Positions 1 to 64,000 of a stretch of 64,000 nt of DNA are shown here, piece by piece (the stretch's first letter is position 1; every line of letters begins with the position of its first letter). This DNA comes from an uncultured Chloroflexia bacterium. Lineage in GTDB: Bacteria; Chloroflexota; Limnocylindria; Limnocylindrales; CSP1-4. Below the pieces are notes generated by a model. That model did not search any database. It saw only the letters and a program-made list of their open reading frames with translations, and was not told the DNA's origin. The stretch lies in the NCBI GenBank assembly GCA_963813535.1, contig CAWEZH010000003.1:967810-1031809 (forward strand), written 5' to 3'. The translations under genes and the position numbers were made by a program.

Positions 1-1547
1 ACTTCGCACCGGCGATCCGCGCCGTACAGGAGATGGGCGTCCGCTGCGAGGTCATCAGCTTCCGCGGCAACACCAGCTCCGACCTCATCGAGGTCGCCGA
101 CCTCTTCACCGATATCACGCAGCTCGCCCGAGTGGAGAAGGGGACTCGCTCGGGTCGTCGAGTCGCGGACGACGACGCGGACCTGTCGATGACCGAGGTC
201 CCCGACAAGCAGACCGAAGGAACGGGCGTCGGTCGCGGGACGCGCGGCGGTCGCGGTCGCGGTCGCGGACGCAGCGGCGAGGCCGAGCCGGTCGCGGCAT
301 CGACGTCAGGGTCCGGCCGCGGGCGCCGCGGTGGCGGCACCTCCACGAACGGGTCCGCCGCCGGCGCCACGGCGATGCCGGGCGAGCGCCTTCGCGGACG
401 GTCCGGACGTTCCGGCAGCCTCTCGGAGGCCGATCTCGCGTCGGCCGAGGTCTTCACCCTCGACGACCTCGACGAGGCCGTCGGCGGCGAGGGCACCGAC
501 GCCGGTGAGGCGGCCGATGGAGCCGAGGGTCGCGACGAGGCCGGCCGGCGCCGCCGACGGCGCGGAGGCCGCGGCCGCGGCCGTGGCCGCGGACGCGACG
601 ACGTGCCCGCAGCAGGCGAGGCGATCGTCGAGCCCATCGCGGCCGACGAGGAGGAGGACGAGGAGGACGCTCCGATCGAGGCGCCGCGCCCGCCGCGCAG
701 CACCCCGTTCGGTTCCGTCTGGGACTCGCAGCTGGGCACGACGGCCGCGCCGTCGCCGCTCACGCCTCCGAGCGACGACGAGGACTTCGATGAGCCGGAG
801 ATCCCGGAATACCTGATCGCCGAGCAGCGCCGGGGCCGTGCCCCCAGCGGTGGCGGTCGCGGCGGAGCCCGCGGTGGGCCCCGCGGCGGTCGAGCCGCCT
901 ATCAGTCGGCGATCGAGCGTGAGCGCTACGGGCGCGGTGGGAGTGGCGGCATCAACCGCTATCCCGACGTGAGCGGGCGGACCGGCGGACGTGACCAGCG
1001 CAGCGGTGGTCGAGGCTACGACCGTCCGAACGAGCGGCCACGCGAAGCGGGTCGCCCGTCCGGTTCCACCGAGCCGTGGAGCGAGGTCCCGCCGGAGCTC
1101 GAGGCGATGCTCCGGGCACAGGTCGGCCAGAAGCCGCCGACCCGTCCGACAGAGGTCGTGCCCGGACGGTCCCTCGAGGAGGAGGTCGCCGCCCCGGTCG
1201 CCGCGGATGGAGCCGAGGTAGCGGAGACGGCGCCGAAGCGCCGCTCGACGCGATCCTCCAGCACGACATCGCGAGCGACGAAGGCCGCCGGCGAGTCGGC
1301 CGAGGCCGGGACGCCCAAGCGACGCAGCACGCGTAAGCCGACCGCCGCCACTGAGGCGACCGGCGATGCCGCGGCCCCCGAAGCGGCAGCACCCAAGCGA
1401 CGGACGACCCGCAAGTCGACAGCCGCTGCGGCGACCGCCGACGGAGCCGCGACCGACGACACCAGCGCAGCGGCCGACGCCGATGCGGGTGCCGAGGCTG
1501 CGCCCAAGCGACGGACGACCCGCAAGTCGACCAAGACCACGTCCTGA
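1..1547 (+). CDS. NYN (LabA/DUF88, PIN-like) domain protein with ~460-aa disordered C-terminal tail; 5' end outside the window
   Basis: The frame is open from base 3: FAPAIRAVQEMGVRCEVISFRGNTSSDLIEVADLFTDI matches the C-terminal part of NYN domains (DFxP...GxxVEV...S.dL...AD.F.DI). The rest is RG/RGG-rich, acidic and Lys/Arg/Thr-repeat low-complexity sequence. Confidence 0.75.
   Translation, partial: FAPAIRAVQEMGVRCEVISFRGNTSSDLIEVADLFTDITQLARVEKGTRSGRRVADDDADLSMTEVPDKQTEGTGVGRGTRGGRGRGRGRSGEAEPVAASTSGSGRGRRGGGTSTNGSAAGATAMPGERLRGRSGRSGSLSEADLASAEVFTLDDLDEAVGGEGTDAGEAADGAEGRDEAGRRRRRRGGRGRGRGRGRDDVPAAGEAIVEPIAADEEEDEEDAPIEAPRPPRSTPFGSVWDSQLGTTAAPSPLTPPSDDEDFDEPEIPEYLIAEQRRGRAPSGGGRGGARGGPRGGRAAYQSAIERERYGRGGSGGINRYPDVSGRTGGRDQRSGGRGYDRPNERPREAGRPSGSTEPWSEVPPELEAMLRAQVGQKPPTRPTEVVPGRSLEEEVAAPVAADGAEVAETAPKRRSTRSSSTTSRATKAAGESAEAGTPKRRSTRKPTAATEATGDAAAPEAAAPKRRTTRKSTAAAATADGAATDDTSAAADADAGAEAAPKRRTTRKSTKTTS
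1392..1531 (+). repeat. 29-bp exact direct repeat (1392-1420, 1503-1531) encoding PKRRTTRKS; part of four KRR[ST]TR peptide repeats
   Basis: cccaagcgacggacgacccgcaagtcgac occurs twice. Related PKRRSTR copies lie upstream in the same ORF. Confidence 0.85.
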
Positions 1548-1558
1548 CCCCAGGCTCG

Positions 1559-2806
1559 ATGGACGGGGTTCGCACGCGGGGCCATCCCGCGGCGCTCGCC
1601 GCGATCGGGGCGATGGTCCGCACCGGCGCGCCGGGTGCCGTCCTGTTCGTCGGGCCGGCCGGTGTCGGCAAGACGACCCTGGCGCTCGACCTGGCCGCCG
1701 GGCTCCTCTGCGTGCACGAGGATCCCGGCGCACGTCCGTGCGGGGCATGCCGGGCATGCCGCCTGGTGGTCCGCGGCGTCCACCCCGACGTCCACCGGCT
1801 GGGCCCGGATGGACCCGGCCGCCAGGTCGTCATCGGCGGTCCCGGTGCGAAGGTGCGGGGCATCCGTGACCTGATCGCCGAGCTGGCCCTCCTCCCCGTC
1901 GAGGGTGGCGCGCGGGTGGCGATCGTCGAGTCGGCGCATCGGATGAACGAAGACGCACAGGCGGCGCTGCTCAAGACGCTCGAGGAGCCGCCCCCGAACA
2001 CGACGATCATCCTGTGCGCGGACGCAGAGGAGCCGTTGCTCCCGACCATCCGGTCGCGTTGCGCTCGACTTCGGCTGGGACCGGTCGGGACCCGCGACAT
2101 CGAGGCGATCCTTGCCGAGGCGGCGGCCATCGATCCGCCGGTAGCGGCCCGCGTCGCGCGTATCTGCGGCGGGCGCCCGGGCGTCGCGCTCGCATGGGTC
2201 GCTCGCCCGGACGCCCTGCGGGAACGCGACGCGATCGGGCGCACGTTGCTGGATCTCGCGTCGGCGCGCCCCGCGGACCGCCTGTCCGGTGTTCGCTCCC
2301 TCGCTGCGCAGGCGGCGGCGATCGCCGGCATCGGCGAGGGTGCACGACTCGACGCCTCGATCGACCGCCCCATGTCCGATGCTCCGACCGGAACGGCGAC
2401 GACGCGCCGCAAGCGGGCTGCGCCGGATGCGCCGGATGCGCCCCCGCCCGCGCCGATCGCGGAGGAGGGCGACGCCGACGGTGAGGAGCTCGAGGCAGCA
2501 GGCCCGTCGCGCGCGCCGGCAACCGAGCGGCGCCAGGCCGCCGAGGCGCTCATCGGCCTGTGGACGGATGTCGCTCGTGACCTTGCGCTGTGCCAGCGCG
2601 GCCTCGATGGGTCCGTCCGCGACCTCGCCCTGCTCGACGATGCACGATCGCTCGCCGCGCAGCTGGATGCCGCGGCCGTCGGGGCATTCATCGATCGCCT
2701 CGGCAGGGCCGGGGTACTCATCGCGGGCAACGTGTCGCCGGAGCTGGTGCTCGACGACCTGGCCCTAGCCTGGCCGCGGCCAAGGGCCAGCTCGCGCGCG
2801 GCGTGA
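1559..2806 (+). CDS. holB: DNA polymerase III subunit delta'
   Basis: GPAGVGKT, Zn module C...PCGACRAC, HPDV, AHRMNEDAQAALLKTLEEPP, LLPTIRSRC. Confidence 0.9.
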   Translation: MDGVRTRGHPAALAAIGAMVRTGAPGAVLFVGPAGVGKTTLALDLAAGLLCVHEDPGARPCGACRACRLVVRGVHPDVHRLGPDGPGRQVVIGGPGAKVRGIRDLIAELALLPVEGGARVAIVESAHRMNEDAQAALLKTLEEPPPNTTIILCADAEEPLLPTIRSRCARLRLGPVGTRDIEAILAEAAAIDPPVAARVARICGGRPGVALAWVARPDALRERDAIGRTLLDLASARPADRLSGVRSLAAQAAAIAGIGEGARLDASIDRPMSDAPTGTATTRRKRAAPDAPDAPPPAPIAEEGDADGEELEAAGPSRAPATERRQAAEALIGLWTDVARDLALCQRGLDGSVRDLALLDDARSLAAQLDAAAVGAFIDRLGRAGVLIAGNVSPELVLDDLALAWPRPRASSRAA

Positions 2807-3099
2807 GCGACGAGCGCCTCGACGCCACCGTCCGGGGGCGCGTGCAGGGTGTCGGGTTCCGGTATTTCGTGATCCGCCGAGCCATGAGCCTCGGGCTGAC
2901 GGGCTGGGTCTCCAACGAAGCGGACGGCTCCGTCCGGTGCATCGCGGAGGGGCCGCGAGCCTCCCTGGACGCACTGCTCCAGGCGCTGGAGGACGGCCCG
3001 GCGGGGGCGATGGTCGACCGAGTGATGACCGTCTGGGGCCCGGCCACGGGCGGATTCGCCTCCTTCGAGGTGCGGAGCGGCGGCCACCGCGGGGATTGA
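2803..3099 (+). CDS. acyP: acylphosphatase
   Basis: VRGRVQGVGFRY...GLTGWVSNEADGSV signature. GTG start overlaps the holB stop. Confidence 0.93.
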   Translation: MSDERLDATVRGRVQGVGFRYFVIRRAMSLGLTGWVSNEADGSVRCIAEGPRASLDALLQALEDGPAGAMVDRVMTVWGPATGGFASFEVRSGGHRGD

Positions 3100-3180
3100 G
3101 GGCTGACCCGTTCGGCGTGTGGTGGGAGGGACCGCTGGGCTATTCCCACCCTGACCATCGGGGTCCATCGTGGCCCGACG

Positions 3181-3459
3181 ATGGAGACGAACTCTCCGGC
3201 CGAGGAACTCCCCGCCCTCTATCGCGCGATCCTCGATCGCGTCGCGGAGCTCGAGGTCGCGGGTGAGCGGGCGCGCGCGGCGCAGCTGCGCAACGACGCG
3301 ACCGACGCCTACTCGAGGGCCTGGGACGAGCGCGCACGCCGGCGGTTGGAACTCCTGCTCCGGCGGTCGGATCGTGATGTAGATGCTGAGCGCCCGCGTC
3401 GCCGGACCCGACGACCCATCCCCACGACACAGCAGGCGATCGCCGCGCGGGAGCGCTGA
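3181..3459 (+). CDS. hypothetical helical protein (92 aa)
   Basis: ATG start, GC3-rich codon usage, non-shadow amino-acid composition. Confidence 0.65.
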   Translation: METNSPAEELPALYRAILDRVAELEVAGERARAAQLRNDATDAYSRAWDERARRRLELLLRRSDRDVDAERPRRRTRRPIPTTQQAIAARER

Positions 3460-3542
3460 GACCCGCCTTCCGCAGACCGCCAGTCAGCGGGCGGTGAGCG
3501 GGATCCGCTGACCGGCAAGACCACCCGGCGTACGCTTCGGGC

Positions 3543-3854
3543 GTGAATCCAGCGCCCGGTCCCACGGTCGGCGACGTCCTCGATCGAGCCTCGTCCGCGT
3601 ATGGCGCCCTCGCCGACGTGAGCGAGGCCGTCGACGATGAGTGGTCGTACATCCAGGACCTCACCGAGGCATGGGCCAGCCGGTTCGATGCCATCCGCGT
3701 GGCTCGTGGAGATGAACCGGTCGACGTCGAGGTCGCAGTGGCCATCGATGCGGCGATCGACGAGGTCGGCCGGATCGGCGATCCGCATCGGGCGATCGAT
3801 TGGCTGTCGACCTTCCCGCAGGTCACGTTGATGGCACTCGGCGAGCGGCCGTGA
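3543..3854 (+). CDS. hypothetical acidic protein (103 aa)
   Basis: Coding-like ORF whose stop overlaps the next start (GTGA). Confidence 0.7.
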   Translation: MNPAPGPTVGDVLDRASSAYGALADVSEAVDDEWSYIQDLTEAWASRFDAIRVARGDEPVDVEVAVAIDAAIDEVGRIGDPHRAIDWLSTFPQVTLMALGERP

Positions 3855-4522
3855 GGTTCCAGGACGCGGCCCGCGATGGGCGCGCGGTCGTCTACGCCGG
3901 GATCCAGGCCGATCCGCTCGTCTCACGCGCTGCCGACCTCCTTGCGAGCGCCACCCCACCGATGCGCGTCCTTGCCCGTGCCGCGATGAACGGCGAGTCG
4001 ACCGACGCCGGATCGTGGCGGATCATGTTCCCCGGCCTGTTCGGCGCTGCCGTGGCGGAGGACCAGCGCGCACGGGCCGAGGCGATCCTGGCCGTGGCGC
4101 TCGAGGTCGCGGATCGTGGTGAGGCGGTCCGCAGCCAGGTCCGCGGCGCCATCGTGGAGGAGCTGACGGCGCGACTCCTTGCGCGGCGGGTGCCGCCCGA
4201 CGCCGTCCGCCGTGAACGGCGGATCCTGTTCGACGGCGTTCGCGCCGAGATCCATCCGTACGACGTCACCGTCGAGCGGGACGACGGGTACGAGGCGTAC
4301 GACTGCAAATGGGGCGCGCGCGGGATCAGCGCCGACGTGCTGCACCAGCTCGACGACGCGCGCGGGCACGCTGCCGACGAGGACGTCCCGCTGCACGTCG
4401 CGCTCGTCGTGTTCGATGCCGCGCGATCGTGCGAGGTTCGCCTCGTTCGGTCGACGGCGCCGGCAGGGGACACGGTCATCGTTGCGCTCGAGACGCTCGA
4501 CGATCTGGCAGCGGACCGGTGA
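3851..4522 (+). CDS. putative PD-(D/E)XK restriction-endonuclease-fold protein
   Basis: GAIVEELTARLL (motif I helix with E), then HPYDVTV...EAYDCKWG (D...DxK). GTG start at 3851. Confidence 0.55.
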   Translation: MRFQDAARDGRAVVYAGIQADPLVSRAADLLASATPPMRVLARAAMNGESTDAGSWRIMFPGLFGAAVAEDQRARAEAILAVALEVADRGEAVRSQVRGAIVEELTARLLARRVPPDAVRRERRILFDGVRAEIHPYDVTVERDDGYEAYDCKWGARGISADVLHQLDDARGHAADEDVPLHVALVVFDAARSCEVRLVRSTAPAGDTVIVALETLDDLAADR

Positions 4523-5275
4523 CCGACGGGGACCGCCAGCCCGATCGCTGTTCGTCGCCGTATCGCGTCCGGTTCGACGAGGCCGCTCCCGATGGGCGGA
4601 TCCGAACCTCGGTCCTGCTGCGCTATGCCCAAGACCTGGCCTGGTTCCACTCGTCGTCACGCGGGTTCACGCGCGAGTGGTATCGCGAGCGCGGCCTGAC
4701 GTGGCTGGCCCGCGCCGCCGAGGTCGGAATCGAGGGCGACATGCGGGTCGGCGATGAGTTGGTCGGAACCACGCAGGTCGTCGGCTGGCGACGCGTCTGG
4801 GCCCGACGCCGGACGGACTTCGTCGACGCGACGGAGCGCCCTCGTCGCCTGGACGCACGTCGACTGGGTGCTCCTGGATGGGCGTGGGGCACCCACCCGC
4901 GTACCCAAGGAATTCGACGGCCAGTTCTGGGCGCCGGAGGCCACCTTCCCGCTGGGCCGAGTCGCGCTAGGCGATCCGCCGCCCGACGTCGACGGGGCGA
5001 GCATCAGCGTGCGTCCCCAGGAGCTCGATCCGATGGATCACGTCAACAACGCCGTCTACGCCGACTGGGTCGACGAGCAGGTCATCCGGTCAGGCGGCGA
5101 GGAGGACGTCCGGATCATCCCCAGGGTCATCCGCCTCGAGTACGCCCGGGCGGTCGATGCCGGCGCGACCGTGGTCGCCGACGCGTGGCGCGACGCCGAC
5201 GGCTGGTCGTGCCGGATCCGCGATGCCGCCGGCAACGAGTGCCTGCGGGCCCGGCTCGAACCTGCCGCGGTCTGA
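4519..5275 (+). CDS. acyl-ACP thioesterase family protein (double hotdog); frameshift near 4835
   Basis: YRVRFDEAAPDG...LLRYAQD in one frame. WVLLD...VRPQELDPMDHVNNAVY in the next frame. Confidence 0.8.
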
Positions 5276-5280
5276 CGACG

Positions 5281-5970
5281 ATGGCCGATCAGACCGAGGA
5301 CATCGAGGCGATCGCGTTGCTGGACGAACCCGTCCGCCGGGCGCTGTACGACTGGGTCGGCGCTCAGCGGCGGCCGGTCGGACGGGACGAGGCGGCCGCC
5401 GGTGTGGGCATCTCGCGCGCGCTCGCGGCGTTCCACCTCGATCGCCTCGCCGTGGCCGGTCTGCTCACCACCGAGTTCCGCCGGCTGACCGGCCGGACCG
5501 GTCCCGGCGCAGGACGCCCGGCGAAGCTCTATGCCCGCGCCGAGCGCGAGATCCGCGTATCGCTCCCCGAGCGTCGCTACGACGTCGCCGCGAGATTGAT
5601 GGCGGATGCGTTCGAGGACGCATCCGGCGAGGTCCCGCCGCCGTCGCTGCGCGCTGCCGCCCACAGCCTCGGAGCGGAGGTGGGTCGCTCCGCACGAGCC
5701 GCGGCCGGACCGAAGCCATCGAAGGGTCGCCGTCGCGCGGCCCTGATCGCGTCGCTTGCAGAACGAGGGTACGAGCCACACGAGCAGGCGGGCGAGCTGC
5801 GCCTCGGGAACTGCCCGTTCGACGCACTCGTCGACGAGCACCAGGATCTCGTGTGCGGCATGAACCTCGCCCTTGCCGACGGCCTCCTCGACGGTCTTGG
5901 CGAAACGCGGGCGACGACCCGGCTCGATCGCCAGCCGGGCCTGTGTTGCGTCGCGATCGACCTGCGGTGA
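5281..5970 (+). CDS. ArsR-like HTH transcriptional regulator with C-terminal Cys motifs
   Basis: LDEPVRRALY...LAAFHLDRL...GAGRPAKLY; NCPF, VCGMN, CCV. Confidence 0.85.
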   Translation: MADQTEDIEAIALLDEPVRRALYDWVGAQRRPVGRDEAAAGVGISRALAAFHLDRLAVAGLLTTEFRRLTGRTGPGAGRPAKLYARAEREIRVSLPERRYDVAARLMADAFEDASGEVPPPSLRAAAHSLGAEVGRSARAAAGPKPSKGRRRAALIASLAERGYEPHEQAGELRLGNCPFDALVDEHQDLVCGMNLALADGLLDGLGETRATTRLDRQPGLCCVAIDLR

Positions 5971-5977
5971 CCGGGCG

Positions 5978-7132
5978 GTGACCACCGCCATGGACGTCGC
6001 CATCATCGGCGGTGGTGCGATGGGCAGCGCGATCGCGGTCCAGCTCCTCGAGGACCCGGCGTTCGACGGTCGCGTCGCGGTGATCGAACGTGACCCGACG
6101 TTCCGGCGGGCGTCGTCCGCATTGAGCGCCGCGTCGATCCGGCGGCAGTTCTCGACACCCGAGAACATCCGGATGTCCGCCTTCTCGTTCGGATGGCTGC
6201 GCGACCACCTCGACGTCGGGCTGCACGAGGCCGGCTACCTCTATCTCGCCACTCGTGAGACCGCGCCGATCCTCGAGGAGAACCATGAGGTCCAGGTGGC
6301 GGAGGGCGCCGATGTCGTGTTGCTGTCGCCCGACGAGCTGACTCGACGTTTCCCCTGGCTCGCGACCGATGGGATCGCCCTCGGTTCGCTCGGGTGCTCG
6401 GGCGAAGGCTGGTTCGATGGCTACGCGCTCGTCCAGGGACTGCGCAAGCGCGCGCGGGAGCTTGGCGCCGAGCTCGTCACGGGCGAGGTCGTCGGGATGG
6501 GGATGGACGACGGTCGGGTGGAGTCCCTCGCGCTGGCCGATGGCTCGAGCCGGACGTGTGCGACCGTCGTCGATGCCGCCGGGCCGTGGGCGGCCGAGGT
6601 CGCCGCCATGGCCGGCGTCGACCTTCCGGTCGAGGCGCGCCGGCGCTCGGTGTTCGTCTTCGACGTCGAGCGCGACGCCCCGCGCGACTGCCCGCTCGTC
6701 ATCGACACCTCGGGCGCCTGGTTCCGACCCGAGGGCGGGTCGTTCATCGCGGGTATCGCGCCGGATCCCGACGATGACCTGCCCGATCTGCCGCTCGTAC
6801 CGGAGCACCGGCTGTTCGATGACCGGCTCTGGCCGGCGCTCGCGCACCGGGTGCCGGCATTCGATGCGATCCGTGTCACGAATTCGTGGGCGGGCTACTA
6901 CGAGGTGAACACGTTCGACCACAACGCGATCATCGGTCGTCATCCGGACGTCTCGAACCTGCTGTTCGCGAACGGGTTCAGCGGCCACGGGATCCAGCAG
7001 GCACCGGCCGTCGGGCGGGCCATCGCGGAGCTGATCGTGCATGAGCGGTTCGTGACGCTGGATCTGTCCATGTTCGGTTTCGAGCGGATCGCTGCAGGTC
7101 GCGCCGTGATCGAGCGCAACGTCATCGGCTGA
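5978..7132 (+). CDS. FAD-dependent oxidoreductase (DAO / sarcosine oxidase beta-like)
   Basis: VAIIGGGAMG Rossmann motif, SIRRQFSTPEN, WAGYYE, ANGFSGHGIQQAPAVGR. Confidence 0.9.
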   Translation: MTTAMDVAIIGGGAMGSAIAVQLLEDPAFDGRVAVIERDPTFRRASSALSAASIRRQFSTPENIRMSAFSFGWLRDHLDVGLHEAGYLYLATRETAPILEENHEVQVAEGADVVLLSPDELTRRFPWLATDGIALGSLGCSGEGWFDGYALVQGLRKRARELGAELVTGEVVGMGMDDGRVESLALADGSSRTCATVVDAAGPWAAEVAAMAGVDLPVEARRRSVFVFDVERDAPRDCPLVIDTSGAWFRPEGGSFIAGIAPDPDDDLPDLPLVPEHRLFDDRLWPALAHRVPAFDAIRVTNSWAGYYEVNTFDHNAIIGRHPDVSNLLFANGFSGHGIQQAPAVGRAIAELIVHERFVTLDLSMFGFERIAAGRAVIERNVIG

Positions 7133-7254
7133 CCGCGTCACGCACGGCCGCGGATATGGCAAGCAACCTGTAACCCTCGGGTGCGTCCGGCGCTGAGTCG
7201 ACGACGCGCTGCCCGATGCCACCGTTCCCAGCCTGACCAACGAGGAGGACGTCC

Positions 7255-7686
7255 ATGCAGACGACCATGAATGAGATCCGCAGCGCGACCACCATCGATG
7301 CACCCATCGATCGCGTCTGGGCGGCGATCACGACGCCATCCGAGCTCAAGCAGTGGTTCTTCGGCGTCGATACCGAGGCCGACTGGAAAGTCGGCGGCAG
7401 CCTCGTGCACCGTGGCGAGTACGAGGGCAAGCCGTACGTCGACAAGGGCGAGATCCTCGCCTTCGAGCCACCGCGGCGGCTGGTACATACGCACTGGAGC
7501 GATGTCTCCGGCCTGGCCGACGTGCCGGAGAACTACCAGGAGGTCGCGTGGGACCTGACCGAGCGTGTCGGCGGCACGCAGCTGACCATCACCGAGCGGA
7601 ACCTGCCCTCCGATGACGCCGCGAAGACCTCCGAGGAGGGCTGGAAGGGCGCGCTGGAAAGCCTGAAGACGCTCCTCGAGGGCTAG
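7255..7686 (+). CDS. SRPBCC (AHSA1-like) domain protein
   Basis: IDAPIDRVWAAITTP...W...GW...LESLKTLLE. Strong GAGGAGG RBS. Confidence 0.85.
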   Translation: MQTTMNEIRSATTIDAPIDRVWAAITTPSELKQWFFGVDTEADWKVGGSLVHRGEYEGKPYVDKGEILAFEPPRRLVHTHWSDVSGLADVPENYQEVAWDLTERVGGTQLTITERNLPSDDAAKTSEEGWKGALESLKTLLEG

Positions 7687-7798
7687 CTCCCACCGGGCGC
7701 CCGCGCCCGACGACCCGATCACCAAGCCCGGCCACTCGAGCGGCCGGGCTCTCGCGTCATCGGGTGCCCGCACGGTCGAGCACGTGGGTGGGCGCGCC

Positions 7799-9136
7799 AT
7801 GGCCCACGCGGACCGTCGGGTCGATGCTGTCGTCGGCATGCCGATGATCGCGCCTGGAACGCCCGCCGCACGCGGACGAGCGGCCGCCGAGTGGGCGGCG
7901 CTCCGCGACCGGCTGCGCACCGTGACCCCGCACGCCGTCGGTCGGGCGGTCCTCGTCGCGGGCGTCGTGGTGGGCACTGTCGCTGTCGCCCGGGCAACGC
8001 TTCCGGCTGTCCTCCCGTTCGTCGTCGGCGGTCTGATCGCCTACGCGCTGCTGCCGGTCGTGGACGCTCTCGACCGGTTCATGCCGCGGACCCTGGCCGC
8101 GCTCCTGTCAGTGTCCGCGATCGTCGTGGCGGTCGTGGGCATCGGGCTCATCGTCCTGCCGCCGCTCGCCAACGCCTTCGTCCGACTCGCTGTGGGTCTG
8201 CCGACCACGGCCGATATCGACGCCGCCATCGCGCACCTGCAGGAACAGCTGGGCTCGATGCCGGAGGGCTCCGCCGCGATCGCGGCTCCCATCCTGACGA
8301 CCATCGCCGTCACGATCAGGGACGCCGCCTCGGGTGCTTCCGGCGGGCTCGACGAGGTGGTCCGGACCGGCCTGCGGGCATTGCTCGATACCATCGCCGC
8401 ATTGCTGGGCCTGATCGTCCTGCCCACATGGATGCTGACGGTCTTGGGCGACAAGCAGCGAGCTCGTGCGTCGATCGACCGACGGATCGCCCCGTGGCTG
8501 CGCAAGGATGTCTGGGCCGTCGCCGCGATCGTCGACCGGGCGGCCGGCGCCTACCTCCGCGGGTACGTTGTCGTCGCAGCGCTGGTGGGGTTCCTGGTCT
8601 ATGTCGGGCTTCGTGCCTCCCCCTCCATCGGCGGACCGACGTTCCAGGAACCGCTCGCCCTGGCGACGCTGGCCGGGGCGACCCAGGTCATCCCGATCAT
8701 CGGCCCGCTGCTGGGCCTGCTGCCGGTGCTCCTGATCCTCGTCGTCGATAGCGATCGCGCACTGGTCTATGCCGGGGTCTACGTGGCCGCTCGCCTCCTC
8801 GGAGCGAGCCTCCTCGGGTCACGACTCATGGAGCGTCGACTCGGTGTCCATCCCGCGATCCTCATCCCGGGCGTCGTGATGCTGGGGCAGCTGGGGATCC
8901 TGTGGCTGCTGCTGTCGGCTCCGATCGTCAGCGCCGTGGCCGACCTCGTTCGCTACGTGCACGGGCGGCTGTCCGAACCACCGCTTCCCGCAGGCGTGCT
9001 GCCACGCACCCAGGCAGCGGCAGTCAGGCGGCCGGCGGGGAGCCCCGTCTCCCGGGTCCCATCCACGTACCGACGGCCGACGGCACCCGCGCCGATCGCT
9101 CGAGCCGCGGCGTCCGCTCCGCCGCCGACCACATGA
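7799..9136 (+). CDS. AI-2E family transporter
   Basis: Multiple TM helices, PFVVGGLIAYALLPVV, YLRG, IPIIGP, LGVHP. Start uncertain (7784 or 7799). Confidence 0.8.
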   Translation: MAHADRRVDAVVGMPMIAPGTPAARGRAAAEWAALRDRLRTVTPHAVGRAVLVAGVVVGTVAVARATLPAVLPFVVGGLIAYALLPVVDALDRFMPRTLAALLSVSAIVVAVVGIGLIVLPPLANAFVRLAVGLPTTADIDAAIAHLQEQLGSMPEGSAAIAAPILTTIAVTIRDAASGASGGLDEVVRTGLRALLDTIAALLGLIVLPTWMLTVLGDKQRARASIDRRIAPWLRKDVWAVAAIVDRAAGAYLRGYVVVAALVGFLVYVGLRASPSIGGPTFQEPLALATLAGATQVIPIIGPLLGLLPVLLILVVDSDRALVYAGVYVAARLLGASLLGSRLMERRLGVHPAILIPGVVMLGQLGILWLLLSAPIVSAVADLVRYVHGRLSEPPLPAGVLPRTQAAAVRRPAGSPVSRVPSTYRRPTAPAPIARAAASAPPPTT

Positions 9137-9153
9137 GGGACAGGTGATGCGCC

Positions 9154-10377
9154 ATGGCTGACGAGCAACCGGCAGAGGGCACAAGCCCGGCCACGGCCTC
9201 GACGTCGGCTGCGACCTCGGCCCCGCCGACCACGGCCCCGGTCCAGCTCACGCAGTCGCGGGTCCCGCTCGACGAGACCGCAGAGGCCCTGGCGACGCCG
9301 GATGCCAACGGGAACCTGCCGATCGTCGTCCTCCCGCTGCATTCGCTTCGCATCCGGAACGAGCTCGTCGCGGCCGGCGCCATCGCGCTGGCAGTGAGCC
9401 TGTTCGTCAACATCGACCTGGCGCTTCGGGGCGCCCTCCTCACGCTGGGCGGCGTGCTCATCGTGCTTGGTGTCTTCCAGTCGTTCCGTGTCCCGGTGCC
9501 GGAGTCGTCGCAGGCGATCCTGCTGCGGCGCGGACGGTTCATGAAGACGCTCGGGCCCGGCAACCATTTTGTTCCGCCGTGGATCATCGTCAGCCATTTC
9601 GTGACGATGCGAGAGACGCCGTTCGACGCTCCGGCGACGGAGATCCCGACCCGCGACGACGTCCGCACCAACGTCGACATCCTGATGACCTTCAAGATCA
9701 CGGCACCGGAGCGGTTCGTGTTCACGATCGCGGCGCCCGACTTCGATCAGGTGTGCCAGGCGACTTGCCAGGAGACTGTCCGTTTGCTGATCCGCTCCAA
9801 GGGCTCCGACGAGGTCCTCGACATGGGCGAGGTCGACAACGAGTGGCTGCGCGCCGCCATCAGCGAGGCCTTGGATCGGTACGGCGTCGAGATCGTCCGC
9901 GTGGTCCTGACCCATGTCCAGCCTCCGGCCGAGTTCGTCGCCTCACGGGAAGCTCGTCGACTGGCCTCCGTCCACCGCGCCGAGGAGGTGGAGCAGCACA
10001 CCTTGGAGCTCCTGCGCCAGTCGGATCGTGAGGCGCTGGAGCGGCAAAAGATCGCCGCCCGTCGCGAGGCGATCGAACTCGAAGCGGCAAACGAGGTCGC
10101 TCGCCTCGAGCGGCTCGAGACGCGGATCCGCGAGTACCCGGCCGCGATGCAATGGGACATCGAGTCGCGCCGGCTCGATGTCGCCGCGAACCTCGCCGGC
10201 AACACTCGCGCGATGGTCCAGGTCGGGCCGGCGGCGGACGTCGCGGCGTCGCTGCTGATGCACACGATGCCGGACGACGGTGGTCAGGCCAAACCGGCCG
10301 CCGGGCCGGCGCCAGCGCCGGCCGACGGCGCGAGCCGTTCCGCGCGAGCGTCACGGCCCAAGCGCGAGGCGTCCTAG
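9154..10377 (+). CDS. SPFH/Band 7 domain membrane protein
   Basis: Two TM helices, then RRGRFMKTLGPG...TRDDVRTNVD...YGVEIVRVVL and a coiled coil. Confidence 0.85.
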   Translation: MADEQPAEGTSPATASTSAATSAPPTTAPVQLTQSRVPLDETAEALATPDANGNLPIVVLPLHSLRIRNELVAAGAIALAVSLFVNIDLALRGALLTLGGVLIVLGVFQSFRVPVPESSQAILLRRGRFMKTLGPGNHFVPPWIIVSHFVTMRETPFDAPATEIPTRDDVRTNVDILMTFKITAPERFVFTIAAPDFDQVCQATCQETVRLLIRSKGSDEVLDMGEVDNEWLRAAISEALDRYGVEIVRVVLTHVQPPAEFVASREARRLASVHRAEEVEQHTLELLRQSDREALERQKIAARREAIELEAANEVARLERLETRIREYPAAMQWDIESRRLDVAANLAGNTRAMVQVGPAADVAASLLMHTMPDDGGQAKPAAGPAPAPADGASRSARASRPKREAS

Positions 10378-12492
10378 CGGTCGGGCGGGCTAGACGGCTC
10401 CTCGGAGCCACCCTCGGTCGGCGGCTCCGCCGAAGCGGTCCCGCCCGGTGCCGCGTTCCCCTCGACCTCGGACTCGCCCTCGGGAGGGGCGGCCTCGACC
10501 GACTCGTCGACCATCGACTCGTCACTCGCGGTCGCCGTCGTTCCTTCAGCAGGCTCGACGACCTCGTCATCCGCTTCGGCTCCCGGCTCCGATCCCGTCC
10601 CTTCCGGTGGTGGCTCCGTCACCGGCTCTCGACGTGACCGCACGTACAGCACCGCCGCGACGATGAGCGCGATGATCCCCAGCAGGCCGACGATCGCCCC
10701 GAGCTGGAGACCGTCATCGGCGACGACCTCCGACGTGGTCGCCACCGGCACGGTGATGCCGCTGAGGGGGTTCCCCTTGGTGATCACCGGAACGCCGGTG
10801 CGGTTCTCCCAGCGCTGGTCACCGTCGACGATCCCCGCCGCGACGACGTAGCTCGGCGGCTTGATCGATCTTGGCCGGGTCGAACGCGACCGAGAAGGCG
10901 ATCGGCACACCGGCCGGAGCGACCTCGACGTCGATTCCCATCGTCGTGTCGGTGGCTACGTCGAGCAGGACGGCCGCCGACATCGCCTGCGGGCCGAGCT
11001 CGATATCGGTGCCACTGATCGAGCCGGTGACTGCGCCCTTCAGGAGGTCGGTGCGATACACGAGCTGGATGTCCAGTCCGGAGGACGGAGCACCCTTGGT
11101 GATGACGGGCGTGCCCTGCCCCGTCGCCCAGATGCGCTCCCCATCGATGATGGTCGCCTGGACGGTATAGGTGGTCTGCGGGTCGATCCCCACGGTGCCG
11201 TAGGGAACGGCGAATGCGATGGGTACCTGGCCGGGCGAGACGATGGTCTGGCTCGCCACGATCGAGCCGGCGGTGGGCTTGCCGGCGCCCTCGACGATCG
11301 CGATCAGGGCGATCGCGTCATCGGTGAGGGCGGCCTTCTCGCTGTAGTCCAGCGTGCCGGTCAGGGTCCCGGGCCCGGGCGCAACGGAGGCTAAGGGTGG
11401 CGGTGTCGTGGCCACAGCCGTCTCGCTGGCCGTCGCGGTGGGCGTCGGCGTGGGTGTCGCGGTCGGCGTCGGCGTGGGAGTCGGCGTCGGCGTGGGAGTC
11501 GGCGTCGGTGTCGGCGTCGGCGTGGGAGTCGGCGTCGGTGTCGGCGTGGGTGTCGGCGTCGGTGTCGGCGTGGGTGTCGCGGACGGCGTGGGCGTGGGCG
11601 TGGCCGTCGGAGTCGGACTTGGTTCCGGGGTCGCGGTCGGCGTCGGGCTTGGCTCCACCGTCGCAGATGGTTCGACCGACACCGATGGCTCCACCGAGAC
11701 CGATGGCTCCACCGACACTGATGGCTCGACCGACGGAGTGACGTCCGGGGCCACCGGGATGGTCTCCGGGCGTGCCTCGACGCTGACCTCCAGCGGCGTC
11801 GCCGGCGTGCCACCGACGATCGCGGTGACCGCCGAGGTCGTCCCCCAGACGTTCGCGCCATCGACGATCGCCGCTCGAACAGCGTAGGTGGCGTCGGGAT
11901 CGACAAGATCAGGCTCGTAGCCAAGCTCGAACGGGATGGTCGCGCCCGGCTCGAGGTTCGTTACCGTGTCGACATCGACCAGCGTCCCCGTGTCCTGCTT
12001 GACGAGCGCGGCGATCGCCACGGCGTCCTCCGTCAGCGGTTGCCGGTCTGTTCGCAGGATGTCGCCGCCGATCGTCGCCGGCTCAGCGCCGTCCGGCTCG
12101 ACGGGCACCTCCATGTTCAGCGACGGTCCACCCGTGATCACCGGCACCGGAACCGGCGTGTTCCATTCGGTATCACCGTCGACGATCGAAGCGACGACAG
12201 CGTACGAGTGATCTGGATCGATCCGCGCGTCGTCGTAGAGGACCTCGAACGCGATCGGCAGCGAGCCGGGTGAGTCGATGCGCTGCTCACCGATGATCGC
12301 GCCCGCCTCCGGGGTCGCCGTCTGGTCGACGATCGTGATCACCGCGACGGCATCGTCCGATAGGGGCACGTCGCCTTCCGACGTGATCACCCCGTTGAGG
12401 ACGGTCGTGGCGGCAACGACCCGCCCGGCGGGTACCAGCACGATCAGGGCGAGCGCGATGGCGAGCAGTAGCGAGGCGATCTTGCGGTTCAT
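10374..12492 (-). CDS. secreted membrane-anchored protein with four YbaY/YscW-like domains and a Pro-Thr linker; frameshift near 10853
   Basis: Signal peptide. Four repeats of G.I....L..DA.....(Q.I)..PG..PI.F...YD...ID....Y.V.A.I.DG...W......VIT.G. ORFs 10819-12492 and 10374-10910 join. C-terminal TM helix plus acidic tail. Confidence 0.75.
11432..11735 (-). repeat. coding tandem repeats: (Pro-Thr)n hexamer array plus 18-bp PSVSVE units
   Basis: The plus strand shows long ggcgtc/ggcgtg/ggtgtc/ggagtc arrays, then accgatggctccaccgag-like 18-mers. Confidence 0.9.
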
Positions 12493-12613
12493 TCGTCAGC
12501 ACTCCTTGGAGACGGTCGTGTCAGGCGGCAATGGAACCCCAAGCGCAGTGAGCACGCCCTCTGAGCTCACCTCATCGGTCGCAAGGCGAGTCGACCAGTC
12601 GTTCCTGCAAATT

Positions 12614-12910
12614 TCAGCGTCTGTGGATGTCCGCTCCCGCGTCGAAGACGAAAGCGCGGATGTCCCCGCCGCGCTCGGCTACCTCGCCGAGGGACCATAG
12701 GAAATCGAGGTACTCGGGGTCGACCGGTGGGCTCTCCGATGACACCCGCAGGCCCGTCCTCCTCAAAGCGATCGCGGATCCAAGCAGGCTGGCGACCAAG
12801 TCGTCGACGGCCTGCTCGACCGTCGCTCCGTGGCCATAGCCCCAGCCGCCGAGGGTCACGCGGACCCGGCCCCCCGCGACGCTCGTGCGCAGGAGGCGAG
12901 ACCCAGCCAT
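12614..12910 (-). CDS. hypothetical protein (98 aa)
   Basis: Coding-like ORF directly downstream of the sulfatase. GYGHGATVEQAVDDL segment. Confidence 0.55.
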   Translation of the reverse strand: MAGSRLLRTSVAGGRVRVTLGGWGYGHGATVEQAVDDLVASLLGSAIALRRTGLRVSSESPPVDPEYLDFLWSLGEVAERGGDIRAFVFDAGADIHRR

Positions 12911-12936
12911 CCACCGGCGCCGCGATCATCCGCGGG

Positions 12937-15300
12937 CTACTGCCGGGCCATCGCGAGTCGATATCGCTCGTCCGGCGAGATCATGTGGTCGGCGTCCTTG
13001 GCGTCACCCTCGAGGTCGATCTGGACCCATCGCACACGACCGTTGAAGGTCGTCTTGCCCTCGACCAGGTCGTCCGTGACGGGTGTCGCCGAGTCGGTGC
13101 CGACGTCAGTGGTCTCGTCGGCGGAGAACGCCATCGGCACGGTCGCATCGACTCGACCCTCACCGACCTTCGAAGCATCGACGTACAGGCTGGCGGAGCC
13201 ACCCTTGCCGACGCCGCCGCCGTCATAGGCGAACTCGACGCGTAGCTGGTGTTCGCCGGATGGCACGACCTCGTCGCCGTAGACCTTGAAGCGCTGGATC
13301 CCGAACAGGTTGTAGCAGTAGGCCGGGCGCCCCTCGTGCATGTATAGCGTCCAGCCCCCGAACGCGCCCCCCTGCGCGACCACGCATCCTTGGCCACCGC
13401 GCTCTGGGACGACGACCTCGGCCGTGATGGCATGGGACTTGTTCTTGATGACAATGACCGAGTTCTCGGACAGCCTGCCCATCCCACCGAACAGCACCTG
13501 CGTGTTGCCGCGGATCAGTTGCGGGCGACCGGCCAGATCCGAATTGAATTGCTCGAACCGCCGGTCGTCGAGCGGCAGGACGTTGTATTTCGTCGCCTCG
13601 ATCAGGAACAGGCGTTGGAGCTGCGCGAGCTTCTCGGGCTGCTCGGTCGCGATGTTCCGTGACTGCGTCCAGTCGTCGGGCCCGTACAGCTCCCAGACGT
13701 CATCATCGAGGGCCGGGACCTTCGTGGCAGCCCACGGGATCGAATGCCTCGTAACCGCCGTCCAGCCCTCGTGATAGATGCCCCGGTTGACGAACATCTC
13801 GAAGTACTGGGTGGTGTGCCGATCGTCGGCCTTGACGTCATCGAACGAGTACCCCATCGAGACTCCCTCGATCGGCGCCTGCTGGATGCCGTTGACGAAC
13901 GTGGGCGCCGGCAGTCCCGCAGCCTCGAGGATCGTCGGGGCGACGTCGATGACATGGTGGAACTGGCTCCGGACCTCGCCCTTTGCCTTGATCCCATTCG
14001 GCCAATGGACGACCATCCCATTGCGAGTTCCGCCCCAATGGCTGGCGACCTGCTTCGTCCACTGGTACGGCGTATCCATCGCGTGGGCCCAGCCGACCGC
14101 GAAGTGGTTGTACGCCGTCGGCGTGCCGAATTCGGCGATCTTGGAAACCATGAATTCGGTGGTTTCGACGCCGAAGGCGCCGTTGAGCGTCACCAGCTCG
14201 TTGAAGCAGCCGTTCGGCGTGCCCTCGGCCGAAGCTCCGTTGTCACCGACGATATAGAAGATCAGCGTGTCGTCGAGGATCTCCAGTTCCTTCAGCGAAT
14301 CCACGAGCCGACCGACATGGTGGTCAGTGTGCTCGAGGAAGCCCGCGTAGACTTCCATCTGGCGAGCGAGCACGGGCCTGAGGTCGGCTGGCATGTCCTC
14401 CCAGCCTGGGATCTCCGGCGCTCGTTCTGTCAACTCCGCGTCCGGCGGGATGACGCCTAGCTCCTTCTGACGCGCGATGATCCGCTTGCGCTGTTCGTCC
14501 CAGCCGTCGTCGAACATGCCCTTGTACTTGTCCGACCACTCCGGCCGAACGTGGTGAGGAGCGTGCGTCGCGCCTGGCGCGAAGTAGGCGAAGAACGGCT
14601 TATCGGGCATGAGCGCCTTCTGCTGCCGGATCCAGTCGATCGCCCGATCCGTCATGTCTTCGGTGAAGTGATACCCCTCCTCGGCGGTCCTGTCGGGTTC
14701 GATCGGGACCGTGTCCTGGTAGATCGCCGGGGCGTATTGATTCGTCTCGCCGCCGATGAAGCCGTAGAAGTGCTCGAAGCCGCTTCCGGTCGGCCAGGCG
14801 TCGAACGGCCCCATGGGGCTCGTCTCCCAGACCGGCACCTCATGGCATTTCCCGAACTGGGCGGTCGAGTAGCCGTTGAGCTTCAGGACCTCCGCGACGG
14901 GCGCCTTGTCCTTCGGCCGAACGGAGTTGTAGCCCGGGGCGGAAGTCGCGATCTCGGTGATACCGCCCATGCCGACCGAGTGATGGTTGCGGCCATTGAG
15001 CAGCGCGGCCCGTGTAGGCGAACACAGAGCAGTGGTGTGGAAGCGCGTGTAACGCAGGCCCTCGCCCGCGAGGCGCTCCAGCGTGGGCGTGTTGCAGGGA
15101 CCGCCGAAGACGCTCGACGATCCGAACCCCGCGTCGTCGATGAGGATGATCAGGACATTCGGGGCCCGGGCAGGCGGACGGATCTGCGCGATCGGCGGGA
15201 ACTTGGTGTCCGGGTCCTTGGCGTCGTAGGTCGTGACACCGACCCATTGCGGATCAGGGATCGGCAGATGTGTTCGATCCCGCGAGTCGTTGTCGCCCAT
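12937..15300 (-). CDS. arylsulfatase (Cys-type, S1 family) with C-terminal LamG-like extension
   Basis: PNVLIILIDDAGF, FHTTALCSPTRAALL, GYSTAQFGKCH, GATHAPH, GDNG. Confidence 0.95.
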   Translation of the reverse strand: MGDNDSRDRTHLPIPDPQWVGVTTYDAKDPDTKFPPIAQIRPPARAPNVLIILIDDAGFGSSSVFGGPCNTPTLERLAGEGLRYTRFHTTALCSPTRAALLNGRNHHSVGMGGITEIATSAPGYNSVRPKDKAPVAEVLKLNGYSTAQFGKCHEVPVWETSPMGPFDAWPTGSGFEHFYGFIGGETNQYAPAIYQDTVPIEPDRTAEEGYHFTEDMTDRAIDWIRQQKALMPDKPFFAYFAPGATHAPHHVRPEWSDKYKGMFDDGWDEQRKRIIARQKELGVIPPDAELTERAPEIPGWEDMPADLRPVLARQMEVYAGFLEHTDHHVGRLVDSLKELEILDDTLIFYIVGDNGASAEGTPNGCFNELVTLNGAFGVETTEFMVSKIAEFGTPTAYNHFAVGWAHAMDTPYQWTKQVASHWGGTRNGMVVHWPNGIKAKGEVRSQFHHVIDVAPTILEAAGLPAPTFVNGIQQAPIEGVSMGYSFDDVKADDRHTTQYFEMFVNRGIYHEGWTAVTRHSIPWAATKVPALDDDVWELYGPDDWTQSRNIATEQPEKLAQLQRLFLIEATKYNVLPLDDRRFEQFNSDLAGRPQLIRGNTQVLFGGMGRLSENSVIVIKNKSHAITAEVVVPERGGQGCVVAQGGAFGGWTLYMHEGRPAYCYNLFGIQRFKVYGDEVVPSGEHQLRVEFAYDGGGVGKGGSASLYVDASKVGEGRVDATVPMAFSADETTDVGTDSATPVTDDLVEGKTTFNGRVRWVQIDLEGDAKDADHMISPDERYRLAMARQ

Positions 15301-15363
15301 GTGCGCCTTCCTCCGATGCCGCAGGGATCGGCCTCAGGGCGACCAGCGGCGGTCTAGGCAGTC

Positions 15364-15389
15364 CGTGAAAAGTCTCACTGTCAATGTGA
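15364..15389. promoter_or_regulatory. CRP/FNR-like box upstream of the arylsulfatase
   Basis: cGTGAaaagtcTCACt (GTGA-N6-TCAC), overlapped by TCAC-N7-GTGA, in an AT-richer patch 65-90 bp before the start. Confidence 0.4.
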
Positions 15390-15496
15390 CTGTCCGGTCG
15401 GCGGCCGCATATGGCGCAGACACGCGTACCCGCGTGGTGCCACCGCGTATGTCGGTCATGCGTCGGCGCGAGCCGCTACCCGATCTCGACGCAGCG

Positions 15497-16381
15497 CTAG
15501 TGAGTGCGCCACCGCGTCACGGCTCGCTGGACGATGAGCGTCGAGCAGCCGGCGACGATCAGGCTTACGAGGTTCACGCCAAGGACGGCTAGCGAGCCCA
15601 GGGCGCGAGGCCAGTCGCCGAGCCCGGCAGCGACGCCGGTCATCGCGGCTGCCGGGATCGTCGTGACCGAGATGGCGACACCCACCGCGGCGCCGGCTCG
15701 ACTCTCGAAGGCGAGCACGCCGGCGACGCCCGCCCCCAGCGCGACGCCGATGGTGCCGACGCCCACATGACTGAATGACGCCATCAGCCCTTGCGAGAGG
15801 TCGATGCCCGGGAGGATCCCCAGTAGGTCGAGGAGTTCGACGACCCCGAAGGCGGCGGCCGTGGCGAGTCCGAGCCCCAGGAGAAGCGTCGCCGTGCCGC
15901 GCCCTACGAGGCTCGATCGCCCGGACACGAGGCCGACACACGCCGCGATGAGCGGGACGAGGTCGGGGCTCACCGCCATGGCGCCAACGATGAGGATCGG
16001 GTTGTCGATGATCACGCCGTAGCCGGCGATGATGCCGGCGACGAACATGAGGCCGAGATATCGACCCACGACCCTGGATTCCATGCGGGCCGAGCTCAGG
16101 ACGTCGGCCCACACCAACACCGATCCGCCGGTGACGGAAGCCCCGGCGGGCTGGATCCAGGTGCGTCGCGCCAGGCCGATGTCGCCGGCCGGGACACCGA
16201 GTGATCCGAGGGCCTCCATCACCTCGTCCGCGACGAGGGCGTCCACTTCAGCCAGGACGTGCGTCGTGCCGTCTGCAGATGCAGGCAACGCGGTCGCACG
16301 GCGCACGCCTTCCATGCCGTCGAGCAGCCCGAGGGCGTCGGCTCGCTTGTCCGCCGCGACGAATGCGTGCAGGTCGAGCAT
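15497..16381 (-). CDS. DUF389 domain membrane protein
   Basis: IIAGYGVIIDNPILIVGAMAVSPD...VGVAISVTTIPAA pattern. Confidence 0.8.
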   Translation of the reverse strand: MLDLHAFVAADKRADALGLLDGMEGVRRATALPASADGTTHVLAEVDALVADEVMEALGSLGVPAGDIGLARRTWIQPAGASVTGGSVLVWADVLSSARMESRVVGRYLGLMFVAGIIAGYGVIIDNPILIVGAMAVSPDLVPLIAACVGLVSGRSSLVGRGTATLLLGLGLATAAAFGVVELLDLLGILPGIDLSQGLMASFSHVGVGTIGVALGAGVAGVLAFESRAGAAVGVAISVTTIPAAAMTGVAAGLGDWPRALGSLAVLGVNLVSLIVAGCSTLIVQRAVTRWRTH

Positions 16382-16429
16382 CAGCCCCGGTCACGCGGGG
16401 AGACGTCGGTCAGCCGGGCACCCGAAGGC

Positions 16430-18751
16430 CTATTCCCGGGCCAGCATCGCGGCCGCTTCCTTCTCGAGGTCCTTGTAGTGGTCGTCGCCGACATTGACCT
16501 CGACCTGGTGGATCGTGCCTCCCGCGAACTTGTTCGGGGACTTGTATTGCGAGCTCACTGCATCGCCTGAGTCGCGGCCGATGCACAGCCCGTCCCCGCA
16601 GAGCGTGAACATCCCCACCTGCGTTCGCATGGGTCCCGTCGCGACGACGTCGTCGTTTACGTAGAGGTTCGCGGTGCCGTGGGTCTCGTGGTATTGGCCC
16701 ATCGACTCCTTGATGAACTCCATGCCAAGCACGTATTCGCCCGGTTCGAGCTTGTCGGAGACGAGTTGCTGCTCCGGCGGGACGCCCAGGAAGTTGTAGA
16801 CGTACCACAGCTTCTGGTCCTTAAGGAACAGCGAGTGCCCTCCGAAGCGCGAGCCATGGGCAAAGATCACGCCGCTCGCCTCGGGTGTATTGATGGTCAC
16901 ATCGGCGAGGATCTTGAATGACCGGCTGCGCGTGTTGACCGCAACCGACTCGGGCACGTCGGCCGTGTCCGGGTAGTAGACGAAGTTGGCGCGTGGCGGC
17001 TCGGGCTGTGGCCGCGGATCGTTGATGATCTCGATCGGGAAGCGGTCGTCGAGCGGCAGGACGTTGTACTTGTCAGCCTCCTCGAACCAGGCGGCGATCA
17101 GCTGCTTGAGCTTTTCCGGCTCCTGCTCGGCGAGGTCTGTCGCCTCGGAGCGGTCGACATCGGTATGGAACAACTGCCACACGTCCTTGTCGAAGTTGCC
17201 GAGGCCCGACGTTGGGCCGTGCACTGTGACGGCCTTCCAGCCCTTCTCCCAGATGCCGCGCGTGCCGAGCATCGCGTAGTACTGGCGCTCCTTGGGCGTA
17301 GGTGCGTCCGCATTGTCGAAGCTGTACGTCATCGAGTCGCCAGGCAACGGCACCTGTTCGTGCCCGTTCAGCGTCTTGGGGAACTCCAGACCTACGGCCT
17401 CGAGGATGGTCGGCACGATGTCGGTCGAGTGGTGGTACTGGTGACGGACCTCGCCACGGGCCTTGAACCCCTTCGGCCAGTGGATGACCATCGGATCGGA
17501 GACGCCGCCTTGGTAGCTGTATCGCTTGAACATCCGATACGGCGTCGAGAAGGCCATGGCCCAGCCGGTCGGATAGTGGTTGTACGTGTTCGGGCTGCCG
17601 AGGTCATCGAGGTGCTTGAGGTTCTCCGACATCTCGTCCGGCCAGCCGTTGAAGAACTTGTTCTCGTTGACCGATCCATTGGGCGTCCCTTCGCCGGAGG
17701 CACCGTTGTCGGCGCAGTAGAAGATCAGAGTGTTGTCGAGCTGGCCGGTCTCCTCCAGGTAATCGATGATCCGGCCGACCTGCGCGTCGGTGTATTCGCT
17801 GAAGCCTGCGTAGACCTCGGCCATCCGGCTGAAGAGCGCCTTCTCATCGGCTGACAGCGAGTCCCAAGGTCGGACGTCGTCGGCTGGAGAGTGGGTCCCC
17901 TCGGGCATCGGGTTCATCGGCGTGAGGTCGGTGCCCTCGGGCAGGATGCCCTTCTCGATCATCCGCGGGAGCACCCACTCGCGGTAGGCCTCGTAGCCGT
18001 CGTCGAACTTGCCCTTGTACTTGTCGATGTACTCCTGCGGGGCATGGTGCGGAGCGTGGTTGGCTCCTGGGCAGAACCATTGGAACCATGGGCGCGACGG
18101 TGCGCTCGCCTTGACATCGCGGATCATCTGGATGGCCTGGTCGGCCAGATCCTTGGAAAGGTGGTACCCCTCTTCCGGCGAATACGGCTCGTCGATGTAG
18201 TGGTTGTCATTCACCAGATCGGGGTACCAGTTGTTCGTCTCGCCGCCCAGGAAGCCGTAGAAGCGGTCCCAGCCCTGGTGCAGCGGCCAGGTCTCCTTGG
18301 TCCCTCCGGTCGCCAGGTCGTCGACGGGCACGTTGTGGTTCTTGCCCAGCCAGAAGGTGCTCCAGCCGGCCTGGCGCATGACCTCGGCCAGCGTCCCGCA
18401 CTCCGGCGGGATGTGGGCACTCGCACCGGGGTACCCGATCGAACCTTCGGTTATGCAGGCCATCCCATTCTGATGGTGGTTCCGCCCGGTCAGGAATGTG
18501 GAGCGTGTCGGCGAGCACAGGGCGGTCGTGTGCCACTGGCTGTACATCAGGCCGTTGTCGGCGAGCTTCTGGAGTGTCGGCATATTGATCCGCCCACCGA
18601 AGGGGGACCAAGCTGCCAGGCCGGTATCGTCGTACAGGATGATCAAGACATTCGGCGCGTCCTTGGGAGCCTTCGGTGGGACGAACGGGTCCCAATCCGG
18701 CGTCGAGTCGCGGACATCCAGCTTGATCGTGCCCTTGAACGGTTTCGCCAT
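16430..18751 (-). CDS. arylsulfatase (Cys-type, S1 family)
   Basis: PNVLIILYDDTG, WHTTALCSPTRSTFLTGRNHH, GANHAPH, ADNG. GGAGGAGG RBS. Confidence 0.95.
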   Translation of the reverse strand: MAKPFKGTIKLDVRDSTPDWDPFVPPKAPKDAPNVLIILYDDTGLAAWSPFGGRINMPTLQKLADNGLMYSQWHTTALCSPTRSTFLTGRNHHQNGMACITEGSIGYPGASAHIPPECGTLAEVMRQAGWSTFWLGKNHNVPVDDLATGGTKETWPLHQGWDRFYGFLGGETNNWYPDLVNDNHYIDEPYSPEEGYHLSKDLADQAIQMIRDVKASAPSRPWFQWFCPGANHAPHHAPQEYIDKYKGKFDDGYEAYREWVLPRMIEKGILPEGTDLTPMNPMPEGTHSPADDVRPWDSLSADEKALFSRMAEVYAGFSEYTDAQVGRIIDYLEETGQLDNTLIFYCADNGASGEGTPNGSVNENKFFNGWPDEMSENLKHLDDLGSPNTYNHYPTGWAMAFSTPYRMFKRYSYQGGVSDPMVIHWPKGFKARGEVRHQYHHSTDIVPTILEAVGLEFPKTLNGHEQVPLPGDSMTYSFDNADAPTPKERQYYAMLGTRGIWEKGWKAVTVHGPTSGLGNFDKDVWQLFHTDVDRSEATDLAEQEPEKLKQLIAAWFEEADKYNVLPLDDRFPIEIINDPRPQPEPPRANFVYYPDTADVPESVAVNTRSRSFKILADVTINTPEASGVIFAHGSRFGGHSLFLKDQKLWYVYNFLGVPPEQQLVSDKLEPGEYVLGMEFIKESMGQYHETHGTANLYVNDDVVATGPMRTQVGMFTLCGDGLCIGRDSGDAVSSQYKSPNKFAGGTIHQVEVNVGDDHYKDLEKEAAAMLARE

Positions 18752-18795
18752 GGGTCAGCCTCCTCCGTCGTGGTGGTGTATTGAGTGATCCCTGG

Positions 18796-19479
18796 TCATG
18801 AACTGAGTACCGCCGCACCGGCCGGGTCGGGTGGTAGCGGCTCCTCCCACCGCAGGAGTCGCGCGAGGACGCGGAACGGGAAGCCCACTGCGAAGGCAAG
18901 CAACGTCGCCGGCCAGATCGTCAGCCCGAGCCCCGCGTCCGCGATGATGTAGACGACGCTGGTGAGGACGGCCGTCCCCACGAACCATTCGCCCCGGACG
19001 AAGTGCTGTGGCGTCACCCCCGACGTGATGTCGATCAGGAAGCGTCCGGCCGTCGGGCCCACGACGCCGATGAGGATGCACGCCAGGTACGGCAGCCCTG
19101 CCTCGAGTGCCTTGTTGGCGCCGACCGCCGCATACCACGGCAGCGAGAACGCCGACATGAAGTCGAATACCCGCGCGCTTCGAGCGGCATCGAGCTGACC
19201 CGAGATCCGAAGCGCCAGGAAACCGGCGACGGCGCACAGGATGAGGTACCAGGCATTGGTCAATGCCGACGGCACGTCATTGAGCAGGACGTCGCGACTC
19301 ACGCCGCCTCCGATGCCGCCGAAGACCGCGATCAGGAGGATGCCGACAACCGTGTACTTGCGGTAGTGCGACGGCTGGCGCGCCAGGAGGGCGCCGTTGA
19401 ACGCGTTGGTCGTGGCGGCGATCAGGTCGATGATGGTGAAGTCGCCGAGACTGAAGTCGGCGAACAACGTCACATCCAT
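18796..19479 (-). CDS. TRIC / UPF0126 family membrane protein
   Basis: Duplicated halves with GIGGGVSRDVLLN and GPTAGRFLIDI. Start at MDVTLFADF. Confidence 0.8.
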   Translation of the reverse strand: MDVTLFADFSLGDFTIIDLIAATTNAFNGALLARQPSHYRKYTVVGILLIAVFGGIGGGVSRDVLLNDVPSALTNAWYLILCAVAGFLALRISGQLDAARSARVFDFMSAFSLPWYAAVGANKALEAGLPYLACILIGVVGPTAGRFLIDITSGVTPQHFVRGEWFVGTAVLTSVVYIIADAGLGLTIWPATLLAFAVGFPFRVLARLLRWEEPLPPDPAGAAVLSS

Positions 19480-19556
19480 GGAACGGGCCCGCCGAGCGCA
19501 ATCTGCGTATGGTGCCCCCTTGGCACAGGACGGTGGACCACGGTCATCACGTCGGT

Positions 19557-21224
19557 TTAGCCGGGCTGCGGGACGGGCTGCTGGGATCCCGGCGATGACG
19601 GCCGAGCCGGCACCGTGTCCTGCTCTTGGTAGGACGCCAGCAGCCGGTGCTCCTCGTCCTTGCGCGGGAACTTGAAGAAGACGAGCGCGGCGCCCAGGAG
19701 GACGGCGATGATGCCGGCCAGGTACGCCCACTGGTCGCCGGCCAGGAACGCCACTTTCGCGGCCGCGATGATCTGGTCGCTGTACTGCGGGTACTGTGCA
19801 GCGATATCGGCCGCACCCGCGTACGACATCGTGAGCTGGTTCTGCACGCTAGTCGTCAGATCGGGATTCGGCGGAGCCCCTGCCAGCGCGGCGGCTGCGG
19901 CGGCGGCGTAACCGGCCGTCAGCAACGCCCCGAAGATCGACTGCATGATCGCGCCGCCAAGGTCGCGCTGAAGGTCGGCGGTCCCGGACGCCATCCCGGC
20001 GCGTGTGACCGGTACCGAGCCCGTTAGGGACCTTGACGCGGGGGTTCCGGCGAGCCCGACCCCCACCCCAACAAGGGCGTAGCCGAGAGCCACGACGAGG
20101 TAGCTGCTGCCCTCGCCCCAGAGCAGCAGCATCGTCAGGAATCCGCCGAGGACGAACACGTATCCGAACATGAGCGTGAAGCGCGCGCCGCGGGCCTCGA
20201 CGATCACGGCCGACCGAGGGGCGACGAGGACCATCGCTAGGGCAGCCGGGATGATCGCCGTTCCGGCCTCGAAGGTCGAGTACTGCAGCACGTTCTGGAG
20301 GTATTGCTGGCCGATGAACATCGCGCCCATCAGCGATCCGAAGACGATGATGCCGGCCAGCGCGGCGACCCAGAACGTCGGCCTAGCCGCGATGTCCAGG
20401 TCGTACAGGGGATCCTTCGCCCGACGTTGGCGGATGACGAAGGCGACGGTCGCGGCCACGCAGATACCCGCCAGCCCGATCACGAGGGCAGCCATGTTGG
20501 GCACCGGCGCGAAATTGATGGCGAGGATGAGCGTCCCGACCAGGACCGCCGACAGGATGCCGCCCAGATTGTCGACCGGATCCACGGTCTCGTTCACGTG
20601 CGCCGGAACGAACCGCCACGCCATGAAGAGGGCGACGGCCGCGAGCGGCAGCGTGATCAGGAAGACCGATCCCCAGTCGAAGCGCTCGAGGAGGAAACCC
20701 GCCACCAGGGGGCCGAGGGCCGCGATGGCGCCACCGAGGGCCGACCACAGGGCGATGGACTTCGTTCGCCCGGGCCCGGGAGCCCAGAGTGCGGTGATGA
20801 GGGCGAGCGTGGTGGGGTAAGCCATGCCCGCGGAGATGCCGCCGACGATCCTCGCGACGATCAGGACCTCGATCGTGGGCGCGAACGCCGCCACCAGGCA
20901 GGCTGGGATCGACAGCCCGATACCGAGTAGCAACAGCATCTTGCGGCCGTAGCGGTCCCCGATCGCCCCGAGCCAGAGCACGGATGCGGCCAAGCCCAGC
21001 GAGTACCCGACCGCCACGAGATCGAGCGCTGTCTGCGACGCCGTGAAGGCCAGGCCGATCGATGGCAACGCGACATTTGCCACCGACAGGTTGAGGTTGG
21101 CGACCGCCGCGACGAGGATCAGGGACGCGAGGATCAGGCCTCCGCCCGATGGGATGCCGGCATCGCCCGGCTCCTGGGCGGTCTGCGCTACGGATGCAGG
21201 CCCCGGGGCGGTGTCCTCTGCCAT
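19557..21224 (-). CDS. MFS transporter (DHA2/EmrB-like, 14 TM)
   Basis: NLSVANVALPSI, GAIGDRYGRK motif A, LGPLVAG. Confidence 0.9.
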   Translation of the reverse strand: MAEDTAPGPASVAQTAQEPGDAGIPSGGGLILASLILVAAVANLNLSVANVALPSIGLAFTASQTALDLVAVGYSLGLAASVLWLGAIGDRYGRKMLLLLGIGLSIPACLVAAFAPTIEVLIVARIVGGISAGMAYPTTLALITALWAPGPGRTKSIALWSALGGAIAALGPLVAGFLLERFDWGSVFLITLPLAAVALFMAWRFVPAHVNETVDPVDNLGGILSAVLVGTLILAINFAPVPNMAALVIGLAGICVAATVAFVIRQRRAKDPLYDLDIAARPTFWVAALAGIIVFGSLMGAMFIGQQYLQNVLQYSTFEAGTAIIPAALAMVLVAPRSAVIVEARGARFTLMFGYVFVLGGFLTMLLLWGEGSSYLVVALGYALVGVGVGLAGTPASRSLTGSVPVTRAGMASGTADLQRDLGGAIMQSIFGALLTAGYAAAAAAALAGAPPNPDLTTSVQNQLTMSYAGAADIAAQYPQYSDQIIAAAKVAFLAGDQWAYLAGIIAVLLGAALVFFKFPRKDEEHRLLASYQEQDTVPARPSSPGSQQPVPQPG

Positions 21225-21239
21225 TAGAGTCGCCGGCGA

Positions 21240-21506
21240 TCAGGCGTTGGACTGGCTGCCTGCCCAGAGCGCGAACAGGCGAAGGAAGTGGCCCATGCCG
21301 GCCACGAGCAAAGCCAGGAAGATCGGCCCACCGATCGCTGAGAGTGACAGGCCGAGCGCCTGAAGGAAGTTGAATGCCGGACTCGACGCCAGGTCGAGGA
21401 ACCACAGGACGCCGGACACGACCGCATAGATCACGGTGAACCATCCGATGTACACGAAGAACGTCGCGACGTTCGCGAGTGTCCGGGCTTCTGCGCGGAT
21501 GTCCAT
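21240..21506 (-). CDS. small two-TM membrane protein
   Basis: AAGGAG RBS before MDIRAEARTL; two hydrophobic helices. Confidence 0.65.
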   Translation of the reverse strand: MDIRAEARTLANVATFFVYIGWFTVIYAVVSGVLWFLDLASSPAFNFLQALGLSLSAIGGPIFLALLVAGMGHFLRLFALWAGSQSNA

Positions 21507-21670
21507 GGCCCTCACTCCTTGCACCGCCGGGTTGCACACGCATGGCCCCAGTCGTGTCTCGATGGTGGCGACGTGGCGCACTGAGTGGGATGGCGCGGAC
21601 AGGTCGCGTGACGGGGGCAGGCCAGCCTCTTTCGCGCGCGTAGGGCGCCGGGAGCGGGACTCGCCGGCGC

Positions 21671-22642
21671 TCAGCTCCGCGGGCGCACGATGCAGCGAAA
21701 GCCGATGTGCGCAGTCGACGTCTCGACGGCCTGCGCCTGTCGGGCCGCCGGCCTGTAGCGAAGGCAATAGTTGGGAGCGCACAGGTGGGAACCGCCCTTC
21801 ACCACGCGTCGCGGGAAGTTCTCACCCGGGCGGCCCGTGTCGTAGCTCTGGTCGGGCGAGGTGACACGAGGATTCGAGACCGGCCCGCAGCAGGCATGAC
21901 GCGGCTCTTCGTCGTGATGCGGCGTATAGAAGTCGGTCGTCCACTCCCAGACGTTGCCTGCCATGTCGTACAAGCCGTAGCCGTTCGGCGGGAAGGTGGC
22001 TACCGGCGAGGTCCCCTCGTAGCGATCCTCGAGCGTGTTCTGCCACGGGAATTCGCCCTGCCACGTGTTGGCCATCATCCGGCCCCGCGGTTTGAACTCG
22101 TCGCCCCATGTGAACATCTTGCCCTCGAGACCGCCTCGCGCGGCGAACTCCCACTCTGCCTCGGTGGGCAGGGCCTTATCCGTCCAGGTCGCATAGGCTT
22201 CGACGTCCTCCCACGCGACGTGCGTGACCGGGTGCCGCTCTCGCCCGTTCAAGGTGCTCCCGGGTCCTTCCGGGTGACGCCAGTCCGCGCCGGGCACGTA
22301 CCGCCACCAATTCCGGTAATCGTCGAGAGGGACGGGGCCCCGGGTGCGCTGGAAGACCAGCGATCCGGGCACAAGCATGTTCGGGTCCGCGTCCGGGTAG
22401 TCCGCAGGATCGAGCGGCCGCTCGGCGAGGGTGACGTAGCCGGAGTCCTTCACGAAACGGCGGAACTCCGCGACCGTGACCTGGTGGAGGTCGATCCAGA
22501 ACCCGTCAACAGCGGCGTCGTGGACTGGTCGCTCCTCGGCATAGTGGTCGTCGGAGCCCATGAGGAACGAGCCACCAGGGATCCAGGCCATGTCCTTTGC
22601 AGGCGGCGCTCCGGATCCGTCGACCGTGGCCTCAGCGGTCAC
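21671..22642 (-). CDS. formylglycine-generating enzyme (sulfatase-modifying factor)
   Basis: FLMGSD, LPTEAEWEFAARGG, PPNGYGLYDMAGNVWEW, KGGSHLCAPNYCLRYR with both catalytic Cys. Confidence 0.95.
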   Translation of the reverse strand: MTAEATVDGSGAPPAKDMAWIPGGSFLMGSDDHYAEERPVHDAAVDGFWIDLHQVTVAEFRRFVKDSGYVTLAERPLDPADYPDADPNMLVPGSLVFQRTRGPVPLDDYRNWWRYVPGADWRHPEGPGSTLNGRERHPVTHVAWEDVEAYATWTDKALPTEAEWEFAARGGLEGKMFTWGDEFKPRGRMMANTWQGEFPWQNTLEDRYEGTSPVATFPPNGYGLYDMAGNVWEWTTDFYTPHHDEEPRHACCGPVSNPRVTSPDQSYDTGRPGENFPRRVVKGGSHLCAPNYCLRYRPAARQAQAVETSTAHIGFRCIVRPRS

Positions 22643-23006
22643 GCCGGTGCGTCTCCCACAGGTCGTTGAGGACGCGCGGACGAAGTTCGTCCTTTCGGAC
22701 GAATGCCGCTGCGGAGCACGAGGCAGGGCTTCTGCCCTGAAGCCCGTCCCCGGTCGATGAGGTCAGGACGACGACGGTGTCCGGGAGTCGGTCCACGATG
22801 GCCCGGCTCGCGTCACAACCGTCGATCCCGGGCAGATGGACATCCATCAGGACCAGGTCAGGGGCGAGTTGCGTCGCGGCGCTGATGGCCGCTTCGCCCG
22901 TGCAGGCCGTCCCAACCTCCTCGAAGCCGTCCGTCGCTTCTGTGACGGCATGCACGGCACGCCGGAACGACTCGTGGTCGTCGACGGTGAGGACCCTGAC
23001 CACCAT
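22632..23006 (-). CDS. stand-alone response regulator receiver (NarL-type REC)
   Basis: VLTVDDH, PDLVLMDVHLPGIDG, FVRK. No output domain. Confidence 0.8.
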   Translation of the reverse strand: MVVRVLTVDDHESFRRAVHAVTEATDGFEEVGTACTGEAAISAATQLAPDLVLMDVHLPGIDGCDASRAIVDRLPDTVVVLTSSTGDGLQGRSPASCSAAAFVRKDELRPRVLNDLWETHRRDR

Positions 23007-23243
23007 CTGACCCTCGCGCTGGGCTGTGGGTAGCAGTTCGTGATCGGCCGTTGTGGCGCTCCAGGCCGACGGTGTCACGCCTTCTACTCCGTCCCGGCCC
23101 ACGCTACTGACCTCCGTGTACCAGGTGCTCGTCGAGGCGGGAACCACGTCGTGCCGCTCCTTGAACCACGGTCCCTCGGCCGGAGCCTGACCGGCCGCAG
23201 CGGGGCCAGCAATGGGGCGGACGCGACTGCCCCACGGGGGCCG

Positions 23244-23580
23244 TCACTCGCGATCCGGCGCTTCGGTGACCGCGGTGTCCGAGTCCTCTGCGCCGGCGTC
23301 GGGCACCGAGGTGACGAGCCATGTCTCGGCGGCGCCGATCGCGCGTCGCGTGGATTCGCCCAAGATCGGGATCACGCTCTCCAGCCAGACCTGTGCGCCG
23401 AGATCGAGCTTCCCACTGCGCACGAGCTGGACGCGGACATGCTCGTCGACACGGCCCAGGTAGAGCCGTCCACCACCGACGCAAGGCGGCCGGCATAGCG
23501 GTCGACGATCTGGATGAACGTCGCCCCGACCTTGGTTCGGCCGCGGATCCGAAGGATCACGACCGCGGACGGGGTGGCTT
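23244..23580 (-). pseudogene. C-terminal STAS-domain remnant of a SulP-family sulfate permease
   Basis: Joining two frames gives VVILRIRGRTKVGATFIQIVDRYAGRLASV/GRLYLGRVDEHVRVQLVRSGKLDL...ILGESTRRAIGAAETWL. No TM domain or clear start upstream. Confidence 0.6.
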
Positions 23581-23633
23581 GCGACGTACCATGCGCTGGA
23601 CCGAACCGGTTCCGCCGCGCGAAAGAGGAAAAG

Positions 23634-25886
23634 GTGTCGCGAGAGACGGGAACGGACGCCCCGGGGTCGGGCTCCGACGAAGAGTCACCCCGCGAATCCC
23701 CGCCGTTGCGCGGGACGAAGATCCATGCCCCCCGCCGCCACCGGGACACCATCCACCGGACACGATTGACGGACGTGCTGCGCGCCGCCCGACCGTCCTC
23801 GGTGCTCGTGGTGGCCCCGGCGGGTTTCGGCAAGACGTCCATCCTGGCCGACTGGGCCGAGATCGACGGGCGACCGTTTGCCTGGCTCTCGCTCGGCACG
23901 GCGGACAACGATCGCATGGTGTTGTGGGCCTACATCGCCGCGGCCCTGACAGCCGCCGGGGGTATGTCGTGGACCAGCGACGAGCTCTCGGCGATCGCCA
24001 GGGTGCCCGATCCGGTCGGCGTCGTCATCGCCCACTTGAGGACCGACCAGGAGATGGTCTTGGTCCTCGACGACTACCACGCCATCGAGAGCGAGGCGTG
24101 CCATGAGTCCGTGCTGCGCTTCATCGAGCTCGCGCCAGCCAACCTGCAAGTCGCGATCTCATCCCGGACCGCAGTGCCACTCCCGCTGGCGCGCCGCCGT
24201 GCGAACGGTGCCCTCATCGAGATCGGGTCGGGTGATCTCCGTTTCACGACCGAGGAAAGCGACGCCTTTCTGAATGGGTCGCTGGCCCTCGGGCTCGATG
24301 ACGGTTCGGTCGTCACGCTCACGGAACGGACTGAGGGCTGGCCGGCCGGCCTGTATCTCGCCTACCTGTCCATCCGCAGGACGAAGGACCGGGCCGCGTT
24401 CATCTCCGGCTTCGGAGGGAAGAACCGTCTCGTCGGCGAGTACCTCACCGAGCAGGTCCTGACCGCGCTCGGGCCCGCCGAGCGCGACTTCATGCTGGTG
24501 ACGTCGGTCGTCGATGAGGTGAACGGCCCGTTGGCCGACGCGTTGACCGGCACAGAAGGCTCGGCTGCGCGATTGGTCGATCTCGAACGCGCGAATGTGT
24601 TCATCACCCCACTCGACGACCGCCGCGAGTGGTACCGCTATCACCACCTGTTGCTCGAGCTCCTCCGCCTCGAGCTTGCGAAGACGACGCCAGAAATGCA
24701 TCACGATCTCCACATCCGGGCGGCGACCTGGTTCGAGCAGGCGCGCGACGCCGATCGGGCCATCCAGCATGCCATCGACGGCGACGACGCCGAGCGTGCC
24801 GCACGGTTGATCAGTGCCTCCTATCTCCAGGCGCTCGAATGGGGGCGGATCGAGTCCGTCGTGGGATGGCTCGAACGCATCGGGGACGAGCGCATCAAGG
24901 CGGATGCCCGACTCTCGATCGTGAAGGCGTGGGTGATGCACTTCCTCGGTCTCCACGCCGATGGGGCTGCCGCCCTTGCCGACGCCATGGCGTCGTCCTA
25001 CGTCGGTGTCCTGCCCGACGGTGCGAGCTCGGTCGAGGCCAGCGCCGCGCTCATGGGCGCGGCGTTCCCCGCCGGCGATGTCGGATCGATGCTGGCCAAC
25101 GCGCGACGCGCCTTCGAGCTCGAGTCCAGACCCCCATCCCCGTGGCGGACGACTGTCCATGTACTGCTAGGGTTCGCCCTGGTTCGGGACGGATCCTTCG
25201 CCGAGGCCGAGCGCTACCTCGAGCTCGGATCCGAGCTCGCGATCCGATCCGACTCCTGGATGGACGCGGTCGGGGCACGAGCCTTGCGGGGGCGCGTCGC
25301 CATGCACGCCGGGGATCCGTCGTCTGCCGAGCGGTACGCACGGGAGGCCGTCGACCTGGCCGACGCGCACGGCGTCTCCCCGACAGCGTCCGGGGCATTC
25401 GCTCGCGTCGTCCTCGGTGGGCTCCTGGCGGAGATGGGCAACGCCTCGGAGGGAGCAGGACTCCTCGAGGCGACGATGGCTGCGGTGCGCACCTTCCGCG
25501 AGCCGTTGTCGCTCGCCGATACCCTCCTGGAGCTGACGCGGGTTCGGTGCCTCCTCGGCCAACGAGAGGCGGCGGTCCGATCGTTCGAGGAGGCCGACGC
25601 GATCATCGACGGCATGGCCGATCCGGGGTACCTGACGATCACTCGACGGGAGCTCGCTCGGGAGCTCTTCGGACCGTCGCAAGCGCTCGGCGAACCTCTG
25701 TCCGCTCGAGAGCTCGATGTCCTGCGGCTGCTCGCCGACGGCCTATCCAAGCGCGAGGCGGGGGAGAGGCTGTTCGTGTCGTACAACACGGTGCACTCCC
25801 ATGTCCGGGCGATCTACCGAAAACTCGGGGTGACGTCCCGGGCGGACGCGATCGACCGAGCGCGCAAGCAGGGACTGCTGGGCTGA
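23634..25886 (+). CDS. MalT-like LuxR family transcriptional regulator (STAND ATPase + TPR-like + HTH)
   Basis: APAGFGKTS, LVLDDYH, RTEGWPAGLYL, WYRYHHL, LSARELDVLRLL...VSYNTVHSHVRAIYRKLGV. Confidence 0.92.
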   Translation: MSRETGTDAPGSGSDEESPRESPPLRGTKIHAPRRHRDTIHRTRLTDVLRAARPSSVLVVAPAGFGKTSILADWAEIDGRPFAWLSLGTADNDRMVLWAYIAAALTAAGGMSWTSDELSAIARVPDPVGVVIAHLRTDQEMVLVLDDYHAIESEACHESVLRFIELAPANLQVAISSRTAVPLPLARRRANGALIEIGSGDLRFTTEESDAFLNGSLALGLDDGSVVTLTERTEGWPAGLYLAYLSIRRTKDRAAFISGFGGKNRLVGEYLTEQVLTALGPAERDFMLVTSVVDEVNGPLADALTGTEGSAARLVDLERANVFITPLDDRREWYRYHHLLLELLRLELAKTTPEMHHDLHIRAATWFEQARDADRAIQHAIDGDDAERAARLISASYLQALEWGRIESVVGWLERIGDERIKADARLSIVKAWVMHFLGLHADGAAALADAMASSYVGVLPDGASSVEASAALMGAAFPAGDVGSMLANARRAFELESRPPSPWRTTVHVLLGFALVRDGSFAEAERYLELGSELAIRSDSWMDAVGARALRGRVAMHAGDPSSAERYAREAVDLADAHGVSPTASGAFARVVLGGLLAEMGNASEGAGLLEATMAAVRTFREPLSLADTLLELTRVRCLLGQREAAVRSFEEADAIIDGMADPGYLTITRRELARELFGPSQALGEPLSARELDVLRLLADGLSKREAGERLFVSYNTVHSHVRAIYRKLGVTSRADAIDRARKQGLLG

Positions 25887-25916
25887 TCGCCGCCATGTTG
25901 GGAGGAATGGACGGAA

Positions 25917-25948
25917 TCACCCGGGTGAAAACCCATTCGAAGGGGTGA
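25917..25948. promoter_or_regulatory. palindromic operator candidate
   Basis: Perfect 12-bp palindrome TCACCCGGGTGA followed by a related acccattcgaaggggtga half-site, between the regulator and the kinase. Confidence 0.45.
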
Positions 25949-26080
25949 CGCGACAGACAACACGTTCCACACTATCCGGTAGAGGACATATCACGAACCG
26001 ATCGCGATCGGCCTAGGGGGTAGCTACGCGACCCGTCACGTCGCGGGACGCCGGTTCCTTGGAGGCAGGACCCGGGCGAC

Positions 26081-26956
26081 ATGTTCACCGACCACCCAGT
26101 CCAGACCCGCGCGCGGCGCTTGCTGCTGTCCGGTCAAGCCGTCTCGCGGCGCCACCGGACGGCCGCCCGCTGGATGGTTGCCGCGTGCCTGGCGTTCATC
26201 GCCGTCGCCGCGATGTTCCTCGTCGCGCCTGGATGGTTGACGGCGGGCCGCCCCCCGCTCATCGCCCTGGTCTTCGCGGTCTCGCTGGGGCTCATGGTCG
26301 ACCTCTACCTCGAGGGCCGTGCCAGCGATCGTGAGCTGCGGTCGGCCCGAGTCGCGTTGCTCGATGCCCGCGACAACGAGCGGCTGCGCATCCAGCGCGA
26401 CCTGCACGACAGCGCCCAACAGCGGCTCGTCAGCGTCCGGGTCCACCTCGGCTTGCTTGCGGAAGAATCCGATCGGTCCGCGGATCGCGCGAGCATCGAC
26501 CAGCTCGGCCAGGAGCTCGACACGGCCCTCGCGGAGATCGGAGCCGTGACCAGAAACGAGTATCCGCAGATGCTCCGCCTGCGGGGACTCGCCCCGAGCC
26601 TGCGCTCGGCGACGAGGCGCTCTCCGATCCCGGTTACGGTCGACGCTGACGGGTTCGGTCGGTACCCGGAGTCGATCGAACGCAACGTCTACTTCTGCTG
26701 TCTGGAGGCACTCCAGAACGCCGTGAAGCACGGCGGCTCGACGGCCAAGGCGCGGATCCGGCTGTTCGGAACCGCGACCAGCGTCGTCTTCGAGGTCGAG
26801 GATTCCGGTGTAGGTTTCGACCCGGCGCGCATCAAGCACGGCGATGGGCTGGACAACCTGGCCGACCGGGTGGCGTCGATGCGCGGGCGCTACAGCATCG
26901 ACTCCCGACCGGGCATGGGTACGCGGATCCGTGGCGAGATCCCGGTCCAGTCATGA
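26081..26956 (+). CDS. sensor histidine kinase (HisKA_3/NarX-like)
   Basis: ERLRIQRDLHDSAQQRL, EALQNAVKH, VEDSGVGF, GLDNLADRV, GTRI. Two TM helices. Confidence 0.9.
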   Translation: MFTDHPVQTRARRLLLSGQAVSRRHRTAARWMVAACLAFIAVAAMFLVAPGWLTAGRPPLIALVFAVSLGLMVDLYLEGRASDRELRSARVALLDARDNERLRIQRDLHDSAQQRLVSVRVHLGLLAEESDRSADRASIDQLGQELDTALAEIGAVTRNEYPQMLRLRGLAPSLRSATRRSPIPVTVDADGFGRYPESIERNVYFCCLEALQNAVKHGGSTAKARIRLFGTATSVVFEVEDSGVGFDPARIKHGDGLDNLADRVASMRGRYSIDSRPGMGTRIRGEIPVQS

Positions 26957-27142
26957 GAAGGTCCCGCTTCCACCGGCACGCCGCGACGCTCCTGTCGCCT
27001 GGGGGCAGACATCTGCGTCCGGCGTGCCGGGTCTGATGCCGAGGCTGTAGCCGCCACTCGCGCATCGACCGGCCCGCCCCATTGTCGGAGGGTGTCGCCC
27101 CGGCCGAGCATCGCCCGGTCCCTCTAGTACGCGGGAGGCACC

Positions 27143-28045
27143 GTGAGCGAGACCCTGACCACGCTCCAGAATCTCTTCACGTTCGCGTTCGTCGTGTCGA
27201 GCATGCTGGGCATGGGTCTCGCGCTGACCCTCGACCAGATCCTGCAGCCACTTCGGAATGCGCGTCTTGTCGTGGTGGCCCTCGTCGCGAATTTCGTCAT
27301 CGTCCCCGCCGTGGCGATCGCGCTCAGCCGGCTGATCCCCATGGACGAGCAACTCCAGATCGGCGTCATCCTGTTCGGGTCGGCCGCCGGAGCACCCTTC
27401 CTGCCGAAGCTCGCCCAGATCGCCAAGGCCAGCGTGGGCTTCTCGGTCGGTCTGATGGCCCTGCTCATCGTCGTGACCGTCGCCTTCCTGCCGATCCTCC
27501 TGCCGCTGGTCCTCCCGGGAGTCAGCGTCGACGCCGGCTCGATGGCGGTCATGCTCTTCGGCGAGATGCTGGTCCCGTTGGGGATCGGCCTTCTCGTCCG
27601 CCGGCGATTCCCAGAAGGCGCGGCCCAGATCTCACCGCCGATCGCCCAGGTCGCGAGCTTGAGCCTCGTGTTGTTGTTGGTGCTCATGCTCGGCCTGAAT
27701 ATAGAAAACGTGATCGGACTCTTCGGGAGCGGAGCGCTGGCGGCGACCGTGATCCTGCTCGCGGTCGCCATCGTGTCCGGCTACCTGCTGGGAGGCCCGG
27801 CCAGCGACACCCGCCAGGTCTTGGCGCTCGGGACCGGACAACGGAATCTGGCCGCTGCGTTCCTCGTGGCGACCGCGAACTTCGCCGAACAACCGAACGT
27901 CCTCGTCTACCTGGCCGGGGCTGGACTGATCGGCATGGCGATCCTGTTCCCCTTCGCGGCTGAGCTCGGGAAGCGGAACAGCGCAACCACCCCTCCGGTG
28001 CCCATCACGCCGGAACCCGCCAGCGGGCCCGCGGCCGGCACCTAG
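27143..28045 (+). CDS. bile acid:sodium symporter (BASS) family transporter
   Basis: SMLGMGL, ANFVIVP, AAGAPFLPKL, GTGQRNLAAA. Confidence 0.88.
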   Translation: MSETLTTLQNLFTFAFVVSSMLGMGLALTLDQILQPLRNARLVVVALVANFVIVPAVAIALSRLIPMDEQLQIGVILFGSAAGAPFLPKLAQIAKASVGFSVGLMALLIVVTVAFLPILLPLVLPGVSVDAGSMAVMLFGEMLVPLGIGLLVRRRFPEGAAQISPPIAQVASLSLVLLLVLMLGLNIENVIGLFGSGALAATVILLAVAIVSGYLLGGPASDTRQVLALGTGQRNLAAAFLVATANFAEQPNVLVYLAGAGLIGMAILFPFAAELGKRNSATTPPVPITPEPASGPAAGT

Positions 28046-28053
28046 GGTCACGA

Positions 28054-30192
28054 ATGAGCACACTCATCGACTTCTACGGCACGCAAGCCCGCATCCTGTG
28101 GGAGTGGCGAGGCGGCCCATGGGCTCTTCTGAAGCGTCTCGTGATCACCTTGCTCGTATCCACGTTCGCGCTGCTGATGACCGCCGCGATCGTCCCGGGC
28201 GTGGCCATCGGGCGAGTGATCGATGCGGCGATCGCAGTGGCCCTGATGGCGCTGTTCAACTCGATGGTCCGTCCCGTGCTGCTGACCTTCGTCGCTCCGA
28301 GATCGCTCGTGCTTCTGGGCGTTCTCGTACTCGTGCTCCAGGTCCTCACGTTCCTGGTGATCGTGCCGTTGGCCAACGGCGTGCAGGTCGATGGCTTCCC
28401 TTCGGCACTGATCGCATCGTTCGTGTATGCCGCGATCAACACAGCGCTGACGGCCCTCCTCGGTGTGGATCGTGGTGGCTCGTATTTCGGTCTGCTCGTC
28501 TCCAGCCTCCTGGCGAAGCGGGCCGCAGAGAAGACTGATCGACCCGGCCTCGTGATCATCCAGATCGACGGGCTCGCCCACCCCATCCTTGCCGCGCGGA
28601 TACGCGCCGGGTCAGTGAACACGATGGCGAGTTGGGTCCGCGATGGCACCCACAAGCTCTCGCGTTGGGAGGCCATCCTCCCGTCGATGACGTCGGCGAG
28701 CCAGGCCGGGATCCTGCATGGCACGAACGATGGGATCCCCGCCTTCCGCTGGTACGAGCGTGACCGGCAGAAGCTGATGGTTTCGTCCAATCCCGACGAC
28801 GCGGCGGAGATCGTGCGGCGCCTGTCGAACGGCGAGGGGCTGCTCTCGAACGATGGCGTCAGCATCTGCAATCTCATGACCGGCGATGCGACACGAGCGT
28901 ACGTGACGACCGCTGCGATCAAGGACGAGTCGCAGGGGCTCGGCGACAGCCAGGCGTTCCTCGGCTTCTTCTTCAGTCCGAGCGGCTATCTCCGTTCGTT
29001 CTCCATGTTCCTCGGCGAGTTCGCCAAAGAGCGGTTCCAGGCGAGACGCACACGTCGGTCCGGAATCCAGCCACAGATGCACCGCGGCATGAAGTACGCG
29101 GGCATGCGCGCGGCGAGCAACGTGCTACTGCGCGACGTGAACACCTCGCTGATCATCGAGGAGATGTACCGCGGCGCGAACGTCATCTATTGCGACTTCA
29201 CCGACTACGACGAGCTGGCCCACCACTGCGGCCCCGAGCGCGTCGAATCCCTCCAGGCCCTCGACGGTGTCGATGCCGCCATCGCCAACCTCGCCAAAGC
29301 GGCCGAGGACGCGCCACGGCCATACCGATTCGTGGTCCTGTCCGACCACGGGCAGAGCCTTGGCGCGACATTCAAACAGCGCTATGGCCAGAGCCTGGGC
29401 GAGGTCGTCCGCGACCTCATGAGCGGGCGGGCAAAGGTATTCCAGCAGAAAACGGCCGGCGAAGGCTCGACCTTCGTGAACTCCTTCCTGTCGGAGATCA
29501 CCCGCAGCAAAGGGATCGGACCGACCGTCGCGCGAGCCGCCCTTGCTGATTCGACCACGGATGGCGTGGTCGACCTGGACCACGAAGAGGTGACCCTGCC
29601 TGCCGACGAATCGACGATCGCCGTGGTCGGCTCGGGCAACCTCGGGCTTGTGTGGTTCACCGGCTTTGACCACAGGCTGACGGTCGAGGAACTCGAGGAA
29701 CTCCACCCGAACCTGGTCGCCACGCTGGCGGCCCATCCCGGCGTCGGCCTGCTGATGATGCGTTCGTCAGAGCGCGGCGCGGTGGTCTTCGGACCGCGCG
29801 GCATCCGCTACCTCGACGAGGATCGCGTGGAAGGCGAGGATCCGACCGCGATCTTCGGCGAACACGCCGTCATGAGCCTCAAGCGGGAGAACGCGATGAC
29901 GCATGTTCCCGACCTCCTGCTGCTCAGCGAGTACAACCCGGACATGGGGGAAGTGGCCGCTTTCGAGGAGCTCATCGGATCGCATGGCGGTCTCGGTGGC
30001 TACCAGACGCGGCCATTCATCCTGCATCCCGCCGACTGGGAGCTTGACGAGCCGGTCCCGCTTGGTGCCCCGGCCATCTATCGGAACCTCCGCCGGTGGC
30101 TCGAATCGATCGGGATCCCGCTCGGAAAGCAGCCGCCAGTAGCGCCGGAGCCAGCCCCGGTGCCGACCGCGCCCGTCCCCGTCGAGGTCTAG
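28054..30192 (+). CDS. holin-like (YvlD/4-TM) domain fused to an alkaline-phosphatase-superfamily phosphodiesterase
   Basis: Hydrophobic N-terminus (LFNSMVRPVL...). IQIDGL, PSMTSASQAGILHG, YDELAHH, LSDHGQ, GSHGG. Confidence 0.8.
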   Translation: MSTLIDFYGTQARILWEWRGGPWALLKRLVITLLVSTFALLMTAAIVPGVAIGRVIDAAIAVALMALFNSMVRPVLLTFVAPRSLVLLGVLVLVLQVLTFLVIVPLANGVQVDGFPSALIASFVYAAINTALTALLGVDRGGSYFGLLVSSLLAKRAAEKTDRPGLVIIQIDGLAHPILAARIRAGSVNTMASWVRDGTHKLSRWEAILPSMTSASQAGILHGTNDGIPAFRWYERDRQKLMVSSNPDDAAEIVRRLSNGEGLLSNDGVSICNLMTGDATRAYVTTAAIKDESQGLGDSQAFLGFFFSPSGYLRSFSMFLGEFAKERFQARRTRRSGIQPQMHRGMKYAGMRAASNVLLRDVNTSLIIEEMYRGANVIYCDFTDYDELAHHCGPERVESLQALDGVDAAIANLAKAAEDAPRPYRFVVLSDHGQSLGATFKQRYGQSLGEVVRDLMSGRAKVFQQKTAGEGSTFVNSFLSEITRSKGIGPTVARAALADSTTDGVVDLDHEEVTLPADESTIAVVGSGNLGLVWFTGFDHRLTVEELEELHPNLVATLAAHPGVGLLMMRSSERGAVVFGPRGIRYLDEDRVEGEDPTAIFGEHAVMSLKRENAMTHVPDLLLLSEYNPDMGEVAAFEELIGSHGGLGGYQTRPFILHPADWELDEPVPLGAPAIYRNLRRWLESIGIPLGKQPPVAPEPAPVPTAPVPVEV

Positions 30193-30257
30193 CCTCGTTC
30201 GACGGCCTGCTCCTGGATCGGGCGTGATGACCCGAGCCGATGTAGGCTCGATCACCG

Positions 30258-31188
30258 ATGATCCGCCGTGACGCGCTCGGCAGCCTCGTCCTCTTCGCGA
30301 CGTTGCTCGTGGTCGCCGCGCAGCCGGCCCTTGCTGCGACACCCGATCCGGCGGACGACCCCACGCGCGTGTCGCTCTCGACTCTGCGCCCGCGCATCGC
30401 CGCGGCGGAGGACGATTTCAGCGCCCGTCTATGACGATGGCTGTCACGTCGCCAATCCCTCCACGCGGCCGACGCACTGCACCTATGGTCGCCGTGACGG
30501 CACGACACGCGTCGTCGTCATCGGGGACTCGATCGCTGCCCAATGGTGGGCGGCCATCGATGGCGCGGCTCGAAAGGGTGGCTGGCGCGTGACGTGGATG
30601 ACCAAGACCGCCTGCCCCGCCGCCGACGTCACCGTGCGGAGCAGCGGCGCTCCATACGCCGCCTGCAACACGTGGCGGCGGAACGTCCTCGCCAAGGTCC
30701 GTGGTCTCGCCCGCGTCGACTTGCTGGTCATGGCCGGCTCGACCCAGTCCACCCTGCTGCGACGCACCAACGGAGCGGTCATCAGCGATTCGGCGGCCAA
30801 GCGCGCCGAATGGCAGGCGGGCTATCGGCGGACGGTCGACCGGCTGGCCGGTCAGGTTCGCCGCGTCGCGATCCTGCGGGACACGCCCGTGTTCTCGACG
30901 GTCGTGCCGAGCTGCCTGGCAGGCCATGGCGGGCGGACCGAGCCGTGCTCACGAGCCAGGTCGAGTGCGTTGTCGACACCACATTGGCAGGCGGAGACGG
31001 CCGTCGATGCAGCCTATCCCTGGGTGCGCGCCACCGACCTGACGGATCGCCTCTGCCAGCCAACCCGCTGCTGGCCGGTCACATCGGGGCGAGTCCTTCG
31101 GTACCGCGATGCGCACCACCTGACGAACACCTTCTCGGCCGCGATGGCACCGGCGATGTATTCGCGGTTGCGCTGGCTGATGCGCTGA
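30258..31188 (+). CDS. secreted SGNH hydrolase domain protein (AT3-associated type); frameshift near 30420
   Basis: Signal peptide in the frame from ATG 30258. VIGDSIA, KTACP and YRDAHHL in the downstream frame. Confidence 0.75.
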
Positions 31189-31203
31189 GGCGTGGCCGGC
31201 CGG

Positions 31204-31719
31204 TCACCCGCCGTCCCTGATCGACGCATCGAGCGCCTGGATCGCCTCGCCGAGTACGCCTCCGGCGCGAACCGGAGGCGGCAATCGCTGCAGGACCTCC
31301 CGTACAGCAGGGGAGGCTCCGCGTATGGCCTCGGTCACCTCGTCCTGTGCCGCCGCCGGGTCGTGTGGCGCCGCGGCGGCCCTGGCAGCCGCCGCGTAGC
31401 CCGGCGCGCCGCGGGCGTGCGAGGCCATGTGGGCGGTCGCTACGGCGTGGCCTGCCGCCCGAGCTGCCGCGACCGCGGCCGGGTCGTCAAGGTCGCGTGC
31501 TGCGGCATGGGCGGCGACGGCCAGCGCACGGGCAGGGCCGACGCGAAGGTCTCCGCGCGCGAACGAACGAGCGCCCGCGATCGCCGCCCGCGGCCGCGCG
31601 TCGTCCGGTGCCGCGGCTTCGAAGAGCGCCAGGACGTGCTCAGCGCGATCTGCAGCCCACGCCGCCAGCACGCGTCGGTCGTCCTCGCTGAGCGTGAGCG
31701 CGCCAGGCTCCTTCGGCAT
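31204..31719 (-). CDS. putative immunity protein (Imm5-like family)
   Basis: LAAWAADRAEHVL..FE...PDD.RPRAAI..AR...AHAAAR...AARAAGHAVATAHM..HA pattern. Confidence 0.7.
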   Translation of the reverse strand: MPKEPGALTLSEDDRRVLAAWAADRAEHVLALFEAAAPDDARPRAAIAGARSFARGDLRVGPARALAVAAHAAARDLDDPAAVAAARAAGHAVATAHMASHARGAPGYAAAARAAAAPHDPAAAQDEVTEAIRGASPAVREVLQRLPPPVRAGGVLGEAIQALDASIRDGG

Positions 31720-31798
31720 CCCGACGAGCATCGCACAGGCATGCGGGGCCACCGCCAGCGGCACTGACGCCACCGGCGCTCCTGTCTACACTCGGGCG

Positions 31799-32467
31799 AT
31801 GGCCTCACGTCCACCGGCGACCGACGAGCGGGACACGCGCGAGCTCCTCGTCGAGCTGCTGCGCGACTTCCACCGGCGGGGTTGGGTGTCAGGCACGGGC
31901 GGTGGGATCTGCGGCCCGTCCCACGACGGCGGTCTCCTCCTGGCACCGAGCGGCGTCCACAAGGAGCGCGTCCAGCCCGACGAGTTCTTCACGGTCGACC
32001 CGGCTGACGGTCGCGTCCTTCGGACGCCGGAGCGGACGGATCTGCGGCCGAGCGAGTGCAACTCGATCTTCTGTCTTGCCCATCGTGCGCGCGGAGCGTG
32101 GAGCGTCGTCCACTCACACGCGCTGTCGGCCGTGCTCGCCGGTGACGTCGCCGCGGCCACCGATGACGACCACATCTCGATCGCCGATCTCGAGATGCTG
32201 AAGGGCATCCCTGGCGTGACGAACACGGATGTCCACCTGGTGCCGGTGATCCGCAACACCCCCCGCGAGCCGGAGCTGGTCAGCCAGCTCGAGGCGGCCT
32301 TCGCCGACCCGCGGTTCGCGACGGCGCGTGCGGTCATCGTTCGCGACCACGGCGCCTACATCTGGGGCGACGACGTGCTCGACGCCAAGCGCCACACCGA
32401 GGTCTACCACTTCCTGTTCGAAGCCACGGTCGCTCGGCGCGACCGCCTACGGGAGGATCGAGCGTGA
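31799..32467 (+). CDS. mtnB: methylthioribulose-1-phosphate dehydratase (class II aldolase)
   Basis: GWVSGTGGGI, APSGVHKER, RPSEC, VVHSH, EMLKGI, VPVIRNT, VRDHGAYIWG. Confidence 0.85.
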   Translation: MASRPPATDERDTRELLVELLRDFHRRGWVSGTGGGICGPSHDGGLLLAPSGVHKERVQPDEFFTVDPADGRVLRTPERTDLRPSECNSIFCLAHRARGAWSVVHSHALSAVLAGDVAAATDDDHISIADLEMLKGIPGVTNTDVHLVPVIRNTPREPELVSQLEAAFADPRFATARAVIVRDHGAYIWGDDVLDAKRHTEVYHFLFEATVARRDRLREDRA

Positions 32468-32862
32468 GCCATCACGAAGGCCCCAAGGATCTGTCGCACC
32501 TGACCAAGGTCGATGTTGTCGATGTCGCCTCGGCCGTCGAGGCCGACAAGCTGACCGACGCCGAGACGTTCAAACGGACGTACCTGGGCCACGGGTCGCA
32601 GTCGAGCGTGTTCGTGTTCCAGGGTCATCCCGGTCCGTTCCGGACGCACGTCCACGAGACGCACGACGAGATCGGCTACGTCCTGGAAGGCACCGGCTCC
32701 GTGACGGTCGGTGGCGTGACTCGCCCCGTCAAGAAGGGCGACGTCTGGGTCATCCCGGCGAATACGCCGCACGGCGGCGAATTCGAGGACGCACCGCAGG
32801 TCCTGTTCATCTCGTCGCCGATCGACGATCCGGAGAACCAGGACCGCGTCTGGATCGACTGA
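32464..32862 (+). CDS. cupin domain protein
   Basis: HVHETHDEIGYVLEG and GDVWVIPANTPH. GTGA overlap with mtnB. Confidence 0.85.
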   Translation: MSHHEGPKDLSHLTKVDVVDVASAVEADKLTDAETFKRTYLGHGSQSSVFVFQGHPGPFRTHVHETHDEIGYVLEGTGSVTVGGVTRPVKKGDVWVIPANTPHGGEFEDAPQVLFISSPIDDPENQDRVWID

Positions 32863-32881
32863 GCGGGCGTTCGCGGGCAAC

Positions 32882-32955
32882 AAAAAAGGAGCAGGCCCGC
32901 GGACTCAGTCCGATGAACGCCCCCCGAGATGATTCCGTCCCCCGGGGCCTGCTCC
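32882..32955 (-). terminator. large hairpin with U-tract (terminator or small structured RNA) between convergent genes
   Basis: ggagcaggccc (32888-32898) pairs with gggcctgctcc (32945-32955). A6 at 32882-32887 reads as U6 on the minus strand. Confidence 0.55.
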
Positions 32956-33013
32956 GAAGTCAATCCTGCTACGTGGACCTTGCGACGCGCATTGCAGCGA
33001 CGCCGCGCCGCAA

Positions 33014-33427
33014 TCAGCCTTCGGGCTCGTGCTTCAAGGCGGCTGAGTTGATGCAGTAACGGAGGCCTGTCGGATCGGGTCCGTCGTCGAAGACGTGCCC
33101 GAGATGCCCACCGCACGACGCGCACATCGCCTCTGTGCGGGTCATGAAGAACGAGCGGTCCGTGCCGGTCGCGACGGCCGCCGGATCCACCGGCGCGAAG
33201 AAGCTGGGCCAGCCCGTGCCCGACTCGAACTTCGCGTCGGACTCGAAGAGCTCGGCCCCGCATCCTGCACACCGGTACGTGCCGGCTCGATGCTCATCCC
33301 AGAGGTGCCCGCTAAAGGCTCGTTCGGTCCCCTTCTGGCGGAGGACCCGGTATTGCTCGGGCGTCAGTTGTGCGCGCCATTCGGCATCCGACTTGGTGGC
33401 CGGGGCCGTGGTCTTCATGTCACTCAT
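33014..33427 (-). CDS. msrB: peptide-methionine (R)-S-oxide reductase
   Basis: [51 protein letters not shown]. Confidence 0.96.
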
Positions 33428-33613
33428 GGGGGCAAGCATAGGGCTGGACTGTGGCGACTCGATGACGTCATCACGCGGACGTCGTCACGGGCGAAGGCCG
33501 ACCTGCCAAGCGCCGTCATTTGGGCTACCATCGCCTCCCTAAACTCTGGGTACCTAGGTGACGGAGGCGAGATACCTGTGGTTTCGAGCAATGGAGCGCC
33601 AGGGACCATCGGT

Positions 33614-34051
33614 ATGGGTGTGGACGCAGCCGACCGCGGGCCGTCGCTTCGGGTCGGGCAGGCCGCGGAGATGCTCCAGGTCTCGATCGAGACGCTGCGC
33701 CGATGGGAATCGACAGGGCGTCTGCGGATGGCTCGGTCGGCTGGAGGCCAGCGGATCGTGCCGTTGGAGGAAGTGACCCGATTCCTCGCAGAGCGACGAA
33801 CGCAAGCCACGGAACGCCCGATCGTTGCCGCGTCCGCCCGCAATCGGTTCCCCGGCATCGTCACCCGGATCGAGAAGGACCGCGTGGCAGCCGTCGTCGA
33901 GGTCATCGCCGGGCCGCACCGGATGGTCAGCCTGATGACCGCGGAGGCTGTCGATGAACTGGGCTTGCGGGTGGGCGACGAGGCCGTCTGCATCGTGAAG
34001 GCCACCAACGTCATCGTCGAAGTTCCCCAGAAGAAAGAGCCCCGCGCATGA
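33614..34051 (+). CDS. MerR-like HTH-TOBE molybdate-responsive regulator
   Basis: GQAAEMLQVSIETLRRWE, then SARNRFPG...VKATNV (Mop/TOBE). Confidence 0.85.
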   Translation: MGVDAADRGPSLRVGQAAEMLQVSIETLRRWESTGRLRMARSAGGQRIVPLEEVTRFLAERRTQATERPIVAASARNRFPGIVTRIEKDRVAAVVEVIAGPHRMVSLMTAEAVDELGLRVGDEAVCIVKATNVIVEVPQKKEPRA

Positions 34052-34908
34052 GCACTCGGCTCGTGCTGGTCATCCTGACGCTCGTCGCGCTCGGGGCCTG
34101 CACGAGCCCTGGCGGGGTCGCGTCGCCATCCGCGTCCAGCGCGCAAGCGAGTCCCGCGAGCGCGTCCCCGGCATCGGTCGCACCATCGGTCGCAGCAGCA
34201 GACGTGACCATCTTCGGTGCCGCATCGCTCACCAAGGCGCTGGATCAGGCCAAGGCTACCTACGAGTCCGCCACGCCCGGGACGACGTTGACGATCTCCA
34301 CGGACTCGTCTGCGGCGCTCGAGACGCAGATCGAGCAGGGCGCGCCCGCCGACGTGTTCCTGTCGGCCGACACGACCAACCCGCAGAAGCTGGTCGATGG
34401 GGGGCTCGCCGACGGCGATGCCGTCGTGTTCGCGGGCAACAAGCTGACGATCATCACGCCGACCGACAACCCAGGCGGCCTCGCGGGTCCATTGGACATC
34501 GGCAAGGCGGGGATCAGGGTGGTCGCGGCGGGCGACGCGGTGCCGATCACGAAGTACGCCACCCAACTCGTCGACAACCTCGCCGGGGAGGCCGGGGCGC
34601 CGGCGGACTTTGCCGCCGCCTACGCGGCCAACATCGTCTCGAAGGAGGACAACGTCGCCGCCGTTCGCGCGAAGATCGAAGTCGGCGAGGGCGACGCCGC
34701 GATCGTGTACGTCACCGATGCCAAGGCCTCCGACAAGGTCGCGACGATCGACGTGCCCGAGTCGGCCAACGTCCCGGCCACCTACGCCGGGGTCGTCGTC
34801 ATGGCGTCGTCGAATACCGAGGCCGCCCACGCCTTCCTCGACTGGTTCGCCGGGCCGGACGGTCAGGCGATCCTCGCCGAGTTCGGATTCCTGCCACCGG
34901 CGTCATGA
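34048..34908 (+). CDS. modA: molybdate ABC transporter substrate-binding lipoprotein
   Basis: Lipobox LGAC, FGAASL, QIEQGAPADVFLSAD, FAGNKL, GEGDAAIVYVTDA. Confidence 0.92.
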   Translation: MSTRLVLVILTLVALGACTSPGGVASPSASSAQASPASASPASVAPSVAAADVTIFGAASLTKALDQAKATYESATPGTTLTISTDSSAALETQIEQGAPADVFLSADTTNPQKLVDGGLADGDAVVFAGNKLTIITPTDNPGGLAGPLDIGKAGIRVVAAGDAVPITKYATQLVDNLAGEAGAPADFAAAYAANIVSKEDNVAAVRAKIEVGEGDAAIVYVTDAKASDKVATIDVPESANVPATYAGVVVMASSNTEAAHAFLDWFAGPDGQAILAEFGFLPPAS

Positions 34909-35774
34909 CCGACGCGGTCGGCGAGCGCATGGCGCCGATCGACGCACCGCAGCGGCGGACGCGATCGCGCATCTCGTGGGGCGGGATCTCGGTGCTCGCC
35001 CTCGCCGGCATCTTCACGGCCTTCCTTGCGCTGCCCGTCATCACGCTCGTCGTCCGGTCCGTCATCGATGGGTCGCTTCGGGAGATCGTGGGCTCGTCGG
35101 CTGTCGTCGCCGCGTTGGCCCTGAGCCTGACCACGACAGCGGTGAGCCTCGTCCTGACAGTGATCTTCGGGCTGCCGCTGGCAGTCGTGCTGGCTCGGCG
35201 GTCGTTCCGGGGCAAGTGGCTGGTCGAGGCGGTCGTCGACCTTCCGATCGTGCTTCCCCCCGCGGTCGCCGGCCTCGCGCTGCTGCTGGTCTTCGGCCGG
35301 CGCGGCCTGCTCGCGGGACCGATGCAAGCGGCAGGCGTCGACATCGCCTTCACCGTCGTCGCGGTCGTCCTCGCGCAGACCTTCGTGTCGGCGCCATTCT
35401 TCGTCCGTGCGGCCCGCTCAGGGCTCGCCGGCGTGGACCGCGACCTCGAGGATGCGGCAAGGGTGGACGGGGCCTCCGAGCGCCAGTTGTTCCGGCGGAT
35501 CACGGTGCCGCTGGCAGGCGCCGCGCTCGCGGCGGGCCTCGTGATGAGTTGGGCGCGGGCACTCGGCGAGTTCGGGGCGACGATCATGTTCGCCGGCAGC
35601 GTCGAGGGGCGGACGCAGACCCTTCCGCTGGTGGTCTACTCGGAGTTCCAGGCAGGCGAGCTCGACGCCTCCGTAGCGGCCGCGGCGATGCTCGTCCTGG
35701 CTGCGCTCGGGGTCCTTCTCTCGGCACGGCTCTTCCACTGGGGCCGAGTCCTTGACGTGAGGAGCCTCGGTTGA
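34905..35774 (+). CDS. modB: molybdate ABC transporter permease
   Basis: DLPIVLPPAVAG, EDAARVDGA, WARALGEFGATIMFAG. Confidence 0.92.
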   Translation: MTDAVGERMAPIDAPQRRTRSRISWGGISVLALAGIFTAFLALPVITLVVRSVIDGSLREIVGSSAVVAALALSLTTTAVSLVLTVIFGLPLAVVLARRSFRGKWLVEAVVDLPIVLPPAVAGLALLLVFGRRGLLAGPMQAAGVDIAFTVVAVVLAQTFVSAPFFVRAARSGLAGVDRDLEDAARVDGASERQLFRRITVPLAGAALAAGLVMSWARALGEFGATIMFAGSVEGRTQTLPLVVYSEFQAGELDASVAAAAMLVLAALGVLLSARLFHWGRVLDVRSLG

Positions 35775-36013
35775 TGGCAGGCAAAGGAGGAACGGCATGG
35801 AAGATCTCGGCTCGAAATCAGCTGGCCGGCACCATCAAAACGGTCACCGAGGGTGCAGTGATGAGCGAGGTGGTCGTCCAGCTTGAGGGCGGCGAGGAGG
35901 TGGTGGCCGCCATCACGGCCGAATCCGGACGTCGCCTGGCGCTTGCCGAAGGTGTCCGGGTCGTGGCCATCATCAAGTCCACCGAGGTGATGATCGCGGT
36001 CGAGGGAGAGTGA
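35771..36013 (+). CDS. molybdenum-binding Mop/TOBE protein
   Basis: KISARNQLAG...AIIKSTEVMI. Confidence 0.88.
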   Translation: MMAGKGGTAWKISARNQLAGTIKTVTEGAVMSEVVVQLEGGEEVVAAITAESGRRLALAEGVRVVAIIKSTEVMIAVEGE

Positions 36014-36019
36014 CTCGAG

Positions 36020-36448
36020 ATGACACGGGACTCGACGGCCGTGGACGGTCGAATGGAATTCCTCAACCCCGATGGCATCCACCGCAACCCGGCGTTCAGC
36101 AACGTCGCCGTGGTCTCGGGCAGCGTCCGCACGATCTACGTGGGCGGCCAGGACCCGATCGATGCCGAGGGGAACATCGTCGGCGTCGGCGACATCGCGG
36201 CACAGACGGAGCAGGCCCTGCGCAACGTGCGCACGGCTCTGACGGCAGCGGGTGCCGGGCCGGAACACGTCATCAAGTGGACCGTCTTCATCGTCGACGG
36301 CCAGGATTTCCGCTCCGGCTACGCGGCGTTCCAGCGAGTGTGGGGCGACCGACCCGATCCTCCGGTGATCACCGCCGCGGTCGTCGCAGGCCTAGCCCAC
36401 CCCGACTTCCTCGTCGAGATCGATGCGATCGCCGTCGTCCCTGCGTGA
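36020..36448 (+). CDS. RidA/YjgF/UK114 family protein
   Basis: IYVGGQ, QTEQALRNV, LAHPDFLVEIDAIA. Confidence 0.88.
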   Translation: MTRDSTAVDGRMEFLNPDGIHRNPAFSNVAVVSGSVRTIYVGGQDPIDAEGNIVGVGDIAAQTEQALRNVRTALTAAGAGPEHVIKWTVFIVDGQDFRSGYAAFQRVWGDRPDPPVITAAVVAGLAHPDFLVEIDAIAVVPA

Positions 36449-36492
36449 CCAGGGAGAGGACGGGTTGAAATCCGGGCCGTCGCCCGACTACC

Positions 36493-37035
36493 GTGGCGCT
36501 GATGAAACGGCGACTGTTGTCGGGAGCGTTCGCTGCGACCATCTCGATGGTCGCGCTGGCCTCACCTGTCTGGGCCCACGGTGACCACGACGCACGGCCG
36601 CTGGTGCGTCACCTTGAGGCGGGGCCGTACATCATCTCCCTGTGGCAGGTCTATCCCGATGTCGGGGCGGCGATGACACCGCACCTGATCGTGATGTTCG
36701 ACGGCGAAGCGGCTGCTCTGCCGGCGCCTGACGTCACGGTCACCGTGAACTCGACCCCGATGGAGGTGCGGCCGTCGAACACGACGTCCAACGGATGGGA
36801 AACCACCGACGGCATCGCCGAAGGGGACGTGGTCAAGGTCACCATCTCCGACGGCAGCCAGGCGTGGGATCTCGATCCCGTGGTCGTGCCCCCGGCGCCG
36901 ACCTCGATGCTTCCCATGCAGGAATTGATCTACCTTTCCATCTTTCTGACGGCCGGTACCGCGTGCTGGGTGGTGGCAAGGACCGCCCGCGCCTGGCGAC
37001 GACTAGCGGCCCGACCGAGTGGAGCCACCGGATAG
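36493..37035 (+). CDS. hypothetical secreted, C-terminally anchored protein with N-terminal HGDHD
   Basis: Signal peptide ending VWA-HGDHD; C-terminal TM helix. Confidence 0.65.
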   Translation: MALMKRRLLSGAFAATISMVALASPVWAHGDHDARPLVRHLEAGPYIISLWQVYPDVGAAMTPHLIVMFDGEAAALPAPDVTVTVNSTPMEVRPSNTTSNGWETTDGIAEGDVVKVTISDGSQAWDLDPVVVPPAPTSMLPMQELIYLSIFLTAGTACWVVARTARAWRRLAARPSGATG

Positions 37036-37054
37036 CGAACGGAGGGGTTCGAGC

Positions 37055-37636
37055 GTGACAGGGACGACGACCGCGACCAAGCAGGGATTCCTCGACAGGC
37101 TCAACGGACCGTGGCACGAGCGAGCCCTGTGGGTCTACCTCGCCATCGTGATCCTCCATTGGGTCGAGCACCTCTTCCAGGCCGCCCAGATCTGGATCCT
37201 CGGGATGCCGCGTCCCGAGGCCCTCGGTGCGCTCGGCTATGTGTTCCCCTGGCTGGTGAAGTCCGAGGTGATGCACTTCACGTACGCCGTGGTCATGCTC
37301 GCCGGACTCGTCCTGCTCCGACCCGGCTTCCGGGGCGCTGCTCGAGGATGGTGGACGGCGTCCCTGGCCATCCAGACCTGGCACCTCGTGGAACACACGA
37401 CCCTTCAACTACAGGCGCTCGCGGGTCAGAACCTGTTCGGATCCCCGGTGCCCACCAGCTTCCTCCAGGTGTTCGTCCCACGACCGGAGCTTCACCTGCT
37501 CTACAACCTGGCCGTGTTCGTCCCGATGGTCGTGGCGATGTGGCTGCACACCCGTCCCGACCAGGCGGCCGCGAACGAGTGCAGCTGCGCCGATGCACCG
37601 GTCCGGATGGAGCAGGCGGGTCTGACGGGAGTCTGA
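37055..37636 (+). CDS. hypothetical His-rich integral membrane protein
   Basis: GGAGG RBS. TM helices carrying HWVEH, MH, WHLVEH and ELHLLYN. Confidence 0.7.
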   Translation: MTGTTTATKQGFLDRLNGPWHERALWVYLAIVILHWVEHLFQAAQIWILGMPRPEALGALGYVFPWLVKSEVMHFTYAVVMLAGLVLLRPGFRGAARGWWTASLAIQTWHLVEHTTLQLQALAGQNLFGSPVPTSFLQVFVPRPELHLLYNLAVFVPMVVAMWLHTRPDQAAANECSCADAPVRMEQAGLTGV

Positions 37637-37717
37637 ACCGGGTCTCACCCGCGGGCCGCCGTCGGGGCGGCGTGGCGCCCTGACGGTTTCGCGAGACCAC
37701 GCTATCCTCCGTCGGCT

Positions 37718-38413
37718 GTGCGACTGCTCATCGTCGAGGACGAGGTCGACCTCGCCACCGCTCTTGCTACCGGGTTGCGCCGCGAAGGCTATGCGACCGA
37801 CACCGCCGCGAATGCCGCCGAGGCACGCGAGCGCCTCCAGGACACGCCGTACGACGTCGTGTGCCTGGACCTCGGGTTGCCCGACGGCGACGGTCGCGAC
37901 GTCTGCCGTGAGCTGCGCTCCGGCGAGCTGGTGCTGCCGGACGCCACGCCGCCGCGCGTCCTGATGTTGACCGCCCGAGACCATCTCGACGATCGGGTGG
38001 GGGGACTCGACGACGGTGCCGACGACTACCTGGTCAAGCCGTTCAGCTTCGTGGAGCTCGCAGCACGGGTACGCGCTCTCGCCCGGCGTCCGACGACGAA
38101 CGGCGGGGCCACGATCCGGCTGGGGAGCCTCGAGCTCGACGCCGCGCGGCACGAGGCCCATCGAAGCGACCGACGGCTTGACCTGACGCCGAAGGAGTTC
38201 GCGCTCCTGCGCTACTTCATGCTCCATCCGAGCGAGGTCCTGACACCGGAGCGCCTGCTCGAGCACGTATGGGACGACCGCGCGGACCCGTTCACGAATA
38301 CGGTTCGCGTCACGGTGAGCAACCTCCGTCGCAAGCTCGCCGAGGCGGGGAGCGGACAGCCGATCGAGACCGTCGTCGGCGTGGGCTATCGGCTGGTGGA
38401 GGTCATCGCTTGA
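37718..38413 (+). CDS. OmpR-family response regulator
   Basis: LIVEDE, LDLGLPDGDG, GADDYLVKPF, LTPKEFALL, IETVVGVGY. Confidence 0.95.
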   Translation: MRLLIVEDEVDLATALATGLRREGYATDTAANAAEARERLQDTPYDVVCLDLGLPDGDGRDVCRELRSGELVLPDATPPRVLMLTARDHLDDRVGGLDDGADDYLVKPFSFVELAARVRALARRPTTNGGATIRLGSLELDAARHEAHRSDRRLDLTPKEFALLRYFMLHPSEVLTPERLLEHVWDDRADPFTNTVRVTVSNLRRKLAEAGSGQPIETVVGVGYRLVEVIA

Positions 38414-39681
38414 GTCGCTCACCGCTCCGCCGCCTCGCCGGGTCCGTTCGATCGGTCCGCTTCCGGCTGGCGATGCTGGTGACCACGGCCCTGATCGTTA
38501 CGGCGGGTGTGCTCGTGCTGGGCATGAACCTGGCCCTCGACACGGTGGTCGCAACGAGCCCGGTGGAGCAGGCCACGTCGCTCGAGGAGGAACTGCTGCG
38601 GATCCTCGGCATGAGCTTCGCGGAGCTCGATGGGGCCGGCGGCACCGGCGCGACGGACGCACTCCTGAACGTGGAACAGGCCGTCCGCGATCAGACCCTC
38701 CAACTGGTTCGCACCCTATCGATCGCGGCGCTCATCGTGCTGGTCCCGGTCGGCCTCGCGATCGGTTGGGCCGTCGCGGGCCGGGTCGTACGGCCCGTCG
38801 GCACGATCGCCAGCGTCGCCCGGGAGATCGAGGCGACCGATCTCTCGCGTCGGATCCGCCTCGGCGGACCACCCGACGAGATGCGCGACCTCGCGGACAC
38901 GTTCGACGCGATGCTCGACCGGCTCGATCACGGCGTGCAGACACAGCGCCGCTTCGTGGAGGATGCATCGCACGAGCTGCGGAACCCACTGGCGGTCATC
39001 CGCACGACGCTCGACGTCGCGCTCTCGGAGCCGGACGACACCGAGGGCCTGCGCCGCGCGGCCGAGGTGGCCCGTCGGACCGCCGACCGGATGTCGGCCA
39101 CGGTCGACGAGCTCCTGGCGTACGGCCGGACGAGCGTCCAACCCGAGCGACGGGTCCCGGTCGACCTCGCCGAGATCGTGGCCGAGGTCGCCCAGGAGTA
39201 CGACGCCGTGGCCTCGACCCGTGGCGTCCGGCTGTCGCGGCTAGCCCCGTCCGGTCTGGTCGTCGACGGGGACCGGTCCGCGCTGAGGCGAGCCCAGGCG
39301 AACCTCGTCTCGAACGCGCTCCGTGTCGCTCCCCCAGGCTCGGTGGTCCATTGCCGCGCCGGTCGTGCCGGGGGATGGCTGTGGTTCGGCGTCCGCGACG
39401 TCGGACGCGGCATCGCTCCCGACGAGCAGGCCCTCGTCTTTCGCCGGGCTTGGCGCGACGGGGCTCCCGCGGCGGACGGCGGCGGGCACGGCCTGGGTCT
39501 GGCCCTCGTCCGGCAGATCTGCGAGGCGCACGGCGGTACCGTGAGCGTGGCCTCTGTCCCGGGGCACGGCGCGAGCTTCGTCGTGTGGCTGCCGGACCGA
39601 CGGGGCGGTGCCGGGGCGGTGCCGGCGATCGACCTCCGAGCGATGGCCGATCCGCTGTGGACGGTGGACGCGGCCTCCTGA
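38410..39681 (+). CDS. HAMP-domain sensor histidine kinase
   Basis: Two TM helices, HAMP, DASHELRNPL, NLVSNA, DVGRGI, GLGLALV. Confidence 0.92.
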   Translation: MSRSPLRRLAGSVRSVRFRLAMLVTTALIVTAGVLVLGMNLALDTVVATSPVEQATSLEEELLRILGMSFAELDGAGGTGATDALLNVEQAVRDQTLQLVRTLSIAALIVLVPVGLAIGWAVAGRVVRPVGTIASVAREIEATDLSRRIRLGGPPDEMRDLADTFDAMLDRLDHGVQTQRRFVEDASHELRNPLAVIRTTLDVALSEPDDTEGLRRAAEVARRTADRMSATVDELLAYGRTSVQPERRVPVDLAEIVAEVAQEYDAVASTRGVRLSRLAPSGLVVDGDRSALRRAQANLVSNALRVAPPGSVVHCRAGRAGGWLWFGVRDVGRGIAPDEQALVFRRAWRDGAPAADGGGHGLGLALVRQICEAHGGTVSVASVPGHGASFVVWLPDRRGGAGAVPAIDLRAMADPLWTVDAAS

Positions 39682-39812
39682 CCGACTCTTTAGGTCGTCC
39701 TTACATCGCCCGAACGCCCTCGTTATCACCCATCTCCTAGCCTCCGGATCACTGGCCGGACCGGCATCGGTCCGACTGCAAGCGACCGCACAGGATCCGG
39801 AGGCCCGCCCAC

Positions 39813-41147
39813 GTGGACGATCCCTTCGCCGGCGACGAGCGTCAGCACAAGAGCTGGCGCGACCTGCCGCCGACCCCACCCCTCGTCTGGCCCACCACAG
39901 CACCCGCATTCGCGAGCATGACGGCCGGTGCCGCGGCACTGCCGCTGCCCGCAGCCAGAGGCGCGAGACGGCCCCGGCGCCGGTTCGTCGTCGGCACCGC
40001 CCTGCTCGTCGGGGCGATCGCCCTTGTCGGCACCGGGATGCTCGCCATCGGCGACCGCCTCGGGGCGCTGCAGTCGTCCCTCGCCATGGCCGGTGGTCCG
40101 GCCGCGCCCGACAAGGCGGCAGCGGCGATCCCGCCGAGCGATGAGCCGCTCGCGGATACGGCCGCAAGGCTCCTGCCCTCGGTCGTGCAGATCGAGGCCG
40201 GTGCAGGGGTCGGTTCCGGGTTCGTTGCCGCCGAAGGCGGACTCATCCTCACCGCGTCACATGTCGTCGGTGGATCGGACAGCGTCACGCTCCGGCTCCA
40301 CGACGGCACGAGCGTCTCCGGCGACGTGGTTGCGGTCGACAAGTCGATCGACACCGCGGTCATCCGGGCCGAGGAGGGGGCCGCTGCCGGCCTGAAGCCG
40401 TTCGTCCTCGGCGCCCTCGCCGATGTGCAGGTGGGCGAGATGACGATCGCGGTCGGGAGCCCGTTCGGCCTGAGCCAGACGGTGACCACCGGCATCGTGA
40501 GCGCGCTCGGCCGCACGGTGCCCACGCCGATGGGCGAGCTGCACGACCTGATCCAAACGGATGCAGCGATCAACTCCGGCAACTCGGGCGGTCCCTTGGC
40601 TGACCGGGAGGGTCGAGCGATCGGTATCAACACCGCCATCGCGAGCGCCTCGGGCGGCAGCGACGGCATCGGCTTCGCCGTGCCGGTCGACCAGGCCGCC
40701 AGGATCCTGGACAAGGTCAAGGACGGCACGTGGAAGGCCGAGGACAACGACCCGGCCGACTCGATGGACCCGCTCGGTGGGATGTTCGACGAGTTCCTCG
40801 GTCCGGACGGGCTGGACGGCCTGCGCGATCTGTTCGGTGGGCCCGGCGGATCGCAGCCACCGAACGGCCCTTCCGGTGGTTCGGACATGGCCGACCGGAT
40901 GCTCCAGCAGATGCTCGACATGTTCATGCGCGAACTCCAGCGGGAGCTCGCCCCGGGAGCCCCGGCTCCACAGCCCGCACCGGGTCCGGAGACGACGCCC
41001 GCGCCGAACGGTGCGGATGACCCGGTCGCCGGCGCCCTGGACGGCCTGATGCGGCAGTTCCTGGACGAGCTCCGCCAGGGGCTGAACCCGGACGGGACAT
41101 CGGATCCATTCGCCCCCGATCAGGGCGCCGACAGCCAGGGAGCATGA
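39813..41147 (+). CDS. trypsin-like (S1C/HtrA) serine protease without a PDZ domain
   Basis: One TM helix, GSGF, LTASH, D, IQTDAAINSGNSGGPL, GIGFAVP. Helical low-complexity C-terminus. Confidence 0.88.
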   Translation: MDDPFAGDERQHKSWRDLPPTPPLVWPTTAPAFASMTAGAAALPLPAARGARRPRRRFVVGTALLVGAIALVGTGMLAIGDRLGALQSSLAMAGGPAAPDKAAAAIPPSDEPLADTAARLLPSVVQIEAGAGVGSGFVAAEGGLILTASHVVGGSDSVTLRLHDGTSVSGDVVAVDKSIDTAVIRAEEGAAAGLKPFVLGALADVQVGEMTIAVGSPFGLSQTVTTGIVSALGRTVPTPMGELHDLIQTDAAINSGNSGGPLADREGRAIGINTAIASASGGSDGIGFAVPVDQAARILDKVKDGTWKAEDNDPADSMDPLGGMFDEFLGPDGLDGLRDLFGGPGGSQPPNGPSGGSDMADRMLQQMLDMFMRELQRELAPGAPAPQPAPGPETTPAPNGADDPVAGALDGLMRQFLDELRQGLNPDGTSDPFAPDQGADSQGA

Positions 41148-42247
41148 CCGTGATCGACCTCGCGACCACACGCCTCGCACACGTCCGGCACGAGCTGGGC
41201 CAGGTCATCGTCGGCCAGGATCGGGTCGTCGATCGACTCCTCGTGGCCGTGCTGGCCGACGGGCACGTCCTGCTCGAAGGCGCGCCCGGCCTGGGAAAGA
41301 CGCTGCTGCTTGCGACCCTTGCGCGGATCCTGGGCGGCTCATTCAACCGCATCCAGTTCACGCCGGACCTGATCCCGTCCGACATCGTCGGGACCCGGAT
41401 CTTCCGGCCATCGTCGGAATCGTTCGACGTCGAACCCGGGCCGATCATCGCCAACATCGTCCTTGTCGACGAGATCAACCGCGCCCCCGCGCGCGTCCAG
41501 TCGGCGCTGCTCGAGGCGATGGCAGAGCGGCAGGTCACGGTCGGCGGTCGCACCTTCGCGATGCCGCGGCCGTTCCTCGTGGTCGCCACCCAGAACCCCG
41601 TCGAATCGGAGGGCGTCTATCCGCTCGCGGAGGCCCAGCGCGACCAATTCCTCATGCGCATCCCCGTCGACTACCCGACACCGAACGAGGAGCGAGCGAT
41701 CGTCGCGCGGATGGCGGACGAGCCACCGCAGGCGGCCCGCCTGCTCGATGCTGCGGACGTCGTCGACCTGCAGCTCGCGGCACGGCGAGTCGTGATCGAC
41801 GAGGCAGCGACCGACTACGCGATCCGGCTGGTGCTCGCCACCCGCGATCCGGCGGCGCACTTGCTTCCCAAGCTGGTCGGGCTGCTCGAGTACGGCGCGA
41901 GTCCGCGAGCGTCGCTGGGGCTCGTCCGGAGCGCCCGAGCCATGGCCCTCCTGCGTGGACGCCAGCGTGCGGTGGCGCAGGACGTCTACGACGTCGCCTA
42001 CGACATCCTGAATGCGCGACTCGCGCTGTCCTACCGAGCGCTGGCCGAGGGGTTCACGATCGACGACGTCCTCGTCGAGCTGTTGACGACGGTCCCGGCC
42101 CCGGGTGTGACCGCATGGCCGACGCCGGCGCCGGTGGCTCCGACGCAGGTGGCTACCGCTGACTCGGATACCTCTCGGTACGTGACCGCATGGGCCGCGC
42201 CGACGCCACCGATCGTCCTGCCGGGCGATCCGCCGGCCGCGCGGTGA
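41144..42247 (+). CDS. moxR: MoxR family AAA+ ATPase
   Basis: HVLLEGAPGLGKT, RIQFTPDL.PSD, DEINRAP, ATQNP.E.EG.Y.L, GASPRA. Confidence 0.92.
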   Translation: MTVIDLATTRLAHVRHELGQVIVGQDRVVDRLLVAVLADGHVLLEGAPGLGKTLLLATLARILGGSFNRIQFTPDLIPSDIVGTRIFRPSSESFDVEPGPIIANIVLVDEINRAPARVQSALLEAMAERQVTVGGRTFAMPRPFLVVATQNPVESEGVYPLAEAQRDQFLMRIPVDYPTPNEERAIVARMADEPPQAARLLDAADVVDLQLAARRVVIDEAATDYAIRLVLATRDPAAHLLPKLVGLLEYGASPRASLGLVRSARAMALLRGRQRAVAQDVYDVAYDILNARLALSYRALAEGFTIDDVLVELLTTVPAPGVTAWPTPAPVAPTQVATADSDTSRYVTAWAAPTPPIVLPGDPPAAR

Positions 42248-43185
42248 CATCAGAACCGCGTGCCGGTCTCGACCTGCCGGCACGCCTCCGCCGCATCGAG
42301 CTCGCGGTCGGCCGCAAGGTGGTCGGCCGCCGAGACGGTCGGCATGCCTCGGTCGTGCTCGGCCACGGCGTCGAGTCGGGTGAGGCGCGACCCTACGAGC
42401 CAGGCGACGACGTCCGCCGGATGGACTGGGCGATCCTGGCCCGGACCGGCGAACCGCATGTCCGGGACGCGATCCAGGAGCGCGACCTCGACGTCGCCGT
42501 CCTCATCGACCGTTCCGGCAGCCTCGACTTCGGGACCGTCGGGTGGCGGAAGGCCGACCTGGCTCTCAACGTCGCATCGGCCGTGTCGGGGCTCGCGGTC
42601 CAAGGCGGTGACCGGATCGGGGCGGTCGTCGCGACCGCCGGAGGGCCACGCATCGTGCCGATCCGCGGGGGTCGCCGGCATCTGACGGGTCTCGTCGGCA
42701 GCATCGCGCGATCACCGCTCGGGGGCGAGGTCGATCTCGGTCGCGCCATCGACGGTCTCGGACGCCTCATGCGACGCGGCGGCCTCGCGATCGTGATCTC
42801 GGACTTCATCGCGGCTCCCGAGACCTGGAGCCCCGCGCTTGCCCGGCTCGGACGCCGTAGCGAGATCATCGCCATCGAGGTCCTCGACCCGCGCGAGATC
42901 AGACTGCCCGACGTCGGCCTGCTGGTGGTCGAGGACCCCGAGACCGGCCGCCAGCGGACGATCGACACCAGCGACGAACGGTTCCGCGAGCGACTGGTCG
43001 ACCTCGCCGAGCGTCGTCGCGCCACGAGGTCGACCGCGATCCGGCGCGCGGGCGCCACACACCTGCGACTTCGGACGGACCAGGAGTGGACCGGTCCACT
43101 CGCCGCCTGTCTCGACGGACGCCGACGCACGCGATCGATAGGTCGACACGTGGCGTCCCATCCAACGACCGGAGCTGCCCGATGA
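42244..43185 (+). CDS. DUF58 domain protein
   Basis: RPYEPGDDVRRMDW...ART, DRSGS, VISDF. Confidence 0.88.
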   Translation: MTSEPRAGLDLPARLRRIELAVGRKVVGRRDGRHASVVLGHGVESGEARPYEPGDDVRRMDWAILARTGEPHVRDAIQERDLDVAVLIDRSGSLDFGTVGWRKADLALNVASAVSGLAVQGGDRIGAVVATAGGPRIVPIRGGRRHLTGLVGSIARSPLGGEVDLGRAIDGLGRLMRRGGLAIVISDFIAAPETWSPALARLGRRSEIIAIEVLDPREIRLPDVGLLVVEDPETGRQRTIDTSDERFRERLVDLAERRRATRSTAIRRAGATHLRLRTDQEWTGPLAACLDGRRRTRSIGRHVASHPTTGAAR

Positions 43186-44147
43186 TGCCGTTCGCGCCCG
43201 ATCTGATGTTCCTGTCGCCCGAGCGGTTCGCACTCCTCCTGGTGCCGCTCGTGTTCGCGGCACTCTACGTCGTCAGGCAGCGCCGGCGCCGTGCCTACGT
43301 GGTCCGCTACACGGACCTTGCCCTGATCGACGCGGTGGCGCCCCGACGCCCGGGCCTTCGGCGCCATCTCATCGCCGCGGTCTACCTGGCGTCGACGGCC
43401 CTGATCGTCGTCGCGGCTGCTCGCCCCGCCCTGGCGACCGAGGTGGCGAACGAGCCGACCGTCGTCCTCGCGTTCGACACGTCGCTGTCGATGGAGGCGA
43501 CGGATGTCGCTCCGAGCCGCATCGTGGCGGCACGCGACGCGGCTCACCGGTTCATCGAGGTCGTCCCCGCAGGCGTCCGGGTCGGCCTGGTCGCGTTCGA
43601 CCAGACGGCACGGGTCGTCATCCCGCCGACGACGTCGAAGCTGGTCCTCGACCGAGCGATCGATCGGCTGTCCCTGGGTCAGGGAACGGCGATCGGCGAA
43701 GCGATCTACACGTCTCTGGACCTGCTCGAGTCGGACGTGCCCGCCGATGCGGAGGCCGCCGGCGCGGGATCGATCGTGCTGATGTCCGACGGCGACACGA
43801 CGACCGGACGACCGGAGGGGGACGCCGCCCGTGACGCGGAGCGCCGCGGCGTCAAGGTCAGCACCGTCGCCTTCGGCACCGACCATGGGTCGGTGGTGGT
43901 CGACTTCCTGCCGGTCCCGGTGCCGGTCGACCGGGACGCGCTACGCGACATCGCCGAGACCACGGGTGGCAAGGCGTTCGAGGCCGAATCGGCCGAGGAG
44001 GTCGTGTCGGTGTTCGAGGACCTGGGCCAGGGGGTCGGCACCCGCACGGAGCCGCGGGAGATCACCGACGGCCTGGCTCTCGCGGCGCTCGTGGCGGCAG
44101 CAGTCGCCGCCGCCGGCTCGCTCCTCTGGTTCGCTCGCATCCCGTAG
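43182..44147 (+). CDS. VWA domain membrane protein (BatA-like)
   Basis: DTSLSM MIDAS, GTAIG, LMSDG; N- and C-terminal TM helices. Confidence 0.9.
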   Translation: MMPFAPDLMFLSPERFALLLVPLVFAALYVVRQRRRRAYVVRYTDLALIDAVAPRRPGLRRHLIAAVYLASTALIVVAAARPALATEVANEPTVVLAFDTSLSMEATDVAPSRIVAARDAAHRFIEVVPAGVRVGLVAFDQTARVVIPPTTSKLVLDRAIDRLSLGQGTAIGEAIYTSLDLLESDVPADAEAAGAGSIVLMSDGDTTTGRPEGDAARDAERRGVKVSTVAFGTDHGSVVVDFLPVPVPVDRDALRDIAETTGGKAFEAESAEEVVSVFEDLGQGVGTRTEPREITDGLALAALVAAAVAAAGSLLWFARIP

Positions 44148-44466
44148 GGCCGGGCGCGCCAGCTTGCCAGTCTGTTCAGCCGGCTTCCACGGTCACCGAC
44201 TTGAGTGCTCCCGCGGTATGGTCCCCTCGGTCAGCGCGAGGATGTGGAACCGTCGATGGAGAGCCTTGAGCTGATCGCCCAACTCGGGATCCGCTCTCCC
44301 GCCGACGGGATCGTGACGGAACTCGTTCCGCTGCTCGCGCCAGGCCGAGGCGAGCACCCGTAGCCTCGATGCCCCAGGTCGCGACCCGTTTCAACGACTG
44401 CCCGTCCGACGAGCCACACGCACCGATCCGCAACCCGACTGAAACAGGCTGCGCGACCGGTGTGGC

Positions 44467-44739
44467 ATGCCACTCGACGATCCTCCATACGCTCGATGGA
44501 TGCATCCAATTGGGCGGCCGCGCCTGGTATGTCTGCCATCCCGCGATCGCCAGTTCGGTGCGCATGTCGAGGCGCTGATGACAGTGCGTCCGGACCTGCG
44601 GGAACCGACCGATCTGCAGGCGGCTCTTCGGCAGACGTATCCTTCGGCCCTGGTGCGGCCGAGCGAGCTCAGCGGGCTCCGGACGCCCACCTGGTACGTC
44701 TATCGCGACGGGACCTTCCCCTGGCCGGACGTGACGTGA
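44467..44739 (+). CDS. small hypothetical protein
   Basis: Globular-looking ORF ending LQAALRQTYPSALVR...WYVYRDG. Confidence 0.55.
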   Translation: MPLDDPPYARWMHPIGRPRLVCLPSRDRQFGAHVEALMTVRPDLREPTDLQAALRQTYPSALVRPSELSGLRTPTWYVYRDGTFPWPDVT

Positions 44740-44759
44740 TCAAACCTCGCCGCCAGGGA

Positions 44760-45315
44760 TCCACGGTGGAAGGAGCGTCGCGCCCCATGCGAAGACTCGT
44801 TCGCTCGGCACGATCGGCTTCGCATGCAGGGGCCAGAGCCTGCCGTCGGACTCCGGCCTCGACCTTATCTACGACAAGCCGAACCGGTGGAACATCGAGG
44901 GCGAACCGACGGTCTACCTGAGCGGTGACCCGGGCTTGGCGCTCGTGGAATCGGGGCGTCATCCGGATGACTTGGAAGGCCGCATCCGCCTGTTCCAGGC
45001 GGACCTCCGCGTTCCCTGGTCGTCGACCTGCGCGACCGGGAAGTACGCGTCGCTTTGTCGCTCCTGGAGGATCTCGACTGGGTCCTCGATCGGGAGGCGA
45101 CTCGGCAGGTGCCCCAGTGGCTGCGCCGCTCCGGAGTGTGTGACGTCCTGATCGTGCCGAGCGCTGGGTCGCTTGACCAACCGGACCGGTTCAACATCGT
45201 CGTGTTCTCGGACCAACGATCGAGGATCCCCGGGATGGTCACGGACCTCCGGGTGATCGGGACCGTCTCGATCGAAATCGCCCAGTCGAAGATGGCCGAC
45301 GCCCTGCCGCGCTAG
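44760..45315 (+). pseudogene. RES-domain protein, frameshifted near 45018 and lacking an in-frame start
   Basis: NRWNIEGEPTVYLS...LALVE, then VVDLR...LIVPS...FNIVVF in the next frame. Confidence 0.6.
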
Positions 45316-45494
45316 ACCAGCGGAGCGCCTGGCCTAGCCGCAAAGTGCCCGGCCGGCTGCTCCGCCTGCCCGCTTCGCCAGTCGCAATGTGCTTGTTGCG
45401 GTCACGCCCCCTATGGATGAACTCGCAGCAGCGTTCGTGCCGCAACCATGGCTGCGACGGGGGAACACCAGATCAACGAGGAGGAGGCCCGGAC

Positions 45495-45992
45495 ATGTCT
45501 GCCAAGAGGGGCGAGGAATTCATCAAGCACGAGTTCGACGAGGCGATCGCGGTCCAGCAGTCGATCGTGGACGCTGAGACGGCGCTGGCCGAGACGCACC
45601 CGGTAGCGTCCGCCAAGACGGCTATCAAGCAAAGCCTGCGGCGCGACACGAGCTACCTCAAGGAGCTGCAGACGCTCGGCGCGAAGCACGGCGCGACGGG
45701 TGAGATCGAGGACGTCGCCGGCGGGCTCAAGTCGCTCATGGAGCAAACCCTCGAGACTGCGCAGACCGAGGGCGCGGACAGCGATTACTACGAGGCCCAC
45801 GCGGTGCTGCTTAACCTCAAGCGCAAGCAGATGGACTCGGCCGGCGGCATGCTCAAGATCGCCCGCGACCAGAAGGACACGAAGCTGCGCGACGCCGCGA
45901 AGGAATTCGAGAGCGCACAGAAGACGACCTCGAAGGATCTGGCCACCGAGCTTGCCGGCTACGCGGTCCAGATCGCCAACGCGCCGTCATGA
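45495..45992 (+). CDS. hypothetical helical-bundle (ferritin-like?) protein
   Basis: Strong GAGGAGG RBS; all-helical amphipathic pattern. Confidence 0.7.
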   Translation: MSAKRGEEFIKHEFDEAIAVQQSIVDAETALAETHPVASAKTAIKQSLRRDTSYLKELQTLGAKHGATGEIEDVAGGLKSLMEQTLETAQTEGADSDYYEAHAVLLNLKRKQMDSAGGMLKIARDQKDTKLRDAAKEFESAQKTTSKDLATELAGYAVQIANAPS

Positions 45993-46273
45993 GCGAGCCG
46001 CTTGATCCGGGCGCCTATATCGGGCAGGAGCCCGAGCTGGAGGAAGAGACCATCCCGGGCGGGCTGAAGCCCGGCGACGAGCGTGTCGCCGCCCACGACG
46101 CCGCTCCTGGCGTGCCGGGCGAGCCGAACGCTCCCGCAGGTCGGCCTGACGGGCGGTCAGAGTTTGATCGCCTCCGCGATGCGGGCCAGGCGGCCGACGA
46201 AGGGTCATCGAACGGCCCGGATGGCGATCAGGCTTCGCGATCCGATGCCGGCGAGTCGACTCCGACACGCTAG
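45989..46273 (+). CDS. small acidic disordered hypothetical protein
   Basis: ATGA overlap with the upstream gene. Confidence 0.55.
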   Translation: MSEPLDPGAYIGQEPELEEETIPGGLKPGDERVAAHDAAPGVPGEPNAPAGRPDGRSEFDRLRDAGQAADEGSSNGPDGDQASRSDAGESTPTR

Positions 46274-46379
46274 GACCGACCGCAACCCAGTCAGGTCCGA
46301 CGGCGCGATCCGGATCGCCCCGGTCGTCCGGCCGTCCTTACGGGGAAACGGTCGGGACCAAGCTTCAGAGGAGGATCAC

Positions 46380-47591
46380 GTGTCACCGCGCCCTGGGGTG
46401 GACGCCCCGCCCCGGTCGACCGATCGGTTTCGGATCGGAGTCCTATCACCGCCGATGTTACCGGTCCCACCCGCGCGATACGCGGGAACGGAACGGATCG
46501 TCGCGACCCTAGCCCAGGGCTTGCACCGCCGAGGGCACGAGGTGACGCTCTTTGGCCCGGGGGACTCACAGGTCGACTGCAGACTCGTCCCGACCGTGCC
46601 CCGGAGCCTGTGGTCCACGGGGTACCGCGGTGATCTGTCGGCCTATCTAGGCATCACGGTCGGCAAGGCCTGGGCGATGGCGGACGAATTCGACATCATC
46701 CACTCGAACATCGATACCTTCGGCCTGCCGTTCGCCCGCTGGTGCGCGACACCGGTCGTTTCTACATTGCATGGCCGCCTTGACGGCGCGGGTCATCCCG
46801 CACTGCTCGATGAATTCGAGGACGTGCCGCTCGTCGCGATCAGCGAAAGCCAGCGCCGCTGGTCTCCCCGCGCCAACTGGGTGGCGACGATCCACCACGG
46901 ACTGGAGCTCACCGGCGCGCCCTTCGGCTCGACCCCCGGCGACTATCTCGCGTTCATCGGTCGGATCGCTCCGGAGAAGGGCGTGGTGGATGCCGTCGCT
47001 CTTGCACGCGCGACTGGCCTCCGACTGCGGATCGGAGCCAAGGTGTATGACGATCGCGAGCGTGAGCTGTTCGATCGGGTCGTCGCGCCCGCCGTGGCTG
47101 ATGGCGTAGTCGAGTACCTCGGCGAGGTCGGTCCGAGGGAGCGCGACGAGGTCTACGCCGGCGCCCTGGCGACCGTGATGCTCGGGGCTTGGCCGGAGCC
47201 ATTCGGCTTGGTCGCGATCGAGTCGATGGCGACCGGGACCCCGGTCATCGCGCGTCGGGCGGGGGCGCTGCCGGAGATCGTCCAGCAGGGTCAGACGGGG
47301 TTCCTCGTGGACGACCTTCAGGAGGCAGTTCTCGCGGTCGAGCGCGCCAGCACCGTCGATCGGAGAGCCGTCCGTCGCGACGTCTTGGAACGGTTCTCAG
47401 CGGAGCGGATGCTCGATGAATACGAGCGGGTCTATCGCAGCCTTGTCAGAGCCTCCACACCGATCCCCTTGGAGGTCAAGCTCGACGCCGAGCCGCTCAC
47501 TGCTGTAGCCGGCGGTGGGCGAGCCGAACGGCGCTCGGATCGCGGGGACCGGCAGCCAGCGACGGCGGGCGCAATCGACGCGCGCGGCTAG
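46380..47591 (+). CDS. glycosyltransferase family 4
   Basis: PVPPARYAGTER, FIGRIAPEKG, WPEPFGLVAIESMATGTPVIA. Confidence 0.92.
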   Translation: MSPRPGVDAPPRSTDRFRIGVLSPPMLPVPPARYAGTERIVATLAQGLHRRGHEVTLFGPGDSQVDCRLVPTVPRSLWSTGYRGDLSAYLGITVGKAWAMADEFDIIHSNIDTFGLPFARWCATPVVSTLHGRLDGAGHPALLDEFEDVPLVAISESQRRWSPRANWVATIHHGLELTGAPFGSTPGDYLAFIGRIAPEKGVVDAVALARATGLRLRIGAKVYDDRERELFDRVVAPAVADGVVEYLGEVGPRERDEVYAGALATVMLGAWPEPFGLVAIESMATGTPVIARRAGALPEIVQQGQTGFLVDDLQEAVLAVERASTVDRRAVRRDVLERFSAERMLDEYERVYRSLVRASTPIPLEVKLDAEPLTAVAGGGRAERRSDRGDRQPATAGAIDARG

Positions 47592-47592
47592 C

Positions 47593-49659
47593 ATGCCCGC
47601 GCCGCTGAGCCCTGATCCCGTCACGGAGCACGTGCCGGGTCGGCTTCCGCCATACCTTTCGAATGGGATCCTCGGCATTCGAATGGCCTCGTTCCCGGGC
47701 TTGCCCGGTACCACGATGGTCGGCGGTTTTGCCGGGCTGTCGCCTGACGGGGTCGAAGGCTTTGCTCAGGCGCCATATGGGCTTGCCACCGACATCCAGC
47801 TCAATGGGGTATGGGCATCCTTGGCGCCAGAGTGGTGCCGGCTCATCGATCAACGCTACGATTTCGCGAGGGGGGAGCTCCAGACGTGCTGGACGTTCCG
47901 AGCACGCGGAGCGACGGCAACCATCGAGACGGTGGCGTTCTGTCCCAGGTCGGTCCCGAGCATCGGTGCGGTCGACATGACCGTCCGCCTGGACCAGCCC
48001 GCCGATCTGGCCATCGCCGGCGGGGTCGATCCGTCAGACGTGCCGGGATTCGGCGACAACCAAGCGCAGCCGCAGGACCAAGGACCGAACGAAGGGGTCG
48101 ATGGGCGTCTGCGCTGGCACTCGGGAGGCGACATCTCGACGGTCGGCATCGCCTACACGACCGCGTTCTCGGGAGACTCATCCGCGGAGCGCACGACTGC
48201 CATGAAGGACGAGCGCGGACGATTTTCGACGACATACCGACTGCGCGTACGGGCGGATCGACGCTACCGCCTCAGCCTCCTCACGGCGATCGTCCCCGAG
48301 CTCTCGCATGCCAGGCCGGATGAGCAGGCCGGTCGCGTCGCGGCGGTCGGGGCCAAACGAACATTCGATGGCCTGCGTCGCGAGAACCGCGCCGAGTGGG
48401 ATGAGCTGTGGCGAGGCCGCATCGTCATCGATGGCGCGGATCGACGTTGGCAGGCGATCACGGATGCGAGCCTCTTCTACCTGCTGACCTCGACCCATTC
48501 GGCGTCGTTGGCCAGCACGTCGTTATTCGGCCTCGCGTACTGGCCGAACTACCACTACTACCACGGCCACGTAATGTGGGACATCGAGACTTTCACCGTT
48601 CCGCCCTTGCTGCTTCTTGCGCCGGACGCTGCTCACGCTCTCCTCGACTACCGGTTTCGTCATCTGACCGCCGCCCATCACAACGCAGCGATGCATGGCT
48701 GGCGCGGCGCGATGTACCCATGGGAGAGCTGCCCCGAGCACGGCGAGGAATCGACGCCTGGCGCTCGACCCTACACGGAAGACCACGTGAGCGCGGATGT
48801 CGCGCTGGCGTTCGCGGGCTACGTCAACGCCACCGGCGACGCCGATTACGCGCGGCGTGTGGCCTGGCCGGTGCTGCGGTCCGTCGCCGAGCTGGTCGTC
48901 TCCCGGGTTGCCCGCTCCAGGCGGGGCTACGAGATCCTCGGCACGGTCGGTCCGCGCGAGGTGTACACGCCGGTCGACAACAACGCCTACACGAACATGT
49001 CGGCCGCGATGAGCCTCAGGGCGGCCCTCGATTGCGCCGAGATGATCAACGAACCCGGGTCAGACCTTTGGCGAGACATCGCCGACGGACTCGCCGTGCC
49101 CCGCGATCGTCGGCGGGGTGCCATCCTCAACCATGACGGCGCGACCCTTCGGGAGTCGCAGGGCGGTGTCCCCGAGGGAGCGGCCGGGCTCTTTCCGGTC
49201 GGGTATCGAGTGGACCCCGCGACAGCGCTCGCGACGTATCGATATGCCGCAGTCGAACAGGCACCCCTGTATGTGGGCGCACCGATGCTAAGCGCCCTGT
49301 TGCCGGTCTTCGCGGCGCGGGCCGGCGAGTCCGCTTTGGCCCGCGACCTCCTCGAAACTGGCTACGGCGAATTCATCAACGACCCGTTCCTCGAGCCGGA
49401 CGAATATCCGAGATCACGCGACGATCGGCCACGAGCCTCGCCCATGTTCGCGAATCTCAGCGGCTATCTCACGAGCGTCCTCTACGGTTTCACAGGCCTG
49501 CAGATCAATCCCGGGAGCCCGGATTCCTGGTCGCTCCATCCCGTCCGGTTACCTGATGGCTGGCGAGCGATCAACCTCGACCGTGTGTGGGTCCGCGGCA
49601 AGGCGCACTCCCTTGAGGCACGCTCCGGCGCGCTTGCCCGTTTGTCGACGGCTTCCTGA
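47593..49659 (+). CDS. glycoside hydrolase family 65-like protein
   Basis: YLSNG.LG, YHGHVMWDIETF, GAMYPWES, VGPRE, DNNAYTN. Confidence 0.82.
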   Translation: MPAPLSPDPVTEHVPGRLPPYLSNGILGIRMASFPGLPGTTMVGGFAGLSPDGVEGFAQAPYGLATDIQLNGVWASLAPEWCRLIDQRYDFARGELQTCWTFRARGATATIETVAFCPRSVPSIGAVDMTVRLDQPADLAIAGGVDPSDVPGFGDNQAQPQDQGPNEGVDGRLRWHSGGDISTVGIAYTTAFSGDSSAERTTAMKDERGRFSTTYRLRVRADRRYRLSLLTAIVPELSHARPDEQAGRVAAVGAKRTFDGLRRENRAEWDELWRGRIVIDGADRRWQAITDASLFYLLTSTHSASLASTSLFGLAYWPNYHYYHGHVMWDIETFTVPPLLLLAPDAAHALLDYRFRHLTAAHHNAAMHGWRGAMYPWESCPEHGEESTPGARPYTEDHVSADVALAFAGYVNATGDADYARRVAWPVLRSVAELVVSRVARSRRGYEILGTVGPREVYTPVDNNAYTNMSAAMSLRAALDCAEMINEPGSDLWRDIADGLAVPRDRRRGAILNHDGATLRESQGGVPEGAAGLFPVGYRVDPATALATYRYAAVEQAPLYVGAPMLSALLPVFAARAGESALARDLLETGYGEFINDPFLEPDEYPRSRDDRPRASPMFANLSGYLTSVLYGFTGLQINPGSPDSWSLHPVRLPDGWRAINLDRVWVRGKAHSLEARSGALARLSTAS

Positions 49660-49812
49660 TTCGCTCGACTCCCTGACTGGTCACGAGATGCTCGAGGACC
49701 ATGTGCCTGCCGAACGAAATCGCCGACCGACGGTCCGAACGACCATATCGCCACGCCGTAAATCCGGTCGCGAGCAGATCTGAGGCGCGACCTGTCTGAC
49801 CCCGGGCGGGGA

Positions 49813-50277
49813 TCAGGCGGCCTGCCTCTGCCGACCCCTCATCAGCGCATACCCGACCGCGATCAAGATCACTCCCCATACGAGGAACGCGAGGTCGTAG
49901 AGCACTTCGTCGGGTCCGGGTCGCACGTGATGCAGGTTCAGCAGGTAGTGATCAACGATGCCCTCGGCAATGTTGAAAACACCCCAACCGATGAGCATTC
50001 CGGCGACGAGTGTCTGGCTGCCGCCGTCTTCGTGGCGGGCGCCATTCGAGGTCATGAGGACGAAGATGCCCGCGACGGTCAGGACCCAAGTGGCGCCGTG
50101 GAAGACGCCGTCGCCCAGGGTGTTGAGCTGTAGGTTGGCGATCGTGTCCGGCGGTATGGGCGTGCTCACCATGTGGTGCCACTGCAGGATTTGGTGCAGG
50201 ACGATGCCATCGAAGAAGCCGCCGAGCGCGACACCCAACAGGACGGCGGCGATGACCAGACGCCGGCGGTTCGGCAC
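49813..50277 (-). CDS. DUF2243 family membrane protein (copy 1)
   Basis: GGFFDGIVLHQILQWHHM...DG.FH...EG..DH.LL.LHHVR. Confidence 0.88.
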   Translation of the reverse strand: MPNRRRLVIAAVLLGVALGGFFDGIVLHQILQWHHMVSTPIPPDTIANLQLNTLGDGVFHGATWVLTVAGIFVLMTSNGARHEDGGSQTLVAGMLIGWGVFNIAEGIVDHYLLNLHHVRPGPDEVLYDLAFLVWGVILIAVGYALMRGRQRQAA

Positions 50278-50290
50278 AGGTCTCCCTCGA

Positions 50291-50377
50291 CTACCGCTCG
50301 GGGAGTGCTCGAAGCATGACGATGACCGCCAGCGCCAGCGTCGCGACGACGATCAGGACCAGGATCTCGTCCGTCAT
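50291..50377 (-). CDS. putative 28-aa single-TM peptide
   Basis: MTDEILVLIVVATLALAVIVMLRALPER, ending just before the DUF2243 RBS. Confidence 0.4.
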   Translation of the reverse strand: MTDEILVLIVVATLALAVIVMLRALPER

Positions 50378-51025
50378 GGCGTGACTACGCTTTCCCGAGG
50401 GCTTGTCGTCGCTCAAGTCGGCGAACGCGGCTCGATGATCCTGTTGGCGGCCTACCGCTGGTCCGCAGCAGGACGATCTCCCGACGTCGACATGGTCCGT
50501 CATGAACTGGCCTTGGCCGTCGTGCGACGGAGTGCTTGTCCCTGCCGCTATCGATCCGCTCTCGCTTCCATGCTGGCATGCGCGCCCTCCTCGAGGGATC
50601 CGTAAGGGCTCAATAGGATGCAGTCGTGTTCCCTTCGGTCCTCCCACAACTGCGCGCTAGGACGGTACGCCCGCGTTACGAGAGTCATCCGGTCGGCCGA
50701 ACTATCACATCCCGCAACCCCGGCGGCGAGCCAGTCGGGGTCGATCGAAGCCACTCCCTCAGGAGGCTTGTGGGCACGACGCGGGCCGCTGAGATGACGG
50801 CATGACCTCGCGACCGGAGCGTCAACGCCGGCCGCGAAACGACGGATGCCGATTCCCTGAGATGGTTCTGCCACGGTTGTTGGCCACCCTGTCGTCTGGG
50901 ATCTGCCACCTGCCGTGACACCGTGGGCCATGCGACCCCGCTCTCCAACTTGGCGTCGAAGGGTCCGTCTGCGTCGTCGCCGCGCTCGCCGTCGGCGATA
51001 GGCTAGGCAAAGTCACCTCTGGTCG

Positions 51026-52327
51026 ATGTGCCGCATGCTCACCAAAAGCAAGCACGCTCCGAACGGTCGCGTCCGCCGTGTCAGTCACGCTCGGCTGCCT
51101 ACCCGCATCGGGACGTTCGATGCGTTCGCCTACTCGGATGCGCGTACCGGGACCGAGCCTGTCGCCCTCGTTCACGGCGACCTCGCCGGGCGAGACGCAC
51201 CGCTCGTGCGGCTCCATTCCGAGTGCTGGACTGGCGACGTGCTGGGCTCCCTTCGATGCGACTGCGGCGAGCAGCTCGGCCGCGCTCTGACCGCCATCGT
51301 CGCCGAGGGCGCGGGCGTGCTCCTCTATCTCAGGCAGGAGGGTCGGGGGATCGGGCTGGCGAACAAGCTGCGAGCGTACGCGCTCCAGGACGGCGGGCTC
51401 GACACCGTCTCCGCCAACGCCGCACTCGGCCTCCCGGTCGACGACCGTGAGTACGGTGCCGCCGCCGCCATCCTCGCCGATCTGGGACTGGAGCGGGTGC
51501 GGCTGATGACCAACAACCCCGACAAGGTGGCGGCGCTCGAAGGACACGATATCCGCGTCGATCGCGTACCGCTCGTGGCGCTTCCGAACCCGGTGGATCA
51601 GCCGTATCTCGAGACGAAAGCCGCCCGCCTCGGACACCTCCAGCCCCACATGGCCGCTCGGCCCTCAGTCACCGTGCACTACGCCCAGACGATCGACGGG
51701 CGTCTCGCGACGCGAACTGGCGATTCGCAGTGGATCAGCGGCCAGGAGTCCCTGGTGATGGCGCACGCATTGCGCGCATCGCACGCGGCCGTGCTCGTCG
51801 GCGCTGGCACCGTGGCCGCCGACGATCCGCGGCTGACCTCCCGACTCGTTGAAGGTCCCTCGCCGATCCGCGTGGTCCTGGACAGCAAGCTACGCCTTTC
51901 GCCCGACGCCAATGTCGTTGCTGACGGCGCCGCGCCGACGATCCTGGCGACAACAGAGCTGGCGCCCGTCGACCGGCGCCGGATGTTCGGGCGGCGCGCC
52001 GTCGAGGTCCTCGTTCTCCCGTCCACGCCGGACGGTCGGGTGGACCTCGGGTCGCTCCTGGACGAGCTGGGGGCCAGAGGCACGGCCACGCTGCTCGTGG
52101 AGGGAGGAGCCAGCGTGATCACGGCGATGATCCGCGAACGCCGAGTGAGTCGGCTGGTCGTGTCGATCGCGCCGCTGGTCCTGGGCAAGGGGATCGAGGC
52201 CGTCGGTGACCTTGACATCCTGCGGCTGCGCGACGCCCTGACATTCCGTCGCGCGGCGTTCTCCCAGCTAGGTCCGGACGTGATCTTCGACGGCGAGCTG
52301 GAACCCCGGAGCGAAGGTGATGCCTGA
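51026..52327 (+). CDS. ribA: GTP cyclohydrolase II fused to a RibD-type pyrimidine reductase domain
   Basis: RLHSECWTGDVLGSLRCDCG, QEGRGIGLANK, MTNNP. Then AQTIDG, VGAGTV..DDPRL, LLVEGG. Confidence 0.9.
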   Translation: MCRMLTKSKHAPNGRVRRVSHARLPTRIGTFDAFAYSDARTGTEPVALVHGDLAGRDAPLVRLHSECWTGDVLGSLRCDCGEQLGRALTAIVAEGAGVLLYLRQEGRGIGLANKLRAYALQDGGLDTVSANAALGLPVDDREYGAAAAILADLGLERVRLMTNNPDKVAALEGHDIRVDRVPLVALPNPVDQPYLETKAARLGHLQPHMAARPSVTVHYAQTIDGRLATRTGDSQWISGQESLVMAHALRASHAAVLVGAGTVAADDPRLTSRLVEGPSPIRVVLDSKLRLSPDANVVADGAAPTILATTELAPVDRRRMFGRRAVEVLVLPSTPDGRVDLGSLLDELGARGTATLLVEGGASVITAMIRERRVSRLVVSIAPLVLGKGIEAVGDLDILRLRDALTFRRAAFSQLGPDVIFDGELEPRSEGDA

Positions 52328-53327
52328 GGCCGTCTGGTTCGGCGGACCGCAGCGCGTGGAGATCCGGCCGGAACCCGACGCCCCCGTCGGGCCCGACGAC
52401 GTCCGGGTCCGCGCACTTGTCTCGGGGATCAGTGCCGGGAGCGAGCTCCTCGTCTATCGCGGCAGTGCCCCGCCCGAGTCACAGCCCGATCTCCCCACCG
52501 TCAGCGGCGACTTCGGCTTCCCGATCAAGTTCGCCTACGCGAGCGTTGGGCGCGTGATCGAGGTCGGCTCGAACGTCAGCCGGCCGGCGGTCGATGACGT
52601 CGTGTTCGTGCACCATCCGCATCAGACCGAATACGTCGTGCCGGCTGACGCTCCGATCCGGCTGCCCGAAGGTCTCCCGGCCGACGTCGGGGTGTTCGCC
52701 GCGAACCTCGAGACGGCCGTGACGGTAGGGCTCGACGCCCATCCGCGCATCGGAGAAGCGGTCCTCGTGACTGGCCAGGGCGTCGTTGGGCTGCTGGTCA
52801 CGATGCTCCTCCGGAGAGCCGGAGCGAATCCGATCGTGACCGCTGATCTGCACGAGCGACGTCGGGCCGCATCCGCCGCCGCGGGCGCGACCCACGCACT
52901 TGGCGTGGACGTCGACCTAGTCGACGCCGTGCTCGAACTCACCGATGGGCGCGGCGTGGACGTCGCGATCGAGGTCAGCGGGAGCCCCGCCGCTCTCCAG
53001 GCCTGCATCGACGCGACGGCGTTCGCCGGGACCGTCGTCGTCGCATCGTGGTACGGGACTCGCGACGCCAACTTGAGCCTCGGTGGCCGCTTCCATCGCC
53101 GTCGCCTGCGGGTCGTCAGCTCGCAGGTGTCGACGCTCGATCCGGCCCTCGCGCCACGCTGGGATCGAGCTCGACGTATCGGACCTGGTGTCGGAGCTGC
53201 TGAAGCGAGTTGCCGTTGAACGAGCTGATCACTCACCGGTTCCCTTTGGCCCAGGCGGCCGCGGCGTACGAGCTGCTCGACCAGCATGCTGGACGAGTGC
53301 CTGCAGGTGGTGCTGGACTATGTTTGA
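52320..53327 (+). CDS. zinc-binding (MDR) dehydrogenase; frameshifts near 53180 and 53290
   Basis: SGISAGSELLVYRG, HHPHQT, ANLETA, GQGVVG, SWYG, FHRRRL..SSQV. LITHRFP and QVVLDY lie in shifted frames. Confidence 0.82.
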
Positions 53328-53711
53328 GGTCGGCGTCGCGCGGACGTTCCATGCGCTCCACCAACTCGAGGCCGACGATCCGGTCGCGAGCGGCGAACAC
53401 GATCACGACTACCGTGCCGAGGTTGTCGCGCGGGGCGACCATCTCGACGAGAATGCCATGCTCGTCGACCTCGACCTACTCGGGGCGGCGTTGTCGGAGT
53501 GCCTCGCCGAGCTCGACTCCGTGGATCTCGGAAGCCTGAGCCGCCTTCGCGGGCCGGAATACCACGGTCGAGACGGTCGCCGAGCACGTCTGGACCCATG
53601 TCCGGGACGGTCTGGCTCAGCGCGCCGGCGCTCGCCAGTCTCCGCGTCACCGTCTACGAGTCAACTGACGCCTGGGCGTCCGTCGACCGAACGGTCGGCG
53701 ATCGGTCGTGA
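53320..53711 (+). CDS. 6-pyruvoyl-tetrahydropterin synthase / QueD-like (COG0720) T-fold protein; two frameshifts
   Basis: FHALHQL...HDHDYRAEV, MLVDLD, FAGRNTTVETVA, VTVYES, recovered by joining frames. Confidence 0.75.
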
Positions 53712-54810
53712 TCGGCTGACAACACCTCGTCGATGATCGCGAAGAAGCGTGCCGCCGTCTCGTCCCATGTCGGACGCGCCGCCGCCCGCGATGCTGGGCC
53801 GCGCGTCCCAGCCGCTCTCGAAGCGCTGGGTCGCGGGCCAGCGACTTCGATCGCATCACGTAAGCGCCGGGACGTCGCCCACGGCCACGAGCATGCCGTC
53901 GCGACCGTGATCGGCCAGGAACGGCAGGTTCCCGGCGCGCCAGCCGACCACCGGGAGCCCCATCGCCATCGCCTCTCCCCAAACTGTTCCGTACGTCTCC
54001 TCGAAGCTTGGCAGCAGGAACGCGTCGACCGCCTGGTACATCTGAAGCACGGCCGCGGGGTGGATGAGGCCGTGCACCACGACCCGATCACGGAGGTCGG
54101 GGCGCTCGATGCGCTCGTGCACACGAGCTGCGTACCCGCCGCGCGTGGCCGTATCGCCGACGAGGTGGAGGGTGGCCACGTCGTCGGGCAGGCACGCGAC
54201 GGCCTCGAGGAGTTCGATGATCCCCTTCCACGGTTGCCAGTTCGCGACGCAGAGGGCGGCCATCAGACGGCCTTGTCGGAGGCTGGCCCGATCGACGCCA
54301 GCCGATCTGGTGCGCGTCGGTCCGACCGCCCGTTGCAACGTCCAGGTCCTTGCCGGGCTCGACGACCCGGATCCTGTCGCCGGGGAAACCGGCGACCACG
54401 AGCTCGGCCGCGAGCCAGTCGCTGGCCACCATGAGGACGTTGCAGGCGCGGTAGGCGTGCCGGTCGAAGGTGGCCCGGAACCGACGCAGGACGCGAGGCG
54501 CGCCGATCCCGCCGGGCGGCTGATGCAGCATCCCGACGATCGGCGCCCGGACACGGCGGAGCCAGGGGGCGGCGGCGCTCGCCGCGATGCTGTCCAGAAC
54601 GAGCACGTCGGCTCTGCGGGTCGCACGCGCGAGCAGCCACGCGGGTCCGGCCGCCGTCGCCCAAGGCAGCGGCAGGTCGGGGATCGAGACGAACCGGAGC
54701 TCAGCGCCGTGGTCCGGCGCGCGCTCCGCGAGGCGCCGGTGGAACAAGTAGCCGCCCGTCACGCGGCTTGGATCGCCGACCGTTAGGAGTGTCACCTGGG
54801 TCCGTGTCAT
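53654..54810 (-). CDS. glycosyltransferase family 4; several frameshifts
   Basis: GDPSRVTGGYLF, VLDS, CVAN...KG, PSFEETYGTVWGEAMAMGLPVV, PTWDETA. Confidence 0.8.
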
Positions 54811-54954
54811 TCAGTCGCTCCCAGTGCAGTCGGAAGCAAGGCCTGTTCGCCGGCGAGCGATACCCTCTCGAACTAGCGCGCGCGCTCGCACAGCATGACT
54901 TGTGTGAGCTCGTGACATTTCGGATCGGAAGCCGGGACGCACGGGCGCCCTTCT

Positions 54955-55431
54955 CTACCGGCGGCCGGCGTTCCGAACCATCGCAAGTCCGAGGACGAGC
55001 ATCACGACGCCCCACATGAGGAACCCGAGGTCGTAGAGCACCTCGTCCGGTCCCGGGCGAACGTGGTGGAGTTGGAGGAGGTGGTGGTCGACCACCCCCT
55101 CCACGGTGTTGAACAGGCCCCAGCCGGCGAGCATCCCACCGATGAGCGTCGGGGTACCGCCTGGCTCGTGTCGTGCGCCGTTCGAGGACATGAGGACGAA
55201 CACGCCGGCCACCGTCAGGACCCACGTAGCCGCGTGGAAGATCCCGTCGCCCAAGGTGTTGATCTGAAGGTTCTCAAGGGTGTCGGGTGGCGTCGGCGTA
55301 CTGACCATGTGATGCCACTGCAGGATCTGGTGAAGGACGATGCCGTCGAAGAACCCGCCGAGGCCAAGACCAAGCAGGACCGAGGCGACGATGAGCCGCC
55401 GCCGATCGGGCGACCGTGTCAGGTACGTCAT
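54955..55431 (-). CDS. DUF2243 family membrane protein (copy 2)
   Basis: Same motifs as 49813-50277, with long identical blocks. Confidence 0.88.
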   Translation of the reverse strand: MTYLTRSPDRRRLIVASVLLGLGLGGFFDGIVLHQILQWHHMVSTPTPPDTLENLQINTLGDGIFHAATWVLTVAGVFVLMSSNGARHEPGGTPTLIGGMLAGWGLFNTVEGVVDHHLLQLHHVRPGPDEVLYDLGFLMWGVVMLVLGLAMVRNAGRR

Positions 55432-55631
55432 CGGACGCTGATGTCCATTGGCGTGTAGCGTGACGCACAGGCGGTCGGTGGCTCGATCCCCGGAGGACGT
55501 CGGCGCATACCACTGTCATCGCGAACCGCTGCGCGACTCCGCTCGATAACGGCAAGACGTCGGAGTAGCCGTCCGTCGGCGCAGGCTGGGACCCGCCGTG
55601 GGCCCGGCCCGCTTGACCGGTCGCCCGGCGA

Positions 55632-56294
55632 TCAGGCTTCCGGCAGGACCGGCCCGATGGCGTCGAGGATGAGGTCGAGCCCAAACTCGAACTCGTCGGC
55701 GTAGTCGAAGCCGGACGTGAGGAGCTCCCTCGCGACGCGCGCAGAGTTCGGGTACTCGTCCGCCTGCAGGTTGGCGAGCACCTCCTCGCTCATGGCTGCC
55801 AGCTCCTCGGCGTTGCTGAACGGGAAGTTCACCTCCTGCAGCGCGAACCCGAGCACGTAGCTGTCGACGAGGTTGTAGGCGTGGATCGCCATGACCGCCG
55901 AGCACCCGGCGTCGAGCAGGACGGTGATGGTGTCCTCGTGTGTGCGGAGATTGGCCGGGCCGGGCGTCATCCGCAATTCCATGAGCGCGATCGCCCAAGG
56001 ATGCCGGCGCAGGGCCGCGCGGGTCGAGATCGATTGGGCACGGAGCACCGTTCGCCAGTTCGAGCGATCTGCCGGCACCTCGATCTCGGCGAAGACGAGG
56101 TCGACGATCCCGTCGAGGATGTCGTCCTTGTTGCGAACGTGTCGGTAGAGCGACATCGCCTCCACGCCGAGCCGCCGCCCGATCCGCTGCATCGTCAGCG
56201 CCGCGGTGCCGCCCTCGTCGGCGAGCTCCAGCGCAGCGCGCAGCACCCGGTCCCGGGTGAGCGGCGCTCGCTTCTGAGTCGTGCAGCGTGTCAT
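55632..56294 (-). CDS. TetR family regulator (TetR_C type)
   Basis: LTRDRVLRAALELAD...LGVEAMSLYRHV...FEFGLDLILD. Confidence 0.93.
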   Translation of the reverse strand: MTRCTTQKRAPLTRDRVLRAALELADEGGTAALTMQRIGRRLGVEAMSLYRHVRNKDDILDGIVDLVFAEIEVPADRSNWRTVLRAQSISTRAALRRHPWAIALMELRMTPGPANLRTHEDTITVLLDAGCSAVMAIHAYNLVDSYVLGFALQEVNFPFSNAEELAAMSEEVLANLQADEYPNSARVARELLTSGFDYADEFEFGLDLILDAIGPVLPEA

Positions 56295-56330
56295 CAGTGT
56301 TCTCCTCGAGTGCCCTTGACGCCATTGATA

Positions 56331-56358
56331 GCTTATGCCATAAGCTTATGACATAAGC
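56331..56358. promoter_or_regulatory. tandem TetR operator: two overlapping GCTTATG-N-CATAAGC palindromes
   Basis: gcttatgccataagc (56331-56345) and gcttatgacataagc (56344-56358) in the divergent promoter. TTGACG at 56316. Confidence 0.8.
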
Positions 56359-56386
56359 GAAGGACGACGAACACGAGGAAAGATCG

Positions 56387-56431
56387 ATGCAGGCATTTGT
56401 CCAGGACCGGTACGGCGGGCCGGAGGTGCTC
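56387..56431 (+). pseudogene. N-terminal remnant of an NAD(P)-dependent alcohol dehydrogenase/quinone reductase
   Basis: RBS plus MQAFVQDRYGGPEVL, compared with MKAVVQRRYGPPEVL in the gene at 58661. Confidence 0.6.
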
Positions 56432-56459
56432 ATCACCCGGGAGAGGAGGGATCCTGACC

Positions 56460-57622
56460 ATGCGCCTGCTTCGTGAGCTGTCGCGGCGCAAGCTGCGGAC
56501 GACGCTGACCATCAGCGGCATCACCATCGGCATCTGGGCGCTCGTCGTCTTCAGCTCGATGGCCAACCAGATCAACGGCCTCGTCGGCATGGGCTCCGAG
56601 TTCTACGCCGACAAGATCACGGTCACCGACGGCGGTTGCCTTCGGGACGTCGCCGATGCGACTCACGGATGCCGACGCCATCGCTTCCGTCGCCGGGGTT
56701 GCAGCGGCGGACCCGAGGGTGGAAGTGTTCTGGGAAAGCGACCCGGCCGTCGGATTCAGCGTTCCCGACACGATCAACGGACTGATCCCGGGAGCCGACG
56801 CAGGCTACGAGAGCTTCGAGCTCGAGCTCGCCACCGGACGAATGCTGACTGTCGATGACGCCGGCGACGTCGTGGTCCTCGGGTCGGACCTGGCTCGCGA
56901 GCACAACGTGGTGGCGGGTGACTCGATCGACATCCGGGACCGGGCCTTCGAGGTGATCGGCACGCTGCAGCAGACGCTCACCGCCCCTGACAACGACAGG
57001 CTATGTCCCACTGGCGACGGCACAGGCGCTGTATCTCACTGACCTCCCGCCGCTCGTGGCCGAGTCATTGAACGCAGCCGAGATCGTCAACCAGGTCGAT
57101 CGCTTATCCGGCTGCCGGCGCGGACATCGCAGCCGTTGCATCGGCGATCGAGGCGGCCGTCGAGAACAGCGCCACCATGACCGGTGCCGAGTTCGAGGAG
57201 ACCGTCGGCGCCACGACGATGATCTTCAACGCGATCATCATCGGCGTCGCCGCCATCAGCCTGATCGTCGGCGGCCTGTCGGTCATCAACACGATGGCGA
57301 TGAGCGTCGCCGAGCGGACCCGCGAGATCGGCATCAAGCGCGCCATCGGTGGTTCCCGCAGCCGGATCGTTCGCGAGCTCGTCGCCGAGGCCGGTGTCAT
57401 CGGACTGCTCGGCGGGCTGATCGGCCTCGGTCTCGGTGCGCCTGGTCGTCGTGCTCGTCAACGAGATGACGCGGGCCGCGCGGGACGGTCCTCTTCGACC
57501 TGACGCCGACGACCGCCGCGTTCGCCGTCGGCTTCAGCACGATCCTCGGAATGCTGGCCGGAATCATCCCGGCCTGGAGCGCGGCCCGGCTCGACCCGGT
57601 CGCGGCCCTGCGATACGAGTGA
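56460..57622 (+). CDS. ABC transporter permease (MacB/FtsX family); multiple frameshifts
   Basis: [61 protein letters not shown] across frames. Confidence 0.82.
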
Positions 57623-57636
57623 TGAAGGAGCCAGCC

Positions 57637-58423
57637 ATGACCCTCCTCGAGGGTACGAACCTGCGCAAGACCTACCGAATGTCTCGACGGACGAGCGTCG
57701 ACGCCCTGCGCGGCGTCGACGTCAGCATCGCCGCCGGCGAGATGGTCGCGATCATGGGGCCGTCGGGCTCGGGCAAGAGCACCTTGATGCACGTCCTCGG
57801 GTCTGCTCCACGCACCGGACCGTGACGGCGGTCTCGCGCCGGGCCTTCGGTTCAACGGGATCGATGTCACGAGCCTGTCAGACCGCGAGCGAACGCGGAT
57901 CAGGGCGCGCTCCATGGGGTTCGTGTTCCAGTCGTTCAACCTGGTGCCGACGCTGACGGCGGAAGAGAACGTGGCGCTGGCGGCGGAGTACGCGGGGACG
58001 TCGCGGAGCAGGCGCGAGTCGCTGCCCGGGAGGCACTCGCGTCGGTCGGTCTCGCGGATCGGGCCGACACACCGGCCGATGGAGCTCTCTGGTGGCGAAC
58101 AGCAGCGGGCAGCCATCGCGCGAGCCCTGGTCAACAATCCGACGATCGTTCTCGGTGACGAGCCGACCGGCAACCTCGACTCCGCACGCGCTGCGGAGGT
58201 GCTGGCGCTACTTCGGACGTTCAACCGGGAGCGAGGCCAGACGGTACTGCTCGTCACGCACGACGCCGAAGTCGGCGCCACCTGCGACCGCATCATCAGG
58301 ATGCGGGACGGCGTGATCGTCGCCGACGAGCGCGTGCCGGCCCGGGCGACCCTCGAAGCCGACAGACTTCGGCCGATCGCCTCGAGCACACCCGGAGCAG
58401 CAATCCCGGTTCCGGTGGCTTGA
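57637..58423 (+). CDS. ABC transporter ATP-binding protein (LolD/MacB-like); frameshifted
   Basis: [40 protein letters not shown]. Confidence 0.88.
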
Positions 58424-58660
58424 GCGGTGGCACCGATCGAGTCGACCACCACCGTAGGCCATGGCGCCCGACGCGGGCACCCCTCCTGGCGGAATTGGTC
58501 CTCCGCCTCACGGGGGAGGGCTCTCGATCCTCCTCGCCCGGATGTCCACCTTCCGGGGGTGGCTGACCGTTCCTCAGGGCGGCGACGCCAGCCCAATGCG
58601 CCCATACCGTCGATCCCCTACCGACCGACCCAACCTTCATTCGAAGTCAAGGAGCTAGAG

Positions 58661-59699
58661 ATGACAATGGGAACAACCCGTGACCGCGACCAAGCCCTGG
58701 TCGGCGACGCCTTGCCGGCCGAGGCGGTGATGAAGGCTGTCGTGCAACGCCGCTACGGGCCTCCCGAGGTGCTCGAGTACACCGATGTGGGCCGGCCGGT
58801 CGTGGGGGACGGCGACGTCCTGGTCGGCGTCCGCGCCGCTTCGGTCCACCCCGGCGACTACTTCGTGATGACCGGCGTGCCGAGCATCGTGCGGCTGGCG
58901 TTCGGTCTGCATCGGCCGCGCCATCCCATCCCTGGCAGAGACCTGGCCGGCGTGGTGGCGGCCGTCGGCAAGGACGTCACTGATCTGCAACCGGGCAATG
59001 AGGTGTTCGGCTGGAGCACCACCGGCACGCTCGCCGAGTACGCGTGCGTGCCCGGCGGACCAACTCGTGCGCACACCGGCCAACCTCTCCGCGGGCCAGG
59101 CCGCCGCGGTGCCCACGTCTGGCCTCACCGCGTTGCAGGCGCTGCGGGACATCGCGCACGTGCAGCCGGGGCAGGCGGTGCTGATCACCGGCGCATCGGG
59201 CGGCGTCGGGACGTTTGCCGTCCAGATCGCCAAGGCGCTCGGGGCAGAGGTGACCGGAGTGTGCAGCACCCGCAACATGGAGCTGGTCCGGTCGGTGGGC
59301 GCCGACCACGTCATCGACTACACGCGCACGGACTTCACCCGCACGGGGCTGCGCTACGACGTCACCTTCGACAGCGTGGAAGCGCAGTCCCTGTCGGAGG
59401 TCCGCCGGGCGCTCACACCCACCGGCACCCTCATCCCCAACAGCGGACGAGGCGGCCTGTGGGTCGGACCTCTGGGCCGGATCGTCAAGGCGCGCGCGCG
59501 GTCGCTGTTCACCCGCCAGACCCTGCGGCCGTTCACCTCAGTCGGGAAGCGCCAAGACCTGCTTGAGCTGGCAGAACTTCTCGAGACGGGGCGACTCACG
59601 CCGGTCATCGACCGCACCTACCCGCTGACCGAGGCGGCCGAGGCCCTCCGCTACGTCGGGGCCGGCCACACCCGAGGGAAGGTCGTCGTCACCGTCTGA
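58661..59699 (+). CDS. NAD(P)-dependent alcohol dehydrogenase / quinone oxidoreductase (MDR); frameshift near 59050
   Basis: MKAVVQRRYGPPEVL, GRDLAG, LAEYA; then TALQAL, GASGGVGTFAVQIAK, PVIDRTY, GKVVV. Confidence 0.88.
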
Positions 59700-59801
59700 G
59701 CGACGGGATCCAAGGCAACGGACAACTCCGTCTCACCCACACCCCGGTCCAGCCGCCACGGCTAAGAACCGGACCTCACAACCGAGCGAAGGAGCAAGAC
59801 G

Positions 59802-60293
59802 ATGAGCAAGGAAACGAACAGCATCAGCACCCTGCAAGACCCGGGTATCCCGGTGCAGGCGAAGCTCGCGGCAGCCTGGACCAGCTTCATGTTCTTCTAC
59901 ATCTACGTCGACTACTTCCACCTCTACAAGCCCGGCGCCATCGACCAAATCCGGGGTGGCGTCATCTTTGAGTTCGGCATCAGCGGGACATTGTTGACCA
60001 TCTTCCTCGCGCTCATAGGGATCCCGGCCCTGATGGTGCTGCTCTCTATGACGCTGCCCGCCCGTGTGAACCGTGCCACGAACCTCGTCGTGGCATCGCT
60101 CTACATCCCCGTCACGGTGTTCAACGCGGCAGGGGCGTCCTGGGACTGGGCCTCCTTCTACGGCCTCTCCATCGGAATCGAGGTGCTGATCCTGGCCATC
60201 ATCCTGCGCTCCGCCTGGACCTGGCCCCGAACGCACTCCAACGCTGCGGATGTCGCGACGGCCGACCGACTGCAACAGCAAGCCCACGCCTGA
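59802..60293 (+). CDS. DUF6326-like membrane protein
   Basis: KLAAAWTSFMFFYIYVDYF.LYKPG...NRATN; GAAGGAG RBS. Confidence 0.7.
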   Translation: MSKETNSISTLQDPGIPVQAKLAAAWTSFMFFYIYVDYFHLYKPGAIDQIRGGVIFEFGISGTLLTIFLALIGIPALMVLLSMTLPARVNRATNLVVASLYIPVTVFNAAGASWDWASFYGLSIGIEVLILAIILRSAWTWPRTHSNAADVATADRLQQQAHA

Positions 60294-60546
60294 GCCATCG
60301 GTGCTCGACGCAGGCACGGAAAGTGTCTGCGCCGAGCCTGACGCTCACCGCGGCAACCGAGAACAACACCGCAGCTCGCCCGAGCGCAGGGCGCGATCGG
60401 CCCGGAGTGCCGGTGCTGAGCGACACCGTCGACCCCGCTGCGGCCGTCGCCACGGTCGGCGGTGCCTCCGACGTCGCAGTGGTTGTCATCCTGGTGCTCG
60501 TCGTCTTCCACCTTTGCTGTCGGATGGAAGCTGGTCCGGCAGTTGA

Positions 60547-60624
60547 GCGCTCGACGACTTCGAGTTTGCTTTTGGACTCGAACTCATCCTCGACGGACTT
60601 GACCGACTCCGCACGACAAGCTGA
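60547..60624 (+). pseudogene. C-terminal remnant of a TetR_C-type regulator
   Basis: ALDDFEFAFGLELILDGLDRLRTTS* is preceded by an in-frame stop and resembles EFEFGLDLILD of the TetR at 55632. Confidence 0.5.
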
Positions 60625-60804
60625 TGGACCGGCAGTGGAACCGCGCAATCCGCCAGCTCGCATCCGGCCCAGCCCAGCACGCTGTCATGCGCCAAGGCTG
60701 CGCGCCAGTGGCCGCCGTTATCCGTTTCGGCCGATTGGGCCATGCGCTCGGGCGGTGGACCGGTCGGGCCGAGGGCGCGGTCCGCGGGTCGTCGATCCAC
60801 GTGA

Positions 60805-60833
60805 TTGACAAGACATAGTAGTATTGCTATATT
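60805..60833 (+). promoter_or_regulatory. sigma70-type promoter with overlapping imperfect palindrome
   Basis: TTGACA-17 bp-TATATT. The imperfect inverted repeat atagtagtattgctat spans the spacer and the -10 box. Confidence 0.7.
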
Positions 60834-60866
60834 CTGTCTCATATACCCACTACTCGGAGTGCTCCC

Positions 60867-61358
60867 GTGATGGCTACACCACTATCGATCTATCGCCGAC
60901 TGCCGCTCCTAGCGCGCCCCTTGCGGCGGGCCGCCGTGGTCGCCGCGTTCGGTGGCTTGCTGCTGTTGGTCCTGGGATTTCTCGTCGTCGTTGAACCCGG
61001 CCGCCTCTCGACGACGGTCTGGGCCGCGATCGCCGTCGGCCTGGGCGCGCTCACGCTTGTCGGCCACATCGCCGTCTACGGCTACGGCCAAGGACGGATG
61101 GGCTACCCCACGCACCCGCTCGATGAGCGGCAACGAGCGACACGCGACCGAGCGCTTGTGCTCAGCTACCGGGTCTCGTCGATCGCGGTAGGGCTGGCGC
61201 TCGGCGCGCTTCTGGGCGCTGCACTCCAGGGTCCGCTGGTCATCCAATCGACGACCGTCGCGCCAGTGCTCATCGCGGCTGTCCTGTCCCTGGCGCTGTT
61301 GCCGTTCGCCGCCCTGGCCTGGATCGAACCCGATCTGCCCGCCGACGTCGGGGCCTGA
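60867..61358 (+). CDS. membrane protein with DER motif (DUF2178-like)
   Basis: Four TM helices and LDERQRATRDRA; paired with an XRE regulator. Confidence 0.65.
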   Translation: MMATPLSIYRRLPLLARPLRRAAVVAAFGGLLLLVLGFLVVVEPGRLSTTVWAAIAVGLGALTLVGHIAVYGYGQGRMGYPTHPLDERQRATRDRALVLSYRVSSIAVGLALGALLGAALQGPLVIQSTTVAPVLIAAVLSLALLPFAALAWIEPDLPADVGA

Positions 61359-61359
61359 T

Positions 61360-61653
61360 ATGGCGGCTTCGTCGAAGGCCAGCGCAGAGCGGGAGCTCGT
61401 CCACAACCGACTGCCCTTGCTGCGCGCGAACCGCGGCCTTTCGCGCACGGCGCTCGCAGAAGAGCTCGGGATCCACTACCAGACGATCGGCTACATCGAG
61501 CGCGGCGAGTACGCGCCGAGCCTCCACCTCGCCTTGCGCATCGCGCGCTTCTTTGACCTGCCGCTCGAGGCGATCTTCTCGCTCGAGCCGTTCGGCCCAC
61601 TGGGCGCCGACGCATTGCTGGCCCGCGTGACGGCCGAGCCGGATCCCAGCTAA
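61360..61653 (+). CDS. XRE/Cro-C1 HTH regulator
   Basis: NRLPLLRANRGLSRTALAEELGIHYQTIGYIERGEYAPSL. Confidence 0.92.
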   Translation: MAASSKASAERELVHNRLPLLRANRGLSRTALAEELGIHYQTIGYIERGEYAPSLHLALRIARFFDLPLEAIFSLEPFGPLGADALLARVTAEPDPS

Positions 61654-61744
61654 GCCCCCGCGCCGCCGGGGTCGAGAACCCCAGCCAAGTCGCCGCGGCA
61701 GCGGCCATATCTGTCCAAGGAGCGGCAGCGACCTCCAGCCATGC

Positions 61745-62225
61745 CTCTGGCTCCGGATGATCCTGATGAACCCGCTCTACAAACGGCTGGATCCGACGAC
61801 ACCGCGGCAAGAACGAGACGCGCCGCCCGGCACCATGGCGGGCGACACCGCCGGTCTCGGACGAGCTGTGGGCGCGGGTCGAGGAGGTTCGGCGCGCCAA
61901 GACCCGCGGCGGCGGACCGAAGAACTGGAACCGCGTCGACTTGCTGGGCGGCCTCCCTCGCATGCGTATGTGGTCGGCAGCTCCGCAACGACGGCACGTT
62001 TGCTGATGGCCGCCACCGCAAGCAGCACGCCAAGCCGTGTGAGGCGTGGGGTCGCAAGGCTTGCCTCGGCGATGCGACGTGGGAGGGCCCTGTGCTCGCC
62101 CAGGTCGCCGGCATCGCGCTGGATGACGTGACCATGGCATCGGTCGTACGGCCCTCGGCTCGACTACACCAGCCGGTGGCGATCGACGGGCAGGGATGAG
62201 CGGCAATCCGCGAGCTGCGTCGAAC
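61745..62225 (+). pseudogene. decayed large serine recombinase fragment (recombinase domain + Zn ribbon)
   Basis: Across frames: ILMNPLY.GWI...PPVSDELWARVEE...DLLGGL..CVCGRQL. Confidence 0.6.
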
Positions 62226-62284
62226 TCGCGGGCGGCATGCGTGACGGTCGTGGACAGCACGCACCTGCTTCGCGTCCGGGTCGA

Positions 62285-62743
62285 TCAACGGCGGAGGCGG
62301 GGCCAGGCTGCGGCGATCAGGCCGACCCGCAGGAGCGCCAGGGCGGGCGGGATCGGCAGGGCGTAGCCGTACCAGAAGACTGCCTCGATCGGGATCATGG
62401 CGACGGCAAGCACGGCTCCAGCGCGGCGTCCCCGCCACATCAACCACCCGCCCCACGCGACCGCTGCGGTGACACCCGCGTATCCGACGAGTGTCGCGGC
62501 GAACGCCTCGGGACTCAACGGGCCCCACCACGGGCCGCCATACATCGGGAACAGGTCGCCGAGCCACGGCAGCTCCCGTTCCCGGAGTGCATAAGCCGCG
62601 ATCGGCAACGCGGGCAGCCCGTATCCGGCCGCGTACACCCAGCACACCACCGCTGCACCACGCGCGACACCGGGGACCGCCGCTGTCGCGGTCACGGGGT
62701 CCGCAGCCCCAGGGCGATCCCGATCCACACGAACTCCGGTCAT
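62285..62743 (-). CDS. hypothetical membrane protein
   Basis: Several hydrophobic helices; coding-like composition. Confidence 0.6.
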   Translation of the reverse strand: MTGVRVDRDRPGAADPVTATAAVPGVARGAAVVCWVYAAGYGLPALPIAAYALRERELPWLGDLFPMYGGPWWGPLSPEAFAATLVGYAGVTAAVAWGGWLMWRGRRAGAVLAVAMIPIEAVFWYGYALPIPPALALLRVGLIAAAWPRLRR

Positions 62744-62751
62744 GTCCTGGC

Positions 62752-63195
62752 CTACGCCTCCGCTTCCAGCAGGGCCCTTAGCACCTGATCATCCCGGTCG
62801 ACGTCGCGGCGCAGCACACGTCCCATAAACGGCTCGATGAGCCGACCCAGTCCGGAGAAGCGGAGTTGGACGCGACTGGTCAACGCGCTGGTGGAGGCGC
62901 TGGTCGGCTCGACGAGGTAGGACGCCTCTCCGGTCACTCCGCCCCCGGGCGGGATGTCGAAGGCGACGAAGCGACCGGGCTCGAACGCGACGAACTTGTT
63001 CCGCGACTCGATCCGCCGACCGGCGAACCGGCGAACGAAGCTGTGCTCTGACCCTACCCGGATAGGACCCGGTGTAAGGCGATGGACCTCGTCGAGCCCG
63101 GACTGCCAGCGCGGCGCGTTCGTCTGGTCGCTGACGAACGCGAACACGTCGGCGGCCGGCCGCCCGATCTCGATCCGTGTCTCCACGCTGATCAT
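62752..63195 (-). CDS. SRPBCC (polyketide cyclase-like) family protein
   Basis: IEIGRPAADVFAFVSD..N.PRW...LRALLE; GAAGGGG RBS. Confidence 0.85.
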   Translation of the reverse strand: MISVETRIEIGRPAADVFAFVSDQTNAPRWQSGLDEVHRLTPGPIRVGSEHSFVRRFAGRRIESRNKFVAFEPGRFVAFDIPPGGGVTGEASYLVEPTSASTSALTSRVQLRFSGLGRLIEPFMGRVLRRDVDRDDQVLRALLEAEA

Positions 63196-63216
63196 CCGTA
63201 GGCCCCTTCCCCAGTG

Positions 63217-63248
63217 ACTAGCGGTATCACTAGTATGCACTCTAGTGA
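63217..63248. promoter_or_regulatory. TetR operator candidate: TCACTAG-N8-CTAGTGA with three CTAG at 12-bp spacing
   Basis: CTAG at 63218, 63230 and 63242, between the divergent SRPBCC and TetR genes. Confidence 0.65.
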
Positions 63249-63294
63249 GAGGTCGGATAGTATCGCCTTCGCGAGGGATGTCAAGAGGTTCCGC

Positions 63295-63957
63295 ATGGCC
63301 AGCCTGACCCGACGGGAGCGGTCCCGCGCCACCCACTGGAAGATCGTCGAGGCATCGCACCGCCTGTTCTCGACCCAGGGCTATGCCGCCACGACGATGG
63401 CGCAGGTCGCCGAGGCTGCCGGCGTCGCCGTCCAGACGGTCTACTTCGTGTTCCACACGAAGCCCGCCCTGCTCGCGCGGGCCATCGACTTCGCCGTGAT
63501 GGGCCGGGATGACCCGCGTCCTCCTGAGGAGCAGCCGTGGTACCTGGCGATGACCGATGCCTCGGGGATCGCCGAGGCGGTTCGCCACCTGGTGACCGGT
63601 GTCGGCTCGATCATGCCAAGGGTGATCCCGCTCAATCTCGCGGCGCGGGCGAGTGACGATCCCGACCTGGCCAGGGTCATGGCCGAATCGGAGGCCTGGC
63701 GGGCCGATGGCTACCGGGTCATCCTCGAGATCCTTCGGAAGAAGGCACCGCTGCGCGATGGGCTCGACCCGGAGAGAGCAGCGCACCTGCTGCTCTTCTA
63801 TGTTGGAGAGGACACCTACCACTTCCTCGTCGGGACGTACGGCTGGCCTCACGACGACTGGGTGGATTGGTGCGTCACCACGCTCCTGGATCAGGTATTC
63901 GGTCTGGCCACGCCACCCGAAGGCATCCTCTCCGGCACGCAGCCGACGAACCACTGA
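63295..63957 (+). CDS. TetR/AcrR family regulator
   Basis: LFSTQGYAATTMAQVAEAAGVAVQTVYFVFHTKPALL. Confidence 0.92.
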   Translation: MASLTRRERSRATHWKIVEASHRLFSTQGYAATTMAQVAEAAGVAVQTVYFVFHTKPALLARAIDFAVMGRDDPRPPEEQPWYLAMTDASGIAEAVRHLVTGVGSIMPRVIPLNLAARASDDPDLARVMAESEAWRADGYRVILEILRKKAPLRDGLDPERAAHLLLFYVGEDTYHFLVGTYGWPHDDWVDWCVTTLLDQVFGLATPPEGILSGTQPTNH

Positions 63958-64000
63958 CGGTCGCCGGCCCCCGAGATCTTGGGGGTCCGGCTGACCCAGG

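Follow-up and report, generated by a model that had tools for sequence, protein, structure and literature searches.

The pterin glycoside pathways of cyanobacteria and Chlorobium start from GTP cyclohydrolase I (GCH I) and use a Cys-bearing PTPS, and they pair this PTPS-fold enzyme with a GT-B glycosyltransferase. Another entry into pterins is described for Chlamydia, where RibA together with TrpF yields dihydroneopterin monophosphate, a precedent for a route from GTP cyclohydrolase II (GCH II) to a pterin (PMC4161248). In the RibD-type reductases, the residue at one determinant position is Lys in the AROPP-specific bacterial RibD/RibG, Asn in the archaeal DAROPP reductases and Thr in yeast (PMC3631187). 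Among the PTPS/QueD-fold (T-fold, COG0720) proteins, PTPS-IV has been defined in print by an FGPAQ signature, with PF00925 in its gene neighbourhood (PMC5445326), and a review assigns this group to F420 synthesis, citing 'unpublished' work (PMC5041015).

Here, we analysed a locus in a 64-kb window (the whole stretch of DNA studied, from an uncultured Chloroflexia bacterium) which encodes a fusion of GCH II with a RibD-type reductase, an MDR dehydrogenase, a T-fold protein and a GT4 glycosyltransferase. It appears to be a compact, fused Chloroflexi copy of a widespread and already known orphan cluster, the SCO6650-SCO6655 (PTPS-IV) type. Both have orthologues of GCH II, a RibD_C reductase, a BchC-like MDR, a Cys-less T-fold protein and a GT4 with a common N-terminal signature, and SCO6650 is the best match of the T-fold protein in both sequence and fold. 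However, in the window GCH II forms one protein with the reductase, the GT4 is convergent, the T-fold protein has retained HxH but has no FGPAQ motif, the fusion has Tyr where the Streptomyces RibA has Met, and no methyltransferase, CDP-alcohol phosphatidyltransferase, flippase-like protein, cytochrome b or creatininase is encoded nearby.

With canonical RibA/RibBA and RibD, the locus shares a GCH II with intact catalytic residues that scores above the ribA cut-off, and a reductase that does so for ribD_Cterm, but it has no deaminase, RibB, nearby ribE/ribH or FMN riboswitch, and His replaces the AROPP-selecting Lys of RibD. The DAROPP reductases (MjaRED 2azn, 6p8c and yeast Rib7) belong to the same fold family, likewise without a fused deaminase and with a non-Lys determinant, although here the determinant is a His instead of their Asn or Thr, the score stays under the archaeal equivalog cut-off, and the reductase is fused to GCH II. 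As in the chlamydial FolE bypass, the proposed source of the pterin ring is the product of GCH II and not of GCH I, but there a single isomerase does the Amadori step, whereas a reductase and a dehydrogenase are proposed here (PMC4161248).

Results

Gene layout and conservation in Chloroflexota

As described in the first-pass annotation, three overlap-coupled genes face a convergent GT4 gene (Table 1). The ATG of the MDR gene lies inside the last codons of the fusion gene, with an 8-nt overlap (ATGCCTGA), that of the T-fold gene lies in the same way inside the last codons of the MDR gene (8 nt, ATGTTTGA), and the GT4 gene overlaps the 3' end of the T-fold gene, whose stop codon is at 53709-53711. 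The scans also agree with its statements that the fusion is without deaminase or RibB and that neither ribE/ribH nor an FMN riboswitch is nearby. By Pfam, the fusion ORF has neither a deaminase nor a DHBP-synthase domain, and no ribE, ribH, ribB or deaminase gene was found in 55 further ORFs of the window. Rfam gave no match to an FMN riboswitch at the gathering score in the whole window; at E<=1, the stretch 50200-55600 yielded just two matches, both at chance level.

Table 1. Features of the locus and positions of the frame-breaking insertions (window coordinates).
Feature	Position	Strand	Basis and remarks
GCH II–RibD_C fusion gene	51026..52327	+	Pfam; intact; start probably ATG 51035 rather than 51026 (alignment of relatives)
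BchC-like MDR gene, without catalytic zinc ligands, probably NAD-dependent	52320..53327	+	PF00107 (Pfam)
Cys-less PTPS/QueD-fold (T-fold, COG0720) protein gene	53320..53711	+	PF01242
GT4 glycosyltransferase gene, convergent to the three-gene operon	53654..54810	-	Pfam GT4/GT1 domains on pieces
Conserved 5' leader of the fusion gene	50914..51034	+	Alignments, window and 8-9 close relatives
N-terminal stub of second, divergent GT4 (GT4-2)	54834..54920	+	tblastn
Single-base insertions, MDR 3' end	53179, 53206, 53296	+	Alignment to relatives
Single-base insertions, T-fold gene	53539, 53619	+	Alignment to relatives
Insertion events (four), GT4	54301, 53860, 53847, 53787-53786	-	Alignment to relatives

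The leader of the fusion gene carries a nearly invariant CTCTGGTCGCC...CATG directly 5' of the start codon and, in relatives, a -10-like GATAAT; the window copy has no consensus promoter. No consensus secondary structure was obtained for the leader (3 pairs, -0.75 kcal/mol; folding z-scores of -1.14 to +0.50), and no Rfam family matched it.

The order fusion-MDR-PTPS-(convergent) GT4 was found in all 11 close loci with enough flank (L001-L009, L011 and L012); L010, which ends just inside the MDR gene, was not counted. This recurrence is more than chance, and the neighbours of the cluster vary between loci. DUF2243, which lies near the cluster in the window and, among the relatives, in L001 alone, is outside the conserved module. 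GT4-2 is full length in L003, L006 and L009 and reduced to stubs of 25-68 residues in L001, L005, L007 and L012; the stub in the window shows 83% identity over residues 13-42 (query L003:12423-13526).

In a second clade (L013-L021, about 56% identity), the MDR gene lies 3' of the fusion gene in eight of nine loci, and the GT4 gene comes next on the same strand in the six with enough flank. A gene for FolB (PF02152) stands divergent beside the fusion in 4/9 loci. No T-fold gene is present beside the cluster in five of the nine, so that the T-fold step may be dispensable or encoded elsewhere. A HAD phosphatase is encoded in two relatives. Genes for a methyltransferase, a CDP-alcohol phosphatidyltransferase, a cytochrome b or a creatininase were found neither in the window nor, in L001-L021, up to about 8 kb from the cluster, and none of the inspected loci has folK or folP next to the cluster. 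The 59 non-fused loci of the same scan have an unfused GCH II; in 43 of these, RibD_C is matched separately, about 1.2-2.7 kb upstream.

Properties of the encoded proteins

Residues 18-179 of the fusion match PF00925 GTP_cyclohydro2 (E=2.9e-64) and residues 213-420 match PF01872 RibD_C (E=4.5e-48); both domains are present in all of the 120 best relatives listed. Of the NCBIfam models, the fusion passes TIGR00505 ribA (230.7 bits, cut-off 205.85) and TIGR00227 ribD_Cterm (169.5, cut-off 150.15) and stays under the cut-offs of eubact_ribD (126 vs 156.35) and rib_reduct_arch (129.3 vs 186.45). Aligned with E. coli RibA (2bz0), the fusion retains the counterparts of Cys54/65/67, Tyr105 and Arg128; judged by its sequence, the GCH II active site is complete and of the type predicted to yield 2,5-diamino-6-ribosylamino-4(3H)-pyrimidinone 5'-phosphate. 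At the position of BsRibG Lys151, both Chloroflexi clades and Thiodictyon carry His and Agrobacterium carries Gln, compared with Lys in BsRibG/7lrh and Asn in MjaRED/6p8c, and the best PDB match of the reductase is the DAROPP reductase 6p8c. As aligned, this is a predicted reductase without a deaminase partner and without the Lys that makes bacterial RibD favour the deaminated substrate.

The top NCBIfam match of the MDR is bchC, over the full length, and one of ten ESM Atlas clusters listed is named BchC-like, but the bchC score of 92.9 bits is far under the cut-off of 291.25 and there is no photosynthesis context here. The protein had been called a zinc dehydrogenase at first pass, which the alignments contradict: compared with threonine dehydrogenases, the catalytic zinc ligands are absent, with Ala for Cys and GYS for GHE, and the structural-zinc lobe is missing. 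This loss of ligands is common to the MDR orthologues of five phyla. Its Rossmann motif is of the NAD type, GxGxxG with a conserved Asp behind it, and the zinc-less MDR is probably NAD-dependent.

The T-fold protein reads ...FHALHQLE...ASGEHDHDY..., so that the H...HDH ligands and the lack of the preceding Cys, both claimed before, can be read off directly. PF01242 gave 30.8 bits with the window piece and 75.8 bits with the intact orthologue L012:8665-9054. The top PDB sequence match is SCO6650 (3d7j, E=2.1e-6), which is also the best Foldseek match (TM 0.88) of an orthologue AF2 model with a pLDDT of 93. Among 35 family members, H14, H29, Y31 and E84 are invariant and H27 and E113 near-invariant, and the protein is predicted to retain the three metal-binding His together with the two Glu that in PTPS hold the 2-amino-4-oxo-pyrimidine face of the pterin. 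Neither the Cys (PTPS-I/II) nor the Glu (PTPS-III) that acts as general base is present at the published positions. Assignment to QueD is not supported, the score of 39.8 bits being under the equivalog cut-off of 89.25, and in a quick COG0720 tree the protein does not group with QueD. The earlier placement in PTPS-IV holds in part: the orphan-cluster type recurs and SCO6650 is nearest, but the FGPAQ motif is missing, and by sequence the protein is a member of a related Cys-less group keeping HxH, not PTPS-IV as printed.

The intact GT4 orthologue L012:9107-10294 also carries the Pfam GT4/GT1 domains. As in the pterin glycoside pathways, a PTPS-fold enzyme stands here with a GT-B glycosyltransferase, but the GT4 is nearer to sucrose-phosphate-synthase-like Tll1590 and MshA, its top PDB sequence matches, with tetrahydrobiopterin glucosyltransferases among the weak ones (E=3.9e-5 to 1.3e-4). 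Its N-terminal signature (S/T)GG.x(Y/F)(D/H)R(R/K/E) recurs in the GT4 of the Rhizobiaceae, Streptomyces and haloarchaeal clusters.

Related clusters in other phyla

A tblastn search of plasmids with the MDR gave 26 records at E<=1e-20, of which 11 were inspected. On plasmids of Rhizobiaceae, Chromatiales, Streptomyces and haloarchaea, genes for orthologues of the MDR, the PTPS-like protein and the GT4 are grouped with ribA/GCH IIa and genes of the RibD family. Among the 11 contexts, a PTPS gene lies 3' of the MDR gene in eight (unannotated and frame-broken in one, L081), a GT4 and an annotated class I (SAM) methyltransferase are each present in seven (the latter with a weak match in L081 as well), a CDP-alcohol phosphatidyltransferase in six, a RibD-family gene in four, ribA or GCH IIa in four, and an LPG_synthase_TM protein (MprF-like flippase domain) in three. 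The Chloroflexi MDR is 38-45% identical to those of these clusters, and, of the cluster proteins, the one from Natronorubrum is the best match of the Chloroflexi PTPS (33%, 4e-12). No gene for lumazine synthase, riboflavin synthase, DHBP synthase or FO synthase adjoins any inspected cluster.

Frame breaks in the window copy

Nine insertion events within 1.15 kb (53179-54301) set the window apart from all aligned relatives. They could mean that the window copy is a decaying pseudogene cluster, with real frameshifts and the pathway switched off in this organism, a doubt already raised at first pass and strengthened by the second GT4 reduced to a stub beside the cluster. None of the nine lies in a homopolymer, which is not the classic long-read error, so that a real recent inactivation keeps a small probability. 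Against decay, the nine events comprise insertions only, with no deletion, and no break falls in the fusion or in the first 285 MDR codons. The affected frames remain under purifying selection, with neither an in-frame stop nor an excess of amino-acid change. Over the 146 GT4 codons past the first break, dN/dS against L007 is 0.27, compared with 0.18-0.22 in unbroken parts. The unrelated neighbours at 56.4-59.7 kb (ABC transporter, second ADH) are also split. Breaks in the cluster genes, at other places than in the window, affect 5/10 loci from the 'MFD...contig_' MAG series and none of the 11 others. Because similar breaks are confined to MAGs of one assembly series, those of the window are most likely assembly errors, and we regard decay as improbable.

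Discussion

With moderate confidence, we propose that the four genes form a dedicated GTP branch not leading to riboflavin, and we infer as its product a glycoside of a pterin-type compound (or of a ribityl-aminopyrimidine). That the locus does not serve riboflavin synthesis had been claimed before, and the conserved unit, the missing deaminase, the His for Lys and the ever-present GT4 speak for it.

The cluster could also supply riboflavin or F420 precursors in the archaeal/fungal order, with reduction before deamination and the T-fold protein or another member as deaminase. The near-equal scores of the reductase with the archaeal and eubacterial RibD models and its match to 6p8c would fit, as would the lack of other visible rib genes in the window. 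A GCH IIa or creatininase-family gene occurs in haloarchaeal and Streptomyces clusters, and a creatininase-family formamidase acts in riboflavin synthesis (PMC9478397); the F420 role stated for PTPS-IV points the same way (PMC5041015). We nevertheless consider this unlikely, since the constant GT4, and elsewhere the usual methyltransferase and CDP-alcohol phosphatidyltransferase, have no role in either pathway, and none of the synthases searched for adjoins the inspected clusters. Four of these are on Rhizobiaceae or Streptomyces plasmids, and Rhizobiaceae and Streptomyces have canonical chromosomal rib genes. In addition, the third S. coelicolor RibA has been described as unrelated to flavin synthesis (PMC13151069).

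Very unlikely is a GCH I bypass to folate, in which the fusion and the MDR would give dihydroneopterin phosphate and a PTPS-III-like T-fold protein or FolB would give 6-hydroxymethyl-dihydropterin. In its favour, FolB adjoins the fusion in part of the second clade, PTPS-III can replace FolB (PMC5041015) and Chlamydia bypasses FolE with RibA and an isomerase (PMC4161248). Against it, the PTPS-III motif ExxHGH is absent from the T-fold protein, folate synthesis has no step for the GT4 that is always there, and folK/folP are missing beside the inspected clusters. In addition, the FolB of the second clade has Ile at the probable position of the catalytic Tyr of DHNA.

In the dedicated branch that we favour, the fusion would produce the 2-amino ribityl-aminopyrimidine 5'-phosphate, and the MDR would use NAD+ to re-oxidise one hydroxyl of the ribityl chain, with C2' as the most likely, though conjectural, site. 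This would be the redox equivalent of the Amadori step of GCH I. Ring closure between the ketone and the 5-amino group might then produce a pterin resembling dihydroneopterin phosphate. The T-fold enzyme would bind and process this pterin, and FolB may substitute for it in the second Chloroflexi clade. The GT4 would add a sugar, and the HAD phosphatase of two relatives may belong here. Reducing and then oxidising is roundabout compared with a simple Amadori isomerase, which counts against this scheme, as do the absent general base of PTPS-I/II/III and the F420 remark on PTPS-IV (PMC5041015).

The end product in the source organism would thus be a pterin-type glycoside or, without ring closure, a ribityl-aminopyrimidine glycoside. 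The methyltransferase and the CDP-alcohol phosphatidyltransferase of the clusters in Proteobacteria, Streptomyces and haloarchaea suggest that the compound there is probably methylated and lipid-linked, and together with the flippase-like genes they point to a membrane-linked end product in those phyla. Since the Chloroflexi loci lack these extra genes, their product may differ from that of the other phyla.

Gene content of the cluster

In the window, which has a G+C content of 64-75%, a gene fusing GTP cyclohydrolase II (GCH II, RibA) to the RibD reductase domain was found together with genes for a dehydrogenase of the MDR type, a PTPS-like T-fold protein and a convergent GT4 glycosyltransferase. 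The closest relatives of the window proteins are encoded by MAGs of uncultured Chloroflexia, Candidatus Limnocylindria and Limnocylindrales, and the window was accordingly assigned to this lineage of Chloroflexota. All four genes were confirmed by Pfam, so that the first-pass annotation of 51026-54810, made from the sequence alone, was correct. It had also claimed that a deaminase, RibB, ribE/ribH and an FMN riboswitch are lacking, and this was borne out by Pfam and Rfam over the 64-kb window: neither ribE, ribH, ribB nor any other riboflavin gene was detected, and no FMN riboswitch or any other Rfam family reached gathering score. Taken as a whole, what had been observed was confirmed, whereas its interpretation was supported in part only.

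Features of the window and of related loci (L001-L012, close Chloroflexota relatives; L013-L021, second Chloroflexota clade; L081, Haloarcula marismortui pNG700)
Locus	Feature	Position	Strand	Description
Window	GCH II-RibD_C fusion	51026-52327	+	Intact ORF; Pfam GCH II at aa 18-179 and RibD_C at aa 213-420, no other domain; conserved ATG at 51035 in the alignment of relatives
Window	Dehydrogenase	52320-53327	+	ATG at 52320, eight bases ahead of the fusion stop; Pfam ADH_zinc_N
Window	PTPS gene	53320-53711	+	ATG at 53320, eight bases ahead of the dehydrogenase stop; Pfam PTPS
Window	GT4	54810-53654	-	Convergent; 3' end overlaps that of the PTPS gene; Pfam GT4/GT1 domains
Window	Conserved leader	50914-51034		About 120 nt long, ahead of the fusion
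Window	Second-GT4 stub	54834-54920	+
L001	Second-GT4 stub	11759-11893
L005	Second-GT4 stub	11950-12063
L007	Second-GT4 stub	11836-11910
L012	Second-GT4 stub	10200-10404
L015	FolB	7588-7959	-	Next to fusion
L018	FolB	6155-6571	-	Next to fusion
L019	FolB		-	Next to fusion
L021	FolB		-	Next to fusion
Window	DUF2243 membrane protein	49813-50277	-
Window	DUF2243 membrane protein	54955-55431	-
Window	Upstream GT4 and GH65 genes	46083-49659	+	Directly upstream of the cluster
Window	Split unrelated genes	56397-59699		MacB/FtsX-type permease, its ABC ATPase, zinc-type ADH
Window	Sulfatase island	12937-22642	-	Two large sulfatase genes, DUF389, MFS transporter, formylglycine-generating enzyme (FGE-sulfatase)
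Window	Region of highest G+C	1-5004		72-75%; long ORFs (e.g. 952-3168, 738 aa) without Pfam match at E<=1e-5
L081	PTPS-like frame	7984-8390		Unlisted; between dehydrogenase and GT4; one frame change

The leader ahead of the fusion is conserved, lies at the same place in L001-L009 and L011 and carries a near-invariant CTCTGGTCGCC...CATG. A riboswitch or structured leader was rejected, since RNAalifold returned 3 pairs at -0.75 kcal/mol with no compensatory change; five single-sequence folds gave z-scores of -1.14 to +0.50, and no Rfam family was matched. The stretch may serve as promoter, protein binding site or leader. Scans of 50200-55500 gave 0 sites resembling a consensus promoter and 1 terminator-like site, a count no higher than in shuffles.

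Among the 21 related loci encoding the fusion (L001-L021), DUF2243 and the upstream GT4 and GH65 genes recur in L001 only and a TetR gene in none, and all of these were rejected as cluster members. In L001, the sole one of the 21 with DUF2243, the upstream GT4, GH65 and DUF2243 genes lie on the opposite side, pointing to a rearrangement or duplication of this region. The two DUF2243 proteins of the window share 74% amino-acid identity, and their genes lie to either side of the cluster in direct repeat, 5136 nt apart. The upstream GT4 is 502 aa long as read, and its GH65 partner has kojibiose hydrolase as top NCBIfam match (230 bits vs a cut-off of 800); this pair adjoins the cluster in L001 and in no other locus.

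Frame breaks in the cluster genes

DNA alignment with seven relatives located single-base insertions at 53179, 53206 and 53296 in the 3' end of the dehydrogenase gene and at 53539 and 53619 in the PTPS gene. In the GT4 gene, four insertion events (54301, 53860, 53847 and 53787-53786) were identified by alignment with six relatives. All nine frame-breaking events were insertions and none lay in a homopolymer run. True pseudogenisation of the window copy is a possible but disfavoured explanation. Over 146 GT4 codons past the first break, dN/dS against the close relative L007 was 0.27, compared to 0.18, 0.20 and 0.22 in the fusion, the unbroken part of the dehydrogenase and the GT4 N-terminus, respectively. 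Just downstream, three unrelated genes are each broken into two or three frames, probably by the same type of error. When the intact proteins of L012 were used as queries, breaks in cluster genes were detected in five of the ten loci on contigs named 'MFD...contig_N' (L005, L006, L008, L009 and L011) and in 0 of the remaining 11. Since the frames still look selected, unrelated neighbours are split and the breaks are confined to MFD-series loci, we judged the frame breaks of the window to be most likely assembly errors.

Conservation of the cluster in Chloroflexota

A search with the fusion protein yielded 7964 relatives among 8000 scored candidates. Both Pfam domains were present in each of the 120 relatives listed, down to 68% identity, and we therefore regard the fusion as a stable protein of this lineage. 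A genome scan with the fusion confirmed 560 stretches, of which the best 80 were kept (L001-L080). L001-L021 encode the fusion, while L022-L080 match its cyclohydrolase half only; in 43 of these 59 non-fused loci RibD_C is matched separately some 1.2-2.7 kb upstream, the arrangement of ordinary rib operons. Among close relatives, at 80-89% identity, the 11 loci with downstream flank all share one gene order, from the fusion through the dehydrogenase and PTPS genes to a convergent GT4; the sequence of L010 stops within the dehydrogenase. The genes beyond this four-gene block vary between loci. Two loci (L003 and L004) have a HAD hydrolase gene between the PTPS gene and GT4. A second GT4 gene, divergent from that of the cluster, is full length in L003, L006 and L009 and cut to its first 25-68 codons in four loci and in the window, which looks like repeated loss at roughly one place.

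In the second clade (L013-L021, about 56% identity), the dehydrogenase follows the fusion in eight of nine loci, and in all six that extend far enough a same-strand GT4 comes next. This clade yielded no PTPS gene. Four of the nine loci have a divergent FolB gene beside the fusion. In three a PlsC-type acyltransferase gene precedes it, and the others have a response regulator at that position; five of the nine have no adjacent T-fold gene. The FolB proteins read ...GGLDIAAV... at what we take to be the place of the catalytic Tyr of dihydroneopterin aldolases, and they may not be standard aldolases.

Cyclohydrolase and reductase domains of the fusion

The GCH II domain (PF00925, E=2.9e-64) scored above the curated cut-offs of TIGR00505 (230.7 vs 205.85 bits) and NF001591 (236.3 vs 148 bits). 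It aligns over its full length to E. coli RibA (2bz0) through the motifs hseC...lrCdCg, ...der... and ...raY, with the three zinc Cys, Arg128 and Tyr105 kept. According to work attributed to Spoonamore et al. 2006, Tyr or Met at the latter position reportedly governs the product choice of GCH II. Unlike the fusion, the cluster RibA of Streptomyces fungicidicus, encoded near a creatininase-family gene, has Met there; this would fit the third RibA of S. coelicolor, which is said by the same authors to give the formylated product. A 2026 review states of this third RibA only that its function is new and lies outside flavin synthesis (PMC13151069).

A bifunctional eubacterial RibD was not recognized: only PF00925 and PF01872 are present, with no deaminase, and the score for eubact_ribD was 126 bits, below the cut-off of 156.35. 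Likewise, the archaeal DAROPP reductase model TIGR01508 (DAROPP being the 2-amino substrate) was matched at 129.3 bits, under its cut-off of 186.45. The position that in bacteria selects the deaminated substrate is Lys151 in B. subtilis RibG (152 in E. coli RibD), Thr35 in yeast and Asn in archaea (PMC3631187). The fusion has His instead of Lys here (VTVHYAQTIDG vs VTLKAAASLDG), where MjaRED and 6p8c have Asn. Both Chloroflexi clades and Thiodictyon share this His; Agrobacterium has Gln. A determinant other than Lys, together with the missing deaminase, argues that the 2-amino group is retained.

Dehydrogenase and glycosyltransferase

PF00107 was matched by the dehydrogenase at 71.2 bits in the window and 67.2 bits in its L012 orthologue (cut-off 31.8). 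Alignment to 2dfv revealed that the catalytic zinc ligands are absent, with Ala for the Cys of GxCxxD and GYS for GHE, and that about 25 residues of the structural-zinc lobe are missing; across orthologues the catalytic-Cys position is occupied by A, H, P, S or R. The label of a Zn dehydrogenase, used in the first-pass annotation, could thus not be maintained. GxGxxG followed by a conserved Asp is present, as in NAD-dependent enzymes. BchC (TIGR01202) was the top curated match at 92.9 bits, far under the cut-off of 291.25, and an ESM Atlas search gave generic alcohol-dehydrogenase cluster names only.

GT4 scored above cut-off with the domain models PF13439, PF13579, PF00534 and PF13692 and reached no curated equivalog. 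Its best solved relatives, a sucrose-phosphate-synthase-like protein and MshA, have phosphorylated polyols or sugars as substrates. The GT4 proteins of all the clusters have in common the N-terminal signature (S/T)GG.x(Y/F)(D/H)R(R/K/E), which is absent from the second Chloroflexi GT4.

T-fold protein

PF01242 was matched by the intact orthologue at 75.8 bits (cut-off 22.4). The AF2 model (pLDDT 93) had SCO6650 (3d7j) as best Foldseek match (TM 0.88), followed by E. coli QueD (TM 0.78) and PTPSs, with dihydroneopterin aldolases weaker. In 35 Cys-less relatives, a chosen set of five loci and 30 of the best matches, there is little or no variation at H14, H27, H29, E84 and E113 (L012 numbering). 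In rat PTPS (1b66), the counterparts of E84 and E113 are the Glu of segments TTEN and VYET, presumably the residues holding the pterin.

The His ligands (H...HDH) had been claimed to be kept without the preceding Cys, and this holds, as the motif stretch reads A-S-G-E-H-D-H-D-Y in the window and A-S-H-E-H-S-H-D-Y in orthologues. Published motifs are CxxxHGH for QueD/PTPS-I, CxxxxxHGH for PTPS-II and ExxHGH for PTPS-III (PMC5041015), and FGPAQ as the signature of PTPS-IV, with PF00925 in its neighbourhood (PMC5445326). All four are absent from the T-fold protein, which has DDPVAS/DDPAAS in place of FGPAQ and scored 39.8 bits with the QueD model TIGR03367 (cut-off 89.25). A sequence search of 1.84 billion proteins returned 589 matches with E<=0.001; a threshold of 1e-10 left 36 of them and one of 1e-30 left 3. 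Of the best 150 representatives, 112 lack all four motifs. Three long proteins among the representatives, P0128 (855 aa), P0142 (488 aa) and P0161 (824 aa), carry three PTPS-like stretches each in tandem T-fold architectures, two of them with an FGPAQ/FGAAQ-type motif.

In a quick tree of 135 of 155 rows (20 with lengths <110 or >170 aa were left out), QueD and PTPS-III formed one group (SH-aLRT 97) with the Chloroflexi protein outside, the placement that had been proposed as a check. An FGPA-type group (SH-aLRT 95) took in the cluster proteins of Agrobacterium, Thiodictyon and Streptomyces but not the Chloroflexi one, which was placed in a separate small clade (SH-aLRT 99) within a Cys-less assemblage lacking resolution, alongside the Natronorubrum protein. 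Assignment to PTPS-IV is therefore supported by the neighbourhood, which does contain a PF00925 gene, and contradicted by the missing FGPAQ and the grouping apart from the FGPA type.

Related clusters in other phyla

With the intact dehydrogenase as tblastn query, 26 records of the plasmid collection were hit at E<=1e-20. A related cluster was present in nine of the 11 inspected; the other two, both from Streptomyces, have a distant dehydrogenase homologue in a different context. This agrees with the orphan cluster named at first pass, in which a COG0720 gene lies with extra ribA/ribD, dehydrogenase and glycosyltransferase genes. Agrobacterium pAt and Rhizobium sp. SL42 carry a CDP-alcohol phosphatidyltransferase gene and ribA on one strand and, on the other, the dehydrogenase, a '6-carboxytetrahydropterin synthase', GT4 and a class I methyltransferase, then a RibD-family gene and cytochrome b561, with an LPG_synthase_TM (flippase-like) protein nearby. 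Thiodictyon has the same gene set, all on one strand, and Streptomyces fungicidicus the shared core plus the creatininase-family gene, ribA and an unlisted LPG_synthase_TM ORF. In Natronorubrum, Haladaptatus and Haloarcula we found the dehydrogenase, PTPS gene, GT4 and methyltransferase, with a CDP-alcohol transferase also in Natronorubrum and Haloarcula; in Natrarchaeobaculum, GTP cyclohydrolase IIa overlaps the dehydrogenase start. A Rhodobacteraceae plasmid has only the dehydrogenase, PTPS gene, methyltransferase and RibD. The PTPS-like frame of the Haloarcula marismortui plasmid (Table) is either a pseudogene or a gene omitted from the PLSDB table.

Orthology of the Chloroflexi and cross-phylum clusters is indicated by dehydrogenase identities of 38-45%, by the Chloroflexi PTPS matching the Natronorubrum protein better than any other cross-phylum cluster protein, and by the common GT4 signature. 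None of the proteins compared across phyla reached the cut-off of a curated NCBIfam model. No class I SAM methyltransferase or CDP-alcohol phosphatidyltransferase was detected in the window or in L001-L080 (tblastn, four examples each), and neither the window nor the 8 kb or so around the cluster in L001-L021 yielded any of the accessory genes of other phyla. These results show one core shared by Chloroflexota, Alpha- and Gammaproteobacteria, Streptomyces and haloarchaea, accompanied in most of them by lipid-headgroup enzymes.

Discussion

The cluster, a known orphan type in compact and fused form, is ordinary in its parts and unusual in their combination; its type, an extra GCH II beside a COG0720 protein, has been noticed before. 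Sequence comparison shows complete enzymes for GTP ring opening and for ribosyl reduction, joined in one protein, with the dehydrogenase, T-fold protein and GT4 as conserved partners across two domains of life. We infer the steps beyond the reductase as follows. The fusion would form 2,5-diamino-6-ribitylamino-4(3H)-pyrimidinone 5'-phosphate, of which the NAD-type dehydrogenase might oxidise a ribityl hydroxyl; at C2' this would give the keto-amine of the Amadori step of GTP cyclohydrolase I. Closure onto the 5-amino group would lead to a pterin resembling dihydroneopterin 3'-phosphate, the substrate type bound by PTPS-fold and FolB enzymes. A sugar could then be attached by GT4, and a later dephosphorylation would suit the HAD enzyme of L003 and L004. 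In the other phyla, methylation and transfer to CDP-diacylglycerol or CDP-archaeol would come next, for which reason we regard a membrane-bound end product as likely there. Such a pterin route is attractive since a PTPS-fold or FolB protein lies beside the core, the pterin-binding Glu are retained and there is a precedent in chlamydiae. Further precedent is provided by TarJ, an MDR enzyme that oxidises C2 of ribitol 5-phosphate. For Chlamydia, PMC4161248 describes a GCH II route to dihydroneopterin monophosphate.

A bolder reading, which we consider less likely than not, is that the four genes are a minimal core, shared by Bacteria and Archaea, for a hitherto undescribed GTP-derived headgroup made without GTP cyclohydrolase I, which may be linked to lipid in other phyla and occur as a glycoside in Chloroflexi. 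It would be built by GCH II or IIa, pyrimidine reduction, NAD-dependent re-oxidation of the ribityl side chain by the zinc-less MDR, ring closure and processing on the Cys-less T-fold enzyme and, last, glycosylation. In Proteobacteria, Streptomyces and haloarchaea, the headgroup would be methylated, linked to a phospholipid through the CDP-alcohol phosphatidyltransferase and then flipped by the MprF-like domain. In Chloroflexi the product might be a free or acylated glycoside.

That the cluster supplies a precursor of riboflavin or F420 seems unlikely to us: the archaeal-like reductase, the GCH IIa and creatininase genes within some clusters and a statement in PMC5041015, cited there as unpublished, that PTPS-IV works in F420 synthesis would agree with it, but GT4, methyltransferase and phosphatidyltransferase would be left unexplained. 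A folate bypass, which would account for FolB, is very improbable, having no place for GT4 and lacking the PTPS-III motif. Aminopentanetetrol lipids, suggested as product by the CDP-alcohol transferase link, are a remote thought that we rejected, since the steps of GT4, MDR and T-fold protein are not compatible with them and the papers found on that lipid gave no biosynthetic link.

Our search found no paper assigning a product to the cluster, with subscription journals largely outside its reach, so that this absence is unproven. The Chloroflexi form, with four genes, two enzymes fused and no membrane proteins, is the version easiest to reconstitute in vitro, in agreement with the suitability claimed for it at first pass. 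The product would add a fate of GTP beside folate, riboflavin, queuosine and molybdopterin, and it might add a new kind of membrane lipid. If the GTP-derived headgroup is real, it would define a new class of pterin- or aminopyrimidine-bearing membrane lipid, possibly redox-active.
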